Source of the DNA: an uncultured Chloroflexia bacterium
Lineage (GTDB): Bacteria > Chloroflexota > Dehalococcoidia > SM23-28-2 > RBG-16-64-32
Direction: 5' to 3'
Assembly (NCBI GenBank): GCA_963717065.1
Contig: CAVQVC010000001.1
Location: forward strand, 2,055,546-2,119,545
Length of the DNA: 64,000 nucleotides
Part shown: positions 1-64,000 of the stretch, piece after piece
Position numbering within the stretch: position 1 is the stretch's first letter
Layout of the letters: the number at the start of each line of letters is the position of its first letter
Made by a program: the position numbers and the translations under genes
The notes under the pieces: model-generated
Databases searched by the model: none
The model's input: only the letters and a program-made list of their open reading frames with translations
What the model was told of the DNA's origin: nothing

Positions 1-191
1 TGTTCGACGCGCATCAGCGGTGTCTTCCGGACTTTGCCGCTCTTGGCGCCTCGCGTCGTCACGATGATGATGGGGAGGCCGGTCTGCATCAGTGTGTTGG
101 CCTCGCGCCCACCGGTGCGCTCGTAGGTCTCGACCTGGTCGCGGACCCAGCCGACGGGGCTGGGCTCGTATTCGCCTTCTATTGGTGCCAT
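1..191 (-). CDS. F420-dependent (deazaflavin-dependent) nitroreductase, DDN family; 3' end runs off the window
   Basis: Manual translation from ATG at 191: MAPIEGEYEPSPVGWVRDQVETYERTGGREANTLMQTGLPIIIVTTRGAKSGKVRKTPLMRVE, the typical DDN-family N-terminus (TTxGAKSGKxRKTPLMRVE). Confidence 0.85.
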   Translation of the reverse strand, partial: MAPIEGEYEPSPVGWVRDQVETYERTGGREANTLMQTGLPIIIVTTRGAKSGKVRKTPLMRVE

Positions 192-219
192 CTGTAATCC
201 TCCGTTCGGTGTTCGAATC

Positions 220-1242
220 TTACCCCAACGCCGGCTCCACCAGTATCTTCGCGTGCGTCTCCGGGTCGCCGAGGTCTTCGAAGGCCTGGGGAACGCCCGA
301 TATACCCACCTCGCTGGTGATCAGCGGCGCAACGTCGATTTCGCCCGAGGCGATGTAATCCAGGGTCTGGCGGAACTCCATCGGGTCGTAGCCGAGGACA
401 AAGTGGAGCGAGATCTCCTTGGAGACGGCAATCAGAGGGCGGATCATGTCCGGCTCCATGCAGACGCCGGCCACGATCATGCGGGCGTTCCGCGGCGCCC
501 AGAGCATGATCTCGTCGAGCATGCCCTTGACGCCGATCGCCTCGAAGATGACGGGAGTGCGAGCGCCGGCGGCCTGCGTCCAAACGTCTATGGCGGCGGT
601 TTCTCGGGGGTCCGTGACTGTGGTGGCGCCCATGTGGGTGGCCAGCTTCCGGCGCGCCGGCGAGAAATCGGCGGCGATGATCGGCTGCACTCCCTTCAAG
701 CGGAGGCCGGCGATGGTCGCTAGGCCGATGGGGCCGCATCCGAGGACGATCGCTCCTTCCCCGGGTTGCACCTTCGCCTTGTTAGCGGCGTGGACGCCAA
801 CGGCCATCGGCTCGGTGAGAGCGGCGTGGCGGGGGTCGAGGCCGTCGGGGATCTTTACGCAGAGGGCGGGTGAGAGGACCATGCGCTCGGCGTAGCCGCC
901 CGGGTAGACGGGTGAATAGCCGACCTGGGACGGGCCCTCCGGGGTCATGACGAGCGGGATGGAGACGACGGTGTCGCCCACTTCAAGACCGGCGGCGCCG
1001 GGACCGAGTTCAATGACCCGGGCGGAGAACTCGTGGCCCATCACCACATCGCCGTCGAGGTCAGCGGGGTAGCCAGCGGCGATGGCGGTGTCGCGCATCA
1101 GGTCGGCGTATTTCAGGGCGTGGAGATCGGAGCCGCAGATGCCGCAGGCGATGACCTCGACGAGGACGTTGCCGGGGCCGGGGACGGGATCGGGGACTTC
1201 TGTGACGACCAGTTTACGGTCGCGCATTACGGTGGCGCGCAT
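220..1242 (-). CDS. Zinc-binding alcohol dehydrogenase (MDR family)
   Basis: CGICGSDLH, GHEF and GCGPIG motifs; start MRATVMRD follows an AG-rich RBS (AGAAAGGGA). Confidence 0.9.
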   Translation of the reverse strand: MRATVMRDRKLVVTEVPDPVPGPGNVLVEVIACGICGSDLHALKYADLMRDTAIAAGYPADLDGDVVMGHEFSARVIELGPGAAGLEVGDTVVSIPLVMTPEGPSQVGYSPVYPGGYAERMVLSPALCVKIPDGLDPRHAALTEPMAVGVHAANKAKVQPGEGAIVLGCGPIGLATIAGLRLKGVQPIIAADFSPARRKLATHMGATTVTDPRETAAIDVWTQAAGARTPVIFEAIGVKGMLDEIMLWAPRNARMIVAGVCMEPDMIRPLIAVSKEISLHFVLGYDPMEFRQTLDYIASGEIDVAPLITSEVGISGVPQAFEDLGDPETHAKILVEPALG

Positions 1243-1379
1243 GTTATTCCCTTTCTTCTCTCTTGGTGCTCCGATTCTATACCAGGGGGGCCTGCGCTCA
1301 CGATCGGGGGCGGAACATGCGGCTCGACGAGAGCGCGATTCAGCGCGCGATTCATAAGTACCGAGCTGCTGGTCAATGG

Positions 1380-2189
1380 TCAATCGACCATGTGGTGGCC
1401 GCCGTTGACGCTGAGCACCTGCCCGGTCACCCACTCGGCCCAATCGGATGCGAGGAAGAGGACGGCGCCCCCGACATCGGCCGGAGTGCCCAGGCGGCCC
1501 AGCCCGGCGGCGAGCGGGTATTCGGACATTACCTGGGCGCGGGCCCGCGACAGCCAGGCCTCAGAGGATTCGGTTTCGGTCGCGCCGGGCGATACGCAGT
1601 TCACCGTGATGCGGTGCTGCGCCACTTCCTGAGCCAGTGCCTTGCTGAAGCCGACAACGCCCGCCTTGGCCATCGAATACAGACTGGCCCGCCGTGTGCC
1701 CACACGGCCAGAGTCGGAGCTGATGTTTACGATGCGCCCGCGTTTTCGCTCGATCATCCCGGGAAGGATCGCATGTGTGCAGTTGAGGGTGCCGTGGAGG
1801 ATGACGTCCACGACGGTGCGCCAGGTGGCGGGGTCGGTGTCGAGGAACGCCTGGAAGAACGATGAGCCGTCGCCCCCGCGAGCGGCGGGAAGCCCGGCGT
1901 TGTTGACGAGGATCTCGACCGGGCCGAGGTCGCGCTCAGCGTCTGCAACCATCCTTGCCGCCGCTCCGGGGTCAGTAACGTCGCCCGGCGCGGCCATCGC
2001 CCGACTACCTGATTCGCTGAGTCGCGCGACGAGCGATTCCGCCCGCTCCGCGAAGATGTCGTTGACGGCCACCAACGCGCCGTGGGCAGCGAGAACTTCG
2101 CAGATGCCGGCGCCGATACCGCGCCCGGCGCCCGTGACGAGAGCGACGCGGCCCGCTATCCCTGGCACCGCCGCTCCGGGGCCGCTCAC
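1380..2189 (-). CDS. Short-chain dehydrogenase/reductase (FabG-like)
   Basis: TGAGRGIG, NNAG and YSMAK motifs; GTG start overlaps the upstream TGA (GTGA at 2186-2189). Confidence 0.88.
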   Translation of the reverse strand: MSGPGAAVPGIAGRVALVTGAGRGIGAGICEVLAAHGALVAVNDIFAERAESLVARLSESGSRAMAAPGDVTDPGAAARMVADAERDLGPVEILVNNAGLPAARGGDGSSFFQAFLDTDPATWRTVVDVILHGTLNCTHAILPGMIERKRGRIVNISSDSGRVGTRRASLYSMAKAGVVGFSKALAQEVAQHRITVNCVSPGATETESSEAWLSRARAQVMSEYPLAAGLGRLGTPADVGGAVLFLASDWAEWVTGQVLSVNGGHHMVD

Positions 2190-3706
2190 GCCCCGGCGGT
2201 CACCGGGAAACGCTCCGCTATCACGCCCGTTGCCAGTTGGGCGGACTCCGCGGCGGCGCTGCCTCCGGCGTAGCCTTTCAAGCTCTCGCACCCGTCGCCG
2301 ACGAGGAACAGGTTGGGGACAGGCGTCTCGACACTGACACCCAGCCCCGTCCAGGTGTGGTTGCCTGGATATTCGCGGTCGAAGCAGATCGCGCGGAGGC
2401 GGCTGTGCTCGCGCCATCCCGGGGTGATGTCATCGAGATCCAGCTCCGCCTCGGCTATCCAGTCTGCCGGGTCCGGGTGGATATCGGGGTCAGGAACCAC
2501 AAACGGGTAGGCCTCAGTGATATGCACGCCCTCGGGCGACCAGCCCGCTATCGCGGTCGCGTCGAAGAGCGTGCAGATGCGACGGGTACCGATCATGTAG
2601 GCAAAGCCCGCGTATCCTTCGCCCAGGAGCCCCTGGGAGCCCACTATGTGGAATGACGGGGCGTACATCGGCTTGATGCGGTCCTCAACATGAGCAAGGT
2701 AGGTGTGTTCGAAGGCGGAGGTACCGACCATCTCGATTGTCTGTAGCGGGCCGGCGTTGCTGACCACCACCTTCGCGGGCACGACTATCGTTCCGTCAGG
2801 GCGCGAGACTTCGACTGCCGTGACCCGTCCATCTTCCATGACGATGCGTTCGGTCTTGCTGCGGTGCCAGACCTCGCCTCCGTTGCGGACGACCGTCTTG
2901 GCAAGCTGCTGCATCAGTCGGATGCCGCCGTTCTGTGCCAGTCCGACGCCCTTTCCCGACGTGAGCGCCAGCAACGCGAAGAAGTTCTTCGCCGGTACGT
3001 CCTCAGGACCGAAGGCGGTGGCCACGATCGCCTGGAAAATACCCTTGATGCCAGTGTTGTCCGATAGCGGCAGCAGCCAGTCCAGCATCGAGCCGTCCGG
3101 GTACTGCTGCGACTGAAGAATCTCCCGAAGCGAACCCAGCACGCGGGCGACAGCTTCCTCATCCTCGGAGACAAGATTGAGTGCGCGACGGAACTGCCCG
3201 CCGCCTTCGCCAGGATCGATCCATCCTTTGCCTTTGACCCAGTACTTGAAGCGGTTCGGCGAGACGACGTCAAATTCGGCGCCGACCTCCTGGAAGACCT
3301 CCTCCACGGGCCCTCCAACCTGGATGAGCGACCCGCCGTTGGCGTAGACGATGTTGCCGTGCTTAAGCGATCCGTAGCGCCCGCCTACAGAAGGCGCACG
3401 TTCCACTACGAGCGTCCTGTATCCCCTGTTCGCCAGGAGGGCGCCCGCCGACAGGCCGCCGATTCCGGCACCGATGACGACCACATCGAAGGCGCCGCCA
3501 GCTGATCGCTGCGGCCGGGGCCTGGCCGATGCACCGTCGAGAAAGGAGATTACATCAACCGGGCAGTAGTCCAGGCAGACGCCGCAATCAGTGCACTTCG
3601 CGTTGTCGACGCTAGCCTTGAGGTGGACGTCGATTGCGTCGTAGGCGCACGAGTACTCACACAGGGCGCAGCCAATGCACCCCTCTGTCTCGATCGCTAT
3701 CCCCAC
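2186..3706 (-). CDS. FAD-dependent oxidoreductase (phytoene desaturase-like) with N-terminal 2x[4Fe-4S] ferredoxin domain
   Basis: CIGCALCEYSC and CTDCGVCLDYCP, followed by VVIGAGIGGL, GGR and a C-terminal NLFLVGD. Confidence 0.85.
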   Translation of the reverse strand: MGIAIETEGCIGCALCEYSCAYDAIDVHLKASVDNAKCTDCGVCLDYCPVDVISFLDGASARPRPQRSAGGAFDVVVIGAGIGGLSAGALLANRGYRTLVVERAPSVGGRYGSLKHGNIVYANGGSLIQVGGPVEEVFQEVGAEFDVVSPNRFKYWVKGKGWIDPGEGGGQFRRALNLVSEDEEAVARVLGSLREILQSQQYPDGSMLDWLLPLSDNTGIKGIFQAIVATAFGPEDVPAKNFFALLALTSGKGVGLAQNGGIRLMQQLAKTVVRNGGEVWHRSKTERIVMEDGRVTAVEVSRPDGTIVVPAKVVVSNAGPLQTIEMVGTSAFEHTYLAHVEDRIKPMYAPSFHIVGSQGLLGEGYAGFAYMIGTRRICTLFDATAIAGWSPEGVHITEAYPFVVPDPDIHPDPADWIAEAELDLDDITPGWREHSRLRAICFDREYPGNHTWTGLGVSVETPVPNLFLVGDGCESLKGYAGGSAAAESAQLATGVIAERFPVTAGA

Positions 3707-3717
3707 TACGGCCCTTT

Positions 3718-4521
3718 CTACGAGCGCTCGTCGAATATCCCCAGCGCGCTCCACTGGCGGATGTCCATTATAGTCGCGATACGGCCCGTAAACGGCAACT
3801 GCCTCCCGGCCAGCCAGAGCAGAGCCTCAGCGGCCACTTCCGGCGGTTCGGCGACAGAGTAGTCAATATCGGTGTTCGCTTCGACCGCGCCTTCGGCGGC
3901 GATCAGCAACTCTACCCTCAGGCAGTTGACGGTGATCCCGTTGGGTTGGAGCTCGAGAGCGAGTCCTTCGGTCAGCTTCTCGACTGCCGTCTTGGCGACC
4001 GTGTACGAGAGCGTGCCGAGAATCGCGTCGACCTCCGCCATCGCCGCGGACGGGGCGGCGGCGCCGGACGAGACGTTGATGATGGTGCCCGAGCCTTGCT
4101 CCATTATCTTCGGAAGAAATGCCTTCGTGCAGAGGACGGTGCCACGCAGATTGATGCCGAGCATCAGGTCCCAGCGTTTGATTGGAAGGTCTGCAAAGGC
4201 CGACCTGTACAGGTAGCCGGCATTGTTCACCAGGATATCGGCGCGCCCGTATTTCTCGATCGTGCGACGGGCAAGCTCGTCCACCTGACTATCTTGCATC
4301 AAGTCGCAGGGCACGGCGATGGCCTCACCGCCTGCGCCGCGAATCGCCCGCACCGTCTCGTCGATCGTGCCTGGGGCGGCGGCGCCGGAAGCCTCTGTGC
4401 TACGCGCCGCGCAGACTACGCGGGCACCGTGGCGGGCGAGGATGATCGCCGTCGCCGCGCCGATGCCGCGTGAAGCGCCCGTGATGACGGCGACCTTACC
4501 GGCAAGCTCACTCGCGCAAAT
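3718..4521 (-). CDS. Short-chain dehydrogenase/reductase; start codon unclear
   Basis: The frame is open upstream of the 4353 ORF call (ELAGKVAVITGASRGIG); NNAG and YTVAK motifs; no ATG/GTG/TTG in frame before TGA at 4525-4527. Confidence 0.8.
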   Translation of the reverse strand: MCASELAGKVAVITGASRGIGAATAIILARHGARVVCAARSTEASGAAAPGTIDETVRAIRGAGGEAIAVPCDLMQDSQVDELARRTIEKYGRADILVNNAGYLYRSAFADLPIKRWDLMLGINLRGTVLCTKAFLPKIMEQGSGTIINVSSGAAAPSAAMAEVDAILGTLSYTVAKTAVEKLTEGLALELQPNGITVNCLRVELLIAAEGAVEANTDIDYSVAEPPEVAAEALLWLAGRQLPFTGRIATIMDIRQWSALGIFDERS

Positions 4522-4621
4522 AGATCACCTGCCCGGCCACGAGCGCCCCCCGGCGTCATCCATGCGCTTGATGGAACAGTCGCGCTTACTTCGGTCAGCG
4601 AGCAATACCGTCATCGCGTCA

Positions 4622-5431
4622 CTAATCCCGCCAGGCGATGGTCTCGCAGAACGTTGCCGCGTTGAAAGCGTCGGGACGTTCCGCCCAGGCGTCCAGTTCT
4701 GCCGGGATGGCGTCGACCGTTGACTGGTCGATCCAGCCCTGAGCTAGGGCCGTCTTACCCATGCTGACAAGCTGTGCCTTGAAAAAGGTGGCAATCTCGC
4801 GGCATTGCTCCGCCGTACCCTGCACCCTGACGGACGCGCTTGCCTCGGTGCGGGCGAACCCCGCTCCCAGCAGCAGCCGCCGGTGGCTCCGCCCCCGGTA
4901 TGGGTCGCCTCCGTTGTGTTGCAAGACTCGCGGCATCAGCGCCATATATTGCTCAAGAATTGGGGTCAGCGGATAACGAATCGTGCTGCCCATATCTGGG
5001 TCGCGCACGCCGATAACACCTCCCGGACGAAGCACGCGGTGGACCTCCGCAAGTGCGCGAACCGGATCGGCCAGGTGCATCAAGATCACGTGGGCGAATG
5101 CCGCATCGAACGAGTTCTCGGAAAACGGTAGCTTGTATGCATCAGCGACCTCGAAGGTCGCGTTGGTGACTCCGCGCTCCTCCGCGAGTGCCCGCGCCCT
5201 CTCGACCTGTGTGGCCTGCGCGTCGATTCCAACCACTTCGCCGGGCGCAACCGCCTCGGCGAGACCAAGAGTGATGCTGCCCGGACCGCATCCAAGGTCA
5301 AGAAGGCGCATACCGGGGCGCAGGTGAGGCAGGAAGAATGCACCTTCGTTGGTGGCCGAGCGCCGGGCCAGTTCGGCTTCGAATGCCGCATTACCGCGTT
5401 GGGTGTACGTAGAAGGCTCCGGTTCAGCCAT
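4622..5431 (-). CDS. Class I SAM-dependent methyltransferase (UbiE/COQ5-like)
   Basis: LLDLGCGPGSIT motif I, LPFSENSFD, RVLRPGG. Confidence 0.9.
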   Translation of the reverse strand: MAEPEPSTYTQRGNAAFEAELARRSATNEGAFFLPHLRPGMRLLDLGCGPGSITLGLAEAVAPGEVVGIDAQATQVERARALAEERGVTNATFEVADAYKLPFSENSFDAAFAHVILMHLADPVRALAEVHRVLRPGGVIGVRDPDMGSTIRYPLTPILEQYMALMPRVLQHNGGDPYRGRSHRRLLLGAGFARTEASASVRVQGTAEQCREIATFFKAQLVSMGKTALAQGWIDQSTVDAIPAELDAWAERPDAFNAATFCETIAWRD

Positions 5432-5503
5432 GGGGACGATTGTACACGATGACTCGGCCGCCGCGGCGCTGCTCCCGATTCGAGAGTCGTAACTCCGAAC
5501 ACC

Positions 5504-6302
5504 TCAACGCGTCCAGAAGGCGAGCGGGTCGCCCCCTGGCTTAAAGCCAGCGAGAGCGGCGACATCCTGCGCCCGCACGAACCCGGCCGCGACGATGGCC
5601 CGGGGTGTGCGCGTCGCTGCCGAAGCACACGGCACGGCCACCTTCTTCACGCCACCAACTCAGTACAGCAGGCCCAGGGCACAGGTATCGCACAGGGTCC
5701 CGCCCGCGCGTTGTGTTTATTTCCACTGCGACGCCGCGGCTGGCGGCGGCGCGCAGGAGCTCCCGGATCTCTCCCTCGAACAACGCTTCGTCGTATGCCG
5801 GGTCTTCCGGCCAGTAGCGCTTCGGGTAGTCCAGGTGAGCGAGAGCGTCGAACGGTATGTCACCCTCGATTAGCGAACGCACTTCGCGGAGGTACAGAGA
5901 AAACATCTCCGCAACTGCCGAGGGGTCCAGGAAGCCGGGCTCTGCGGCGTCCGCCGTGCGGCCCTGCCATTCGATGCAATGCACACTGGCGAGGACGCGG
6001 TCGAACCCAATGGCCAGCAGGGCTCGCGCCTCTTCTGGATAGCGGTGCGGTTCACCCATCTCGACGCCGGAAAGGATGAGCAGCTCCGGATAGGACGCGC
6101 GGCAGCGCTCGAGGCACTCGAAGTAGCCCGCAGCATCGAAGACCGCCTCGGCTCCTCGAATCCAGTCCGCGTGTTCTGTGAAAGCGACCGAGGGCATCCC
6201 CAGTTCCACGGCTCTGCGGCACGTGCGGTCCATATCGCCGTGCGGAGCGTCCCACGACCACTCTGAATGGACATGGCCATCGGCTGGCGGAAGCGCATTC
6301 AT
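5504..6302 (-). CDS. PHP-domain phosphoesterase (HisJ/HisK histidinol-phosphatase family); frameshift near 5600
   Basis: DGHVHS, FTEH, AHLD and GSDAH motifs; C-terminus (AGFKPGGDPLAFWTR*) continues in another frame. Confidence 0.82.
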
Positions 6303-6364
6303 GATTGGTCGGTCGGGGGAGTGCAAAGACGGGCCGGCCAACCATTAAGAGGTGAGGTTACCCG

Positions 6365-7498
6365 TCACCATTGCACGAACATCGGCATGACGACGTGCAC
6401 GTAGTTGTCGTCGGTGCCGAGCGGGCGGAGCACGCCGGGGCTGGAGGGGCTGCTCGTCTCCAGCGCCACCTCCTCGGCGTCGAGGACCTGGAGGACGTCC
6501 TGCAGGTAGCGGCTGTTGAAGGCGATCTTCGAGGCTTCGCCCTCCACCTTCACGTCCATCTCGCCGCGGTGGTCGCCGATCTCCTCGGCGCGGGCCGATA
6601 TTATGAGTTTGCCGCGATTGTCCCCGTCCGGCTCCACCTGCAAGCGGATAATGCCGGCGCCGTCGCGGGCGAAGATGGCAGCGATGCGCGTCTCCTGGAG
6701 GAACTGTTTCATGTCCAGTGTGGTCTTGGTGGTGTAGGACTGCGGAATGAGCTGGCTGTAGTTCGGGAAGGTACCTTGAATCAGCGTCGCCACCAGCTCG
6801 GCCGACTTCAGCTTGAACAGGACCTGCGATCGCGCCGCGCTGAACGACATTGTCAGCGGTTCTTCCTCGTCGCCGATCAACCGCACGACCTCGCGCAGCG
6901 CCCGCGCAGGCACTATCACCTCCACCCGCTCCGCCACCTCCTGCCGCAAGGGCAGCTTGTGCACGGCGAGGCGGAAACCATCGGCGGCCGCTAAGGTGAG
7001 CTCCTGGCCCTCCGCAAGCGTGTGGATGCCCGTGAGGACGGGCCGCGTATCGTCCGCTGCGGCGGCGAATTCCACCTGGGTGACTGCGCGCTTGAACTGC
7101 CTTGGGTCAAGCTCGAGCGTGAGCCCGTCGTCGACTGCCGGCACCGGCGGGAAATCAGCGGCGTCCATACCGGCCACGGTGGCCTCGTTGCGGGCGCAGC
7201 TAACGTGGAGCTGGCGGCCGCGGTCGGTGACCGTAAGGTCCACTTTGTCGGAGGGCAACGAGGCGACGAAATCGGTCAGCAGGCGGGCGGGCACGGTGAC
7301 CGAGCCCTCCTCCTCCACCTGTGCGCCGATCCAGCAGGTCGTCGCAATCATCAGGTCGGTCGCCACGAGTTTCAGCCGGCCTTCGTCACTTGCGAGCAGC
7401 ACGTGCGAAGCCTGCGGTAGAGTGCTGCGGACGGGAACAGCGCGCCCGACGACGGCGAGGCCCTTCGAGAGATTCTCCTGGAGAGACGATACTTTCAT
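6365..7498 (-). CDS. dnaN: DNA polymerase III subunit beta (sliding clamp)
   Basis: MKVSSLQENL, ATDL, DFPP, RPVLTG, AADGFRLA, FPNY, IAFNSRYL and C-terminal VMPM. Confidence 0.97.
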   Translation of the reverse strand: MKVSSLQENLSKGLAVVGRAVPVRSTLPQASHVLLASDEGRLKLVATDLMIATTCWIGAQVEEEGSVTVPARLLTDFVASLPSDKVDLTVTDRGRQLHVSCARNEATVAGMDAADFPPVPAVDDGLTLELDPRQFKRAVTQVEFAAAADDTRPVLTGIHTLAEGQELTLAAADGFRLAVHKLPLRQEVAERVEVIVPARALREVVRLIGDEEEPLTMSFSAARSQVLFKLKSAELVATLIQGTFPNYSQLIPQSYTTKTTLDMKQFLQETRIAAIFARDGAGIIRLQVEPDGDNRGKLIISARAEEIGDHRGEMDVKVEGEASKIAFNSRYLQDVLQVLDAEEVALETSSPSSPGVLRPLGTDDNYVHVVMPMFVQW

Positions 7499-7589
7499 TC
7501 GGTTCACCTACATAAACAATTACGCATTAGGGCGGAGACCGACGGTAGTATAACCGAATGACGGAGGAAGATGGAAGAAGGACGCGGAA

Positions 7590-7618
7590 CAGGGGCACGG
7601 CTGACAGCCGTGCCCCTG
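7590..7618. terminator. GC-rich hairpin, likely terminator of the upstream membrane-protein gene
   Basis: caggggcacggct-gac-agccgtgcccctg inverted repeat about 20 nt downstream of the 7640 stop; lacks a strong U-tract. Confidence 0.55.
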
Positions 7619-7639
7619 TGAGATGACCTCGTGTTCACG

Positions 7640-8332
7640 TCAGACGGCGCTTCGCTCCCGGGACACTGGTTCCTGCTTCATCAGCAGCATGTTGACTGAA
7701 GTGAGAAGGATGAAGAGGAGCGTTAACGGCTGGCCGATGAAGCCGAGGATCGCAAGAACGCCTTCCTCGTCTCCGTCGATCGGCCAGGCTGCGCCAATTA
7801 TTAGGAGCAGAGCTGCGAGAAGTCCGACAACCGGTAGCCAGCGCCATAACACACCGGTGCGCAGGATCACTATTGAGGCCGCTAAGACGAAGAGCGCCAT
7901 CGCGTAGGTCCAGAGATTGAACGCATAGGCGTCGAGCTCCATCAAAGTCCGAATAGCCGAGTCGTCAACCTCAGGATTCTCCGCGGCGCCGTTGGCGAGG
8001 GCGCCCCAGAAAAAGCTGGCCGCCCCACCGAACGCCACCATGAGCACGCCCCCGATGACTGCCAGCCATGACCAGATCGGCGGCCAGCCCTCCCCGGAGC
8101 CCAACACCCATCGCAGGGTAACTAAGTAAGGGAGAAAGAAGAAGATGAAGGCTATGGCACCCAGGTAATCGCTTACCAGGTACATGTCGCCGTCATCGGT
8201 GAAGTACTGACGGATCTCCTCAATAGAATCGTCCCGGCTTGGCGTTTCCCCCGAGATAAGTAGGCCGACGAAGAACAAGATGGCAAAAACGATGCCAAAT
8301 GCCCCGCCCACGCGCCACCATTGTTGCAGCAC
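7640..8332 (-). CDS. Integral membrane protein (DUF4386-like), about 6 TM helices
   Basis: Multiple hydrophobic segments in the 230-aa ORF. Confidence 0.7.
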   Translation of the reverse strand: MLQQWWRVGGAFGIVFAILFFVGLLISGETPSRDDSIEEIRQYFTDDGDMYLVSDYLGAIAFIFFFLPYLVTLRWVLGSGEGWPPIWSWLAVIGGVLMVAFGGAASFFWGALANGAAENPEVDDSAIRTLMELDAYAFNLWTYAMALFVLAASIVILRTGVLWRWLPVVGLLAALLLIIGAAWPIDGDEEGVLAILGFIGQPLTLLFILLTSVNMLLMKQEPVSRERSAV

Positions 8333-8401
8333 GATCTCCCTCCAATCGATGGAATAGAATTTATCGATTGGTAGGAACGCCAGCGGAGGAGCTCGGTTAA
8401 C

Positions 8402-10704
<2,303 letters not shown>

Positions 10705-10771
10705 GAGGTTACCTCACTTGAACCGCGATGACGTAGGGGCGTGCCGATTACTGCATGTGCTTCGTGCCACG

Positions 10772-11328
10772 CTAAAAGCCCTCGCTTACCGACAGCTTGC
10801 AGACGTACAGCTCCGGCGGGTACGCGCCCAGGTCCGATTCCTCAGTGAACGAGATCGGGGCGATGCGGCGCGCGAGGGAGGAGATAAGCTCGGACCACTG
10901 GTCAGCGCCTGGGCGGGGGTACACGAACAGCAGCACGCCCACGCTCCCCGTCGGGGACGCGGAGCAGCTTGACGATGTCGTCGGTGAAGGTGCTCGCCCC
11001 GGGCGAACATCGCGGTGTCGGCGAGGGGTCCGGCGCGGGCAGGATCGGAGATCGCCTTGACCTCGAGCCAGAGCGACCGAATCCGCCGTCTCGATGCGGA
11101 AGTCGACAGCGCTGGCGGTTGTCCTCGGTGATCGGGACGTTCGGCGCGCCAGCCGTCGATGCTGCCCGCCTTCAGCAGCGAGTCGAGCAGGTAGACCAGC
11201 TCGCCCTTGAACCAGCCGCCGGCGTCGGGCCCGGCGCGGCCGAGGAGCGCGGCACGCTTGAGCGCCTCGGGCGCCAGGAAGTGGCGGTCGATTTCGGCGT
11301 AGAGGGTGGTATAGGGGGTGCTAGGCAT
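10772..11328 (-). CDS. Hypothetical protein with a PD-(D/E)XK-like motif; frameshifted
   Basis: Stitched frames give ...GWFKGEL...DFRIE...LWLEVK...DIVKL...VLLFVYP...CKLSVSEGF*; start overlaps the hemD stop. Confidence 0.55.
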
Positions 11329-12870
11329 AGGCGTACTCCACCACCGCCGTCACCAGCCCCTCCACCGTATGCTCCGTCGCCTCCACGTCCACCCGCAGCC
11401 CCAGCTCCCGCGCTGTCTGCGCGGTGATCGGGCCGATGCAGGCGATGAGCGGGCGACGATCGCTGCCGGTGAGGGCGTCGACGCTGCCATTGAGCATCGT
11501 GACCAGATTGCGGACGGTGGAGCTCGCGGTGAACGTCACGATGTCGATCTCGCCGTTGCGCAGCATCTCCAGCAGCCTCAGACGGGGCCTCGGTGGGGAC
11601 GGCGGCGCGGTAGAGGGTGACTTCGTCGACCTCGGCGCCGAGGGCGCGGAGGCCGACGGGCGAGCTCGGGGCGGGCGTCTTCGGCCCGCGGGAGGAGGAC
11701 GCGCGAAGAGGCGAGCGCCGGGTCGCTGAGTGCTCAGCGCCTCGAGGATGGATTCGGCGACGTACTCCGGCGGGACGAAGTCCGCGCCGTATGCCGCGCG
11801 ATTCGAGCGCGGCGGCCGTGGCGGGGCCGATGGCGGCGATCCTTGTCCCGCCGAAGGCTCGGGCGTCGAGATTGCGGTTACCGCATGTGCTCGAACCACT
11901 CCTCGACGGCGTTGGCGCTGGTGAAGACGGCCCAGGCGTACTCGCCTGCGGCGAGGCGGGCCACGGCGGCGTCAACCGCGGCCGAGTCCGCGCTCGGCTC
12001 GATCTCGATGCTCGGCAGCTCGATCGGGATCGCCCCTTCGTCGGCGAGGAGCTTGGCGAGGGTGCTGGCCTGCTTGCGGGTGCGTGTGATGAGGACGCGC
12101 TTGCCGAACAGAGGCCTGTTTTCGAACCAGGAGATCGTCTCGCGCAGCCGGACCACTTCGCCGACGACAGTGATCGCGGGTGGCTCGATGCCCGCCTCGC
12201 GCACACGCTCGACGATGTCGCTGAGGGTGCCGGTGACGGTGCGCTGCTCGGGTGTGGTGCCCCAGCGGATGACGGCAACGGGCGTTTCGGGCGAGCGGCC
12301 GTTCTCAGTGAGTTGCCACACGATCTCGGACAGCGTCTTCACACCCATCAGGAAGACGAGCGTATCGACGGCGGTCGCAAGGTGCTGCCAGTCGATAGCG
12401 GTCTCGAGCTTTTCCGGGTCTTCGTGACCGGTGATGACGGCGAACGACGAAGCGATCCCGCGATGGGTCACCGGGATGCCAGCGTAAGCGGGCACAGCGA
12501 CAGCGGACGTAACGCCCGGGACTACCTCGAAAGCGATCCCAGCGACGCGCAGGGCCTCGGCCTCTTCGCCGCCGCGGCCGAAGACGAACGGGTCGCCGCC
12601 CTTGAGGCGCACGACTCGCTTGCCCTCGCGCGCCTTTTCGACGAGGAGCCCGTTGATCGCTTCCTGGTCGTGAGAGTCACCGGCGACCTTGCCAACGTAG
12701 ATCAGCTCAGCGTCCGGGCGCGCGTGGTCCAGCAGACGCAGGCTGACCAGCCGGTCGTAGACGATGACGTCCGCTTCGCGTATGCGCTCAAGGCCCGTGA
12801 CGGTGATGAGGCCGGGATCCCCGGGGCCTGCGCCGACGAGCGAGACGAACCCATTCGTCCTGGTGCTTCA
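11321..12870 (-). CDS. cobA: Uroporphyrinogen-III C-methyltransferase / uroporphyrinogen-III synthase fusion (CobA-HemD); frameshifted
   Basis: [28 protein letters not shown] and VVPGVTS, then HemD part [25 protein letters not shown] and CIGPITA. Confidence 0.92.
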
Positions 12871-13820
12871 ACTCGGGCGACTCCACGAGTACTTCTGTGG
12901 CGCCGTAGCCGATCAGCTTCTCGGCAAGCGCCAGCCCCAGGTCCTCGGCGTCCGTCGTTACTCCTTCGACCTGTCCTCGGTAGACACGTTCTCCCCGCGG
13001 GTCGGCGGCGAGGCCGCTGAGGCGCAGGGTGATGCCTTCGATCACGGCCAGGGCCGCGATCGCGGCGTGGCAGCCTCCGCCGAGCCGGCGCTTCGAAGGT
13101 GCGCTCGGCGAAGACGCAGACGTTGGTGTCAAGGTCATCGATGGTTCGAGCCAGCGTGATCGCGTCGTCGTCCACGGCGCGGACCTGCACCGCGAGGGCG
13201 CCCTGGCCGGCGGCAGGGAGCATTTCGTTTGGTAAAAACAGTTGTGTCGCCCGCTCCAGCCAGCCGAGCCGCGCCAGACCAGCGGCGGCGACGATGATGG
13301 CGTCGTAGTCGCCGGCGTCCATCTTGCGAATCCGCGTGTCGACGTTGCCGCGGATATCCGCGACGCGGAGGTCGGGGCGCAGAGCGAGCACCTGCGCGGC
13401 GCGGCGAGGGCTGCCGGTCCCGATGGTCGCCCCCGGAGCGAGATCCGCGAACAGCGCGCCGTTACGGGAAATCAGTGCGTCGCTCGGGTCGACTCGCCGT
13501 GGTGTGGCGGCGACTATCAGGCCCGGCGTTTCCTCATTGGCGAGGTCCTTCAGGCTGTGGATGGCGAGGTCGATCTCCCCGTCGAGCAGCGCGTACTCGA
13601 TCTCGGTCGCGAATATGCCGCGGCCGGGGAAGCTCGCGAGAGGGGCGGTGCTGCGGTCACCTTCCGTGCGGATCGTGCGCACTTCGAAGCGGACTTCCGG
13701 ATTGACGGCGCGAAGCGCTTCCAGGACACGTTCAGTCTGGCGAAGTGCCAGTCGGCTGCCCCGGGTGCCTACGATAAAGGTTCGAGGTGCAGGCGAGTCG
13801 GCCGGTTCGATATCGGACAC
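12867..13820 (-). CDS. hemC: Hydroxymethylbilane synthase (porphobilinogen deaminase); frameshift near 13095, 3' boundary approximate
   Basis: GTRGSRLA, HSLKD, GTGSPRR, RGNVDTR, PAAGQGAL and LGGGC. Confidence 0.95.
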
Positions 13821-13832
13821 AACGGTCGCCGC

Positions 13833-15119
13833 CTATCCAGTCGGGCCTTTGCCGCGGCCGGGCGTGGGGTGCACGTCGAAGAGGTCTTCGAGCGCCTCCA
13901 TGTAGAGACCCTTGTCCGCGCCGTTCTTGAGGCGCGCGATCGGCCGGTCCAGCATCTTCTTGACGATCGCAGCGGTCATCGCTTCGATGCGCTCGCGCGT
14001 GGCTTCGTCAATGTCCGGCAGCTTCCGTAGAGTCCGCTCCAGCTCAGCAGCGGCGAATGTCTTCCGCGCGCTCGCGGAGCGCAGTGATCACCGGCACGAC
14101 GTCCAGGGAGTCCCACCATGCGAGAAATTCCGCCAGCTCTTCATCGATGATCGTCTCGACGTTGCGTACCTCAGCCTGACGGCCGTTGATCCCGGCTTCG
14201 GCGACCGCCTCGACATCGTCGATGTCGAACAAGCAGGACGCCGGGGATGTCGCGCACCGCTGGGTCGATGTCTCGCGGGACGGCCACGTCTATCAACAAC
14301 AGGTCGCGTCCGTTCCGCGTAGCCATGGCTGTGCGAACCTCACTCGGTCCGAGAACAAAGCCACCGGCGCCCGTGCCGCTGATGACGACGTCCGCCTCGG
14401 TCAACGTCATCGACAACTGAGAGAGGCCGATGCCGCGCGCGTCGGACCCGATCTCGCCGGCCAGTTCACGCGCGCGCTCCGCCGTGCGGTTGGCGACGAC
14501 TATGCGCGCGCCAGAGCTCTCAGCTAGCGAGCGAACCGCAAGCTTGCCGGTGCTGCCGGCGCTGATGACAACGATCGTCTTGCCTTCGAGGTCCACCTGC
14601 ATGACTGCGCGCCAGCGCGACAGCTGCCGAGCTGACAGAAACGGCATGCCGCCCGATGTGCGTCTCGCTGCGGGCGCGCTTGCCGACGCCGATTGCCGAG
14701 TGGAAGAGGCGGGAGAGCGTGCCGTTCAGGGTGCCGGCCGCCGTGGCCGCCGACATCGCCTCGCGCACCTGACCCAGGATCTGGGATTCGCCCAGTACCA
14801 TCGAATCGATACCGGCAGAGACGCGGAAGAGATGCCGGACGGCCTTTTCGTGTTGCAGGACGTAGAAGCGCGAGGCGCTGACGTTTGCACCCTTCTCGTC
14901 GTTCAGCAAGTCGATTAGCGCCGCTCCCGCGCCCTCGGGCACAGTGGCGTAGATTTCGGTTCGGTTGCAGGTGGAGAGAATTACCGCGCCGTTCGTCCGA
15001 CCGCTGATGCTTTCGAGCGCAGGCGCGAGTTCCTCGATCGAGAAGGCGAGCCGTTCCCGTTCCTCGACAGGTGACGTCTCGTGGTTCAGACCAACGCAGG
15101 TGACAAGGAGCGATTTCAT
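13833..15119 (-). CDS. hemA: Glutamyl-tRNA reductase; several frameshifts
   Basis: LSTCNRTEIY, GIDSMVLGESQILGQV, VSVSSAAV, ANRT and DVAVPRDID. Confidence 0.95.
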
Positions 15120-15778
15120 GCCTTCGCCGCCGCTTCCGGGCGTATCTTCACGCCGACACCCAGGCTCTTCAGCAGCCTGCCCTTGGCCTGGCCCATCCGG
15201 TCCTCAGCCACCATCTTGCGAAGCGGAGTGTCCAGTGCGCGACTCCACGTATCGGCATCGATCACGATGCCGCGCTCACGCAGGTCGGTCCGCACCTCGG
15301 CGCACAAATCCAGCAGCCGCAGCCACTCGTCCGTCAGAAATTCATCCTCCATCGTCTCGCGCAGCTTGCGGGCCATCGCCGGGCTGCGGCCTGCCGTGGA
15401 GATGGCGATCGTGATGTCCCCGCGCTCGGCGATTCCCGGCATGATGAAGTCGCAGTTCGGGACGTCGTCGACGGCGTTAACCCAGATGCCCCGCTCCCGC
15501 GCTTCCTTCGAAACGACCGAGTTGATCGCGCCGTCGTCCGTGGCGACGAACGCCAGCACGTATCCTTCGAGGTCACCTGGCTCGTACTCGCGCTCGATGT
15601 GCCGAAAAGAACCCGACGCCTTTAGGGCGGCCATGTCCTCGTTCAGGTCAGGGCTGATAACGGTGGTGTTCGCGCCGGACTTCACGAGGTTGATCATCTT
15701 CTGATAGGCAACGTGGCCGCCGCCGATGACGATGACCGGCTTCCCTGCGAGGTCCAGGAACACGGGGTAGTAGCGCAT
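15116..15778 (-). CDS. Precorrin-2 dehydrogenase/sirohydrochlorin ferrochelatase (CysG N-terminal/SirC-like)
   Basis: YYPVFLDL, IGGGHVA, VNAVDDVPNCDF and IAISTAGRSP. Confidence 0.92.
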   Translation of the reverse strand: MRYYPVFLDLAGKPVIVIGGGHVAYQKMINLVKSGANTTVISPDLNEDMAALKASGSFRHIEREYEPGDLEGYVLAFVATDDGAINSVVSKEARERGIWVNAVDDVPNCDFIMPGIAERGDITIAISTAGRSPAMARKLRETMEDEFLTDEWLRLLDLCAEVRTDLRERGIVIDADTWSRALDTPLRKMVAEDRMGQAKGRLLKSLGVGVKIRPEAAAKA

Positions 15779-15791
15779 TGGGATGGTCGAG

Positions 15792-16461
15792 CTACCTTCG
15801 GGCCGGCACCGCCTCCGCCTGCTCGTACGACTCTGCTATCGAGAGCAGCATCTGCTCCTCCAGTGTCGAGAGCAGCTCCCACAGCTCCAGCGCCTTCTCG
15901 ACGGTCATGTCGTTCTTCTGCGCCTCTTCCATCGCCGTCTCGTCCAGCGTCTTGCGGAAGAACATGAAGGCGTCGAGCGTGTCGCGCAGGCTCAGCCCGT
16001 CATGTGACACCTGGGAACCGTACTCACGTGCGATGTCCCGCGCTTCGTCGAGAAGAGGTCCGCGCCGGCTGCCCTTCGTCAGGTAGTCGGAGACCAGCGC
16101 CACGAGCCGTCGCCCGAGCGGTCGCAGGTGCTCGCGCTCTTCCTCCGGAAGTCCGGCGTACCAGGGCGCCGCCTGGCTGCGGCCGCGCTGAAGCCGGCGC
16201 CGGATGCGCGATAGCGCGAGGTTGCTGATCGCGGTGTACGGCTCGCTGCCCGCCGGCGCCGGACTGACCGGCGACCAGCGCCCGCAGGTCGTCCTCGGAG
16301 AACCGGCGGTGCCCGCCGGGGGTGCGGAAGGAGCGCACGTGACCGGCGTCCGCCCAGCGGCGGAGCGTCGATTCGTTTACTCCCAGCAGCTTGCAGGCCT
16401 GTCCGAGGGTAATCCAGCGCGTGGTCAGCGTTTCAGGGTCGTCGCGGTATCGATTCATCAC
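15792..16461 (-). CDS. BldC/excisionase-type (MerR-like) HTH protein with a helical C-terminal domain; frameshifted
   Basis: LGQACKLLGVNESTLRRWADAGHVRSFRTPGGHRRF; C-terminal part (YGSQVSHDGLSLRDTLDAFMFFRK) is in ORF 15792..16103. Confidence 0.85.
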
Positions 16462-16519
16462 AGGGGGCGAACCTCACTAAATTGTGCAAAACGGGGGGCG
16501 GCAAATGGTTCTGAGCAAG

Positions 16520-16548
16520 ATTTTATGTCTGCAGTATGGTGGTGTCAA
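16520..16548 (-). promoter_or_regulatory. Sigma70-type promoter of the HTH-hem operon
   Basis: On the minus strand: TTGACA (16548-16543), 17 nt, TAAAAT (16525-16520), about 60 nt before the HTH start. Confidence 0.8.
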
Positions 16549-16639
16549 CGGAAAAACCAATGAGCGGAGCGGTTAGTTTTCGGTAGTCTGACGACTGTAA
16601 CCGCGAAGGCACTAACACACTAAAACACTATGATTCTCG

Positions 16640-17947
16640 CTATTTCGCGCCTTCGAGGGCGGCGTTCGCGTACGGGAGGATCGTTGCGGTCACGTCGACG
16701 CGCGAGTCGAGGTGCTTGCCGAGGCCGCTGAGCAGGCCGGTCATGCGTCCGATCAGCAGGAACTCGCGCGGGATCTCGACGATCGGGTTGGCGCGGATCG
16801 CCTTGTTCAGTCGCTTGTTTACCTCCTCGGTGAGGTCACGGTCGGCGTACGCCGTGCCGGGCTTGCTCGTGTCCATGAACGCCTTGCCCAAGCTCCAGGA
16901 GGACGCCGGCGTCGGAAGGGTTCTTCACCTTCACGCCCAGGTCCACGAAGCCCTGCACCATCTCCGGCCAGTTGTTCGTCAGCATCGCCCGCACCATCCG
17001 GGCGTAGCCGAGCCGGAACTTGTCGTCGATCTTCCGGCAGAGGCCGAAGTCCAGCATGATCAGCTTCGGCCCGGGGCGCACGAACAGGTTCCCCGGATGC
17101 GGGTCCGCATGGAAGATCCCGTGCAGGTAGAGCTGGTCGCAGAAGGCGTCGGTTACGAGCTGCGCCACAGCCTGCGTATCGATGCCCTTCACGCTCCAGC
17201 GCCGCCAGGTCAGTAATCTTGATGCCGTCCAGGTATTCCATCGTCAGCACGCGACGGGTGCTGTACTCCCACATGATCTTCGGGCACGATGATGTCCTCG
17301 CGCGGGCCGAAGTTGGCGGAGATCAGCTCCGCGTTGTGGCCCTCGTTGATGAAGTCGAGCTCCATCGGCGCCGTCTGCGAGATCTCGTCAATGATCGGGG
17401 CGAAGTTGAGGTTGCGCTCGAAGAGCGAGAGGATGCGCAGGAGGAACCGGATGTTCGCGCAGGTCCGTCTCGACGGTCTCCTGGATGCCGGGGTATTGCA
17501 CCTTCACCGCCACGACACGGCCGTCCTTCAGCGTCGCCTTGTGCACCTGCGCCAGCGAGGCGGAGGCGATCGGCTCCTCGTTGAACGAGGCGAAGACGTC
17601 GCTCAGCGGGCGCTGCAGCTCCGTCTCCACCGCCTGCTTGATGACCGAGTAGGGCCGCGGACGGCACCTGGTCCTGCAGTCTCGAGAGCACATCGATGTA
17701 CTCGTCCGGGATCAGGTCCGGCCGCGAGCCGATCGCCTGTCCGAACTTGATCAGCAGCCCCTGCCGCCGAATTGCCAGCTCGTACAGGTGGTGTGCGGAC
17801 CACTTGTCGTGCTTGACCCGGCGCGCCGGCGCGTCCTTCAGCCCCAGCCGCTTCTCCGCGCAGCGTGATCCACTTGTACCCGAGGTAGACGCGCGCAGCG
17901 AGCGAGGACACGCTCACCCAGCGGCCGGCACGATTGGTGATGCTCAT
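16640..17947 (-). CDS. ABC1/UbiB (AarF) atypical protein kinase; several frameshifts
   Basis: IKFGQ, PIASASLAQVHKA, VAVKVQYPG, LTMEY, FHADPHPGN and LDFGL across frames. Confidence 0.9.
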
Positions 17948-17997
17948 GGCGGATCTATTATCGATCGTTAACGGGATGCGGGTCGAGGGCAGTCAAT

Positions 17998-18277
17998 CAG
18001 GAGCCGGCGGCGGGGGTGCATGCCGCCGGCTCCTGTGGCAAGGACGCCGGTCTCCCGCCTTTCGAGCGCCGTCGCGGCCGGGTTGTCTGCGGCCACCGGC
18101 AGCACGGAACGAGCAGGTCCGGCAATGGAGCCGGCAGAAGGGGGTGCCCGCTACCGGCTCCGGTCCTTCCGAGGAAGGGCCAGGGAAACGTCCGCTGGGC
18201 CGTCCGCTCCCCCACAATCAGATTCGCGCACGAAGCCAGGGCCTGACATCCGAAGAAATACCCATTGTGAGAGGGAG
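17998..18277. other. Multi-hairpin structured intergenic element (candidate ncRNA or repeat)
   Basis: Perfect 14-bp stem 17998-18035 and similar stem 18127-18161, both with GGGGGTGC loops; further stems at 18162-18181 and 18207-18277. Confidence 0.45.
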
Positions 18278-18348
18278 ATCAGGTGTTGCGTGGTGATGCG
18301 AGGGGAGTCTGCTGCAAGCAGGCGTTATTGGCGTCGGCTGACCGCTGT

Positions 18349-19080
18349 TTACTGCTTCGGCTTCCAGCTACCGCGGATCGTCACCAGCACCTTTGACACG
18401 TTGTTCGTGTTGCTCGTTTCGGCAATGACGTTGTAAGGGTCGGCTATGGAAACAAGCCAGTAGGTTCCGCTGGGTACGTTCGTGATGTCCAGGCTCTGGC
18501 CGGGGAGGCTCGAGCCGTAGACGTCGGCCCAGCCGACCGAGATCCCCTGGGTGGCGTTCTGGTTGCAGCTCGCGTAGGTCTGGCCCGCCGCGTGCTCGAG
18601 CCCCGGGAACAGGTTCAGCGTGTCCACCATGCAGAACGAGACCTTGTCGCTAGTCGCCCAGACCCGGCGCCCGACGCCACCATCCGGCGCTACGCTGCGC
18701 AACTGATAGAGCGCGAAACCCTCGAAGTGCCAGTGGTTGTGGGCCGGGTGAAACACGAACGTGCCAACCGGGAACTCGTTGTACAGCGACCAGTCATTCT
18801 GCGCATCGTGCGTGTAAACGCGCTGATAAGCGACGGTCGTGCCGGATCCCGGGTCATTGACTGGATGAAGCTCGAAGGGGCCCTGTCCGACGTTAGAGAT
18901 GGCGTTCGCGAACCTCAGCAATCGCTTGCCCGCCGGCTTGTCGGTTACGACGTGCGCGTTAAACGGGGTCTCGGTGATCAGATCCGGGTAGTGTGGAGTG
19001 CCGGCGTCACCGGCCTGCGCCACCGCGGCGACGCCAAGGGCCGCCGCCAGCAGCCCGGCGACGGCGAGCAGGCGCTTCAT
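18349..19080 (-). CDS. Secreted lysyl oxidase family protein
   Basis: Signal peptide; FHPAHNHWH Cu-binding motif; KVSFC (LTQ Lys); GWADVY (LTQ Tyr); GQSLDITNVPSGTY. Confidence 0.88.
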   Translation of the reverse strand: MKRLLAVAGLLAAALGVAAVAQAGDAGTPHYPDLITETPFNAHVVTDKPAGKRLLRFANAISNVGQGPFELHPVNDPGSGTTVAYQRVYTHDAQNDWSLYNEFPVGTFVFHPAHNHWHFEGFALYQLRSVAPDGGVGRRVWATSDKVSFCMVDTLNLFPGLEHAAGQTYASCNQNATQGISVGWADVYGSSLPGQSLDITNVPSGTYWLVSIADPYNVIAETSNTNNVSKVLVTIRGSWKPKQ

Positions 19081-19260
19081 ACTTCGAGTCTAGCCTCGAA
19101 GCGGGGTCGCGGCAATTGCAGAACGGTAACAATGACCCGGAGCAAAGTTCAGGATTGGTGTGCGCCTGCCCGGACGCCCCCATGGGTCGATCCCGGCGGG
19201 AACAAATCGAGGCGCCCTCCCGTTACTCCCCTATACACCTTATTGCTGAGGAGGACGCCG

Positions 19261-20299
19261 ATGCGACTACTCATGGGATCCACAGTCATCGCGGCCGCGC
19301 TTGTGGCCGCGGTCATCGGGCGCGGTGCGGGTGACGCCGACGCCTGCGCCGGGCTGATCGGCTCGAACGGCGCGGTCAACCTGGGCCGCACGACCACTCT
19401 GGCCGCCTACCACGACGGCGTCGAGCACTACATGACCGCCTTCCAGTTCCAGGGCGGCGGCGGCGAGTTCGGCACGCTGATCCCGCTGCCGGGAGTGCCA
19501 ACGAAGGTCGAGAAGGGCGGCGGCTGGACGCTCCAGCGCCTCGAGTTGGAGACGACGCCCTTCCGCGCGTTCGAAGCCGCTGGGGCGGCGGCGCAGCCAC
19601 GCGCCGACCGGCGCCGAGGTGCTCCAGGAGGTGCGCATCGACGCGCTCGACCTCACCGTCCTCAAGGGCGGCGGCCCCGACGTCGCCGCCTGGGCGCAAG
19701 CAGCACGGCTTCCGCCTCTCGCCCGACGCCCCGGAGGTGCTCCAGTTCTACGCCAGCCGCAGCCCCATCTTCCTCGCCGCCGTGTTCGACGGGCAGGCGG
19801 CCGCGGAGCGCGGGCAGGCGGTCGGCGACGGCACGCCTGTCCAGATCACCATTCCCACCGATAACCCGTGGGTGCCTCTGCGCATCCTCGGTCTCGGCAA
19901 GCAGGCCGAAGACTTCATCGACGCCGACGTCTTCCTGCTCACGGACCGCGAGCCGGCGCATGCTCCCGGCGCCCAACGACGGCCTCATCCTCGCCCACAG
20001 CGCGCCGGCCACGGACCTGCTGCTGAGCGACCTGCGCGGCGACGAGAACATGGGCTGGGTGCCCGAATCCGCCTGGCTGACGAAGCTACAGGTCGCGAAC
20101 ACCACCGAACGGCTCCGCTACGACCTGGCCGTCGACGCCAGCGGCCACGGCAGACCATCGGTCATCGCCGCCGGCCTCCGCCTCCCGAACACGGGCGGCG
20201 AAAGCTCCTCCAGCTCGCCCGTACTGCCGCTGGCCGTCGTTTTCGCCGCCGTCGTCGCCCTAATCGTCTGGCGGCGGAGCACGGCGGGAGCGACGCTAG
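19261..20299 (+). CDS. DUF2330-like exported protein with C-terminal TM anchor; frameshifted, 3' end approximate
   Basis: Signal peptide then CAGLIG..., FGTLIPLPG, DALDLTVLKGGG, TPVQITIPTDNPWVPLRIL; hydrophobic tail. Confidence 0.65.
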
Positions 20300-20731
20300 T
20301 GCGGCGTTTCCTCGGCGTACTGCCGCTAGCCGGAGCGATCACTGCTCATCGCCGGAGTCCTCGTGGTCCTCACGAGCGGCTTCGGCGAGGCGTCCGCCCC
20401 GGTCACCGAAGCGACGATCGTCATCCACTACTCGCGATTCGAGCCTGGGCTCGTGGTTGTGCCGGCCGGAGAGCCGGTGACGATCAGGTTGCGCAACGAG
20501 GATCCGATCGAGCACGAATGGATGGTCGGCGACGCCGCCATGCACGAGCGACACCGCACCGGCACGGAGCCGTTCCACGACCAGATCCCGACCGAGGTGA
20601 CGGTGCCCGTGTTCTCGGAGCGCGTCACGACGGTGACGTTCGAGGAGCCGGGCGACTACCAATACATCTGCCACCTGCCCGGCCACGAGGCGTACGGGAT
20701 GGTGGGCACGCTGCGGGTCGTGGAGCGCTGA
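20299..20731 (+). CDS. Cupredoxin (type-1 copper) domain protein; start approximate
   Basis: NEDPIEHEW and YQYICHLPGHEAYGM (H...C-x4-H-x4-M ligand set). Confidence 0.88.
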
Positions 20732-20738
20732 TTCGTAA

Positions 20739-21759
20739 CTACGGGGAGGGATCGGGCGCCACGCGCACGATACGCTTGCCGACGTTATCTCCGGCCAGGA
20801 TGCCCACCAGCGCAGAAGGCGCGGCATCCAGCCCTTCGACCACGTCTTCGAGAACCTTCAGACTCGCCGCTCGCGACCCAGTCCGCAAGCTGTTTCTCGG
20901 CGTTGAGCCACTCTCCAAGGAAATCGGAGACGAGGAAGCCCTCCATCCGGAGACGCTTGACGATGAGTTGTCCGGGCACGCCGGCCGGGCCCGGCGAGGG
21001 CACGGCCGCGTCGTACTGAGATACCGAGCCGCAACAAACGATGCGCCCGTGCGTACGCATCAGGGGCAGACAGGCCTCGAGCACGCGTCCGCCGACGTTG
21101 TCGAAGTAGATATCGATGCCGTTCGGACAGGCCGCGGCGAGGTCGTTCCGCAGCGACTCGCTGCGGTGGTTCACGGTTGCGTCGAAAGCGAGGTCGCGCT
21201 CCAGCAGGGCGTTCTTCTCGTCTGAGCCCGTGACGCCGACGACGCGACATCCCACGATGCGCGCGATCTGCCCGACGACGTTTCCGGTCGCGCCCGCGGC
21301 CGCCGAGACGACGACCGTCTCCCCCGATTTCGGCTGTCCTACGTTGAGGAGTCCGAAGTAGGCGGTGAGCCCGGTAATGCCTAGCACACTCATGTGGTGG
21401 GTGAGCGGACCGCGCACGTTGAGCGGCCGCACCGCGCCCGCCGAGACGACAGCGTACTCCTGCCACCCCGCCTCGCAGGCGACGACAGTCCCCGGCTGGA
21501 GGGCACCGCCGTTGGCGGCGATAACCTCACAAAGCGTAAAGCCGGCCATCACATCGCCTTCGCCCAATTGCTCGCGGTAGGTCCGGCCTTGCATCCAGGC
21601 GCGGTTAGCGGGGTCAATGGAGAGAAGCACTGTTTTCACGAGCACCTCGCCGGCCCCCGGTTCGCCGATCGTACTATCGACGGCTGTGAAATCGCCAGGC
21701 TCAAGCTTCCCGCTAGGCCGATGGGCGAGCAGAATCTGTCGGTTGGGGCGATCTGTCAT
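20739..21759 (-). CDS. NADP-dependent oxidoreductase (CurA/prostaglandin reductase-like); frameshift near 20860
   Basis: LSIDP, GLTAYFGL, SAAAGATG and YFDNVGG; C-terminal GDNVGK in a shifted frame. Confidence 0.9.
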
Positions 21760-21818
21760 GGCACTCCTCCGAGCCGGATTGTACGACGGGAAGTGCGAAA
21801 CGCGCTGTGAAGCGCGCT

Positions 21819-22109
21819 TTAGTAGCCCGGGTATCCGGGCACGGACTGGCGGCGCAGATACCCGCCGAAGAACGAGGCAAAGTCCAGCATTAGCGCGAGC
21901 ACGAGGACAACTCCGTCGAACACCGTCACGCTACCGGTCGGGGCAACGAGAACAAACGCGACTGTGAACCAGGGCACGAAGACCAGGCCAAGGATCGGCC
22001 ATAGAATTGATCCGAAAGCGTCGTCCCAGCGGCCCGGGTCAAATATCCACCAGATAATTCCCGCTATGCGAGGCCCGGCAAAGAAGAGGATGACTGCTAG
22101 ACAAAACAT
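21819..22109 (-). CDS. Small membrane protein, hypothetical
   Basis: 96 aa with three hydrophobic segments (GPR..., WPILGLVFVPW). Confidence 0.7.
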   Translation of the reverse strand: MFCLAVILFFAGPRIAGIIWWIFDPGRWDDAFGSILWPILGLVFVPWFTVAFVLVAPTGSVTVFDGVVLVLALMLDFASFFGGYLRRQSVPGYPGY

Positions 22110-22172
22110 GAATCAAGCTCCGATAGTGGACAAGCGCAACCAATAGGATTAACGCGCTTGCCGCGACCGGAG

Positions 22173-23582
22173 TTAGACGCCGGTTTCTGCAGCGATCTTG
22201 CCGGACTTGACCGCGCGCGCCAACGCTTGGTGATCACGCTCGGTCTGGTCGGCGTAGGAGCGCGCGAACCCGGCGATGGCTTCGGCCAGTGCGGCACCCT
22301 TGCCAACGTAACCAGTTGTCAGAGCAGCATCGCCGGCGCGACCGTGAGCCCTCGCCAGGATACCTGCACAGACGGTGACATACAGGGAGAACCCACCTTT
22401 GCCGAGCGCAGCGGTATCTAGTGAGCCCTTCATGTCGCTGAGCTGGCGCCAGTAGTACGTGGTGGCGACAAGGAGGCCGTGGTGCCAGCCCAGGAAAATG
22501 TCGCTCGCAGCCTGCATCAAACGCTGTCCGTGCACAACTCGCTCCGCCCCGGTCTTGAACGGACTCTTGCCGAGGTATGGCTCGAGGACGGAAGCCCCAG
22601 CCTCCTTTTGTTGCAGAATGATCGCGTCGTCCTCGCCGCCGCCTTCAAGAAGCACGACCGTACAGCGAGTTCCGACGCTGCCGACACCGCCTACTCGCAG
22701 CGCAGCGTCGACGATGCGAAAGCGTTCGAGGAGGCGCCGACGCTCGACATCGAGGCTGGCAAGGTACTCTCCCCAGATCTTCCCGATAGCGGCCTCCGGG
22801 TCCTCCAGCGGCACGGGGAGCATTTCAGAGATTGGCATCAGCAGGGGCGGGGCGATAAGGAAGCGCCTCTCGCCATCAATTACCGTCGTCAGACGAGCGA
22901 GCGACCGTGCTTGAGTCTTGCTCCTCGCCTTGGTCATCGTACGCTGAAAGCTCAATGATGCCTTGCGCGTCGAGGTCGCGAAAGCCTGCTGCACGCGCTC
23001 GGCGGCCACCTTGAAGTACCAGACGTCAAGCGTTGGCATTTTGCTGAACTGGCGGATCATCTGCGCGTAGAATTGGACCGCCCTTACGACGATATCGTGG
23101 CATGCCTGGTCGCTGTACCCGTGCTCCCGACCAGCCACAAAGGCGCTGGCTGCGAGCCTCTTCAAATCCCACTCCCAGGGACCCGGGTGTGTCTCATCGA
23201 AGTCGTTGAGGTCGAAGATCAGCTGACGCTCCGGCGACGCAAACAGTCCGAAATTGGCGATGTGCGCGTCTCCGCACAGTTGCGTTTGAATACGTGTAGA
23301 GGGTACGACGGCAAGGTCTGCTGCCATCACCCCCGCGGAGCCGCGAAGAAACGCGAATGGAGACGCCAGCATCCGCCCGTACTTGATCGGGAGCAATTGT
23401 TGGAGGCGGCCCTCGTCTTCGGCCTGGAGGAGGGCGATAGGATCCGCGCGGTCGTCGGCTGGAGACCACTGGCCGTGTCCTTTGATGGGGATAGTATCTC
23501 GCAACGACTTCCCGACGGCTTTGCGTTCTGGACGCGCGCCGTCGGGATGGAGTGGTTTGTGGAGCTTGTTCGTTGTCGCCAT
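22173..23582 (-). CDS. DUF2252 family protein (kinase-like fold)
   Basis: RMLASPFAFLRGSA, CGDAHIANFG, FDLNDFDE, WDLKRL, GVGSVG and LARAH; start MATTNK follows a GGAGG-like RBS. Confidence 0.9.
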   Translation of the reverse strand: MATTNKLHKPLHPDGARPERKAVGKSLRDTIPIKGHGQWSPADDRADPIALLQAEDEGRLQQLLPIKYGRMLASPFAFLRGSAGVMAADLAVVPSTRIQTQLCGDAHIANFGLFASPERQLIFDLNDFDETHPGPWEWDLKRLAASAFVAGREHGYSDQACHDIVVRAVQFYAQMIRQFSKMPTLDVWYFKVAAERVQQAFATSTRKASLSFQRTMTKARSKTQARSLARLTTVIDGERRFLIAPPLLMPISEMLPVPLEDPEAAIGKIWGEYLASLDVERRRLLERFRIVDAALRVGGVGSVGTRCTVVLLEGGGEDDAIILQQKEAGASVLEPYLGKSPFKTGAERVVHGQRLMQAASDIFLGWHHGLLVATTYYWRQLSDMKGSLDTAALGKGGFSLYVTVCAGILARAHGRAGDAALTTGYVGKGAALAEAIAGFARSYADQTERDHQALARAVKSGKIAAETGV

Positions 23583-23704
23583 GTGATGGCTCTCCCTCCG
23601 TTGCCGGAGAGCAGGTTCAACTCTGTAGAGTCTACAGCCAGACCCGATGTTACACACCGAGAAATAGCGTCGAGAGAGTACCCGGAGATCAACGACGTGT
23701 CGGT

Positions 23705-23761
23705 TTGACAAACGAACGTTTGGTAGCGTATATCTGAATGGCCCATACAAACGCTCGTTTG
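23705..23761 (+). promoter_or_regulatory. Promoter with two palindromic operators (CAAACG-N2-CGTTTG)
   Basis: TTGACA 23705-23710, TATATC 23729-23734; operators at 23709-23722 and 23748-23761. Confidence 0.8.
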
Positions 23762-23772
23762 AGTCTACTTTT

Positions 23773-24231
23773 ATGTCTGACGCCTCACCATCCGCCCAGG
23801 CCGAAGTTCTGTCCGCTCCGCACGTCCTGGAGTACCCGTACAAGCGCAGCCTGGGACCGGTTATCGGCCGTTTTTTCACATCCTTGCGCGAAGGGCGAAT
23901 TGAGGGGATCAAGACGGCCGCCGGCCGAGTGATCGTGCCACCGACTGAGTATGACCCGGAGACGAGCGAGCCGCTCTCCGAGTTCGTCGAGGTGGGCTCG
24001 GCAGGTGTCGTGATGTCATGGGCCTGGGTGACCCGGCCACGGGCCAATCACCCGCTGCAACAGCCGTTCGCCTGGGCGCTTGTGAGGCTGGACGGCGCGG
24101 ACACGGGAATGCTACACGCGGTTGACGCCGGAAGCGAGTCCGCAATGAGCACGGGCATGCGCGTGCGGGTCCGCTGGGCGAGCGAGCGCGAGGGCGGGAT
24201 GCGGGACATTGCATGTTTCGAGCCGGAGTGA
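23773..24231 (+). CDS. DUF35 OB-fold protein (like N-half of Rv3521)
   Basis: YPYKRSLGP, VPPTEYDP, PFAWALVRLDGADT and TGMRV. Confidence 0.85.
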   Translation: MSDASPSAQAEVLSAPHVLEYPYKRSLGPVIGRFFTSLREGRIEGIKTAAGRVIVPPTEYDPETSEPLSEFVEVGSAGVVMSWAWVTRPRANHPLQQPFAWALVRLDGADTGMLHAVDAGSESAMSTGMRVRVRWASEREGGMRDIACFEPE

Positions 24232-24233
24232 TC

Positions 24234-24728
24234 GTGAGCGACGAACCGCTAACCGTGATGCGCTCACCGCTCAAGCTGGAGTACACGTACACCGCAGGCC
24301 AGACTTCGTCGCGCGTCCTCCGCGGGTTCGCCGAGGGCAGGATCCTCGCCCGCCGCTGCCCGGAGTGCCAGAAAGTCTACGTGCCATCGCGAGTCAACTG
24401 CCCGATCTGCACGTCCATGATGACCGAAGAGGTGGAGCTGCCGCACACGGGTACGATCACCAAGTTTTGTATCGTGAACCTGCCGTTCGCGGCGCGAAAC
24501 ATCGACATCCCATACGTAAGCGCCTCGGTCCTGCTGGACGGGGCCGACGTGCCCATATTCCACCTGATCCAGGAGATCCCGTACGACCAGATACGCATCG
24601 GCATGCGTGTCGAAGCGGTCTGGGAGGAGCCGGCAGACAGAATCCCGGGGATGGAGAGCATCAAGCACTTCCGGCCTACCGGCGAACCGGATGTCGAGAT
24701 CGACCTGTTCGAGGACGCCGGTGCGTAA
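24234..24728 (+). CDS. DUF35 Zn-ribbon/OB-fold protein (like C-half of Rv3521)
   Basis: RCPECQKVYVPSRVNCPIC, LDGAD, IGMRVEAVW and FRPTGEPD. Confidence 0.88.
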   Translation: MSDEPLTVMRSPLKLEYTYTAGQTSSRVLRGFAEGRILARRCPECQKVYVPSRVNCPICTSMMTEEVELPHTGTITKFCIVNLPFAARNIDIPYVSASVLLDGADVPIFHLIQEIPYDQIRIGMRVEAVWEEPADRIPGMESIKHFRPTGEPDVEIDLFEDAGA

Positions 24729-25776
24729 CGTCGCCGTAGTCGCCTTCGCGCAGTCGCCCAGCGTGCGCCAGGACCCTATCCACAACGAGGTGGAGATCCT
24801 CACGCCGGTCATCGCCGAGGCGATCAAGCGGAGCGGCATCCCGCGACAGGAGATCGGCTTCACCTGCTCCGGAAGTTGCGATTACCTCACAGGCGTGCCG
24901 TTCTCGTTTGTATCGGCGCTCGACGCCGTCGGCGCCTGGCCGCCGATCCGCGAGTCGCACGTCGAGATGGACGGCGCCTGGGCGCTGTACGAGGCGTGGG
25001 TGCGCCTCCAGGTCGGTGACATCGACTCGGCGCTCGTCTACGGCTTCGGGAAGTCCTCGGTCGGCGACCCACGGGACGTCTCCGTCGCGCAGCTCGACCC
25101 CTACTACGTAGCGCCGCTTTGGCCAGACTCGGTGAGCCTCGCTGCGCTGCAGGCACGGGCGCTGCTGGATTCCAACGGATACACGGAGCGTGACTTCGCG
25201 GAAGTGGCGGCCCGAAACCTGAAGAATGCCAAGCGAAATCCGATGGCCCAGGTGAACGGAGTATACGACGTCCAGGAGTTGCTGAACGCACCCTATGACG
25301 TCTCGCCGCTGCGCGAGCACGACTGCCCGCCGATCACCGACGGCGCGGCGGCGATGGTGCTGGCCGCGGCCGACCTTGCGCGGAAAGTCAGCGAACGACC
25401 GGCGTGGATCGCCGGGATCGACCATCGCATTGAGGCGCACTCGCTGGGTGCGCGCGATCTCACGAAATCGCCTTCGGCGGCGCTGGCGGCCGAGAAGGCC
25501 GGTGCAGAACACGGCCCTCTGGACGTGGCGGAGCTGCACGCGCCCTTCAGCCACCAGGAGCTGATCCTGCGAGATGCGCTGAAGTTAGGCGAGGAAGTCG
25601 AGATCAACCCCTCCGGCGGCGCTCTGGCGGCAAACCCGATCATGGCGACAGGACTGATCCGCATCGGCGAAGCGGCCTCGCGGATCATGAACGGGACAGC
25701 GAAGCGAACGCTCGGACACGCAACCTCCGGCCCTTGCCTGCAGCAGAACCTCGTCTGCGTCATGGAGGCCCGCTGA
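24721..25776 (+). CDS. Thiolase-like/SCP2-type lipid-transfer protein (Ltp4-like)
   Basis: SGSCDYL, WPPIRESHVEMDGAWALYEAW, ELHAPFSHQE, NPSGGAL and HATSGPCLQQN. Confidence 0.88.
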   Translation: MRNVAVVAFAQSPSVRQDPIHNEVEILTPVIAEAIKRSGIPRQEIGFTCSGSCDYLTGVPFSFVSALDAVGAWPPIRESHVEMDGAWALYEAWVRLQVGDIDSALVYGFGKSSVGDPRDVSVAQLDPYYVAPLWPDSVSLAALQARALLDSNGYTERDFAEVAARNLKNAKRNPMAQVNGVYDVQELLNAPYDVSPLREHDCPPITDGAAAMVLAAADLARKVSERPAWIAGIDHRIEAHSLGARDLTKSPSAALAAEKAGAEHGPLDVAELHAPFSHQELILRDALKLGEEVEINPSGGALAANPIMATGLIRIGEAASRIMNGTAKRTLGHATSGPCLQQNLVCVMEAR

Positions 25777-26948
25777 TGGCCGAGCGGTGCGCCGTCGTCG
25801 GCATCGGGCAGACGAAGTACAGCGCCAAGCGCGTCGACGTCTCGATGGCGGGGCTTGTGCGGGAAGCGGCGCTGCGCGCGCTGGAAGACGCCGAGATGAC
25901 CTGGAAGGACATCGATGCCGTGGTTATCGGCAAGGCGCCGGACATGTTCGAGGGCGTGATGATGCCGGAAATCTACCTGGCAGACGCCCTCGGCGCGGTC
26001 GGCAAGCCGATGATGCGCGTGCACACCGCGGGCAGCGTCGGCGGTTCGACGGCGATCGTCGCGTCGCACCTGGTGCAGGCGGGCGTGTTCGAGCGGGTGC
26101 TGACGGTGGCCTACGAGAAGCAGTCAGAGAGCGACGCGACCTGGGCGCTGACGCTGCGCATACCGTTCTCGCTGCCACTGGTGGCGGGCGCGGGCGGCTA
26201 CTTCGCGCCGCACGATACGCCAGTACATCAAGCGCTCGGGCGCGCCTGACCACATCGGGACTATGGTGGCGGTGAAGGACCGGCTCAACGCGCTGCGCAA
26301 CCCCTACGCCCACCTGCACATGGAGGACATCAACGCCGAGATGGTGATGGCCTCGCCGATGCTCTGGGACCCGTTCGCGTTACCTCGAGACCTGCCCGTC
26401 CTCCGACGGCGCCTGCGCGATGGTGCTGACGAACGAGAAGGGCGCGGAGCGCGGTCGAAGGACCCGGCGTGGGTGCTGGCGACCGCGATGCGCAGCGAGC
26501 CGATGATCGTTCCCCGGCCGCGACGAGGTGAGCCCGCGCGCCGGACGCGACTGCCGCGGCGGAACTGTACCGCGAGGCCGGGATCACGAACCCGCGCGAT
26601 GAGATCGACGTCGCGGAGGTCTACGTGCCGTTCAGCTGGTACGAGCCGATGTGGATGGAGAACCTGGGCTTCACGCCGAAGAACGAGGGCTGGAAGATGA
26701 CCGCCGACGGCGCGACCGCGTTCGACGGCGACCTGCCGGTGAACCCGTCCGGCGGCGTGCTCTCCTCGAACCCGATCGGCGCGTCCGGCATGATCCGCTT
26801 CGCGGAGGCGGCGCTGCAGGTGCGCGGGCAGGCGGGCGAGCACCAGGTGGATGGCGCGAAGGTCGCGCTGGGCCACGCCTACGGCGGCGGGTCGCAGTTC
26901 TTCTCGATGTGGATCGTCGGAAGCGAGAAGCCGTTAGGTGTCAGGTGA
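25776..26948 (+). CDS. Thiolase-like lipid-transfer protein/aldolase (Ltp3-like); frameshifted
   Basis: GKAPDMFEGVMMPE, RVHTAGSVGGST, YVPFSWYEPMW, NPSGGVLSSNPIGASG and HAYGGGSQFF. Confidence 0.88.
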
Positions 26949-28570
26949 TGCAGTTCAACCTCGCGGACCTCTACGAGAGCGTCGCGGACGCCATACCCGA
27001 CCGTGAGGCGCTGGTCTGCGGCGAGCGGCGGCTGACGTTCCGGCAGCTCGACGAGCGGGCGACCCGGCTGGCGCACTCACCTTGCGGCGCAGGGGATCAA
27101 GCAGGGCGACCACATCGGGCTCTACCTGTACAACGGCACGGAGTACATCGAGGGGAGCGCTGGCGGCGTACAAGATCCGCGCCGTGCCGATCAACATCAA
27201 CTACCGCTACGTCGAGGACGAGCTCGAGTACCTGTTCGACAACGCCGACCTCGTCGCGCTCGTCCACCACCGCGAGTTCGCGCCGCGGGTCGCCTCGGTC
27301 GCGGCGAAGATGCCGAAACTGCAGACGTTCGTCTCCGTCGACGACGGCAGCGGCGCTGACGACAAAGCGCTCGGCGCTGCCGACTACGAGGCGGCGCTCG
27401 CGAAAGCATCGCCGGAGCGCGAACTTCGCGCCGCGCTCCGGGCGACGACGTCTACATCCTCTACACCGGCGGCACGACGGGCATGCCCAAGGGCGTGATG
27501 TGGCGGCACGAGGACCTGTTCTTCTCGGCGCTGATGGGCGGCGAACCCCTACGGCCCGGCGCCGCGAGACCCCGGAGCAGGTCGCTCAGTCAGCCGCGAG
27601 CAAGGGCGTGATGACCGCGCTCCCGGCGGCGCCGCTGATGCACGGCGCGGCGCAGTGGGCGGCGCTCATCAACCTGTACGGCGGCGGCAAGACCGTGCTG
27701 GCGAAGGGGAAGTCGTTCGACCCGCACCAGGTCTGGCGCCTCGTCCAGGACGAGAGGCGTGAACACGATCGCCATCGTCGGCGACGCGATGGCGCGGCCG
27801 CTGGCGGAGGCGCTCGGGGAGCCGGGCGCGACGTACGACCTCTCGTCCCTGCGGGTGCTGGGCAGCGGCGGCGCGACGTTCTCCGAGCCCGTGAAGGAGC
27901 AGCTCAAGCAGCACCTGCCGAACGCTGATCATCATGGACAACTTCGGCGGCTCTGAAGGCGGGCGCACCAGGGCCAGCACGTGGGGCGCGGCGCCGACGG
28001 CACCGCGCCCCGCTTCCGCGCCGACGCCGACACCGCCGTGCTCGACGGAGGAGCACAAGCCGCTCGCGCCGGGCTCCGGCGAGGTCGGGCTGGCTGGCGC
28101 GCCGCGGCCGCATCCCGCTCGGCTACTACAAGGACGCGGAGAAGACGGCGCGCGACGTTCGTCGACGGTCGGACGGCGTGCGCTGGGCGCTCCCCGGCGA
28201 CTTCGCGACGGTCGAGGCCGACGGCACGATCACGCTGCTCGGCCGCGGCTCGGTCTGCATCAACAGCGGCGGCGAGAAGATCTACCCGGAGGAGGTGGAG
28301 GCGGCGGTGCGCTCGCACCCCGCCGTCTTCGACGCGGTCGTCGTCGGCGTGCCGGACGAGCGCTGGGGCGAGCGCGTCGCGGCGGTCGTGCAGCCGCGGC
28401 CGGGCGCGAGCCGTCACGCTCGAGGACCTCGACACGCACTGCCGCGACGCACGTCTCCGGCTACAAGGTGCCGCGCGGGCTGCACGCTGGTGGAGGAGAT
28501 GGTGCGGCAGCCGAGCGGCAAGCCGGACTACAAGTGGGCGAAGACCATGGCGATGGAGGTGGGGGAGTGA
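26948..28570 (+). CDS. Acyl-CoA synthetase (FadD19-like); many frameshifts
   Basis: MQFNLADL, NINYRYV, YTGGTTGMPKGVMW, PLMHGAAQW, LGRGSVCINSGGEKIYPEEVE and PSGKPDY. Confidence 0.88.
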
Positions 28571-28605
28571 GTGGAGGCTGGTTGAGCGGAGCCTTAACCT
28601 ACCGC

Positions 28606-28998
28606 TTATTGAGCAACGACCTGCACGGTCGTCCCGATAGCCGGGCAAGGCTGATTTTGCTGTACCGGGAGGTTGGCAACATACCGGAGCGTCTTCAGCG
28701 CATCCACTGCATTGACTGTCCCGCTGCAGTCGTCGTCGCCCCAAGTGCGTAGTTCGCCATTGACTCCGACTGTGAACCCAATGCCCCAGAATGGGCAGGC
28801 ACTTTCGCCCTGAGGCTGCGGCAACCCGGCGGAATACCGGAGTATCCAGAGTGAGTCGACTGAGTCGATTGCGGTCGAGCAGTTAATGTCGCCCCACTGT
28901 ACAGGAGTAGCCTCGCCTCCTGCTGCCCGATTAGCAGCCGCAACCAGCATCGCACAGCCGACGACGCAGAAAATTACCCCAACAGATAGGCGTAGCAT
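28606..28998 (-). CDS. Small secreted protein consisting of a dockerin-like domain
   Basis: Hydrophobic N-terminus; two repeats WGDINCSTAIDSVDSLWILRY and WGDDDCSGTVNAVDALKTLRY. Confidence 0.7.
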   Translation of the reverse strand: MLRLSVGVIFCVVGCAMLVAAANRAAGGEATPVQWGDINCSTAIDSVDSLWILRYSAGLPQPQGESACPFWGIGFTVGVNGELRTWGDDDCSGTVNAVDALKTLRYVANLPVQQNQPCPAIGTTVQVVAQ

Positions 28999-29002
28999 CG
29001 GC

Positions 29003-29674
29003 TCAGAACTTGATCGTGACCATCGTGCCAAGGTCTGCACAGGGCTCAACCTGTGTATAGCTAAGTCCTGCAGAGTATCGAAGAACGATGTCCGAATCCG
29101 CCATGTCAACGTCGCTATCGCATTGGACATCGCCCCAGAGACCGGTGGTTGTGGTTGAGCCCTGCTGAATAGTGATGAAGCCAACAGTCGTCGATGACGC
29201 GTGTAGCTCGCGTCCTTCCTGGTCGGCGAGCTGTGTGGCGTTAACCTGAACGACCGCGGTTGCGTCTACCTCGCGTGTCGCAAACTCGATCTCAACCATC
29301 CGGAGTTGGCCCGTGACCCCGAGGAGTGAGACACCGGTGACCCGCGCCATGCCGGGCGAGAACTGCGGATTGCACAAGCCGTCGTACGCCGGCCGACAAG
29401 ACGAGACCTTTAGCAGACCGGGATCGTATTGGATGTCAAGCGTCCAGCTTCCGAGGCTGGTGCCGCTTACATTACCCGCGATGGCAATCGATGCCGTCTG
29501 TCCGCGCTGCACACTGGCTGATTCAACTGCGAAGGAGATATTTGCAGCGTCAGCGGAACTGGGTGCTTGAGACGTCCCAAGGGCGACGCACAGACCGAGA
29601 AACCCTGCAAGGCGTACGGCAGCCACCAGCGAATTCGGGCGTCGCGCCTCTCGAATAGTCCAGTCAACAGCCAT
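29003..29674 (-). CDS. Secreted cohesin-like domain protein with a C-terminal dockerin-like repeat
   Basis: Signal peptide; GQTASIAI...LGSWTLDIQYDPGLLKV...RMVEIEF beta-sandwich pattern; tail WGDVQCDSDVDMADSDIVLRY..EPC. Confidence 0.65.
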   Translation of the reverse strand: MAVDWTIREARRPNSLVAAVRLAGFLGLCVALGTSQAPSSADAANISFAVESASVQRGQTASIAIAGNVSGTSLGSWTLDIQYDPGLLKVSSCRPAYDGLCNPQFSPGMARVTGVSLLGVTGQLRMVEIEFATREVDATAVVQVNATQLADQEGRELHASSTTVGFITIQQGSTTTTGLWGDVQCDSDVDMADSDIVLRYSAGLSYTQVEPCADLGTMVTIKF

Positions 29675-29796
29675 CGGGGCACCCCTCGGCGTTGGTCTCT
29701 TCTGTCGCAGACTACTCCCGCTTTCGGGATCTGTCAACACAGGTGAATGTTTGGACTTCAGACTAGTGTTGAATGTGCGCGTCTGCACGCTAGCGT

Positions 29797-29850
29797 TTGA
29801 CAGCGCTGCACTCGTCACGCTATACCAGAAGGCACACAAACGCTCGTTTG
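29797..29850 (+). promoter_or_regulatory. Promoter with one CAAACG-N2-CGTTTG operator
   Basis: TTGACA 29797-29802, TATACC 29821-29826; operator at 29837-29850. Confidence 0.75.
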
Positions 29851-29940
29851 CCTGGCACGGGAGCACGCATTGACCGGTTCACAAACCCCCCAGATTCTTC
29901 GCCCACCCCTCGCCTTCCTTCGTCCCCCGCGAGGCTCAGA

Positions 29941-30760
29941 ATGACACAAGTCGCAGCGCCCGCACTGCTCGTCGAGCGCGACGGCCACATCGTGACGTGC
30001 ACGATGAACCGGCCCGAGGTGAAGAACGCGCTCAACCCGGAGATGCTCTGCCGGATGGCCGACGCCTGGGACCTGATCGACGGCGACCCGGAGGTGCGGG
30101 TGGCGATCCTGACCGGCGCGGATGGGGCGTTCTGCGCGGGCGCGGACCTCGACAAGCTGGTCGGGCGGATGACTCGCGGGCTGCCGGCGGAGGACGAGTG
30201 GGAGGACCGCGTGCGCAAGGACTACTCGATCATCTTCAAGGGACTCCTGCGCAACTACCAGCTCAAGAAGCCGCTGATCGCCGCGGTCGAGGGGCCGTGC
30301 ATCGCCGGGAGGCACGGAGATCCTGCAGGGGACGGACATCCGCGTGGCGGGCGAGGGCGCGACGTTCGGGATCTCGGAGGTGCGCTGGAGCCTGTTCCCG
30401 ATGGGCGGCTCGACGATCCGGCTGCGGCGCCAGATCCCGTACACGCGGGCGATGGAGCTGCTGCTGACCGGCGACCACTACCCGGCGGAGGAGATGGAGC
30501 GCATCGGCCTGATCGGCCGCGTCGTGCCGAAGGGGCAGGCGCTGACGGTGGCGCGCGAGATCGCCGAGCGCGTCGCGGCGAACGGCCCGCTGGCGGTGCA
30601 GGCGATCAAGCGCTCGGTGCAGGAGACGGAGGGGCTGCCGGAGTCGCAGGCGCTGGACATCGAGCAGCGGATCGGCCAGCCGGTGTTCCAGAGCGAGGAC
30701 GCTCGGGAAGGGCCTAAAGCCTTCAAGGAAAAACGCACGCCCCAGTTCAAAGGAAAGTAG
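29941..30760 (+). CDS. Enoyl-CoA hydratase/crotonase (EchA19-like); frameshift near 30310
   Basis: [44 protein letters not shown] and [10 protein letters not shown]. Confidence 0.9.
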
Positions 30761-30856
30761 AGCCAAGCAATGTAGCAGCCTGCCCGCCCGCGAAGCCTTC
30801 AGCCCACCCCGTGGCGACGCAGCCCAACAGTCCTTCGCCGCTGCGGACGCGCAGGC

Positions 30857-30943
30857 GGGGTGTGCAGAGGGGCAGAGCCCCTCGCCGGGGGTTTCAGGGG
30901 GTGTCCCCCTGAGCTAATAAATCAATCGGGCGGGTGGGTGGGT
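30857..30943. repeat. Palindromic REP/MITE-like intergenic element
   Basis: Tandem hairpins gaggggc-aga-gcccctc (30867-30883) and tcaggggg-tgt-ccccctga (30894-30912), followed by a gggcgggtgggtggg run; only one copy in this window. Confidence 0.4.
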
Positions 30944-31027
30944 CCATACTGAAGACACGGGCGTTCGATGACCCACCGCCCGCGTCACTCAGAAGCCGCG
31001 GGTGACGGCACAGAAGGAGAACAACCC

Positions 31028-32239
31028 ATGACCACCACAGCAGCACCCACCAACTTCAACCTCAGCGAGGAGCACAACCTCGTCCGCAGCTCGGTGAAGC
31101 AGATGCTCTCGCGGTTCGAGGGGAAGCGCGAGGAGTTCCGGGAGCTGGCGATCAACGAGAAACGATTCCCGCAGGAGCTCTGGGACGGCTTCGCGGATGT
31201 GGGGCTGATGGGTTGCCTGGTGCCGGAGGAGTACGGCGGCAACGGCGCCGGGCTGCTGGCGCTGACGGTGGGCTTCGAGGAGATCACGGCGAACGCCTTC
31301 TCCCCGGGGCTGCTGCTGGTGACGGCGATGGACAGCGCCTGCCTGCTGAAGAACGGCTCGCCGGAGCTGAAGCAGCGGTTCCTGCCCGGAATCGCCGACG
31401 GCTCGCTCAAGTTCTGCTTCGCGATCACCGAGCCGGACGCCGGCACGAACACGTTCCGCCTGAAGACGATGGCGAAGCGCGACGGCGACGACTACGTCCT
31501 CAACGGCCAGAAGACGTTCATCTCGGGCGTCGATGTGGCCGACTACATGCTGGTGGTGGCGCGGACGACCTCGGCGGAGGAACTGGAGGCGCAGGGGAAG
31601 CCGAAGTCGCAGGGGATCTCGCTGTTCGTGGTGGACACGAAGTCGCCGGGGCTGGAGAAGACGCCGCTGAAGATCGGCCTGAGCGAGGAGCTGACGCAGT
31701 GGCACCTGTTCTTCGACAACATGCGCGTGCCGGCGGACCAGCTGGTGGGGCAGGAAGGGAACGGCGTGTTCGCGATGTTCAACTCGCTGAACCCCGAGCG
31801 CATCCTGGCGGCGGCGATCTGCGCGGGGATGGCGGAGTACGCGCTGAAGAAGGCGGTGACGTACGCGCAGGAGCGGAAGGTGTTCAAGGACACGCCGATC
31901 GGGGCGTACCAGTCGATCGCGCACCCGCTGGCGGAGGTGAAGATCAACCTCGAGGCGGTGAAGCTGATGACGTACCGGGCGGCCTGGGCGTTCGACCAGG
32001 GGATGAACCCGGCGGAGGTGGGAACGTACGCCAACATGGCGAAGTTCCTGGGCGCCGACCTGGCGATCAAGGCCGTCGACGCGGCGATCGAGACGCACGG
32101 CGGCGTGGGGTTCGTCGAGGAGACTGGGCTGATCGGGCTCTGGAACGGTGCGCGGCTGTTCAAGACGGCGCCGGTGAGCCGGGAGATGCTGCTGAACTAC
32201 GTGTCGGAGTGGAACCTGGGGCTGCCGAAGAGCTATTAG
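31028..32239 (+). CDS. Acyl-CoA dehydrogenase
   Basis: VPEEYGG, FAITEPDAGTN, LNGQKTFISG, RKVF..PIGAYQSIAHPLA and THGGVG. Confidence 0.93.
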   Translation: MTTTAAPTNFNLSEEHNLVRSSVKQMLSRFEGKREEFRELAINEKRFPQELWDGFADVGLMGCLVPEEYGGNGAGLLALTVGFEEITANAFSPGLLLVTAMDSACLLKNGSPELKQRFLPGIADGSLKFCFAITEPDAGTNTFRLKTMAKRDGDDYVLNGQKTFISGVDVADYMLVVARTTSAEELEAQGKPKSQGISLFVVDTKSPGLEKTPLKIGLSEELTQWHLFFDNMRVPADQLVGQEGNGVFAMFNSLNPERILAAAICAGMAEYALKKAVTYAQERKVFKDTPIGAYQSIAHPLAEVKINLEAVKLMTYRAAWAFDQGMNPAEVGTYANMAKFLGADLAIKAVDAAIETHGGVGFVEETGLIGLWNGARLFKTAPVSREMLLNYVSEWNLGLPKSY

Positions 32240-32993
32240 GCGACTTTGGCAGCGCAAACTGCTTGCCGAGCTGGTACGCGCGCTCGAGATACCCGTTCAA
32301 CTTGTCAGTGTTGCCATCGTGCATTGCGTAAAAGTAAACGTGTTCCACGCTCTCAATGCCGGGGAAGCGGAGGCACCAGTCGTCCATCAGCCGCCCCATA
32401 GCCTCTCCGATCCCAAGCGATTCGTAGCTACGTTCGTCAAAGATAGTTGAGCTTATGATCAGGGCCTTTTGGTGCTTCAACAGCGGTATTCTTCCGCCGA
32501 CATCGCCGTTCCAGCCTTCGAGCGAAAGCTCATACGCGAATCCGAGGGTGAACACGCGCTCCACCCAGCCCTTCAGAATTGCCGGGAAGCCCACAAAGTA
32601 GACAGGCGCGATGAACGCCAGAGCATCAGCGTCGGCCACCTTTTTCTGTTGCTCGAGCACGTCCTTTGGCACTGCACTGTGGATTGCCCTCGCGATAGAA
32701 GGAAGGTCCTTGTCCCGGAGCCAGCGCCTTGCCATGAACCGCTGAAATGGGTTCTTGCAGGAGTCGAGCACGGCCTGCCGCAAGTCCCCGCGCTCAAGCA
32801 CCTCGAGAGGAGTGTCACCGGTGATGTAGCTCCCGTGGTCTCTTTCGTCGAAGACGGGGTTGAAGCGTGCGGCATAGAGGTCGACGACCTCGTAAGAGTG
32901 TCCCGCGTCTTTCAGCCCCGCTGTGAACCGCTCCAGGGCCGCATGGCAAAACGACTTGGGATTGGGGTGCGCGTATATCGTCAAGACCTTCAT
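32160..32993 (-). CDS. NAD(P)H-dependent oxidoreductase, flavodoxin-like (NQO/MdaB family)
   Basis: IYAHPNPKSF, DLY..FNP and PVYFVGFPAILKGWVERVF; 3' end overlaps the convergent ACAD. Confidence 0.88.
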   Translation of the reverse strand: MKVLTIYAHPNPKSFCHAALERFTAGLKDAGHSYEVVDLYAARFNPVFDERDHGSYITGDTPLEVLERGDLRQAVLDSCKNPFQRFMARRWLRDKDLPSIARAIHSAVPKDVLEQQKKVADADALAFIAPVYFVGFPAILKGWVERVFTLGFAYELSLEGWNGDVGGRIPLLKHQKALIISSTIFDERSYESLGIGEAMGRLMDDWCLRFPGIESVEHVYFYAMHDGNTDKLNGYLERAYQLGKQFALPKSPNSSSAAPGSTPTRSSAASPGSPAPS

Positions 32994-33154
32994 AGGTCAC
33001 CTCTTCCCACTCGTTCAGCTTAAGGAGTTTCGCCCATCGCAATCAGAGCCGAAAAGACCAGGTTGAGAAGGCCGGGTGACCCATTCATTCGACCAACGAA
33101 CGTTGGGGGTACGACAGCCAAGCCGGTCGACCCGCGACTCTGGCGGCCCCAGCG

Positions 33155-34021
33155 CTACGGAGCAGGTGGCGCCGGCGGCTCCCAGACGTACTGCTGGCCG
33201 GTGGCGACGGCGTGCATCAGCGCTTCGAGGTCAACCTGCGTGGGCTGGGGCGGCGGCTCCAGCGAGGGGAGCTTGCGGATGGTGTCGAACGCCTGCCCAA
33301 TCTGCGGCCGTTTGATCACCGGCGTGTGGCAGGCGGCGATGACCTCGATGTCCAGCTTCTGGACGCGGTCGACATGGCGCTCAAACTTCTCGGCGTCGAG
33401 TAGCTTGAACCAGGGGCTATTCATGCAGTTGAAAAGCTCGAGTCCACCCTTCCATTCCTCCGCGGGCAGTGCGCTGATGTCGTCCAGCGGCCCGGGAAGC
33501 GGCGTCGCAAACGTGTCGACGGCCCAGTAGACGCCGGTGCGGTCGTCGTATAGTCCGCGCGTCACGGGCGAGTCGAAGAGCGGGGGCGTGATCGCCGTCA
33601 GGGTGCGATCGCCGGCCTTCCATGAGTCGCCGTCGTTAACCCAGCGCATGCGGTCCATCGGGAAGTTGAACTCGCAGCCGTGGCGCTCCGTGAGGAACCA
33701 GGTCACAACGAGCGTGGCGTTCGGGCAGGCCTCCATGACCTGCGGCAGGTTGCCGGCGTGGTCAACGTCGTCGTGCGTGAGGAATATCCAGCGGACGTCG
33801 CCGGGATCAACGATCGAGAATACGTCCTTCAGCCACTGTTCGCGGTTGGCGGGTGTCCCCGTGTCGACGATGATGGACTCTGGGCCCTTGATAACGAGCG
33901 AGTTGAGATAGACGAACAGGGGGCCGATGGCGGCTTCCTGCAACTGTTGAATGAGCCATGTGTCATCGGCGACCTTGATAGGCGGGTGATGGACGGCGGG
34001 TTTAACAGGGGCGAACGACAT
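33155..34021 (-). CDS. Metallo-beta-lactamase fold protein (FprA/ODP-like di-iron domain)
   Basis: VDTG, FLTHDDVDHAGNL, PPLFDSP, WAVDTF and ACH. Confidence 0.85.
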   Translation of the reverse strand: MSFAPVKPAVHHPPIKVADDTWLIQQLQEAAIGPLFVYLNSLVIKGPESIIVDTGTPANREQWLKDVFSIVDPGDVRWIFLTHDDVDHAGNLPQVMEACPNATLVVTWFLTERHGCEFNFPMDRMRWVNDGDSWKAGDRTLTAITPPLFDSPVTRGLYDDRTGVYWAVDTFATPLPGPLDDISALPAEEWKGGLELFNCMNSPWFKLLDAEKFERHVDRVQKLDIEVIAACHTPVIKRPQIGQAFDTIRKLPSLEPPPQPTQVDLEALMHAVATGQQYVWEPPAPPAP

Positions 34022-34060
34022 GATTAACCTCCTGAGGTGTGAGTGCGCGGGCCGAGTATA

Positions 34061-34783
34061 TCAGAGGGAGGCGTTGAACCGGGGCGCAGTTGGCTGCGCA
34101 CTCCGGCCCGGCCTGGCCACGGCGAGCAGGTTCGGGCGTACGATGATCATCGGCGGTACCGGCGGGAGGTGCGTCAGCCGATCAGCCCGCACGACCTCGA
34201 AGCCGGCTTCCCGTACAAAGCGCTCAGTGTCGCGGTTGGGGTGGCATCCCGCCCCGAACCAGTTCCAAACCGGATTCGCGATGTCCTGCGCAAACGCTCC
34301 CGCACGATTGGCGTAGCGCACGTGCTCGTAGAGGCGGAACTCCCCGCCCGGCCGGAGCACACGTTTGACCTCCGCCAGCGCCCTGCGCGGATCGCGCACG
34401 CTGCACAGGACCAGCGTATCCACTACGAAGTCGAAGCTGGCGTCCTCGAACGGCAGATCCTCCGCCGACGCCTGCCGCAACTCGATCGCTGCCGCCGCTT
34501 CCGCGGCCCGCGGGCGGGCGCGCTCCAGCATGTACGGGTCGGGTTCAATGGCCACGACACGCGCGCCCTTAGGGTAGTGCCGGAAATTTGCCCCCGTTCC
34601 CGCTCCGATCTCCAGGACATCACCCGAGACATCCCCCAGCATCTCCGCCCGCACGGCGCCGAAGAACTTCTTCTCCTGCGACGCCATCATCCGGTCGTAG
34701 ATCGCCGCGAACCACTTGTGTCCCTTCATCGCCTTCTCCTTCCGCTCGTGGAACCGGTCCGCGGCATCGCCGCGTCGTGTCAT
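34061..34783 (-). CDS. Class I SAM-dependent methyltransferase (METTL7-like)
   Basis: VLEIGAGTGAN, LPFEDASFD, TLVLCSV, YEHV and GCHPNRDT. Confidence 0.9.
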   Translation of the reverse strand: MTRRGDAADRFHERKEKAMKGHKWFAAIYDRMMASQEKKFFGAVRAEMLGDVSGDVLEIGAGTGANFRHYPKGARVVAIEPDPYMLERARPRAAEAAAAIELRQASAEDLPFEDASFDFVVDTLVLCSVRDPRRALAEVKRVLRPGGEFRLYEHVRYANRAGAFAQDIANPVWNWFGAGCHPNRDTERFVREAGFEVVRADRLTHLPPVPPMIIVRPNLLAVARPGRSAQPTAPRFNASL

Positions 34784-35217
34784 TCCTCTGCCAGCGTCTT
34801 CCGAATCTGCTCGGCGTGCTCGCGATCGTGGCTCGCCACATTCTCCAGGATACTGAGCACGCTGTATTCCTCGTGCCCTATCTTTTGCAGCCGGTAGAAG
34901 TCCTTCTCCTCGACAGTGGAGACCGCGTCCAGCAGTCCGGCGCGAGTCGCGTCCAAGGATGAGACGACCACGTCCGCTGTGTTCAGATCACCGTTTTGGA
35001 CGGCAACAGCCGGGTGGCCGTTGAACACGGAGATGAGCTGGGTGTAGATCCGCTCCGAGTCACGAACATGCTCTAGGATTCGCGACACGGGCCAGCTCCC
35101 GCGCCGCGCTCGCCCCAGGTCCTTCGGCGATAGGTTCTTGACCACTGCCTCGAATTCGGACCGCGCCTCGCCCAGCTCTTGCATCAAATCGGCCTTGTCG
35201 GACTCGAATTGGCTCAT
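34780..35217 (-). CDS. DinB family protein
   Basis: WPVSRILEHV and HDREHAEQI His motifs. Confidence 0.8.
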   Translation of the reverse strand: MSQFESDKADLMQELGEARSEFEAVVKNLSPKDLGRARRGSWPVSRILEHVRDSERIYTQLISVFNGHPAVAVQNGDLNTADVVVSSLDATRAGLLDAVSTVEEKDFYRLQKIGHEEYSVLSILENVASHDREHAEQIRKTLAEE

Positions 35218-35223
35218 CGTGAC

Positions 35224-36009
35224 CTACCGTCCCTTCGTCGCCGCGATGGTCAAGCCACGCGTCTCAAACGCCGCCGCGGATGACTCGTGCTTCGATCCCG
35301 AGAACACGTCTATCTGCTCGCCCCAGCGCACGCCGGAGAACCCGGAGTGCTCCAGCGCCCATTCCCACTCTGCTTCCAGCAGAGCACCGGCTATTCAGTC
35401 ACGCCAGAGGTCGATGTCGGCTTTCGCATCGTCCGGCACCACCTTGTGCACCACGATGTCGCCGGCCTGAAGCCGTCCTCCGGGCTTCAGGACGCGGTTG
35501 ACCTCCTGCAGCACCGCCATCTTGTCCGGACAGAGGTTGATCACCCCGTTGCTGATCACGACGTCGATCGAGCTGTCAGCCACTGGCAGGGCCTCCGCGT
35601 AAGCCTCGCGGAACTCGACGTTCGTAATTCCCGCTTCGCGGGCGCCTGCTTCAGCCTTTTCCAGCATCGCCGGCGTCATGTCAACGCTGATCACCCGTCC
35701 CGATGCACCGACCTGGCGCGCCGCAATCAAGCTATCGAGCCCCGCGCCACAACCGACGTCCAGCACCGTCTCGCCAGGCGTCAGATCACCCATAGAGAAC
35801 GGATTGCCGGTGCCTGCAAACGACTCGACGGTCCCTGCGGGCAGCGAGTCGATGACTGATTCCGGATAGCGGAGCATCATTGCCAAGGGCTTACCAGTGT
35901 GAAAGTGCGCCCCCTTCTCGGGCTCATTAGCGACTTCCGTGTACTTCTCGCTGATCTGACCACGCAGAGCGTCCGTGTCGACGTCCACGCGCTTCACCTC
36001 GATCGTCAT
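35224..36009 (-). CDS. Arsenite methyltransferase (ArsM)-like protein with predicted selenocysteine at in-frame UGA 35395-35397
   Basis: SFAGTGNP, LDVGCGAGLD, ISNGVINLCPDK and DLWRD-[TGA]-IAGAL...; the frame stays open for 56 sense codons to TAG at 35224-35226; hairpin follows the UGA. Confidence 0.85.
35367..35385 (-). promoter_or_regulatory. Candidate bacterial SECIS hairpin
   Basis: mRNA UGA-AUAGCCGGU-GCUCUGCU-GGA-AGCAGAGU: stem starts about 10 nt after the UGA, with G in a small apical loop. Confidence 0.65.
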
Positions 36010-36671
36010 TTAACACCTCCCAATACGGGCCTACCTTCGCTCTGCCACTCCGGCCAACCGCCGTCCAGCCGCACAACGTCGAATCCATTTGCGAGGAGAA
36101 GAGCCGCGGCTTCGTCCGCCAGAAGGCAGTACAGGCCGCGGCAATAGGCTATGATTCGCCGGTCACGTGGGAGTTGATCGAGAGAATCCGGAAGGTCCTC
36201 GAGCGGAATATTGATGGCACCACGTAAGTGTCCGGCCTCGAACTCCGGTCGTGGCCTCACATCCAGCAGCACGGCGTTCTGCCGCGACAGGGACGCGGCT
36301 TCGTCACGAGATACCACGTTGCCCTCGTCTCTCGTCGAATGGAATTCTTGCGCGAGCTGCTGCATTTCTGCGAGGCGCGACTCCGCGACGCCTCGCAGCG
36401 CTACCGAGAGGTTCATCACAGACGGATCGGCAAGACGGTAAATGATCATGTTGCCCTTCCTCTCCGATTCGACGAGACGCGCCGCACGCAATATCTGCAG
36501 GTGTTGCGAAGAGTTAGCGACGGACATTCCCGTATCCTGGGCGAGAGCATCAACGTGGCGTGGGCTCTGGGAGAGGATGTCGAGTAGCTCGAGGCGCTTC
36601 GCGCTGGCGAGCGCCTGCGCCACGCGAGCGAATTGGGGGTACATTTCGTCCTTGAATCTGCGCTGGCTCAT
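36006..36671 (-). CDS. ArsR-family regulator with C-terminal rhodanese domain
   Basis: ALASAKRLELL, SQHLQILR, LLDVRP..EF..GHL.GA and YCRGLYC. Confidence 0.92.
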   Translation of the reverse strand: MSQRRFKDEMYPQFARVAQALASAKRLELLDILSQSPRHVDALAQDTGMSVANSSQHLQILRAARLVESERKGNMIIYRLADPSVMNLSVALRGVAESRLAEMQQLAQEFHSTRDEGNVVSRDEAASLSRQNAVLLDVRPRPEFEAGHLRGAINIPLEDLPDSLDQLPRDRRIIAYCRGLYCLLADEAAALLLANGFDVVRLDGGWPEWQSEGRPVLGGVK

Positions 36672-36677
36672 TGACGT

Positions 36678-36720
36678 AGTATGGCGACAAGAACCGGGTC
36701 TCGTCAACTATTCGCTTGAA
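36678..36720 (-). promoter_or_regulatory. Leaderless promoter of the ArsR operon with an overlapping inverted repeat
   Basis: Minus strand TTGACG (36707-36702), 18 nt, CATACT (36683-36678), 6 nt, ATG; TCAA-N8-TTGA at 36704-36719 overlaps the -35. Confidence 0.6.
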
Positions 36721-36777
36721 TTCTAGACCACAATCCAGGCGCCACAACGATCGGATGTCCGTGTGCAACATCAGACG

Positions 36778-36831
36778 TTGACAAACGAACGTTTGATAGA
36801 CTACAACTGAACCGACACAAACGCTCGTTTG
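36778..36831 (+). promoter_or_regulatory. TetR promoter with two CAAACG-N2-CGTTTG operators
   Basis: TTGACA 36778-36783, TACAAC 36802-36807; operators at 36782-36795 and 36818-36831. Confidence 0.82.
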
Positions 36832-36891
36832 CCTGCCCTGAGACTATCTAGCTCACACCCATTTTTGCGAAACAAACTCGCTCAGAATGAG

Positions 36892-37532
36892 ATGACAGCC
36901 GCCACAGCCACCGCCGTAGCAGCCGCCGACAGCCGCACGACGCGCGACCAGATACTTGACGCGGCGGAGCGGCTGTTCGCGCAGCGCGGATTCGCGGGGG
37001 TGTCGATGCGGGACATCGTGGCGGAGACCGACCTGCGCAACCAGGCGAGCCTGTACCACCACTTTCGCAACAAGAAGGCGCTCTACGAAGCGGTGCTGCA
37101 GCGCGGGCTGGACGGCATCCTGATGCTGATGCCAGGGCCGGGGACGGCGACCAGCGTGGGGCCGAACATCGACAGGCTGCTGGATTACCTCTCGATGCAC
37201 CCGCACCTGGCGCAGCTCATCCAGCGGGCGTCGATGGACGACAGCCGCTACCTGAAGAAGGCGATCAACTCTCTGCTGCGACCGGTGTACTCGCAGGGGC
37301 GGCGCGCGCTCACAGGCGCGGACCAGATCTGGGAGGCGGACGAGATACCGCACCTGGCGGCGGGGCTGTACCTGCTGATCTTCGGCTACTTCGCGAACGC
37401 GGACCTGCTGAAGACGGTGGTGGGGCAGGACCCGCTGAGCCCGGAGGCGGTGGACCGCCAGCGCCGCTTCCTCAAGGTCGCGATTGCGAAACTGCTCGGC
37501 ATCGAAGCTTCCGGCGACGGAAGGAGAAGCCG

Positions 37533-37536
<4 letters not shown>
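36892..37536 (+). CDS. TetR/AcrR family transcriptional regulator
   Basis: TRDQILDAAERLFAQRGFAGVSMRDI...SLYHHFRNKKALY. Confidence 0.93.
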
Positions 37537-39551
<2,015 letters not shown>

Positions 39552-39606
39552 CGGAGTCATGCATCGTGGGGCGAACGAATCCACGTAAGGACCAGGAGAA
39601 CGTCAG

Positions 39607-40729
39607 ATGAACAGGAGACTTGCGGACGAATTCGGGATAGAGTTCCCGATCTTTGCCTTCAGCCATTGCCGTGACGTGGTCGCGGCGGTGAGCCGCGCCG
39701 GGGGGTTCGGCGTGCTCGGGGCGCTGGCGTTTAGCACGGAGCAGCTCGAGATCGAGCTGAACTGGATCGACGAGCACGTCGACGGCAAGCCCTACGGCGT
39801 GGACATCGTGATGCCGGCGACGATCGCTGGGCGGCGACCTCTCGTCGCTGAAGAACATGATCCCGCCGCAGCACAAGCAGTTCGTCGACGACCTGATGAA
39901 GAAGTACGAGGTGCCTGATCTGCCCGACGGCGAAGGCTCCTGGGACGGGCTCCTGGGCTGGGTGCATGACACCGCTCGAAGCCAGGTGGACGTGGCGCTG
40001 CAGCACCCGATCAAGCTGATTGCGAACGCGCTGGGGACACCGCCGCGGGACGTGCTGGACAAGGTGCACGAGCACGGCATCAAGGTGGCGGCGCTCGTAG
40101 GAACGGCGGCGCAGGCGCGGACGCAGGTGGAGGCGGGGACCGACATCATCGTCGCGCAGGGGACGGAGGCGGGAGGTCATACCGGCGAGATCGCCACCAT
40201 GGTGCTTGTGCCGGAAGTGGTGGACGCGATCAGTCCGACGCCGGTGCTGGCGGCGGGCGGCATCGGCAGCGGCCGGCAGATGGCGGCGGCGATGGCTCTC
40301 GGCGCCGACGGCGTCTGGACGGGCTCCATCTGGCTGACGGTGCGCGAGGCGGACACGAGCGAGGTCGTCGTCGACAAGCTGCTTCACGCCGGGTCGCGAG
40401 ACACCGTGCGCTCGCGATCGTGGACGGGAAAGCCGGCGCGCTTCCTAAAGACGGCCTGGACGGAGGAATGGGACAGCCCCGAGTCGCCGGGGGCCCTCCA
40501 GATGCCGCTCCAGTACATGCTGATCGCCGACGCCCAGCGCCGCGTCATGCGCGCGAAAGAGGGTACGAAGGCAGCACAGCTCGCGGGGATGCCCGTTGGC
40601 CAGATCGTCGGGCGCATGAACGCCGTCCGCTCCGCCCGCGACGTGATCTTCGACATCGTGACGGAGTACGTGGAGTCGGTGGAGCGGATGAGCGCGGAAC
40701 TGCCCAAGGTGGAGGAGCAGGCTCGGTAG
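39607..40729 (+). CDS. Nitronate monooxygenase/FabK-like FMN oxidoreductase; frameshift near 39830
   Basis: PIFAFSHCRDVV, QGTEAGGH, LAAGGIGSG and GVWTGS. Confidence 0.88.
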
Positions 40730-40735
40730 GGCCGG

Positions 40736-41476
40736 TCATGAACCAACATACTCAACGGCCTGCGTCCATCGATCAAAGGCTTCCATGTCTTCGGCCGCGA
40801 TCTGGTCGTTGAACGGGTTGACGATACCCGTGTCAGCATTCACTGTGCGCTTGGACCGCTCGTTTATTAACAGGATGTAGTTGGCCCCCCAGCCAACTCC
40901 GTCAGCCGACATAAACGTGGCCGTCAGACCAGATAGGGGCTCCGGTTCCCAGTAGAGGACGTTCTGAAGACGAAGCTTTTCGCCGTTCGGGCTACTGCTC
41001 GAGTAGGGCCAGGGTAACTGATCGACGGATGGCTTGGGTTCGATCCTTATACTGGCGATTATTTCGTCAAACAGGGATACCTCTGGGTCTAAGATCTTCT
41101 TGAAGTAGACCTCTCCCACGGTCGAATCGATCACAATGACTGATTCACCCGCTGAGATGCGAAACACAGGTGCCGTCCGTGAGGGGTCGAAACCGGTCGT
41201 CCAACGACCGACAGAGACATCGGAGCTGCTCGGGACGATCAGGACGACGTTTGCCCACCGGTAGGCCGTCCCCTCAATGGGAGTTGCCGTTGGGACTGGA
41301 CTGAGGGATGGTTCAGGAGTTGACGTGGACAAGCTTGTCGTACCGGGTTCATTTGTTGGACGGTCGGTTGCGGCTTGCGAGGTATCCTCCTCGGTTTGCC
41401 CGCAGGAGGTGAGTCCGGCCGCAAGCGTCAGCAGCGTGAACGCCGCAGCAACGCGTGAGACCGTCAAGCGGGTCAT
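40736..41476 (-). CDS. Hypothetical lipoprotein
   Basis: Lipobox LTSC after a hydrophobic stretch; P/T/S-rich linker. Confidence 0.65.
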   Translation of the reverse strand: MTRLTVSRVAAAFTLLTLAAGLTSCGQTEEDTSQAATDRPTNEPGTTSLSTSTPEPSLSPVPTATPIEGTAYRWANVVLIVPSSSDVSVGRWTTGFDPSRTAPVFRISAGESVIVIDSTVGEVYFKKILDPEVSLFDEIIASIRIEPKPSVDQLPWPYSSSSPNGEKLRLQNVLYWEPEPLSGLTATFMSADGVGWGANYILLINERSKRTVNADTGIVNPFNDQIAAEDMEAFDRWTQAVEYVGS

Positions 41477-41535
41477 CTCAATCCCTCTGCGCCAATCATC
41501 GCGCGCTCGCACGAATTGTCAAGGTGTCTGGGATC

Positions 41536-42108
41536 CTAGCTCGTCATCCCACCCAGCCCAACCAGCGCGCGGCCGTGCTCGATCTCGCCCATGTGGCGCA
41601 GGCCGTGCTGGTAGACGAAGCACTCGAGGACGTCGAGCTTGCGCAGGGGTGCGCCGGGGCCAATGACGATTGCGCAGAAGATCTGCTGCATGTTCGGCGG
41701 CAGTTGCGGCAGGAGCACCTGGGACAGCGTCTCTTCGGTGAGAGCGTCGAGGACGCCGTTCGTGCGCTCGATGACGGCCCTCTGGAAGGCGCGCCAGGCG
41801 TCGAAGTCGGCGAAGCGGAGGTTCTCCATCTGCTCGACGGTCTCCTCGCGGCCGAGGGCGTCGACGGTGACGCCCACCTTCTGCGCCCAGCCCTGGCTGT
41901 CCCAGAGCGTGGGGCCGCCTAGAAAGGGGCCGCTGATCGACTGGTCCTGGGCGCGCATGAAGTGGCTGAGGCTGAAGGCGATGGGCAGCACTCCGGCGCG
42001 CTCGTGGTGGTTGACTTGCTCGAGCGTCATGTCGGAGACGGCGCGCTCGTAGACGGTGTTCATAGCGCGGATGCGGTTGCGGAGCGACTGGACGAACATT
42101 TCGGACAT
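41536..42108 (-). CDS. DinB family protein
   Basis: PIAFSLSHF and QHGLRHMGEI His motifs. Confidence 0.75.
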   Translation of the reverse strand: MSEMFVQSLRNRIRAMNTVYERAVSDMTLEQVNHHERAGVLPIAFSLSHFMRAQDQSISGPFLGGPTLWDSQGWAQKVGVTVDALGREETVEQMENLRFADFDAWRAFQRAVIERTNGVLDALTEETLSQVLLPQLPPNMQQIFCAIVIGPGAPLRKLDVLECFVYQHGLRHMGEIEHGRALVGLGGMTS

Positions 42109-42123
42109 TGGCTGGCCTCCAGA

Positions 42124-43395
42124 CTATTCGATGAATGTGCGCGAAATCGTCGTAAACGTGCATGTGTAAACATCGCGGTTCCAGCCGGGGGACTGGAACA
42201 CCACCGACATCAAGGCGCTGCCGGTGGCGACGCGGCCCAGCTCTCGCCCGGACTCGATGTCCAGGACGGCGACGTGATCGGTGGTGTCGTCGAAGTCGTT
42301 GACGACGATCTCGCCGGTGTCGGGGTAAAGCAGGAAGTGGTTGCCGGCGTTGAACGGGTGCTGCCAGAGGCGCTCGAAGGCGCCGGGACCGCCGTAGCGG
42401 AAGGCGGCGATCAGGGCGTTGCCGCTGTCATAGGAGACGAGGATATTGCGCGAGGAATCGAAGAGGGGCGGGTTGACGATGGTGCCGCGGGGCGCGCCGA
42501 ACGGCGTGAACTCGTCGAAGTCGCTGGAATCGAGCGTCGAGACGCGGTGGACGCGGAGCGGGCCGGTCGCGATGCCGCCGCCCTTGAAGCTGCGCTGGTA
42601 GACGTTGTCACCGTTATCCATGAACCAGGCGTTATCGCCGGCGATCACCGGGTCCCAGCCGTATGAGCGTGAGGCGTCGCCGGGAGGCCGATAACGGTGC
42701 TCCCAGTCACGATCGCGTTCCAAAGAGCATGCCTCGTAGTTGTAACGGTAAATCGCGTGGTCGCCGACGATGTAGACGAACTCGCCGCCGGCGCTGATGT
42801 CGCGCGAGATGCGCGCGATCGAGCCTTCGGGCACCTCGATCTCTTCGCAGACCGGCGAGAGGTCGTCGGGAGAGAGCAGCGAGAAGTAGGAGCGGTTGCT
42901 CCCGTCGCACACGAAGTTCTTCATCACGAGGACTCCGTCGGACAGGGCGAGCAGGCTGTTGTACGGCTGCGGCTGCGGCAGTTCGCTGCTGGCGAGAAGG
43001 TCGCAACCGGTGTTCAGCTTGTGGCAGCAGCGTCCGTATGTCACATAGAGATAACCGTTGGTGTGCGCCATGATGCCACCGGCCCAGAAGGGGCCGCCGG
43101 GCAGGTCGGGGGAGCGGGCGAGCGGCTCCAACGTCACGGGATCGATGCGCTCGACCCAGGAGCGGCTGTCTGCTGAAGGCGGCGTGTTGCCCTGGAGGAA
43201 GACTTCGCCGGGCGCGCGGAGCACCACCATGTTGGCCATCATCGCCGAGCGCGAGGTCACCTTCAGGGTTTCACCCTCGCCGAGAGCCAGGCCCGGCGAG
43301 CGGGGAATCATCTGGCGGCGGGGGCCGCCGTCCTCTCCCGGAAAGGGGCTGTCGTAGTAGCCACGGACGGGTCCTGCGCTATCCAGGTCTGTCAT
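42124..43395 (-). CDS. Hypothetical protein, probable beta-propeller
   Basis: Long ORF with normal codon usage and repeated beta-rich segments (VLDIESGRELGRV, SPGWNRDVY). Confidence 0.6.
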   Translation of the reverse strand: MTDLDSAGPVRGYYDSPFPGEDGGPRRQMIPRSPGLALGEGETLKVTSRSAMMANMVVLRAPGEVFLQGNTPPSADSRSWVERIDPVTLEPLARSPDLPGGPFWAGGIMAHTNGYLYVTYGRCCHKLNTGCDLLASSELPQPQPYNSLLALSDGVLVMKNFVCDGSNRSYFSLLSPDDLSPVCEEIEVPEGSIARISRDISAGGEFVYIVGDHAIYRYNYEACSLERDRDWEHRYRPPGDASRSYGWDPVIAGDNAWFMDNGDNVYQRSFKGGGIATGPLRVHRVSTLDSSDFDEFTPFGAPRGTIVNPPLFDSSRNILVSYDSGNALIAAFRYGGPGAFERLWQHPFNAGNHFLLYPDTGEIVVNDFDDTTDHVAVLDIESGRELGRVATGSALMSVVFQSPGWNRDVYTCTFTTISRTFIE

Positions 43396-43456
43396 GGGTC
43401 GCATGATAGCCTACGTCACCGGCAACGACGGGCCGTCTCTGCGCTACAATCGCGTT

Positions 43457-46400
43457 ATGGCGACTACGGGCAGAGTGCGCGATGAGGTGACTGCCGTTGA
43501 CGAGGCATGGCGGTCGGCCTCGGCGTACCTGGCGCCGGCCCTCATCGAGGGCCTGAACCGGCACTCGGGTGGCGAGGCCAGCTGGATCGAGCCGATGGAA
43601 GGAACGCTGGTGATGGCCGACATCTCGGGCTTTACGAAGATGTCGGAAAGATTGGCGGAGATCGGTAAGGAGGGGGCCGAGTGGCTGACGAACACGATCA
43701 ACCTCTACTTCGAGAGCATGCTGGACGCCGCGCGCCAGCAGGGCGGCTCGAACCTGAAATTTGGTGGCGACGCGCTTCTGCTGTCTTTCACGGGCGCTGA
43801 CCACGCCGAGCGAGCGGTGCGAGCGGCCCTGGCGATGCAGTCGGCGAACCGGCGGTTCGCCGCGGTGCGCCTGGATCGGGAGCGGATTCGCCTGAAGATG
43901 AGTATCGGCGTGCACTCGGGCCGCTTCTGGTCGGCGGCTGCAGGACTGCCGGGACACCGCATGCAGCACCTGATCCTGGGGCAGGATGCCTGCCAGGGTG
44001 GCGGCGGCCGAGTCCCTGGCGGAGGCAGGCGAAGTCGTGGTGACGCCGGAGACGCTGGCGGAGGTCGGCGATTGCCGTTGGGTCGCGAAGGATGGGATGT
44101 GCCGGGTGCTCTCGCAGCCGCGGAAGTCCGGGGCTGCCGCGGAGGCCGAACAGGCGATGTTCCCGGACTCGAGCGTGCTCTGGTACCTGCCACCGCCCGT
44201 CGCTGAGGCCCTCCAGTCGCCGGAGCAGGCGGGGCTCATGGCGGGAGAGCACCGGAAGACGACGATTATCTTCCTCCATCTGCTGGGCGTCGAGGAATTG
44301 CTCGAGGCTGAGGGCGCCGGGGCGCTGGCAGAGCTGCAGGAGTACGTGTCGCTTGTAGCGCGGCTGACGGAGAAGTATGGCGGCTTCCTGGCAGGGAGCG
44401 ACATCTACAACGAGGGCATCAAGCTGATCCTCGTGTTCGGCGCTCCCGTGGCGCGTGAGCAGGACGCCGCCAATGCGTTGCGTTTGTGCCTAGAGATGCG
44501 CGATGAGCTGCCGGACCTGGGCCTGAAGCTGCGGCACCGAATGGGGGTGAACAGCGGCTTCGTGTTCGCCGGGGACATCGGCACGGAGTACCGCCGCGAG
44601 TACACGGTGATGGGAGACGCTGTGAACCTTGCGGCCCGGCTAATGAGCGCGGCGGATGAAGGCGCCATCCTGGCCTCCCGTCACACGCTGGAGGCCGCCG
44701 GGCCAGGTTTCGCGGTGCGCGACATCGAGCCGATACGCGTGAAGGGCAAACGCAACCCGATCCCGGTCGCGATCGTCGAGCGCGAGACGGAGGTGGCGCC
44801 GGCGGTGCGCACCGAGAGGGCACGGGAATTGGTAGGGCGCGACGAAGAGCTAGAGATACTACGTGCCATCTGCCTTGAGGCGGAACGAGGCGAAGCCCGT
44901 ACCGTGGCCATCAGCGGTGAGGCCGGAATCGGTAAGTCGCGCCTGACAGCGGACTTCCTGGACTACCTGTCCATGCGTGGATGGGAAGTGCACCGAGCGC
45001 AGTGCCAGTCACACCTTGTGGGCAACCCGTACGCGCCGTGGGCGAGTGTCATTTACGCGCTGCTAAACGCCGACGCCGGGACGAGCGCCGCAGTGCGAGC
45101 AGCCGCGGTCGAGGCAGGGGTTCGGAGACTGACGCCCGGGTTTGCAGAGATCACCCCCCTCCTGGGAGCCGTGCTCGGACTGCCGTTCGGCGAGACGGCG
45201 GCAACACGCGCCCTGGACGAGGAGGCTCGCAGGCGTCGACTGTTCGACCTGGTCACTGAACTGCTGAGCGCCGCGGCAGAGGGCTCACCCCTGAGCGTAG
45301 TGTTCGAGGACGTGCACTGGGCAGACCACAGCTCGCTCCAACTTGCCTCGCACCTGATGGGCGCAGTTACCGCCGGACGCTTCATGCTGATGATGACCGC
45401 GCGAACGCTGGACGGAGTCGACCTGGCGCCGGCAGGTCAACGTCTCCGCGAAGTCCCTCTGAGCGAACTGCCCGAGGGAGGCGCCGTCCAGCTCGTTCGG
45501 TCAGTTCTGGGACTGCCCTCGTTGCACCCCAGGATCGCCGCGGCATTGATGGCGAGGGCAAGGGGTAACCCGTTGTTCCTCTCCGAGGTGGCGCGCTCGC
45601 TGCAACAGTCGGGAGAGATGGAACGGCTGCTCGGGCTACCGGAGAGCCGTCTCGACGAGGCGCTGGCTGAACTGGACATTCCCGACCGCGTGCAGGCGCT
45701 AATCATGTCCCGCATCGATTCCCTTCCCGCTGGGACTCGAGATGTCCTGCGGGGAGCGAGCGTGCTCGGCGCGGCGTTTGACGAACGCACGCTGAGGGCC
45801 GTCCTGGAGGCGGACATAGCATCGGACGGCCTTGGACGCCGCTTAGAGGAGCTGGGCGAGCACCAGTTCGTGGAGACTACAGGACAGGCGGCGTACCGCT
45901 TCAGCCACGCTCTCATCCAGGAGGTTGCCTACGAGAGCCTGCTGTACGCGCGGCGGAGAAGGCTGCACGAGCGGGCCGGATCCTACGTCGAGGTCGGCCA
46001 CTGGCAGGACCTGGAATCCGTGTACGAGACACTCGTCTACCACTACGGACGCGCCGGCAACAAGCCACGGGCCCTGCTCTACTCTGTCCGAGCCGGCGAC
46101 AAGGCGCGACTCGTGTTCGCCAACGAAGAAGCCATCGAGCACTACGAACGCGCGGCGTCCCTCGGCGAAGATACGGGGCTGGCACGGGTTGACGGGGTCC
46201 AGGCCGTGGACGTCAGCGCCGGCGCCACGCACACGAAGCTCGCGGACGTCCTGGAGCTGACCGGAGCACACGCCGACGCAATACGGCACTATGGCCGTGC
46301 CCTGGCACTGTACGGAGGCCCCGGCATCGCGCGGGTCGCCCTCGCGCCGCATCGGCCTGTTCCGGCACGATTTAGCGAGCGGGCGCGGCAACGCGTCCCA

Positions 46401-47549
46401 CACACGCGGAAGACGATCGGGAACATTTGCCGCAAGGTTGGGGTCGTCCACGAGCGGCTGAGCGACTACGAGAACGCGCGCAACTGGTTCATGTCTGCGC
46501 TTTTGGTCCTGCCGAGGAGTTCGCCTCGAGAACGGACACGCGCCCTTATAGGGTTGGCGATAGCCTGGTTCAGGGCCAGTCAGTACGAAGAGGCACGCCT
46601 CTGGTGTCAGCGAGGCCTCAGGAGTGCCCGCGAGGCCGGCGACCTGCTTGAAATGGCACACGCCCAGAACATGTTGGGCTTGATATATCGTGAACGCGGA
46701 GCTGTGCGGCGTGCCCTGATCCATCAATCGCGTGCGCTGGCGCAATATCGAGAGCTCAACGATCTAAACGGACAGGCGGAAACCCTGAACAACCTTGCGC
46801 TGGATCACTATGATCTCGGCGAGTACCCTGCAGCAGCGGAGAGATTCGAAGAATGCCTGGCAATCGCCACACAGACCGGCGATATCGACCTTCAAGCGAT
46901 CATCCACAACAATCTCGGCGAGGTCTACCTAGCGCAGGGTGATGTCGACCGCGCAAAGGCCAGGTTCCGCTGGACGATTGACGTCAGGACACGGCTTGGA
47001 CACATAGGGATCGGCGCACTTGCTGAAGCGAATCTGGGAAGAGCGCTGGCACAAGAAGGGCGCACCGAGGAGGCTCTCAAACTGCTCGAGGCCAGCCGCA
47101 TGGCGTTCCGCCAGATCAAAGCACGAACGTTCGAGGGCGACGTCGACCTGACGTTGGGTGAGCTTGCCTTGCGCGAGGAAAGGCCGGACGAGGTACTGAC
47201 GGTGGCACGGAAGGTGCTCGCGGATGCCCGGAAACTGAACGTCGAACCCCTGGAGGGGGCAGCGCACTTGCTTCTGGGGCGATCTTACGTCGCCCTTGGT
47301 GACTGGCAATCGGGAGAGGCAAGCATTCAGGCCTCGCTACAACTGGCACGACGGGCCGGAAGCCGCCACCAGGAGGGAAAGGCCCTGGCCGCGATGGCCT
47401 CCCTCCATGCCGAGAAATTCAGAAAGCTGGGAGACACCTCATCGCGTAAGCGGGCTGCGGGCCTGCAGCGCCAGGCAGCGTTTATCTTCCATGAGCTGGG
47501 AGCTGACCTCGACGCACAGGCCATGGAGAATGAATTGCGCGCCCTGTAA
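43457..47549 (+). CDS. Adenylate/guanylate cyclase (two class III domains) + STAND AAA ATPase + TPR; frameshift near 43990
   Basis: ADISGFT and KFGGDAL; second domain GDAVNLAARLM; Walker A GEAGIGKS; Walker B VVFEDVHWAD; GNPLF; FSHALIQE; C-terminal TPRs. Confidence 0.92.
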
Positions 47550-47732
47550 CCATTTCGGTGTGAGGATGGTCACCAGTGCATCTTTTGGGTGATTGACACG
47601 CCGTCCCGTTTCTGTCAACTTGACAACGATAACGTCCCATACCTGCGCCACCTGACCCGCGGCGAGCCCGACGGCTCGATCGCGATTCAACGCTGTCCGG
47701 CGGATAACGGCGCGCCAGAAGGGAATAGGGAT

Positions 47733-50700
47733 TTGCGGTCCACCAAACGATATCAGCGAGTCGCGGCGCTATTTACCCTTGTCCTTGCGGGTCTTCTCCT
47801 TACCTCACCCAGCACCCTGGCGGCGAACGACCTCCTGAACCTCGGGTTCGAGGATGGCGCGCTCGACGGAAACCCCGTGAACTGGACGGTGATGAGCAGC
47901 GCCGACTCGGTGAAGGTCGTCGATACCGAAGGCCCCTCCGAGTTCCAGACCTACGCCGACATGGGAAACGTGACGGTCTCGCCGTATCAGGGGAACCTCA
48001 TGCTACGGCTGGGCACTCCGCGCCGAAACTCCCAGAACCAGCCCCCCGGCTTGAACTGGGTGGCTCAGACTTATTCATCCACCGACTCGACCCTGGAAAT
48101 CGCATTCCGGCTCTTTTCGTGGGAGCATCGCGGAAGGGACACCTTCAGGATCGACGTCCGGGACGGCAATCAGTCGGTTGGTGACCTCGCCGCCCCTGTT
48201 CAGATCAAGAGGTCCAACGGCAGCGTGATGCACACCTGCAACGATATTCCATGCGACTTCAGCATCGACGCCGGCAGCAGTGGTCAGTTCATAAACACCG
48301 GCTGGCTGACCCTGCAGATCATCAACCTGCCGTCCGACGGTCGGAATCTCACTGTCTGGGAAAAAGCCTACGGCACAATCGATAGCTCACACCCAACGTG
48401 GGCCTACTTCGACAACGTGAACTCGCCGCCGGTGGCGAAATTCAGCTTTGAGTGTATCGGCGAAGGGGACGTATGCCTGTTCTTCGACCTTTCGTACGAT
48501 CCCGATCCCGGCGACGCAATCACTTCTCGGACCTGGGTGATCGATGGACGGACATTCACCAGTCAGAACCCGTTCTTCATCTTTCCGGACGAGGGGAACT
48601 TTACCGCTTCCCTCCGCGTAACGGACACCTCGGGCACCGAGGCGATCGTCAGCGATGGCTCCGCAGCGACCGACGGCGACCTTGTCCCGGACCTAGTGGT
48701 CCAGAACGAAGACCCGTTGGTGAACGCCCTCAACGTGGAAGCCCTCGCCGGTGACGACTTCAGGCTGATCGGAAGGCACATCGATCCGGGGTCAGCCGAC
48801 GCGCACAGCGCCCAATGGAGCATCAATGGAAACCCGGCTGCCACTGTGGAGGAGGAAAACGACCCGCTTCTGTCGTCCGGTCTGATAAGCGGCAAGCTGA
48901 CCGCGACCTCTAACTTGAACGGCACCCTTACAGTCAACGACGGGGACGGCGGCTCCGCATCCGACAACTTCAACGTCACCGTCGTTCCGGACACGCCGGC
49001 CTCGCGAACCCGATACGAGCCGAACGACACAACGCTTGACCCGCAGAATCCGCCGCCCATCCTGAAGTCCGACGGCGCCTACCTCTCGTTCATTCAGGAG
49101 GCCGGCGACGTTGACATCTATGAGGTGCGAACCGCGGGTGGAGCGCCTGTGAAGCCCGGCGGCGAGCTGCTTGTCTCCCTATCCGCCCTCCACGCTGATG
49201 TCGATTTGGCCGTCCTCTCCAAGCTCCCAACAGGTGCCAGCGCGCAATGGAGCGACTTCGGCTGGGGCCGCGCCGGCTGGGGCCGCGCAGGGTTCTCCGA
49301 ATTCGACTCGACGATCCTGGGTTGGGGCCGCGCCGGCTGGGGCCGCGCCGGCTGGGGTCGCGCCGGCAACTCTCAGGTAGGCCTATCTACTTTCAACAAT
49401 TCCGGTGTAAGCTGGGCCGACATCGGCTGGGGCCGCGCCGGGCTTTCGCAGTCCGGTTTCCTTGCCGGCGGCAACGATGTCACTCCACTCGATGTGGAAC
49501 TGGAGGAACTCGGCCTCGGCTCGATAGGTGGTAAGGACCTCCAGGTGGCTGACTTCTCAGCAAACCGTGGGCTCGACGACGAGAGCGCCTGGGCTCGGTC
49601 GGCGACTGCTGGAACGTCATTCTACGTTGCGGTCTTCAAATCTGACGGCGAGGAAAGCCTCACGCCCTACACACTGTCCGTGGAGACGATCGAACCGCCG
49701 GACCTCGAGGTCAACCTCGGGCCGTTGTGTGACGGGTCCCCGCTCGTGACCACGGGGGCGACGCCTATATCCACAATCCTGCATGACTACGACGACCCGA
49801 ATACGCCGGAGAACGATCCTGCCAAAGCCGTGTTCGTTACGCAGGAACAAAGGATGCGGGTCACGTACTCGCTTGATAACGCGGGTTGGAACGACCTCCT
49901 TGGAGATGTCGTCGCGGTTGCCCAGCTCCCGCAGGTAGGGGCCGACGTTCTCTCAGTTGCCAGCACCTACTTCGACGACGCTGATAGGCATCCGTGCCTC
50001 GTCGAGGCAGCCAACAGTGTGACAACCCAGATCCGGGACGACCTCAACGCGATGTACCCGAACGTCGAGCACCGGGTTATCGTTGGCGATGGCAGCATCA
50101 TCCCCTTCCGCCGCGTGCTCGACTACACGATCATCGGCAACGAGAAGAACTATCTCATGGACGCCTTCGTGAAGCCCGGTAGCCCGGAATTTGCGGCGAT
50201 CCTCCAGGGCTATTTCCTGACTGACGACTACTATGGCGATCCAACAGGGAACCCGTGGCAGGGCGACGAGGCGTACGTACCGACAATTGGCATCGGGCGG
50301 CTCGTGGAGACCCCCGCAGAGATACAAGGACAGCTCCAGGTCGCTTTCGACAGCAACCTGCAACTCGACGTCGCCACCGGTTCGACGTTCGGCTACGACT
50401 TCTTCCAGGACGGAGCAGAATCCATCGGCGACAGCCTCGATGCGGGACTTGCAGGACCAGTACACAGAGAGATTAACGACGCCTGGACAGCGGACGACAT
50501 GCGATGCCTGTTCCTCGGGGAAGGCGCCGGCCCGGACTGTGGAGTACGGGACGTCGCTTCGCCGGTGGGGCACTCCACCCATTACGCGATACTGTCGGCG
50601 CTCGGTTTCGAGAATGACGACTTCACCAATTTCGTCTCGAATGATGACGTGGCTAACGCGGGCGACGTTGTCGCAGCGCTTAAGAACACACTGGTCTTCA

Positions 50701-52832
50701 CAATGGGCTGCCACTCAGGCTTCAGCTCCCCGGACGCTGCCTCTCAGGGCCCGGATGCCGGCACTGGCATTGATCCGGCGCTAGACCTGCCGCAGGCCAT
50801 GGCGCGTCAGTTCGCCGTCTACGTCGCCAGCAACGGTTACGGCATCGGCGATGACGCGGGCGTCGCCGGCCACGAGAAGCTGATGACGCTTTTCCCGAAC
50901 GAGTTGCTCGCGGGCGGAGTGACGGTGGGCGAGGCGCTCAAGGACGCCAAACAATCGTATCTGGGCGGCCTCGCTACGACCACGGTCTATGACCTGAAAG
51001 TCTCCATGGAGACAACCCTGTACGGCCTGCCGATGTACGAAGTGAATCCAGCATCCTCAATGTCACTCCTGGCAATGCCAGTCGTGGAGTCCGGCGTTCC
51101 AGCGGGCAATTTTACCCTTACCACAGTGGACGCCGGATCAACTGTGCCGACGGTGACGACGACCCATCAACTGGAGTCCTTCACGAATGCCCTGGGGACA
51201 AAGTACACCCTGGACGGCGAGGCGCAGGGCGCGCCCGGACGGGCGCTGCAACCAACCTTTAGCGGAGACGCAGACGAGCGCCACCCGTATACCGGAGCGC
51301 CGCCGCCAATCCATGGGCTGCGCGTCACCGGCGCAACCTACACCGATATTCCGGACACCGATGCCGTCTTCTCTACACCTACAAACACTTGGTTGAGCGG
51401 GGTGGTCGAAGCCCAGCAGTGCCAGGCCGGGTGGTCACCATCGGATGTCGCACAGATCAACAGCTTCCAACGCGGAAACGACCTCACTCAGACTCTCGTC
51501 GTGGTGGCCGGACAGTTCCAATGCACAAGCGGGGACGCGCTCACGGTCACAGGCGTCGAGCGGCTCTACAGCTCGCTCAGCATTGAAATCATGCGATGCT
51601 CGTCGACCGCGTTAAACGGGCCTGTCCTGAACGACCTCGAAGCGCGCAACCTCGGCGATGGGAGCGTGGAGGTCCGCGTGGACGCGAGCGACGACACCGG
51701 CCTCAGACAGATAGACGTCCTGCGCGTCGATGAAGGGTCGATTGTGCCGTTCTCCCAGACGTTCAGCGTGCCCCTGCCCACGAGCGGCGTGTTCAACATC
51801 AACGTCCCCAATGTCGAGGAGACAACGAACCTTCTGGTCCAGCTCGAAGACGCAGACTGCAACGTCACGGTGGACACGCACAAGAGTGCTGGGTTGAGCT
51901 TGCTGAATGTCGACGCGGGCCCGGACGTTGGTCTGACGCCCCCGTTCAACGCAACGCTCAGCGCCACGATACCCGACTTCGCAAGCGTCGACGAGCCAGT
52001 CTGGTTCGTCTGGGAGTTCAGCGACGGCGGCTTTACGGACGGTGTGCTGGCACCGGCAGAACTGCAGACTCACCCGGTTGTGATCAATCCCGACGGAAGT
52101 GCCACGTTTACCCTCCAGCACAAGTTCACGACCCCCGTACTCGCCGATCTCGCGGCCAGCATCGAGGTTCATGACTCAGCCGGCGGCGTCGGCGTCGACG
52201 ACGTGGCGTTCTTCTGCGACCCGCCGGAGGGTGGCCCAGTCCTTGATGGCGACTGTGACCTCGTACTCGACTCACAGGAGGGCCCTTGCGGCGCGGACGA
52301 GTCGGATATCGCGCTACGACCGGAGCGCGTAGACGGCGTTTTCGCCGGTATGAGCGAAGACGGCGACACGGATGTAGACGAGGCGCTGCCCGCAGGCGCG
52401 ACGGCATATGACTGCGATGGAGACGGCTACACGGGTGCGGCCGAGAACCACGTCTACTCCTACTTCGGTCAACTGAATGGGGACCAGAAGACCTGCCAGG
52501 AGTACGACACCGCATTCCCCGATCCAATGCAGAATTCCACGCCGAGCAAGCGGTGGCCTTCCGACCTATCGGCAGTTCCGTACCCAGATTCCCGTAACCG
52601 CATAACTCTGCACGACTTCACGAGCTTTCTTGCCCCCATACACTACTTCAACTCGAACGTCGGGATACGGCCTGGCGATGTGCGCTGGGACCTGGTGCCC
52701 GGCAAGGGGATCTACGAGACGGACATCAACTTGAACGACCTCACAGCGTTGCTCGCCGGAGCCAGCGGCTCACCCGCCATGCTCGGCGGGAAACGGGCAT
52801 TTGGCGGCGCCGAGTGCTCGTGGCCACCGTAG
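47733..52832 (+). CDS. Very large secreted protein: PKD/Ig-like domains, GWGRA repeats, peptidase C25 (gingipain-like) domain, Ca-binding C-terminal module
   Basis: Signal peptide from TTG 47733; PKD (PPVAKF, SYDPD, LRVTD); C25 motifs IVGDGSIIPF, TDDYYGD, IGRL, VGHS, FTMGCHSG and LYGLP. Confidence 0.8.
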   Translation: MRSTKRYQRVAALFTLVLAGLLLTSPSTLAANDLLNLGFEDGALDGNPVNWTVMSSADSVKVVDTEGPSEFQTYADMGNVTVSPYQGNLMLRLGTPRRNSQNQPPGLNWVAQTYSSTDSTLEIAFRLFSWEHRGRDTFRIDVRDGNQSVGDLAAPVQIKRSNGSVMHTCNDIPCDFSIDAGSSGQFINTGWLTLQIINLPSDGRNLTVWEKAYGTIDSSHPTWAYFDNVNSPPVAKFSFECIGEGDVCLFFDLSYDPDPGDAITSRTWVIDGRTFTSQNPFFIFPDEGNFTASLRVTDTSGTEAIVSDGSAATDGDLVPDLVVQNEDPLVNALNVEALAGDDFRLIGRHIDPGSADAHSAQWSINGNPAATVEEENDPLLSSGLISGKLTATSNLNGTLTVNDGDGGSASDNFNVTVVPDTPASRTRYEPNDTTLDPQNPPPILKSDGAYLSFIQEAGDVDIYEVRTAGGAPVKPGGELLVSLSALHADVDLAVLSKLPTGASAQWSDFGWGRAGWGRAGFSEFDSTILGWGRAGWGRAGWGRAGNSQVGLSTFNNSGVSWADIGWGRAGLSQSGFLAGGNDVTPLDVELEELGLGSIGGKDLQVADFSANRGLDDESAWARSATAGTSFYVAVFKSDGEESLTPYTLSVETIEPPDLEVNLGPLCDGSPLVTTGATPISTILHDYDDPNTPENDPAKAVFVTQEQRMRVTYSLDNAGWNDLLGDVVAVAQLPQVGADVLSVASTYFDDADRHPCLVEAANSVTTQIRDDLNAMYPNVEHRVIVGDGSIIPFRRVLDYTIIGNEKNYLMDAFVKPGSPEFAAILQGYFLTDDYYGDPTGNPWQGDEAYVPTIGIGRLVETPAEIQGQLQVAFDSNLQLDVATGSTFGYDFFQDGAESIGDSLDAGLAGPVHREINDAWTADDMRCLFLGEGAGPDCGVRDVASPVGHSTHYAILSALGFENDDFTNFVSNDDVANAGDVVAALKNTLVFTMGCHSGFSSPDAASQGPDAGTGIDPALDLPQAMARQFAVYVASNGYGIGDDAGVAGHEKLMTLFPNELLAGGVTVGEALKDAKQSYLGGLATTTVYDLKVSMETTLYGLPMYEVNPASSMSLLAMPVVESGVPAGNFTLTTVDAGSTVPTVTTTHQLESFTNALGTKYTLDGEAQGAPGRALQPTFSGDADERHPYTGAPPPIHGLRVTGATYTDIPDTDAVFSTPTNTWLSGVVEAQQCQAGWSPSDVAQINSFQRGNDLTQTLVVVAGQFQCTSGDALTVTGVERLYSSLSIEIMRCSSTALNGPVLNDLEARNLGDGSVEVRVDASDDTGLRQIDVLRVDEGSIVPFSQTFSVPLPTSGVFNINVPNVEETTNLLVQLEDADCNVTVDTHKSAGLSLLNVDAGPDVGLTPPFNATLSATIPDFASVDEPVWFVWEFSDGGFTDGVLAPAELQTHPVVINPDGSATFTLQHKFTTPVLADLAASIEVHDSAGGVGVDDVAFFCDPPEGGPVLDGDCDLVLDSQEGPCGADESDIALRPERVDGVFAGMSEDGDTDVDEALPAGATAYDCDGDGYTGAAENHVYSYFGQLNGDQKTCQEYDTAFPDPMQNSTPSKRWPSDLSAVPYPDSRNRITLHDFTSFLAPIHYFNSNVGIRPGDVRWDLVPGKGIYETDINLNDLTALLAGASGSPAMLGGKRAFGGAECSWPP
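49260..49439 (+). repeat. Six copies of a 15-bp coding repeat (GWGRA)
   Basis: ggctggggccgcgcc-like units at 49260, 49275, 49320, 49335, 49350 and 49425. Confidence 0.9.
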
Positions 52833-52914
52833 AGCGTGAGCGTTGCCAATGAAAGTCGAAGGGGCGGGCAAATGCCCGCCCCTTACGCTATCTCTGAAAC
52901 AGGAGGCGCTGGAC

Positions 52915-54126
52915 ATGGCAGACATCAAACTTTATGGAGCCCCATGGTGCCCCGACTGCAAGCGGTCGAAGAAGTTCCTGGCAGAGCAGCGCGTTGCCTA
53001 CGATTGGATAGACATCGACGCCGATGCGAAGGCGCTTGGTTACGTCGAAGAGCTGCAAAACGGCGGGAGGACGATCCCTACCATCGTTTTCAAAGATGGG
53101 ACGCACCTGCTGGAGCCATCCAACGACGAGCTGGCGCGCAAACTCGGATTGAAATTGTCGGCTGCTCGGCCGTTCTACGACCTCGTGATAGTAGGCGGCG
53201 GCCCAGCAGGGCTCACCGCATCGATCTACGCATCCCGCGAAGGCATTGACTCTCTCGTCATCGAGAAGAGCGCGCTCGGTGGCCAGGCGGGCGTGACAGA
53301 GCGCATCGACAACTACCCAGGGTTTCCTGACGGAGTGGGCGGAGGAGAACTGGCGGATCGTTTCATCGCACAGGCCCGACGCTACGGCGTCGAGTTACTC
53401 TCTGCGGTCGGCGTTCGGGCGATCGATGCCGAAGGTGAGGACCTCTGCGTGACCGTGGACTCCGGCGACGAGTATGGCGCCCACGCGGTGCTGATCGCCA
53501 CCGGGTCCACCTACCGCCGGTTGGGTGTCCCGGGGGAAGATGAACTGATCGGATCTGGCGTACACTTCTGCGCTACCTGCGACGGGCCATTCTACAAGGG
53601 AGCAGATGAGCTGGTAGTGATCGGCGGCGGGAATTCTGGGTTGGAAGAAGGCTTGTTCCTCACCCAGTTCGCGAAAAAAGTGAGAGTCCTAGAGCACGGG
53701 CCCGAGCTGCGAGCCTCGAAACTCCTGCAGGACAAAGTTCGAAATCACCCGCAGTTCGAGATTCACACAAACGTCGATGTGAAAGAGCTGAAGGCCTCGA
53801 ACAACAAACTGTCAGCGGTGGTTGCCAAAGACAATCAGACCGGACGAGACCTGGAGTTCGCACCTGCGGCGGCGTTTGTCTTCATCGGGCTGGACCCGAA
53901 CACGGCCTTCCTCAAGGGGTCGGTCGATCTGGATGAGCGCGGATTCGTCATCACCGACGATACGCTCCAGACCAACCTGCCCGGCGTGTTCGCCGCCGGT
54001 GACCTGCGGGAGGGCTCAGCGAAACAGTTAGCGGCGGCGGTCGGCGAAGGGGTAGCGGCGCTCCTGCACATCCGCCAGCACCTTCAGAAGCACTCGCACA
54101 TAGCGAGGCATGAGGAGGCTGCCTAG
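52915..54126 (+). CDS. trxB: Glutaredoxin/mycoredoxin-like domain fused to thioredoxin reductase
   Basis: N-terminal WCPDC and IPT; TrxR motifs GGGPAG, CATCDG, GGGNSG and FAAGD. Confidence 0.9.
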   Translation: MADIKLYGAPWCPDCKRSKKFLAEQRVAYDWIDIDADAKALGYVEELQNGGRTIPTIVFKDGTHLLEPSNDELARKLGLKLSAARPFYDLVIVGGGPAGLTASIYASREGIDSLVIEKSALGGQAGVTERIDNYPGFPDGVGGGELADRFIAQARRYGVELLSAVGVRAIDAEGEDLCVTVDSGDEYGAHAVLIATGSTYRRLGVPGEDELIGSGVHFCATCDGPFYKGADELVVIGGGNSGLEEGLFLTQFAKKVRVLEHGPELRASKLLQDKVRNHPQFEIHTNVDVKELKASNNKLSAVVAKDNQTGRDLEFAPAAAFVFIGLDPNTAFLKGSVDLDERGFVITDDTLQTNLPGVFAAGDLREGSAKQLAAAVGEGVAALLHIRQHLQKHSHIARHEEAA

Positions 54127-54998
54127 GGGGCGCCCGCGAGTGCCAGGGCGCGTGCGGGCCGCTGACGACCTGCAGTCAGTTGCGTCTTCCTCCGAATGCC
54201 AGAGAAGAGGTCGTCTTCCATTGCGCCGATCGCGCCAGTGGGACCGAACACACGGTAGTAACGATGGCCACCCCACAGCGCTGCGTGTCGTTCCTCGGGT
54301 AGCTCCAGCAATTTCTGGTATTCCGGGAGCTGAGTGGAGTGCCGTTGTATCGCCTCCCATGCGCGCCACCAGTAGTCTGATGCATCGATTCGGGTGGTGA
54401 TGGCCCAGGCTGGCCAGGGCGCCGCGCGCCGGAACTCCCCGTTGACCTCCATGGTGAGCTCTCCGAAGGCCTCCTCGTATATTTCGACGTCGGCTTCGGT
54501 CCAGGCCATGTAATAGAGCTTGGAGACAATGTGCGCAGCGCTGCCGCTGCTCGTGCGGAACCCGGGGTCTGCAGCCGCGGCAACAGCGCCGGTTGTATAG
54601 CGGCAAATCGCCATGTGGTCTGGATGCCCGTAGAAGCCCACAGGATCGAAGGTTACAACGACCTGCGGCCGGATGCGCCGAATGTGGTCTGCGATGATTT
54701 CCACCACTTCCGCCGTGTCCGCTGCCTCCAATTCCCCGTCCCGGTAGTCCAGAAAAGTCACCTCACGAATACCGAGTACTTCGGCGGCTTCGCCAAGCTC
54801 TGCTTCACGGATCTTGCCAAGCCTCTCCGGACCCGGATTGTCACCGGGAGCCCCAAACCACCCCTGCTCCCCGCGCGTTGCGGTAATCAAGTAAGTCTCC
54901 ACACCTTCCGCCGCGTACTTCGCAAGCATCCCACCGTTGCCAAGCGATTCGTCATCCGGATGCGCCAGAACTACCAACAGTCTGAGTCCCTGCGTCAT
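54123..54998 (-). CDS. PIG-L family deacetylase (MshB/Mca/BshB-like)
   Basis: AHPDDE, ATRGEQG, RIRPQVVVTF, YGHPDH and HSTQ. Confidence 0.92.
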   Translation of the reverse strand: MTQGLRLLVVLAHPDDESLGNGGMLAKYAAEGVETYLITATRGEQGWFGAPGDNPGPERLGKIREAELGEAAEVLGIREVTFLDYRDGELEAADTAEVVEIIADHIRRIRPQVVVTFDPVGFYGHPDHMAICRYTTGAVAAAADPGFRTSSGSAAHIVSKLYYMAWTEADVEIYEEAFGELTMEVNGEFRRAAPWPAWAITTRIDASDYWWRAWEAIQRHSTQLPEYQKLLELPEERHAALWGGHRYYRVFGPTGAIGAMEDDLFSGIRRKTQLTAGRQRPARALALAGAP

Positions 54999-55000
54999 GA

Positions 55001-55942
55001 CTAACCCCCCTTCGGCCGCAACACAAGCCGCGGCGCCTGAACTATTCGCTTCTCTGTCGGCTGTTCCTTCGGGTGGTACATCACTCCGGCAACACCCAGG
55101 GCGATCATTGCACCACCGATTGCGGTCCCAAGTCCAATGTCTTCGCCAAGAATGGCCCAGCCGAGGAACAGGCCGGACAGTGGCACGATGTATGTGACCA
55201 GCGAGGCGTACACGCTGCCGGCCGTCTTCACGAGCCAGAAGTGCATGATGAAGGCGACGCCCGTCAGGGTGCCCAGTGCCAGGAGCGACAGCGCACCTTC
55301 AGAGCTGAGCGACCCGTAGGACGGAACTCCGTCCACGATGAACGTCAGCGGGAAGGCGATTAGCGCTCCGAGGACCAGCTTTGTACCGACCAGGCTGAGC
55401 GGTTCGGTGTGCTTCAGCAACACCTTCGCGTAGACAACAGCGGCCGCGTAGGACATTGCCGCGACGATCACCGCGAGGATCCCCAGTGTCCCCTGGCTCG
55501 AAACCTCGAAGATATCCCCGCCGCTGAGCACGATCACTCCCAGGAACCCCAGACCCAGCCCCGTCACCTTCTGCGCCGTCAGGTTCTCATTCGGAAGCAC
55601 CAAGGCGGCGAGGGCGACCGTGAAGATCGGCATCGTGGAAATTAGCACGGATGCCACACCGCTATCAATGTCCTGCTCGGCCCAGGCGATGAGGCTGTGC
55701 GGGATGATGCTATCGAGGACAACCAGGAGCGCAGCCCCGGCGGCCATGCGGCCGTCAACCCGCGGCTTCCGCCTCATGACCACCATGATCACGATGACTG
55801 TCAGGGCCGCCAAAAGCAGCCGCGCCGCAACCAACTCCGTGACCGAGATGTCCTCGACGATTACCTTCATGAAGAGGAAGGCCGAGCCGAACATCACGCC
55901 GAGCACCAGCATCACGGCCAGCGGGCTCATTCTTGTCTGCAT
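55001..55942 (-). CDS. EamA/DMT family transporter
   Basis: About 10 TM segments; GSAFLFMK, SGVASVLIST and VTYIVP. Confidence 0.9.
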   Translation of the reverse strand: MQTRMSPLAVMLVLGVMFGSAFLFMKVIVEDISVTELVAARLLLAALTVIVIMVVMRRKPRVDGRMAAGAALLVVLDSIIPHSLIAWAEQDIDSGVASVLISTMPIFTVALAALVLPNENLTAQKVTGLGLGFLGVIVLSGGDIFEVSSQGTLGILAVIVAAMSYAAAVVYAKVLLKHTEPLSLVGTKLVLGALIAFPLTFIVDGVPSYGSLSSEGALSLLALGTLTGVAFIMHFWLVKTAGSVYASLVTYIVPLSGLFLGWAILGEDIGLGTAIGGAMIALGVAGVMYHPKEQPTEKRIVQAPRLVLRPKGG

Positions 55943-55976
55943 TGTCTCGATCCTTCCTTTGATTCGCCCGGGATGC

Positions 55977-56255
55977 CTAGTTCCGGTTGATTTCGCACCA
56001 AGTGCTGAAGCGGTGCGAGGACTCGTCGTACTCCAGGTAGCCCGCGGCAGCCTGTTCACAGAGCCAGTGAGCGAGCTGGGGGGTTGCGATCCCGGTCTGC
56101 TCGGCGACCTCGTCCTCAGTAGCCGGGCCAAGAGACGCCAGTACCGTGTACAACCCAAACTTCTCACCGACTTGGACGAGGGCGTTGCTCACGGCCACGT
56201 CGAACGCTGCGGTCATCTCGTAGGAGACTCTGGTTGTTCTACCTTCAGTTGCCAT
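55977..56255 (-). CDS. Small winged-helix protein resembling the N-terminal domain of Rv2258c-type methyltransferases
   Basis: VGEKFGLY..LASLGPAT..EVA..TG......WLCEQAAAGYLEYD....F; AGGAG RBS. Confidence 0.65.
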   Translation of the reverse strand: MATEGRTTRVSYEMTAAFDVAVSNALVQVGEKFGLYTVLASLGPATEDEVAEQTGIATPQLAHWLCEQAAAGYLEYDESSHRFSTWCEINRN

Positions 56256-56294
56256 CTCGTTCCTCCTTTGACCCGTAGTGGCCTCGTCGATTTC

Positions 56295-56336
56295 AGCGTA
56301 TGAGCGGGCAGGAAGGATTACATCTCCACGATTGGC
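56295..56336 (-). promoter_or_regulatory. Conserved promoter/activator motif, copy 1
   Basis: Minus strand GCCAATcgtGGAGATGTAatCCTTC, 11 nt, TACGCT. Confidence 0.65.
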
Positions 56337-56410
56337 TATTTGGACGAAGAGGGAGGGCGCCGCCCGGCTAGCCAGGGTTAGCTATGAAAGCGGGCGGGGC
56401 GACAAGCGTG

Positions 56411-58963
56411 TTAGATGAGACCGCGATCGCGTGCGTACGCGGCGGCTTCGGTACGGTTGGTGGTAGCTGTCTTGGACAGGATATTCTTGACGTGGTTGGC
56501 CACGGTGTTCGGCGTGATGAACAACTCCTCCGCAATGTCGCGGTTGCTCTTCCCTCGCGCCACGAGAAGAAGGATCTCCACCTCGCGTTCCGTCAGGCCG
56601 TCAGGGAAAGTCCTGGGGGCTTCGGCGTCCGCGGATTTCCGCCGCATGCGCGCCAGCAACTTCGCGATACCAATGTCGGAGGGAAGGGATAGCGCCTCCG
56701 CCAGTATGTCTGCCGCGCGCTCCAGCTCGGCCTCCTCCGGCGCCCCGGACGGAAGGTCGCCCTCGTATTCGGCTTCCCGCAGCAAGCGTTCGGCGGCGGT
56801 CCGGGTGCTGAAGTCGCTCCTGGGATGCCGCAATGCCAGGGTCACGAGCTCCAAACCTTCATCGGCGCGGCCGCTCCGGACGAGCATTTCGCCGATATCG
56901 CACGTAAGAGTAAGCAGCATGGGGACGTGCTTGATCTCGGCCGCCAGCTGCAGTGCTTCGCGGTAGCTAGCGCGAGCGCTGCGCAGGTCATTGAATGCGC
57001 ACTCGGTCTTTGCCACGCCGCGGCAGGACTGAGCGAGCCCACCCTTGTCATGGATCTCCCTGTACAGGGCAATGCTGCGCTCGAACAGCTTGCGCGCCTC
57101 CGTAAACGACTTCTGTTCGAGGGCCACGTCTCCGAGGTAGGAAAGAGCGATCGCCATGCCCTCGGGGTCGCCGAACTCCTCGCGCACGCGGTAGCTCTCC
57201 GTGTAGTGGCGCTTGGCGGAATCCAGGTCGCCAAGTGTGCTGCGGACGTTGCCGAGCTCCAGCAAACAATATGCGAGAAACCACTGGTGGCGCAGCGCCG
57301 AGGCCAGTTCGTATGCCCGCTGTGCCCAATCGAGCGCCTCCTCGTTCCGTCCCTGCAGATAGGCTGCACGGCAGAGGACGTAGTAGGCAAGAGTTCGGTC
57401 CCAAGGGTTGTCCCGCTTCTCACTGGTCTCAAGGGCCTCTTTCCCGAGCGCCTCCGCATCGGCGTAGTTCCCGCGTGCGGTGGCAATTACCCCCAGGGCC
57501 AGCGCCGGGTCGACTGAGAATTCGGCTGGAGGCAGGACTTGCAGTTCCCCGTAGATCTGACGGCAGACATTGAGGACCGACTCAGCGTCGTCCAGGCGCC
57601 CGAGGCGAATGTAAAACCATCCCAGGTGCACCAGTGCAAGCGCGAGCGCCTTGCCCACATCCTCGTTGAACTCGCAATCTCTCAGCATCCGTACAGCCGC
57701 CTCTAACCGTGAAACCGCCTGCACATAGCGGCCCCGCAGCTGACAGAACAGGCAAAGTGCCTGCACCGATTCGGCGATCTGCTGTACGTTCGCTGTCTCC
57801 ACCGCCCACTCCCAGGCTGTTCGCACGTTCTCCATCTCGCGCTCCATGCCCGAAACCATCTCCACCTGGCGACCGCTCTTAAACAGCTCGAGTTGCTCGC
57901 TGAGATAGCGCGTGTAATATGCGGAGTGGGCGGCCCGTGCATCGGAAGCCTCCTGCGGGTCCTCAGCGAGCCGCTCAAATGCGTACTGACGCAGGAATTC
58001 GTGGACCTGGTGCCGGCCGCCCGGGACCTGCTTCAGGAGCGACTTGTCCACGAGCGTAGACAGCAGCGGCAACCCGGCGCCGGCAATCTCGGCAGCCGCG
58101 CGATGGTCGAAACTCCCACGCAGCACCGATAGGCGCGCCATGGCGTGTCGTTGCTCGTCGTTGAGCAGGTTCCAGGAACCATCGAAGACCGCCCGCATGC
58201 TGCGGTGCCGGCCCGGCACGTTACGAAGCTGGGTTTCCAGGAAGTCGAGGCTCCGCTCGATCTCGGCGGCGATGTCGCTAACAGAGAGCAGCTTCGTCCA
58301 GGAGGCCGCCAGTTCGATACCGAGAGGCATCCCCTGCACGAGCGCACAGACGCGGCTGATCCCTACCCAGTCTCCAGATGGCTCATAGGACGGGTTCACC
58401 CGGCGCGCCCGGTCGACGAACAACCTCACCGCGTCGTAAGAACTGAGCTCCTCTTCGGTCTGTCCCGATGGGAAGCGCAGTCCCGGTAGGGGAAAGACAC
58501 ACTCTTCCCGCACGTTCAGCGCTTCCCGAGACGTAACCAACAGCTTTACACCGGGGGCGCTGGCGACAATGTCGCCCAGGAATTCGGCGGTGGTGACGAG
58601 CTGCTCGAAGTTGTCAAGCAGTAGAAGCGCCTGCTCTTCGGCGAGGTGCTGCAGTAGTTGGTTGCGCGGCTCATCTCCTCCCCGCAGCGTGATCTTCATC
58701 GCGTCGGCGATGCGAGAAACGAGAAGGTCCTCGGTCTCAGCGGTGTCGAGAGGAACAAAATGTGCCCCGCTCGGAAAGCTCGGCGCAACTCGCGTAGCCG
58801 CTTCCGTCGCGAGCCGTGTCTTTCCGGCGCCTCCGGGTCCGACCAGGGTAAGCAACCGGCAGGCCACGTCGCCCAACATCCGGGAAACCTCGGCCAATTC
58901 ATCCTTCCGCCCGATGAACGTATCGGGCGGAAGCGGAAGGTTGATGATGATCGGCTGTTGCAT
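56411..58963 (-). CDS. LuxR-family STAND (NB-ARC/AAA-TPR-HTH) transcriptional regulator
   Basis: [34 protein letters not shown], TPRs; C-terminal LTEREVEIL...NRDIAEEL...TVANHVKNI. Confidence 0.93.
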
Positions 58964-59099
58964 CAGATAACCACGCGCCCGTAAGGGGGGGCGCGCATCT
59001 ATCTTATCCGATGCGGGGAGATATTTGAGCCGCCCTTCCCGAACGGGCTCAGTGCCCGTCACCAGGTGTCCGCCGGCACGGTCCTGTGCGGGAGCCGGG

Positions 59100-60419
59100 T
59101 TACGAGACGTCAAGAGGCAGGCCCAAGGCCATCTGTCCGATGAACTCGTAGGCGCGATTCGCCCCCAAAGGGTGCATGAACGCGCCCGCGCGCACGTCAC
59201 GGTACGCCCGCGACAACGGATTCCTGCTGAAGTATCCGGCCCCGCCGGACAGCGTAAGCGCCCGATCGACAACACGAACCGACGCCTCGTTGATGAACGC
59301 CTTAGCGGTCTGAGCCTCAGCGAAAACGGCTGATATCTCCTCGCCGGTGCCCTCCGCGATCGAGTGTTCCGTGTAATACTGGTCGATCAGGCGCCCCGCA
59401 CGGTCGAAAATAGCGCGCATCGCCGAGATGTCGATCGCGTTCTCCGCGGCGAGGATCGTGTTACGTGCGCGCTCCCCAGCGCCGTCCCCGCGCTTCGACC
59501 CGAGGGCCTCCAGGACCTGAGCGTTCGCGGCTTCAGCGATTCCCAGGGAGGCCGATGCGTGGAAGAGGCCAGCCTCTAGGTTACGGTGGAGGAGCCCTTC
59601 AACGTTACCCGCCGGAAAGCCTCCGCGCAACGCGGATTCGGGCACATGGACGTCTTCGAAGCTCACGGAGTGGCTCCCCGAGGCGCGCATCCCGAGCGCG
59701 TCCCAATCGTTGTGGACAGTTATCCCAGGCGTGTCCTTCGGCACGAGGGCGTAGCCGTACCTCTCCTGCCCTGCATCGTTTTCAAAGGTCACGGCCACAT
59801 AGACCGCGCTGGCAGCCGGAGACATCGTGCAAAAGATCTTCTTACCGTTGATTACCCAGCCGGTTTCCGAGCGCACAGCGCGGGTGGCGGGCCGCGTCAG
59901 GTCCTGGTTCGGTTCGCTCACGGCTGCCGCCATGACTGCACCGCTCGCGCTCACCATCTGCAGCGCTCGCCCGTATGCCGACGCCCGGGCCTCGTTCCCC
60001 GACTCCACGGCCAGCCTATAACGACGCCGAATGTTCAGGATGGCTGCGAGATGCATGTTCAGGCCGATCGTCACCGACGGCTCCCCACGGGCGAGACGGC
60101 TCGAGGCGACGAGAATGTCGCGCACCGACTCGACGCCGAGGCCGCCGAACTCTTCCGGGATGGGTGCGGAGAAGTATCCCCGCTCCTTCAGATCCTCGAT
60201 CGCCTCGAATGGGTACGTTGCGTCGCGGTCGTGCTCACCGGCACGAACCGCAAACTTCGCCGCGAGTTCCTCGGCGATCGCTACCAGGCGACCGCCCGCT
60301 TCCGACTCGGCCTTCAACTCGAAGCGGTCCGCGAAGCGGAGCGGACCTGTCTCATGCCCAGACGTGTGGCCGTTGTGACCGTTGGCGTGCGGCTTGACGA
60401 TCGTCATCGTGCTGCTCAT
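59100..60419 (-). CDS. Acyl-CoA dehydrogenase superfamily protein (DszC/SfnB-like group)
   Basis: [31 protein letters not shown] and RAYRDVRAG. Confidence 0.88.
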
Positions 60420-60451
60420 CTGTACCTCCTCGGACAAGTTGTCTCGAGATC

Positions 60452-60493
60452 AAGGTACGTCCTGAGCAGAAGGGGTACATCTCCCGAATTGGC
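60452..60493 (-). promoter_or_regulatory. Conserved promoter/activator motif, copy 2
   Basis: Minus strand GCCAATtcgGGAGATGTAccCCTTC, 11 nt, TACCTT. Confidence 0.65.
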
Positions 60494-60593
60494 CAACCTT
60501 ATGGGGCCGCCGGGAGCAGGGCTCATAGCCAGCAATGGCTATGCAGAAAGCGATCGAACGAATCGCTGCGGGGGGCAGTTTGGGCGACCGGAG

Positions 60594-62081
60594 CTACTTG
60601 TGGACGTGCGTGGCGAGGCTCTCGATGCGCGAGCCGGTCTCTTCCGTGTACTCTTCCTCGGACGTGCGACGGATGACCTTCAGGAACGCCTCGACGAGGG
60701 CGGGGTCGAATTGCGTGCCGGAGTTGCGCTCGACCTCCTTACAGGCCTGGTCACGGGAGGAAGCCGCCCGATACGGCCGCCGCGAAGTCATCGCGTCGAA
60801 AGCGTCGACGATGGCGAACAGCCGCGATCCCAGCGGAATTTCTTCGCCGGCCAGACCGCGAGGGTAGCCGCTACCGTCAAACCGCTCGTGGTGAGCGTAA
60901 ACGATCTCGGCGGCGTCCTTCAGAAAGTCGATACCCTTCAGGATCTGGTATCCAAGCTCGGAGTGGCGCCGCATCTCTTTCCATTCGTCTTCATCCAGCG
61001 GCGCGGACTTGCGGAGAATGCTGTCCGCGACGCCGATCTTGCCGATATCGTGCAGTGCGGCGGCGAACTCGATCTCCAGCACTTCATCCTCGGAGAGGTG
61101 AAGCTCCCGCGCGACGGCGACAGCCATGCGCGCCACACGGCGGGCGTGGCGGTGGGTCATGCGGTCCCGGACGTCGAGCGCCGTGGAAAGCACCTCGACG
61201 ACGGCCGATGCGAGCCGGTTGTCGGCCTTGGCGTCCTGGATCTTCTTGAAGCCCTTGCGTTCCAGCTTGTTGGCGTAGAGCTTGGTGTCGGCCCAGTGGA
61301 TGATCTCTTCCAGGTCGGCGCCTCCCCAGGGGTAGCCGCCGACGCCGATGGAGACGCCCAGGTAGATGCTGGCGTGCTCGCTCTCGTAGATCGGGCCGTT
61401 CGCCAGCTCGTCCCAGAGCTTCCAGGAGAACTGCTCGGCCGCGCGACGGTCGGTATCGGGCATGATGACCGCGAACTCGTCGCCGCCCAGCCGCGCCGTC
61501 ACGTACTCACCGCCCGCCTCCCGGTTCAGAATACGACCGAATTGGCGCAGGACGATATCCCCCACTTGGTGCCCGAACTCATCGTTCAGGAGCTTCAGGT
61601 CGTCGACGTCGATCATGGCGATCGAGAGGTTGCGCTTCTTAGAAGCGGCGTTATCCAGCTCTTCCTGGAAGCGCTGGTAGAAGAAGCGCCGGTTCTGCAG
61701 TTTCGTCAGGTCGTCCCGAGTGGCAATCTCCTCGAGTTCGTTCTGCTTGTTCACCCAGACGTCGAGGGCCTTCTCCCGCTCACGGTGCATCTTCCGGTGG
61801 TTGCGGCGGAAGAGAATGTCCACGATGATCCCCAGCATCAGGATCACTGGAATCTGCGCCGCGATCAGCACGGTGGCGTAGGAGCCGTAGAGGTGGAAGA
61901 TGGCGAGCGCGCCACCCGCCACAGCGATCGCGGCCAGCAGGGAAAAGCGGGCTACCCAGACCGCGGTCCCGGCGTGGTCCAGGTCTTTCGCGGCGATCGG
62001 CGCCTGCGGTCCCGCAGGTTCGGAGTGAGCCGCGCCGATCTCGGAATGTGTGTGTGTTGCCGCGTGGCTGCGCTTTCGCAA
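60594..62081 (-). CDS. Membrane-anchored diguanylate cyclase (GGDEF) / HD-GYP phosphodiesterase
   Basis: Two TM segments; DDLTKLQNRR, RLGGDEF; LHDIGK, HHERFDGSGYP and TQFDP. Confidence 0.93.
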   Translation of the reverse strand: MRKRSHAATHTHSEIGAAHSEPAGPQAPIAAKDLDHAGTAVWVARFSLLAAIAVAGGALAIFHLYGSYATVLIAAQIPVILMLGIIVDILFRRNHRKMHREREKALDVWVNKQNELEEIATRDDLTKLQNRRFFYQRFQEELDNAASKKRNLSIAMIDVDDLKLLNDEFGHQVGDIVLRQFGRILNREAGGEYVTARLGGDEFAVIMPDTDRRAAEQFSWKLWDELANGPIYESEHASIYLGVSIGVGGYPWGGADLEEIIHWADTKLYANKLERKGFKKIQDAKADNRLASAVVEVLSTALDVRDRMTHRHARRVARMAVAVARELHLSEDEVLEIEFAAALHDIGKIGVADSILRKSAPLDEDEWKEMRRHSELGYQILKGIDFLKDAAEIVYAHHERFDGSGYPRGLAGEEIPLGSRLFAIVDAFDAMTSRRPYRAASSRDQACKEVERNSGTQFDPALVEAFLKVIRRTSEEEYTEETGSRIESLATHVHK

Positions 62082-62249
62082 GCAGATGCCCCCCGTTTAG
62101 ACGTGATGAAGGCCTTTGCTTATGTAGAGCACCCCGGAAGGTCATACGTTGCCGATGCCGAGTGCCGGTTTACCGAAAATTAACGGGAGAACGCCACGCT
62201 AACCATGGCAACAACGTCGAAGGCCGTGACTGATCGAAGGCAGCGCTGA

Positions 62250-63899
62250 TCAAGAGCCGATGTTGGGACACGGCTCGGACTGCGAGACGGACAGGCCCGC
62301 GTTGTAGCGCAGTAGCTTGAGCGCGTCCACCGCGTTCGACACGCCGTCGCAGTCGACGTCACCCTGCAGCTCGTTCCAGACGGTCATCTCGCTGCCGATG
62401 TCCGGGCAGGGCGGCGGCTCGTACTGGCTGTAGCCCAGGCCGGTGCCCGCGCGCAACACCTTGAGGGAGTCGACGGAGTTGATCCCGTCCATGCAGTCCA
62501 CGTTGCCGAACGCCTCAGGAGCCAGGGTCGGCGTCGGCACCGGAGTCGGAGTGGGAACCGGAGTCGCGGTCCCCGGCGCCGGGGTCGGTGTCGGGGCCGG
62601 CGCCTGTGACACTTCGTAGGCGCCAACGTCGCAGGCAGAACCCGAGGGCCGGGCCACGCCGCGCTGGTCGGTAGGGAAGCAATTATTACCGTGGGTTTCG
62701 TTGTCTACAGCCCAGTTCCCCGGCAGCAGCGCGCGGGTGGCTGTGGCGCCACCGTTGTTCTGAAGCGGCCCGAGCGGTGTCGGAGCGTTCGAGAGGTCGC
62801 CGTTGCCGGGATTCGTGAACGGGCAACTGCCGTCGCTGCTGATGTTGTCGCCGAACGAAGTGGGGTGGACCTGGCTGTAGACGCCGGTGGGGGCGCAATT
62901 TCCGCCGCCGCCGCCGTTGCCGGACAGGAGGCTGTTCATGATTCCCAGCGTCCCGAAGTTGCGGATGCCGCCGCCCTTGTCGCCGGAAGCGCTGGTGTTG
63001 TCGGCGAGGGTGACGTTGACCATGCTCATCGCCGTCGATGTGTAGTTCAGCACACCACCACCGCCGCCACCGAACGCCGTCGCGGCGTTGTTGCTGATGG
63101 TGGTGTTCCAGATGTTGGCCGTGTTGTCGTTGTAGATGGCGCCGCCGCCGGCCCCCCCGGCGAGGTTGCCGTGGAGGACGCTGCCGTTAACGGTCAACGT
63201 CGTGTTGGTGTTGCCGTTGAAGATGCCACCGCCGTTGCTGAAACCGACGTTGTCGCGAATCGTGCTGTTGTTGATGTTCATCGTGCCGCCGTTCCAGATG
63301 CCCCCACCGTCATTCGCCTGGTTTTCGGCGACAAGCACGTTGTTCAAGGTGACGGTGGCCGTCTGAGCGGACGTCAGGCCGCCGCCCTGGAGCGGCAGCG
63401 GCTGCCCCAGCGGGCCGGTGCCAACGGGCGCGCCGTGCCGGATCATCAGGTTGTTCAGCGTCAGGTTCTTGCCGATATGCACCTCGAAGACGCGGTCGAT
63501 GTAGGCGCCGGAGATGATCGTCGTACCCGAGCCCGCGCCGTTGATAGTGGTGATCGCGTTGCGAATGTCTAGGTCGCGCGACAGCTCGGGCGTGATCGCG
63601 TTCTCGGCTCCACTCAGCGAAAGCGTGAACACGTCCTGCCCCGGCCCGTTCAGGTCCGGAATGGTGATGGTATCGCTGTCCACCGTGACGCTGTTCACCT
63701 TGATCACGGCGCCGCGCAGGCTGCAGTCGTTGGCCGCGGCCGTGCACGCCGAGCGTGCCGGAGAGTTGTCGTCGTCGGTGGTGTCTACCGTGTAGGTGGC
63801 AGCGGACGCCTTGTGCGTTCCCTCGGCGAATGAAACGACGAGCGCCAGGGCGGCCAGGCTCAGCGCCATAACGGCGTATACGGTGCGGTGCTTCTTCAT
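62250..63899 (-). CDS. Secreted CSLREA-domain/beta-helix (choice-of-anchor Q-like) protein with PT linker and dockerin-like C-terminus
   Basis: Signal peptide, CSLRGA, GGGIxN repeats, LGPLQNNGG, DQRG and CDVGAYE; PTPT linker; GNVDC...VDSL and GDVDC...VDAL repeats. Confidence 0.85.
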   Translation of the reverse strand: MKKHRTVYAVMALSLAALALVVSFAEGTHKASAATYTVDTTDDDNSPARSACTAAANDCSLRGAVIKVNSVTVDSDTITIPDLNGPGQDVFTLSLSGAENAITPELSRDLDIRNAITTINGAGSGTTIISGAYIDRVFEVHIGKNLTLNNLMIRHGAPVGTGPLGQPLPLQGGGLTSAQTATVTLNNVLVAENQANDGGGIWNGGTMNINNSTIRDNVGFSNGGGIFNGNTNTTLTVNGSVLHGNLAGGAGGGAIYNDNTANIWNTTISNNAATAFGGGGGGVLNYTSTAMSMVNVTLADNTSASGDKGGGIRNFGTLGIMNSLLSGNGGGGGNCAPTGVYSQVHPTSFGDNISSDGSCPFTNPGNGDLSNAPTPLGPLQNNGGATATRALLPGNWAVDNETHGNNCFPTDQRGVARPSGSACDVGAYEVSQAPAPTPTPAPGTATPVPTPTPVPTPTLAPEAFGNVDCMDGINSVDSLKVLRAGTGLGYSQYEPPPCPDIGSEMTVWNELQGDVDCDGVSNAVDALKLLRYNAGLSVSQSEPCPNIGS

Positions 63900-64000
63900 G
63901 CGACTTTGCCTCACGAAATTAGACGAGGCCGCGCCGGAATGCGTTACGCGTTGCGGCTCAAGTGCCGATGTACGTGCAGGGAACGTACTGTGTGTACGGG

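Follow-up and report, generated by a model that had tools for sequence, protein, structure and literature searches.

Described TetR-family systems

It is common for lipid-catabolic genes to be controlled by a TetR repressor through palindromic operators. In Actinobacteria, cholesterol catabolism is repressed by the TetR proteins KstR (Rv3574) and KstR2 (Rv3557c), and the KstR operator, TnnAACnnGTTnnA, is built from half-sites arranged as AAC-N2-GTT. PaaR (TTHA0973) from Thermus thermophilus HB8 represses phenylacetate catabolism, has a CoA thioester as its effector, and is autoregulated, its gene coming first in a catabolic operon. The operator consensus is given as CNAACGNNCGTTNG (Sakamoto et al., quoted in PMC6651687), and a PaaR site selected by REPSA, AACAAACGTTTGTT, is described as being bound with nanomolar affinity (PMC6651687). 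Pseudomonas PsrA (PA3006, PDB 2fbq) is a long-chain fatty-acid-responsive, autoregulated protein that controls beta-oxidation genes, with a PsrA box stated as C/GAAAC-N2-4-GTTTG/C (PMC13104628). Finally, DNA binding by M. tuberculosis Rv0302 ('AcrR', PDB 5d18/5d19/6a4l/6a4w) is reported to be abolished by palmitate (PMC6768106).

The locus examined here lies in a 64,000-nucleotide stretch of DNA (the window) from the 3.0-Mb genome of an uncultured Chloroflexota bacterium. It carries the palindrome CAAACG-N2-CGTTTG (CAAACGNNCGTTTG), which a sequence-only reading of the window had presented as a new operator. That novelty did not hold up. The window sites are exact instances of the PaaR consensus CNAACGNNCGTTNG as it is quoted, the second PaaR operator form, AACnAACGTTnGTT, is exact at orthologous promoters in six genomes, and the PsrA box in its published wording covers CAAAC-N4-GTTTG at all 12 sites found in the genome. 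Because it fits both descriptions, the palindrome is not new as a TetR site and belongs to a familiar kind of switch. The mechanism proposed below is not surprising, since such TetR systems are common and the site matches those measured for PaaR and PsrA. The resemblance does not extend to the KstR operator: AAC and GTT are four bases apart here rather than two, and the motif is indeed unlike those quoted earlier for KstR and KstR2.

Palindromic sites in the window and the genome

Exactly five matches to CAAACGNNCGTTTG occur in the window, at 23709, 23748, 29837, 36782, and 36818, which are the positions listed in the sequence-only reading. None was found in 100 dinucleotide-preserving shuffles of the window, and none was expected. 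When up to two mismatches are allowed, the window yields seven matches versus a shuffle mean of 2.33. The two additional matches of this relaxed kind, at 33093 and 52790, are both weak. Eight exact copies are present in the whole genome, and the reversed-pattern control gave none. A position-weight matrix (PWM) applied to the whole genome returned 12 sites scoring at least 23.8, all of them within 158 kb (C1:1934324-2092363), and the weakest of these (23.8) stands well apart from the next best match (18.5). These sites fall at nine promoters, most of which lie outside the window, and so the three promoters and five copies first taken for the whole regulon have grown to at least nine promoters and 12 sites.

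Each of the three window promoters can be read directly on the + strand as TTGACA, an 18-base spacer, and a -10-like hexamer of the form TAyAnC, just as had been claimed. Promoter P7 (23705-23734) has TTGACA at 23705-23710 and TATATC at 23729-23734. Its operator O1 (23709-23722; CAAACGAACGTTTG, exact match, PWM 29.3) lies over the -35 hexamer and spacer, and O2 (23748-23761; CAAACGCTCGTTTG, exact match, PWM 27.4) is 13 bases past the -10-like hexamer and 12 bases ahead of the ATG at 23773. Promoter P8 (29797-29826) has TTGACA at 29797-29802 and TATACC at 29821-29826. There is no full operator at its -35 hexamer, where a half-site, CGTTTG, adjoins the upstream side, and its one operator (29837-29850; CAAACGCTCGTTTG, exact match, PWM 28.3) is 10 bases past the -10-like hexamer. 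Promoter P9 (36778-36807) has TTGACA at 36778-36783 and TACAAC at 36802-36807, with O1 (36782-36795; CAAACGAACGTTTG, exact match, PWM 29.8) over the -35 hexamer and spacer and O2 (36818-36831; CAAACGCTCGTTTG, exact match, PWM 28.3) 10 bases past the -10-like hexamer. Thus, the first operator of P7 and P9 shares two bases with the -35 hexamer and occupies the spacer, and the downstream operators in the window begin 10-13 bases 3' of the -10-like hexamer. A sigma-70 promoter scan called none of P7, P8, and P9 because it demands a second hexamer ending in T, and each of these has C in that place. The usual final base is T; among the -10-like hexamers here it is C, but A in promoter P3, outside the window.

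The adjacent TetR protein

The first gene behind the two P9 palindromes is tetR (36892-37536, + strand), which by translation and Pfam match encodes a 214-residue TetR-family repressor (P0001), the proposed palindrome binder. TetR_N (PF00440) scores 59.6 bits against a cut-off of 24 at residues 42-89 of the long ORF. The AlphaFold model (pLDDT 80) has the all-helical, two-domain TetR fold with 10 helices, and every top Foldseek match to it is a TetR-family structure. In a profile search of solved structures, the nearest proteins were Rv0302/'AcrR' (1e-18), PsrA (4e-15), and Mce3R (6e-15), and the nearest solved relatives are described as lipid-responsive TetRs (PMC6768106).

Among solved proteins, Rv0302 is the nearest relative over the full length (profile E-value 1e-18, positions 7-205; Foldseek rank 2), although its identity to P0001 is about 23-24% and the promoter probe given for it (PMC6768106) is unlike the palindrome. 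PsrA, the second distinct protein in the structure profile search, is also the NCBIfam family to which the DNA-binding domain is best matched, but this match is limited to the N-terminal ~65-90 residues, and the ligand domain is unrelated in sequence. P0001 is not a PsrA orthologue, since the PsrA model NF053516 reaches 54.1 bits at residues 14-77 only, against a cut-off of 300. The KstR model NF033703 gives 17.7 bits against a cut-off of 280.

The genome contains 16 TetR_N matches, among which P0001 alone adjoins a palindrome site, and it holds no close paralogue of this protein. Across 29 orthologues, the recognition helix, L(K/R)NQASLYHHF, shows little or no variation. When 301 genomes of the host's class were searched for tetR orthologues (E<=1e-30), eight had one, and an exact form of the site was present at the promoter of tetR or of the tetR operon in all eight (seven of seven without the unpublished genome G244). 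The expectation that the motif should recur upstream of orthologous tetR genes was therefore borne out. G000 and G244 carry CAAACGNNCGTTTG, and the other six (G286, G123, G119, G201, G216, and G230) carry one copy each of AACAAACGTTTGTT, which, in the CAAAC-N4-GTTTG frame, has one base changed. Single stray matches to CAAACGNNCGTTTG occur in 16 other genomes, none with a homologue within 1.5 kb; this is no more than the control level, as the reversed pattern is matched in about 22 genomes. Exact sites number only one per genome outside the host, and so either the large regulon is lineage-specific or exact matching misses its more diverged sites in other genomes.

Ten metagenome loci have tetR homologues of 56-91% identity, with an exact site upstream of the gene in seven and a one-mismatch site in one; the P9 O1 arrangement is retained in relatives L034, L037, and L043. 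Locus L035 (90% identity) has no site in the 109 bases that its contig provides ahead of the ATG, but this leader is filled by a GC-rich inverted repeat, and therefore its operators may sit past the contig end. All four genome contigs named as Binatia or Burkholderiales (57-61% identity) have the site on TTGACA upstream of tetR, and all four contigs with a 35-37% homologue have a related composite palindrome before P450-tetR-NMO.

The TetR-family repressor encoded at 36892-37536 thus likely uses the palindromes as its operators, as the sequence-only reading had proposed, given that two of them have tetR as the first gene downstream and that the site accompanies orthologous tetR genes across genomes and phyla. 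The adjacent protein is very probably both the binder and autoregulated. A different regulator might instead use these sites, either the ArsR-rhodanese protein (36009-36707, Pfam) or a factor encoded elsewhere, with tetR being merely one of its regulated genes. An ArsR-family gene does lie divergent from the tetR promoter, and adjacency alone does not prove the identity of the binder. However, the ArsR block (32160-36707) is absent from the close relatives L034 and L037, where both operators and tetR persist, and TetR is the sole regulator accompanying the site in G123, the f55 genomes, and the Binatia contigs. Furthermore, the site has the form that the TetR proteins PaaR and PsrA are described as binding. 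Use of the sites by another regulator is accordingly quite improbable.

Genes under the palindromes

The window genes described in this section are all on the + strand. P7 stands before a five-gene operon (23773-28570) annotated with Pfam, here and in G123, and with tblastn onto the intact G123 operon at 50-80% identity. It encodes a DUF35/ChsH2-type OB protein (23773-24231, Pfam), a second DUF35 protein (about 24240-24728), an SCP2-type thiolase (24721-25776), a second, frameshifted SCP2-type thiolase (25755-26948), and an acyl-CoA ligase with several frameshifts (26948-28570). The P8 operon (29941-32239; Pfam, tblastn map) comprises an enoyl-CoA hydratase gene (29941-30760) with one frameshift near 30308 and an acyl-CoA dehydrogenase gene (about 30968-32239). 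Behind tetR at P9 lies a CYP125/CYP124-group P450 gene (37533-38772; Pfam, tblastn map) spread over three frames with shifts near 37912 and 38500. Pfam then places short-chain dehydrogenase (SDR) fragments (38636-39067 and 38988-39551) and an NMO-family flavoprotein (39857-40729, with its N-terminal part in a different frame) in the region 38636-40729.

The conserved core includes tetR, the CYP125/124-like P450, SDR, and NMO-family genes, and the DUF35/SCP2-thiolase, acyl-CoA ligase, hydratase, and dehydrogenase genes. In G123, one operator precedes one operon holding two DUF35 genes, two SCP2-thiolase genes, ligase, hydratase, dehydrogenase, tetR, and P450. The roughly nine operons of the host contain genes for P450, SDR, NMO, ETF, KstD-like flavoproteins, and many family-III CoA-transferases, together with acyl-CoA dehydrogenases, hydratases, and DUF35/SCP2 thiolases, and the palindrome sites are confined to this gene set.

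A TetR repressor, many palindromic operators, and a large lipid-catabolic gene set are features shared with KstR and KstR2, as are a CYP125-type P450, an acyl-CoA ligase, a hydratase, dehydrogenases, and DUF35/SCP2-thiolase-type enzymes. The suggestion that this TetR is a functional analogue of KstR gains from the P450, whose intact, tetR-adjacent G123 orthologue is closest to CYP125/CYP124 (CYP125MRCA 2e-163, CYP125 1e-103, CYP124 2e-98). Two results speak against it. The SCP2-type thiolases are no nearer to steroid Ltp2 than to other members, and a genome search for the ring-opening marker KshA_C (PF19298) gave no match, although with completeness rated at 64% and many frameshifts its absence is not proven. 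Also, the host, a Chloroflexota-like MAG, does not belong to the Actinobacteria, its closest protein matches being named from Chloroflexi/Dehalococcoidia MAGs.

The PaaR-like operator raises the prospect that the TetR and Thermus PaaR are orthologues and that the regulon degrades phenylacetate-type aromatic acids, with phenylacetyl-CoA as the effector. The site exactly fits the quoted consensus, the variant AACAAACGTTTGTT is identical to the reported REPSA-selected site, tetR is the first gene of its regulated operon as in Thermus, and an acyl-CoA ligase is included. Despite these parallels, no PaaABCDE-type oxygenase component is among the regulon genes annotated with Pfam, the constant companion of tetR is the CYP125/124-like P450, and the regulon combines that P450 with beta-oxidation-type genes in another phylum. 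PaaR orthology therefore has a very slim chance of being correct.

Proposed mechanism

If the adjacent TetR is the binder, a dimer would recognize the 14-16-base ACAAACG-NN-CGTTTGT with its core CAAAC-N4-GTTTG. Four promoters of the genome have one operator over the -35 hexamer and spacer (TTGACAAACG...), so that a bound repressor would exclude RNA polymerase, and a second about 10-17 bases past the -10-like hexamer, which would block initiation or early elongation. The remaining promoters have a single operator directly after the -10 element. The repressor would govern its own operon of tetR, CYP125/124-like P450, SDR, and NMO genes, together with eight or more other operons for the breakdown of CoA thioesters in the 158-kb stretch. 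A lipid-like effector presumably releases it, the likeliest candidate being the P450 substrate or a CoA thioester derived from that substrate.

The four TTGACA promoters of the genome have unrelated flanks and share only their operators and the two hexamers (-35 and -10-like); for this reason, the palindromes are constrained as sites rather than copied as a block. Least probable of all is that no dedicated protein binds the DNA and the repeats are either copies of a promoter module that duplication or recombination has spread or an RNA hairpin of the 5' leader: the -35/spacer/-10 architecture is very similar at the four promoters, operator flanks are identical at some (ACACAAACGCTCGTTTGCCT is seen twice), and the downstream copies are probably transcribed, but the promoters are unrelated outside the shared elements, the copies overlapping -35 are not transcribed, the RNA stem would have at most five pairs (three of them A-U), and the palindrome stays beside tetR in other phyla despite different surrounding sequence.

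Implications and condition of the genes

For the TetR operator system, the usefulness lies in the link it provides, as one sharply defined operator unites about nine operons in an uncultured Chloroflexota bacterium. Repressor, site, and P450 are also found together in Binatia and other MAGs, and this offers a way to test pathways that had previously been guessed from gene counts alone. A more speculative possibility is that this one conserved TetR/operator pair, always with a CYP125/124-like P450, is the master switch with which uncultured Chloroflexota and Binatota control the degradation of lipids resembling sterols, hopanoids or isoprenoids, and that in the present lineage it has grown from a single operon into a regulon of nine promoters over 158 kb. 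Pathways for 'recalcitrant alicyclic carbon' have long been proposed for such uncultured bacteria. Were this tentative reading true, the operator would be a sequence tag to map these pathways from genomes alone, and the repressor would be a ready-made sensor of the pathway substrate.

Frameshifts affect many window genes, as judged from the tblastn map and from intact ORFs in relatives. For example, both P8-operon genes are single intact ORFs in L037, and the P450 gene of that locus is an intact 415-residue ORF. The window frameshifts are probably assembly indels; if real, they would indicate that part of the regulon is decaying.

Palindromes and promoter layout in the window

An exact pattern search with CAAACGNNCGTTTG yields five matches in the window, at positions 23709, 23748, 29837, 36782, and 36818, and none in 100 dinucleotide-preserving shuffles of the same DNA. 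Allowing up to two mismatches raises the count to seven against a shuffle mean of 2.33, with only two matches added, both of them weak. When the three regions were read directly, they displayed the promoter layout proposed in an earlier sequence-only reading, in which TTGACA is followed after 18 bases by TATATC, TATACC, or TACAAC. At two of these putative promoters (P7 and P9), the first operator (O1) begins within the -35 hexamer (TTGACAAACG...) and occupies the spacer, and the second operator (O2) starts 13 bases downstream of the -10-like hexamer at P7 and 10 bases downstream at P9. The third (P8) has a downstream operator only, 10 bases past its -10-like hexamer, and a single half-site, CGTTTG, directly adjoins its -35 hexamer. 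The last base of the -10-like hexamers is C, or A at P3 outside the window, with T not seen at this position, and a sigma-70 promoter scan left P7, P8, and P9 uncalled. For these reasons, the promoter assignment is a reading rather than a result.

Other features accompany these regions. A DUF2252 gene (22176-23585, minus strand) is divergent from P7. GC-rich inverted repeats of the CCCCTC...GAGGGG type occur in several 5' leaders, including 29880-29945 of the window, bases 1-112 of the metagenome locus L035, and positions 1986075-1986130 of C1, the contig carrying the window. The start-codon string GCTCAGAATGACA is common to the hydratase gene and a relative's tetR, and the start of the window tetR is placed at the second ATG on account of a shift by five extra bases.

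Sites across the genome

Exact copies of CAAACG-N2-CGTTTG (the N2 form) number eight in the whole genome, and the reversed control gives none. The genome-wide motif scan that the sequence-only reading had put forward as a check was run with a matrix built from these exact sites and those adjoining orthologues of the window tetR. It returned 12 sites with scores of 23.8-29.9, all confined to C1:1934324 to C1:2092363, and the next best score in the genome was 18.5. The earlier count of five copies at three promoters thus holds for the window, but the genome has 12 sites, with six more promoters (P1 to P6) outside it. One of these, on the minus strand (1977113/1977070), has the arrangement TTGACA-O1-N-TACAAA-O2 once more, with O2 placed after a strong ribosome-binding site and before the start codon.

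The gene content behind the promoters was taken from Pfam searches of the frames that follow them. P1 precedes hydantoinase/oxoprolinase-type genes, two family-III CoA-transferases, DUF35, and an SCP2-type thiolase; P2 precedes an NMO, ETF beta and alpha, two FAD_binding_2 flavoproteins, and an SRPBCC protein. Behind P3 are a CoA-transferase, two acyl-CoA dehydrogenases, a fused double CoA-transferase (855 aa), and a thiolase-like gene. P4 is followed by a hydratase, a CoA-transferase, another hydratase, and a dehydrogenase; P5 by a thiolase, an SDR, and an alpha/beta hydrolase; and P6 by a second fused double CoA-transferase (788 aa) and a dehydrogenase. Within the window, P7 heads two DUF35 genes, two SCP2-thiolases, and a ligase, P8 a hydratase and a dehydrogenase, and P9 tetR, P450, SDR, and NMO genes.

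The hydantoinase/oxoprolinase genes (C1:1934469-1937550), which resemble acetone or acetophenone carboxylases, lie directly behind the P1 operator and so would belong to the same regulon. The 855- and 788-residue proteins (C1:1969776-1972343, minus strand, and 2019624-2021990, plus strand) each carry two family-III CoA-transferase domains per chain, and both are encoded in operator-headed operons.

A 4.5-kb block on the minus strand (window 32160-36707) separates the P8 operon from the tetR promoter. It encodes a flavodoxin-like reductase, a metallo-beta-lactamase-fold protein, two methyltransferases, a DinB-family protein, and an ArsR-rhodanese fusion. At 33093-33106, in the gap separating two of its minus-strand genes, is a two-mismatch palindrome, CCAACGAACGTTGG, that scores below 14, the threshold for listing in the matrix scan. 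Two metagenome relatives (L034 and L037) are without the block, and their tetR lies 0.7-1.3 kb after the dehydrogenase gene.

The candidate binder

The decisive evidence on which protein would bind these palindromes is comparative. Among 16 TetR_N matches in the genome, only the window TetR (36892-37536, plus strand) adjoins a site. It is without a close paralogue, the next TetR being 44% identical in the DNA-binding domain only, and across 29 orthologues its recognition helix, L(K/R)NQASLYHHF, varies little or not at all. The motif's absence upstream of orthologous tetR genes had been named as an outcome that would count against the proposal. At a threshold of E<=1e-30, orthologues occur in eight of the 301 genomes sampled from the class, and in all eight the promoter of tetR or its operon bears an exact site (7/7 without G244, an unpublished genome).

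The N2 form is used in the window's genome and G244. The other six have a second form, AACAAACGTTTGTT, which lies on TTGACA immediately 5' of tetR in three genomes (G201, G230, and G216), 0.8 kb upstream with one intervening gene in G119, and 6.9 kb upstream in G286 and G123, at the head of an operon whose end is tetR-P450. This second form is found in only seven of 301 genomes, one copy each (reversed control, 0/301), and six of the seven are the very genomes that have an orthologue but no N2 form. No TetR homologue was found near the lone copy in the seventh, the low-GC genome G043. Stray N2-form matches elsewhere number 16, not commoner than the reversed control (~22 genomes), and none has a TetR homologue within 1.5 kb. 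These strays and the G043 site are treated as chance.

Ten metagenome loci encode a TetR with 56-91% identity, and an exact upstream site is present in seven and a one-mismatch site in another; these ten include L036, with only ~31 bases upstream of the start. The three closest loci with enough DNA (L034, L037, and L043) retain O1 as well as O2, with unchanged spacing. The site is absent from the 109 bases available upstream in L035 and was not found in L044, whose homologue is 36% identical. All four named MAG contigs (three Candidatus Binatia, one Burkholderiales; 57-61% identity) have the site on TTGACA before tetR. In four contigs with a 35-37% identical homologue, CCAAACGATCGTTCGTTTGG precedes a P450-tetR-NMO unit, and the SDR gene is divergent. 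Beside such a unit, L147:3412-5739 (minus strand) encodes a 776-residue protein with a phosphotransferase (APH) domain, an SCP2 sterol-carrier domain, and DUF7065/DUF7064.

The palindromes on the promoter of tetR or its operon, and their co-occurrence with orthologues, agree with the earlier proposal of an autoregulated local TetR whose binding is predicted. That they form the real operator set of such a repressor is a well-supported prediction.

Two forms of one site and known repressors

In a CAAAC-N4-GTTTG frame, a single base separates the -35-overlapping operator CAAACGAACGTTTG from the variant CAAACAAACGTTTG. Both forms are found within the Binatia group and likewise within family f55, so the change would be neutral drift rather than altered spacing, and by this comparison the two forms are one site.

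The site had been called new, but sites of this form have been described before for PaaR and PsrA. PaaR (TTHA0973) of Thermus thermophilus is a repressor of the TetR family, and phenylacetyl-CoA releases it. The window site is an instance of its consensus CNAACGNNCGTTNG, that of Sakamoto et al. as quoted in the accessible text of PMC6651687, and the variant is identical to the REPSA-selected PaaR site AACAAACGTTTGTT, with a KD of ~5 nM (PMC6651687). The PsrA box, C/GAAAC-N2-4-GTTTG/C in the accessible part of PMC13104628, also covers the window site. PsrA is the top NCBIfam match to the TetR DNA-binding domain, yet with 54 bits where the cut-off is 300, and KstR gives 17.7 bits against 280; orthology to either was rejected on these scores. 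A profile search of solved structures placed Rv0302/'AcrR' of M. tuberculosis, described as a palmitate-responsive TetR in the accessible text of PMC6768106, first and PsrA as the second distinct protein. Foldseek with the predicted TetR model gave generic TetR matches only (17-24% identity). The window TetR would thus act in the manner of these repressors, with a common site type, without being a PsrA or KstR orthologue. An actinobacterial origin was rejected, as the nearest TetR relatives have source names such as Chloroflexi bacterium and Dehalococcoidia bacterium.

A literature search turned up no account of this regulon for either Chloroflexota or Binatia. New here are the association of the TetR and its predicted site with a CYP125/124-like P450 in Chloroflexota, Binatia, and other MAGs, and its putative expansion to a 158-kb regulon within the window's lineage.

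The P450 and a possible substrate

The constant companion of tetR is the P450 (window 37533-38772; L122:10567-11829 in G123). The intact G123 enzyme is closest to a reconstructed CYP125 ancestor (2e-163), followed by CYP125 steroid C26-monooxygenases (1e-103) and CYP124 methyl-branched-lipid omega-hydroxylases (2e-98). The tetR-adjoining P450 scores 547 bits against the ancestor CYP125MRCA (PDB 8vxi), far above the best natural CYP125 (350 bits). These scores indicate that CYP125/124-type enzymes are present in Chloroflexota and Binatia MAGs.

Together with the ligase, hydratase, dehydrogenases, and DUF35/SCP2-thiolase pairs, the P450 is consistent with a bulky or methyl-branched side chain being broken down by terminal oxidation and beta-oxidation, judging from gene content. 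The same scheme was proposed from gene content for SAR202 Chloroflexota, and the accessible portion of that paper names CYP125, CaiB/BaiF, and SDR genes and no regulator (PMC5395668). In the intact relative, the SCP2-type thiolases match steroid Ltp2 (2.5e-20) no more closely than they match BbsB and other SCP2 thiolases, and KshA_C has no match in a genome rated 64% complete; a steroid substrate is therefore one possibility only. A ligase search at 1e-40, too strict a threshold, gave zero matches.

Reading-frame breaks

The genome comprises 3.0 Mb in three contigs, with 64% G+C, and many window genes are spread across reading frames. Mapping the intact G123 operon onto the window places frame changes in the second thiolase, the acyl-CoA ligase (at least four), the hydratase near 30308, and the P450 near 37912 and 38500, and leaves both DUF35 genes, the first thiolase, the dehydrogenase, and tetR intact. 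Genes split into two to four frames lie at window 24700-40800 and at C1:1934400-1943400.

The breaks may reflect real gene decay. They coincide with short G or C runs where close relatives have single ORFs; in L037 (77-89% nucleotide identity), each of the hydratase, dehydrogenase, tetR, and P450 genes is one ORF. A look for RNA data sets covering 36600-38800 listed none. Four DNA runs provided short contigs from relatives only, and some spanning 37912 and ~38490 show single-base gaps, which are a weak hint at most regarding the frameshifts. On this comparison, the breaks are probably uncorrected long-read indel errors, and such errors would also account for a genome in three contigs being rated just 64% complete.

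Follow-up and report, generated by a model that had tools for sequence, protein, structure and literature searches.

On the reverse strand of the DNA studied here (the window, a stretch of 64,000 nucleotides from a member of the Chloroflexota), a called open reading frame at 35395..36009 (-) encodes 204 amino acids, has the C-terminus ...DIDLWRD and ends at a TGA codon at 35395-35397. The question raised by this locus is whether the TGA terminates a short methyltransferase or is read as selenocysteine (Sec) within a longer one. Translation with TGA as U showed that the same frame continues for 56 further codons, IAGALLEAEWEWALEHSGFSGV...ATKGR, up to a TAG at 35224-35226. The whole gene at 35224..36009 (-) would then encode a selenoprotein, an ArsM-like SAM-dependent methyltransferase of 261 aa followed by TAG, with U at residue 205. 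The UGA codon for Sec205 (35395..35397, -), which was aligned to Cys224 of CmArsM, opens the motif U-I-A-G (UxxG), and the peptide across this residue reads ...DIDLWRD-U-IAGALLEAEWEWALEHSGFSGVR. The earlier note had claimed that the frame runs on to a TAG placed 6 nt before the next gene, and this was borne out in the sequence: 6 nt (gtcacg) separate the TAG from the downstream ATG (35217). Upstream of the start ATG at 36009 there is a GGAGG, and this ATG shares bases with the stop codon TGA of the preceding gene (ATGA). A second in-frame TGA is absent before the TAG, and the idea of another Sec near the C-terminus was dropped.

The orthologs of the gene were collected by a six-frame search of 40 related genomes. 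The search yielded 10 orthologs (64-83% identity), in every one of which a single in-frame TGA occurs. The TGA column was identical in all 10 (...DIDLW(R/S/G)(D/G)-U-IAGALL...), and the similarity extended from residue 1 past the TGA to residue 259-260, one of the ten being cut by a contig end. All nine orthologs whose locus reaches that far preserve the 56 codons downstream of the TGA in the same frame. A class-level survey of 401 genomes (E <= 1e-70) gave 52 matches in 49 genomes; an in-frame TGA was present in 45 of the matches (one of them with two) and absent from 7, and all 37 of the aligned Sec-form loci start at the TGA of the same column. The nearest entries in a collection of 5.8 billion proteins were 204-aa calls with 77-86% identity, which represent this gene cut off at the UGA. 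They were followed by full-length proteins of approximately 261 aa (62-68% identity), and Cys occupied the U column in 14 of the 14 full-length database homologs that were aligned (61-66% identity). Seven genomic Cys forms have this residue at the Sec column as well. The earlier note had proposed to look for Cys/UGA pairing at this position and had regarded a lack of conservation downstream of the UGA as evidence against its reading. The pairing was found, and the conservation extends to the C-terminus in the orthologs.

These data bear on the possibility that the TGA is a true stop, in which case the locus would encode a truncated methyltransferase of 204 residues or a decaying pseudogene, and the following 56 codons would be untranslated remnants. 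Many public entries end at this very point, the selA gene is frameshifted in the assembly, and UGA termination probably competes with Sec insertion under selenium scarcity. However, the remaining 56 codons are kept in frame in the nine complete orthologs, the part after the TGA shows homology to the C-terminal region of the solved ArsM structures, and it is uninterrupted in the Cys-form homologs. A remnant would not hold an open frame together with 60-91% identity across families. We therefore consider a true stop very improbable.

Alternatively, the true codon could be TGC or TGT, misread as TGA during sequencing or assembly. The assembly is indeed noisy: it consists of 3 contigs at 64% completeness, the essential rpoB gene is broken into at least 10 pieces across all three frames (rpoC is intact), selA is broken as well, and within the window the frame of a P450 gene changes at a GGGG run. 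Nevertheless, the errors observed are indels and not substitutions, and the TGA column is shared by ten other related assemblies and accompanied by an in-frame TGA in 45 of the 52 class-level matches. The earlier note had named reads showing TGC or TGT as a refutation; a 233-nt short-read contig from another public run (X1, record 1) spans 35192-35424 with a sole mismatch at 35236 and an unchanged TGA. It should be noted that the DNA runs contain 0.06-0.17 of the sampled words and that this single X1 contig crosses the TGA, while other parts of the window are uncovered. Among the public runs, none of RNA was listed as containing the sequence. The chance that the codon is a base error appears negligible.

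The machinery for Sec insertion, whose presence the earlier note had proposed to confirm, was then sought in the genome. A tRNA-Sec with the anticodon TCA (72.2 bits), an intact selB (331 bits, 624-aa open frame) and an intact selD (368 bits) were found. The selA gene is also present, but it is spread over three frames owing to two +1 insertions relative to two relatives, so this part of the expectation was confirmed for three components and left with a damaged fourth. If the insertions were true, the strain would be unable to make Sec. Since the same assembly also splits the essential rpoB, the insertions are likelier to be assembly errors, and we regard the selA breaks as probable errors of this kind. 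Among five relatives bearing the ortholog, selA is intact in four and cut by a contig end in the fifth, and tRNA-Sec is present in all five. A Sec-type formate dehydrogenase, sought in the genome as a second selenoprotein, gave weak matches only, which had no in-frame stops.

A hairpin follows the UGA. The putative SECIS upper stem-loop, GCUCUGCU-GGA-AGCAGAGU, is located at 35367..35385 (-) and has 8 bp and the loop GGA. It starts 10 nt after the UGA (9 nt lie between), in agreement with the position claimed for it earlier. The lower stem, from approximately 35355 to 35391, is weaker and variable. The fold of the surrounding 61 nt is ordinary (z = -1.45, with 18 of the 200 shuffles being equal or better), and the significance of the hairpin comes from comparative sequence data, not from folding energy.

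The codon alignment of the 10 orthologs contains 114 degenerate columns that are invariant in their amino acid, and 12 of them are invariant in their codon. Eight of these 12 are the TGA and codons 207-211, 213 and 214, which correspond to the hairpin; outside the hairpin, 4 of the 105 columns are codon-invariant. As the hairpin columns and the others come from the same gene and the same taxa, shared ancestry does not explain this freezing. In the 37 Sec forms (class and phylum level together), 97.0% of the 296 stem cells are paired, compared with 28-63% when the partners are slid by 1-3 columns. Meanwhile, in the seven Cys forms the same columns are paired in 53.6% of the 56 cells, with slid controls of 25-52%. 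The pairing in the Cys forms thus lies within or just above the range of the slid controls, and on this measure they are without the hairpin. Where the Sec forms have ALLEAEW, the Cys forms read ALT(Q/P/K)(D/E)EW or similar. One Sec form (L074) has a different 7-bp hairpin, ACUCCUC-GUU-GAGGAGU, located 1 nt further 3'. Two-sided compensatory changes in register were found in none of the eight upper-stem pairs, and the shuffle controls were uninformative, the stem being nearly invariant. As there is no covariation, the case for an RNA structure consists of the freezing of synonymous sites and the contrast between Sec and Cys forms. These comparisons indicate that the hairpin is under RNA-level selection.

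Bacterial SECIS elements obey a rule of spacing from the UGA and of a G in the apical loop. The hairpin resembles the bacterial SECIS of the E. coli fdhF type in being a stem-loop within the coding sequence, located approximately 10 nt downstream of the UGA and carrying G residues in its small apical loop. It differs from that element in that its sequence is specific to the family and matches no curated model. A scan of 35150-35550 against Rfam, at E up to 10, returned only three snoRNA-like matches, all due to chance, and none to a SECIS family; we know of no general bacterial SECIS model in Rfam, and this null result may be uninformative. The SECIS-like hairpin of the earlier note is therefore present as a structure, while its action as a SECIS, including the binding of SelB, is putative.

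The open, conserved frame would fit any kind of read-through, and it could be supposed that near-cognate decoding or a changed genetic code inserts Trp, Cys or Gly at UGA205. Nothing in the data favors this specifically. A TGA terminates the overlapping upstream gene of the same operon, so TGA remains a stop codon here, and a changed genetic code was dropped for this reason. Moreover, every ortholog has exactly one in-frame TGA, the genome encodes a dedicated tRNA-Sec, SelB and SelD, the homologs carry Cys and so form the classical Sec/Cys pair, and the hairpin, which is under purifying selection, occurs in the TGA forms only. Non-Sec read-through is hardly credible against this background. 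Taking all of this together, it is very likely that the locus is one 261-residue selenoprotein gene for a methyltransferase of the ArsM superfamily, in which UGA205 would be read as Sec by means of the hairpin, SelB and tRNA-Sec; the substrate is the weakest part of this reading.

A maximum likelihood tree was built from 37 Sec forms and seven Cys forms together with the canonical paralog. It placed the Cys forms within the Sec forms at two well-supported places (99/95 and 100/99). Such a placement agrees with Sec having preceded Cys in the subfamily as sampled, in a tree with unresolved deep branches and a long outgroup branch. The cysteine C160 (NLCPDK) is found in most Sec forms, but two Sec forms have Thr instead, as do six of the seven Cys forms; the seventh Cys form (L075) retains it, and some phylum-level Sec forms have Met at this site. 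As C160 varies to Thr and Met among the relatives, it is not a conserved partner of Sec.

The protein belongs to Pfam Methyltransf_31 (E = 3.5e-34) and has the SAM motif VLDVGCGAG and the class-I SAM-dependent methyltransferase fold. The top NCBIfam match was ArsM (NF008823), with 226.6 bits, which is under the curated cut-off of 263. Residues 7-229 also matched ArsM structures in the PDB (5evj, E = 7e-30; 4fr0 and others, to 1e-24). The alignments with these structures showed that U205 corresponds to the Cys of GEC(L)(A/G)GAL, that GTGNP (T67) stands for GCGNP, and that SNGV (G155) stands for SNCV, as the earlier note had read them from the sequence. The region of Cys44 is replaced by an invariant HFHTG (HFHTGKP in this protein).

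Arsenite methyltransferases have four conserved cysteines, all of them required for the conversion of As(III) to MAs(III); in CmArsM these are Cys44, Cys72, Cys174 and Cys224, with Cys174 and Cys224 forming the metalloid site, according to the account drawn from PMC6138428. In the protein studied here, Cys72 is replaced by T67 and Cys174 by G155, Cys44 is gone, and the Cys224 position alone is kept, as Sec. The protein shares the SAM motif and the (C/U)-x-x-G-A-L segment with CmArsM and human AS3MT, but it has 261 aa compared with 377-387 in those enzymes, which carry the complete set. All 10 phylum-level relatives compared have HFHTG, G(T/V)(G/N)NP, SNGV and (U/C)IAGAL; the twelfth locus fetched (L078) was outside that motif comparison. 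The same genome also encodes a canonical ArsM (L069, 738..1631) with the N-terminal CC, GCGNP, SNCV and GCIAGAL, which scored 336.1 bits against NF008823. The proteins make up a widespread Chloroflexota subfamily in which the Sec form prevails and which is separate from the canonical ArsM with its four Cys. The suggestion of the earlier note that the altered cysteine sites point to a different chemistry or substrate seems reasonable, with three of the four ArsM cysteines missing and a score that falls short of the NCBIfam cut-off for ArsM.

Sec at this position has precedent among ArsM-type enzymes, and the gene does not found a new class of selenoproteins. In Table 1 of the 2026 review PMC13188914, the entry "Arsenite methyltransferase, NF008823, UxxG, 1 Sec" appears as an experimentally verified prokaryotic selenoprotein (citing Fomenko et al. 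2007, Science 315:387). The same source gives three fused Sec methyltransferase families of NCBIfam with the same UxxG (citing Haft & Tolstoy 2025), namely NF041537 (ArsM/AhpD), NF041536 (ArsM/DUF2284) and NF047649 (methyltransferase/UXPK-star). Thus, the "hidden selenoprotein" of the earlier note is hidden insofar as gene callers end it too early, but Sec-containing ArsM-type enzymes with UxxG had, by that source, entered the literature before. The protein shares with the NF008823-type selenoprotein the superfamily, the SAM fold and the Sec in U-x-x-G at the C-terminal metalloid-binding Cys. Its score, however, lies under the NF008823 cut-off, and it lacks the three other conserved cysteines, which the verified representative, compared here by its table entry, may or may not keep.

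Against all three fused families, the methyltransferase domain scored 221-227 bits, compared with 168-194 for the canonical ArsM of the genome, and this domain type is therefore the closer relative. On the other hand, these scores fall well short of the family cut-offs (460-575 bits), and only the methyltransferase part of the profiles was matched. An AhpD or DUF2284 domain is missing from the protein, as are a second Sec and the C-terminal UXPK. The cut-off of NF047649 was reached in none of the 401 Chloroflexota genomes sampled. The word "methyltransferase" is absent from the main text of the BSepDB paper (PMC13326102), the supplements of which may list the family. In the literature covered, with the original family papers and supplements lying outside its scope, we found no description of a stand-alone subfamily without the other three cysteines; within the same limits, none was found of the predominance of the Sec form in Chloroflexota or of a linkage to sulfur relay.

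The methyltransferase is the second gene of a five-gene cluster on the same strand. The upstream gene (36006..36707, -) encodes a fusion of an ArsR/SmtB-type HTH and a rhodanese (Pfam HTH_5 and Rhodanese; NF033788 with 72.5 bits, cut-off 55). Downstream, a gene of the DinB_2 superfamily (34780..35217, -; Pfam DinB_2, E = 5.3e-13) begins 6 nt past the TAG, and its end is overlapped by the start of a second class-I SAM methyltransferase gene (Methyltransf_11; 34061..34783, -). The last gene of the cluster (33155..34021, -) encodes an ODP-family protein with the metallo-beta-lactamase fold (Pfam ODP, E = 2.8e-12). The ArsR partner contains the rhodanese domain but has no cysteine in the helix expected for As sensing, which we take to be the helix where As-sensing ArsR proteins carry their cysteines.

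The neighbors were counted in 1.5-kb flanks of 47 loci including this one, several of which were cut by contig ends. A homolog of the ArsR/rhodanese gene was present at 23 of the 47 loci, a DsrE-family gene at 11, an MFS transporter at 10, DinB at 5, the second methyltransferase (Methyltransf_11) at 5, and a TusA domain at 3, being fused to the C-terminus of the methyltransferase in one of them (L072). The ODP gene was found at the present locus alone. Rhodanese, DsrE and TusA are carriers of sulfur relay; at least one gene for them was present at 28 of the 47 loci and absent, within these flanks, from the other 19.

The neighborhood and the cysteine set also bear on the possibility that the protein is a canonical, Sec-containing ArsM that methylates As(III), with Sec taking the place of Cys224. 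The best NCBIfam and PDB matches are to ArsM, a regulator of the ArsR family adjoins the gene, and an arsenite methyltransferase with UxxG is a selenoprotein family listed in PMC13188914. However, HFHTG, Thr and Gly occupy three of the four sites whose cysteines are required according to PMC6138428, the score of 226.6 bits falls short of 263, and a four-Cys ArsM of 336 bits is already encoded in the genome. The ArsR partner, too, has a rhodanese domain instead of a cysteine in the As-sensing helix. We consider arsenite methylation by this protein rather improbable. The linkage to sulfur relay, the missing ArsM cysteines and the separate canonical ArsM make a substrate other than arsenite likelier. 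Sulfane-sulfur, selenium or singly coordinated metalloid species would be more likely substrates than free arsenite, this being the weakest part of the interpretation.

For the 261-residue selenoprotein, the likely mechanism is as follows. The decoding of UGA205 would be directed by the stem-loop through SelB and tRNA-Sec. Sec205 stands where CmArsM has Cys224, which binds the metalloid, and would lie next to the SAM site. Its selenolate would grip a soft substrate atom via a single Se-X bond and offer it to the methyl group of SAM. We also put forward, tentatively and with considerable doubt, a more specific scheme. In this scheme, the subfamily is a non-arsenic enzyme whose single selenol accepts a sulfane-sulfur or selenium atom from the rhodanese/DsrE/TusA relay; the atom, bound as a Se-S or Se-Se adduct, is then methylated by SAM, under the control of the ArsR-rhodanese protein as a sensor. 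If this were true, methanethiol, methaneselenol or a methyl-persulfide would be formed, and Chloroflexota would possess a route to volatile methylated chalcogens through a selenoenzyme that has not been described before.

The public calls for the subfamily ("methyltransferase domain-containing protein", 204 aa) stop at the UGA, and with it the active-site residue and 56 C-terminal residues are lost. In addition, since three of the four residues needed for arsenite methylation are missing and the genes have sulfur-relay neighbors, counts of ArsM-like matches call for caution, and such matches in environmental surveys should not automatically be taken as arsenic-methylation potential. As a common subfamily in which Sec is the sole conserved residue of the cysteine type, these proteins would be a natural case for the role of one selenol in SAM-dependent methyl transfer.

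The genome carrying the window, G000 (3 contigs, completeness of 64%), is an indel-ridden assembly. Its essential rpoB gene (contig 1, 1868260-1872121) lies in at least 10 pieces across three frames, selA (contig 1, 429775-431108) has two +1 insertions when compared with two relatives, and in the P450 gene of the window (37533-38772) the reading frame shifts at a GGGG run close to 37913. Any frameshift or split gene within the window should be distrusted.

The same genome encodes, together with the Sec methyltransferase, a canonical four-Cys ArsM of 297 aa (contig 1, 882537-883430, corresponding to 738..1631 of the fetched locus L069), which scored 336 bits against NF008823 and ends in a Cys-rich tail, ...GQACGPGECC.

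The ArsR-rhodanese regulator (window 36006-36707, minus strand) matched TsoR (NF045707) partially, scoring 49.6 bits where the cut-off is 115. For the rhodanese part of the regulator, whose loop reads CRGLYC, TsoB and rhodanese_LYCAU, both selenoprotein families, were matched, likewise partially. Upstream of one methyltransferase ortholog lies a gene (L063:3-1058, plus strand) whose product contains two rhodanese stretches. Pfam returned a Rhodanese match only; judged by eye, the N-terminal part of the protein looks like a metallo-beta-lactamase fold, and the protein resembles the persulfide dioxygenase-rhodanese fusions of sulfide-detoxification operons.

Among the 47 methyltransferase loci, a DsrE/DsrF-family gene adjoins the methyltransferase in 11 (L075:2276-2788, minus strand, and 10 others) and an MFS transporter in 10. 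TusA matches were found within 1.5 kb of the methyltransferase at 3 of the 47. In some phylum-level relatives (loci L072, L078, and L080), the Sec methyltransferase bears a C-terminal TusA sulfur-carrier domain, fused in frame at L072:1261-1722 (minus strand).

A methyltransferase match in another genome of the class (G046, contig 1, 1867919-1868371, minus strand) has TGA in frame twice between residues 110 and 260, and the extra codon could be either an assembly error or another Sec.

Two relatives' loci form a sister pair within one family, L074 having the Sec form (1674-1718, plus strand) and L075 the Cys form (1600-1644, minus strand). The former has its own hairpin, ACUCCUC-GUU-GAGGAGU, of which only a weakened remnant is seen in the latter. 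The pair appears to mark a recent Sec/Cys switch.
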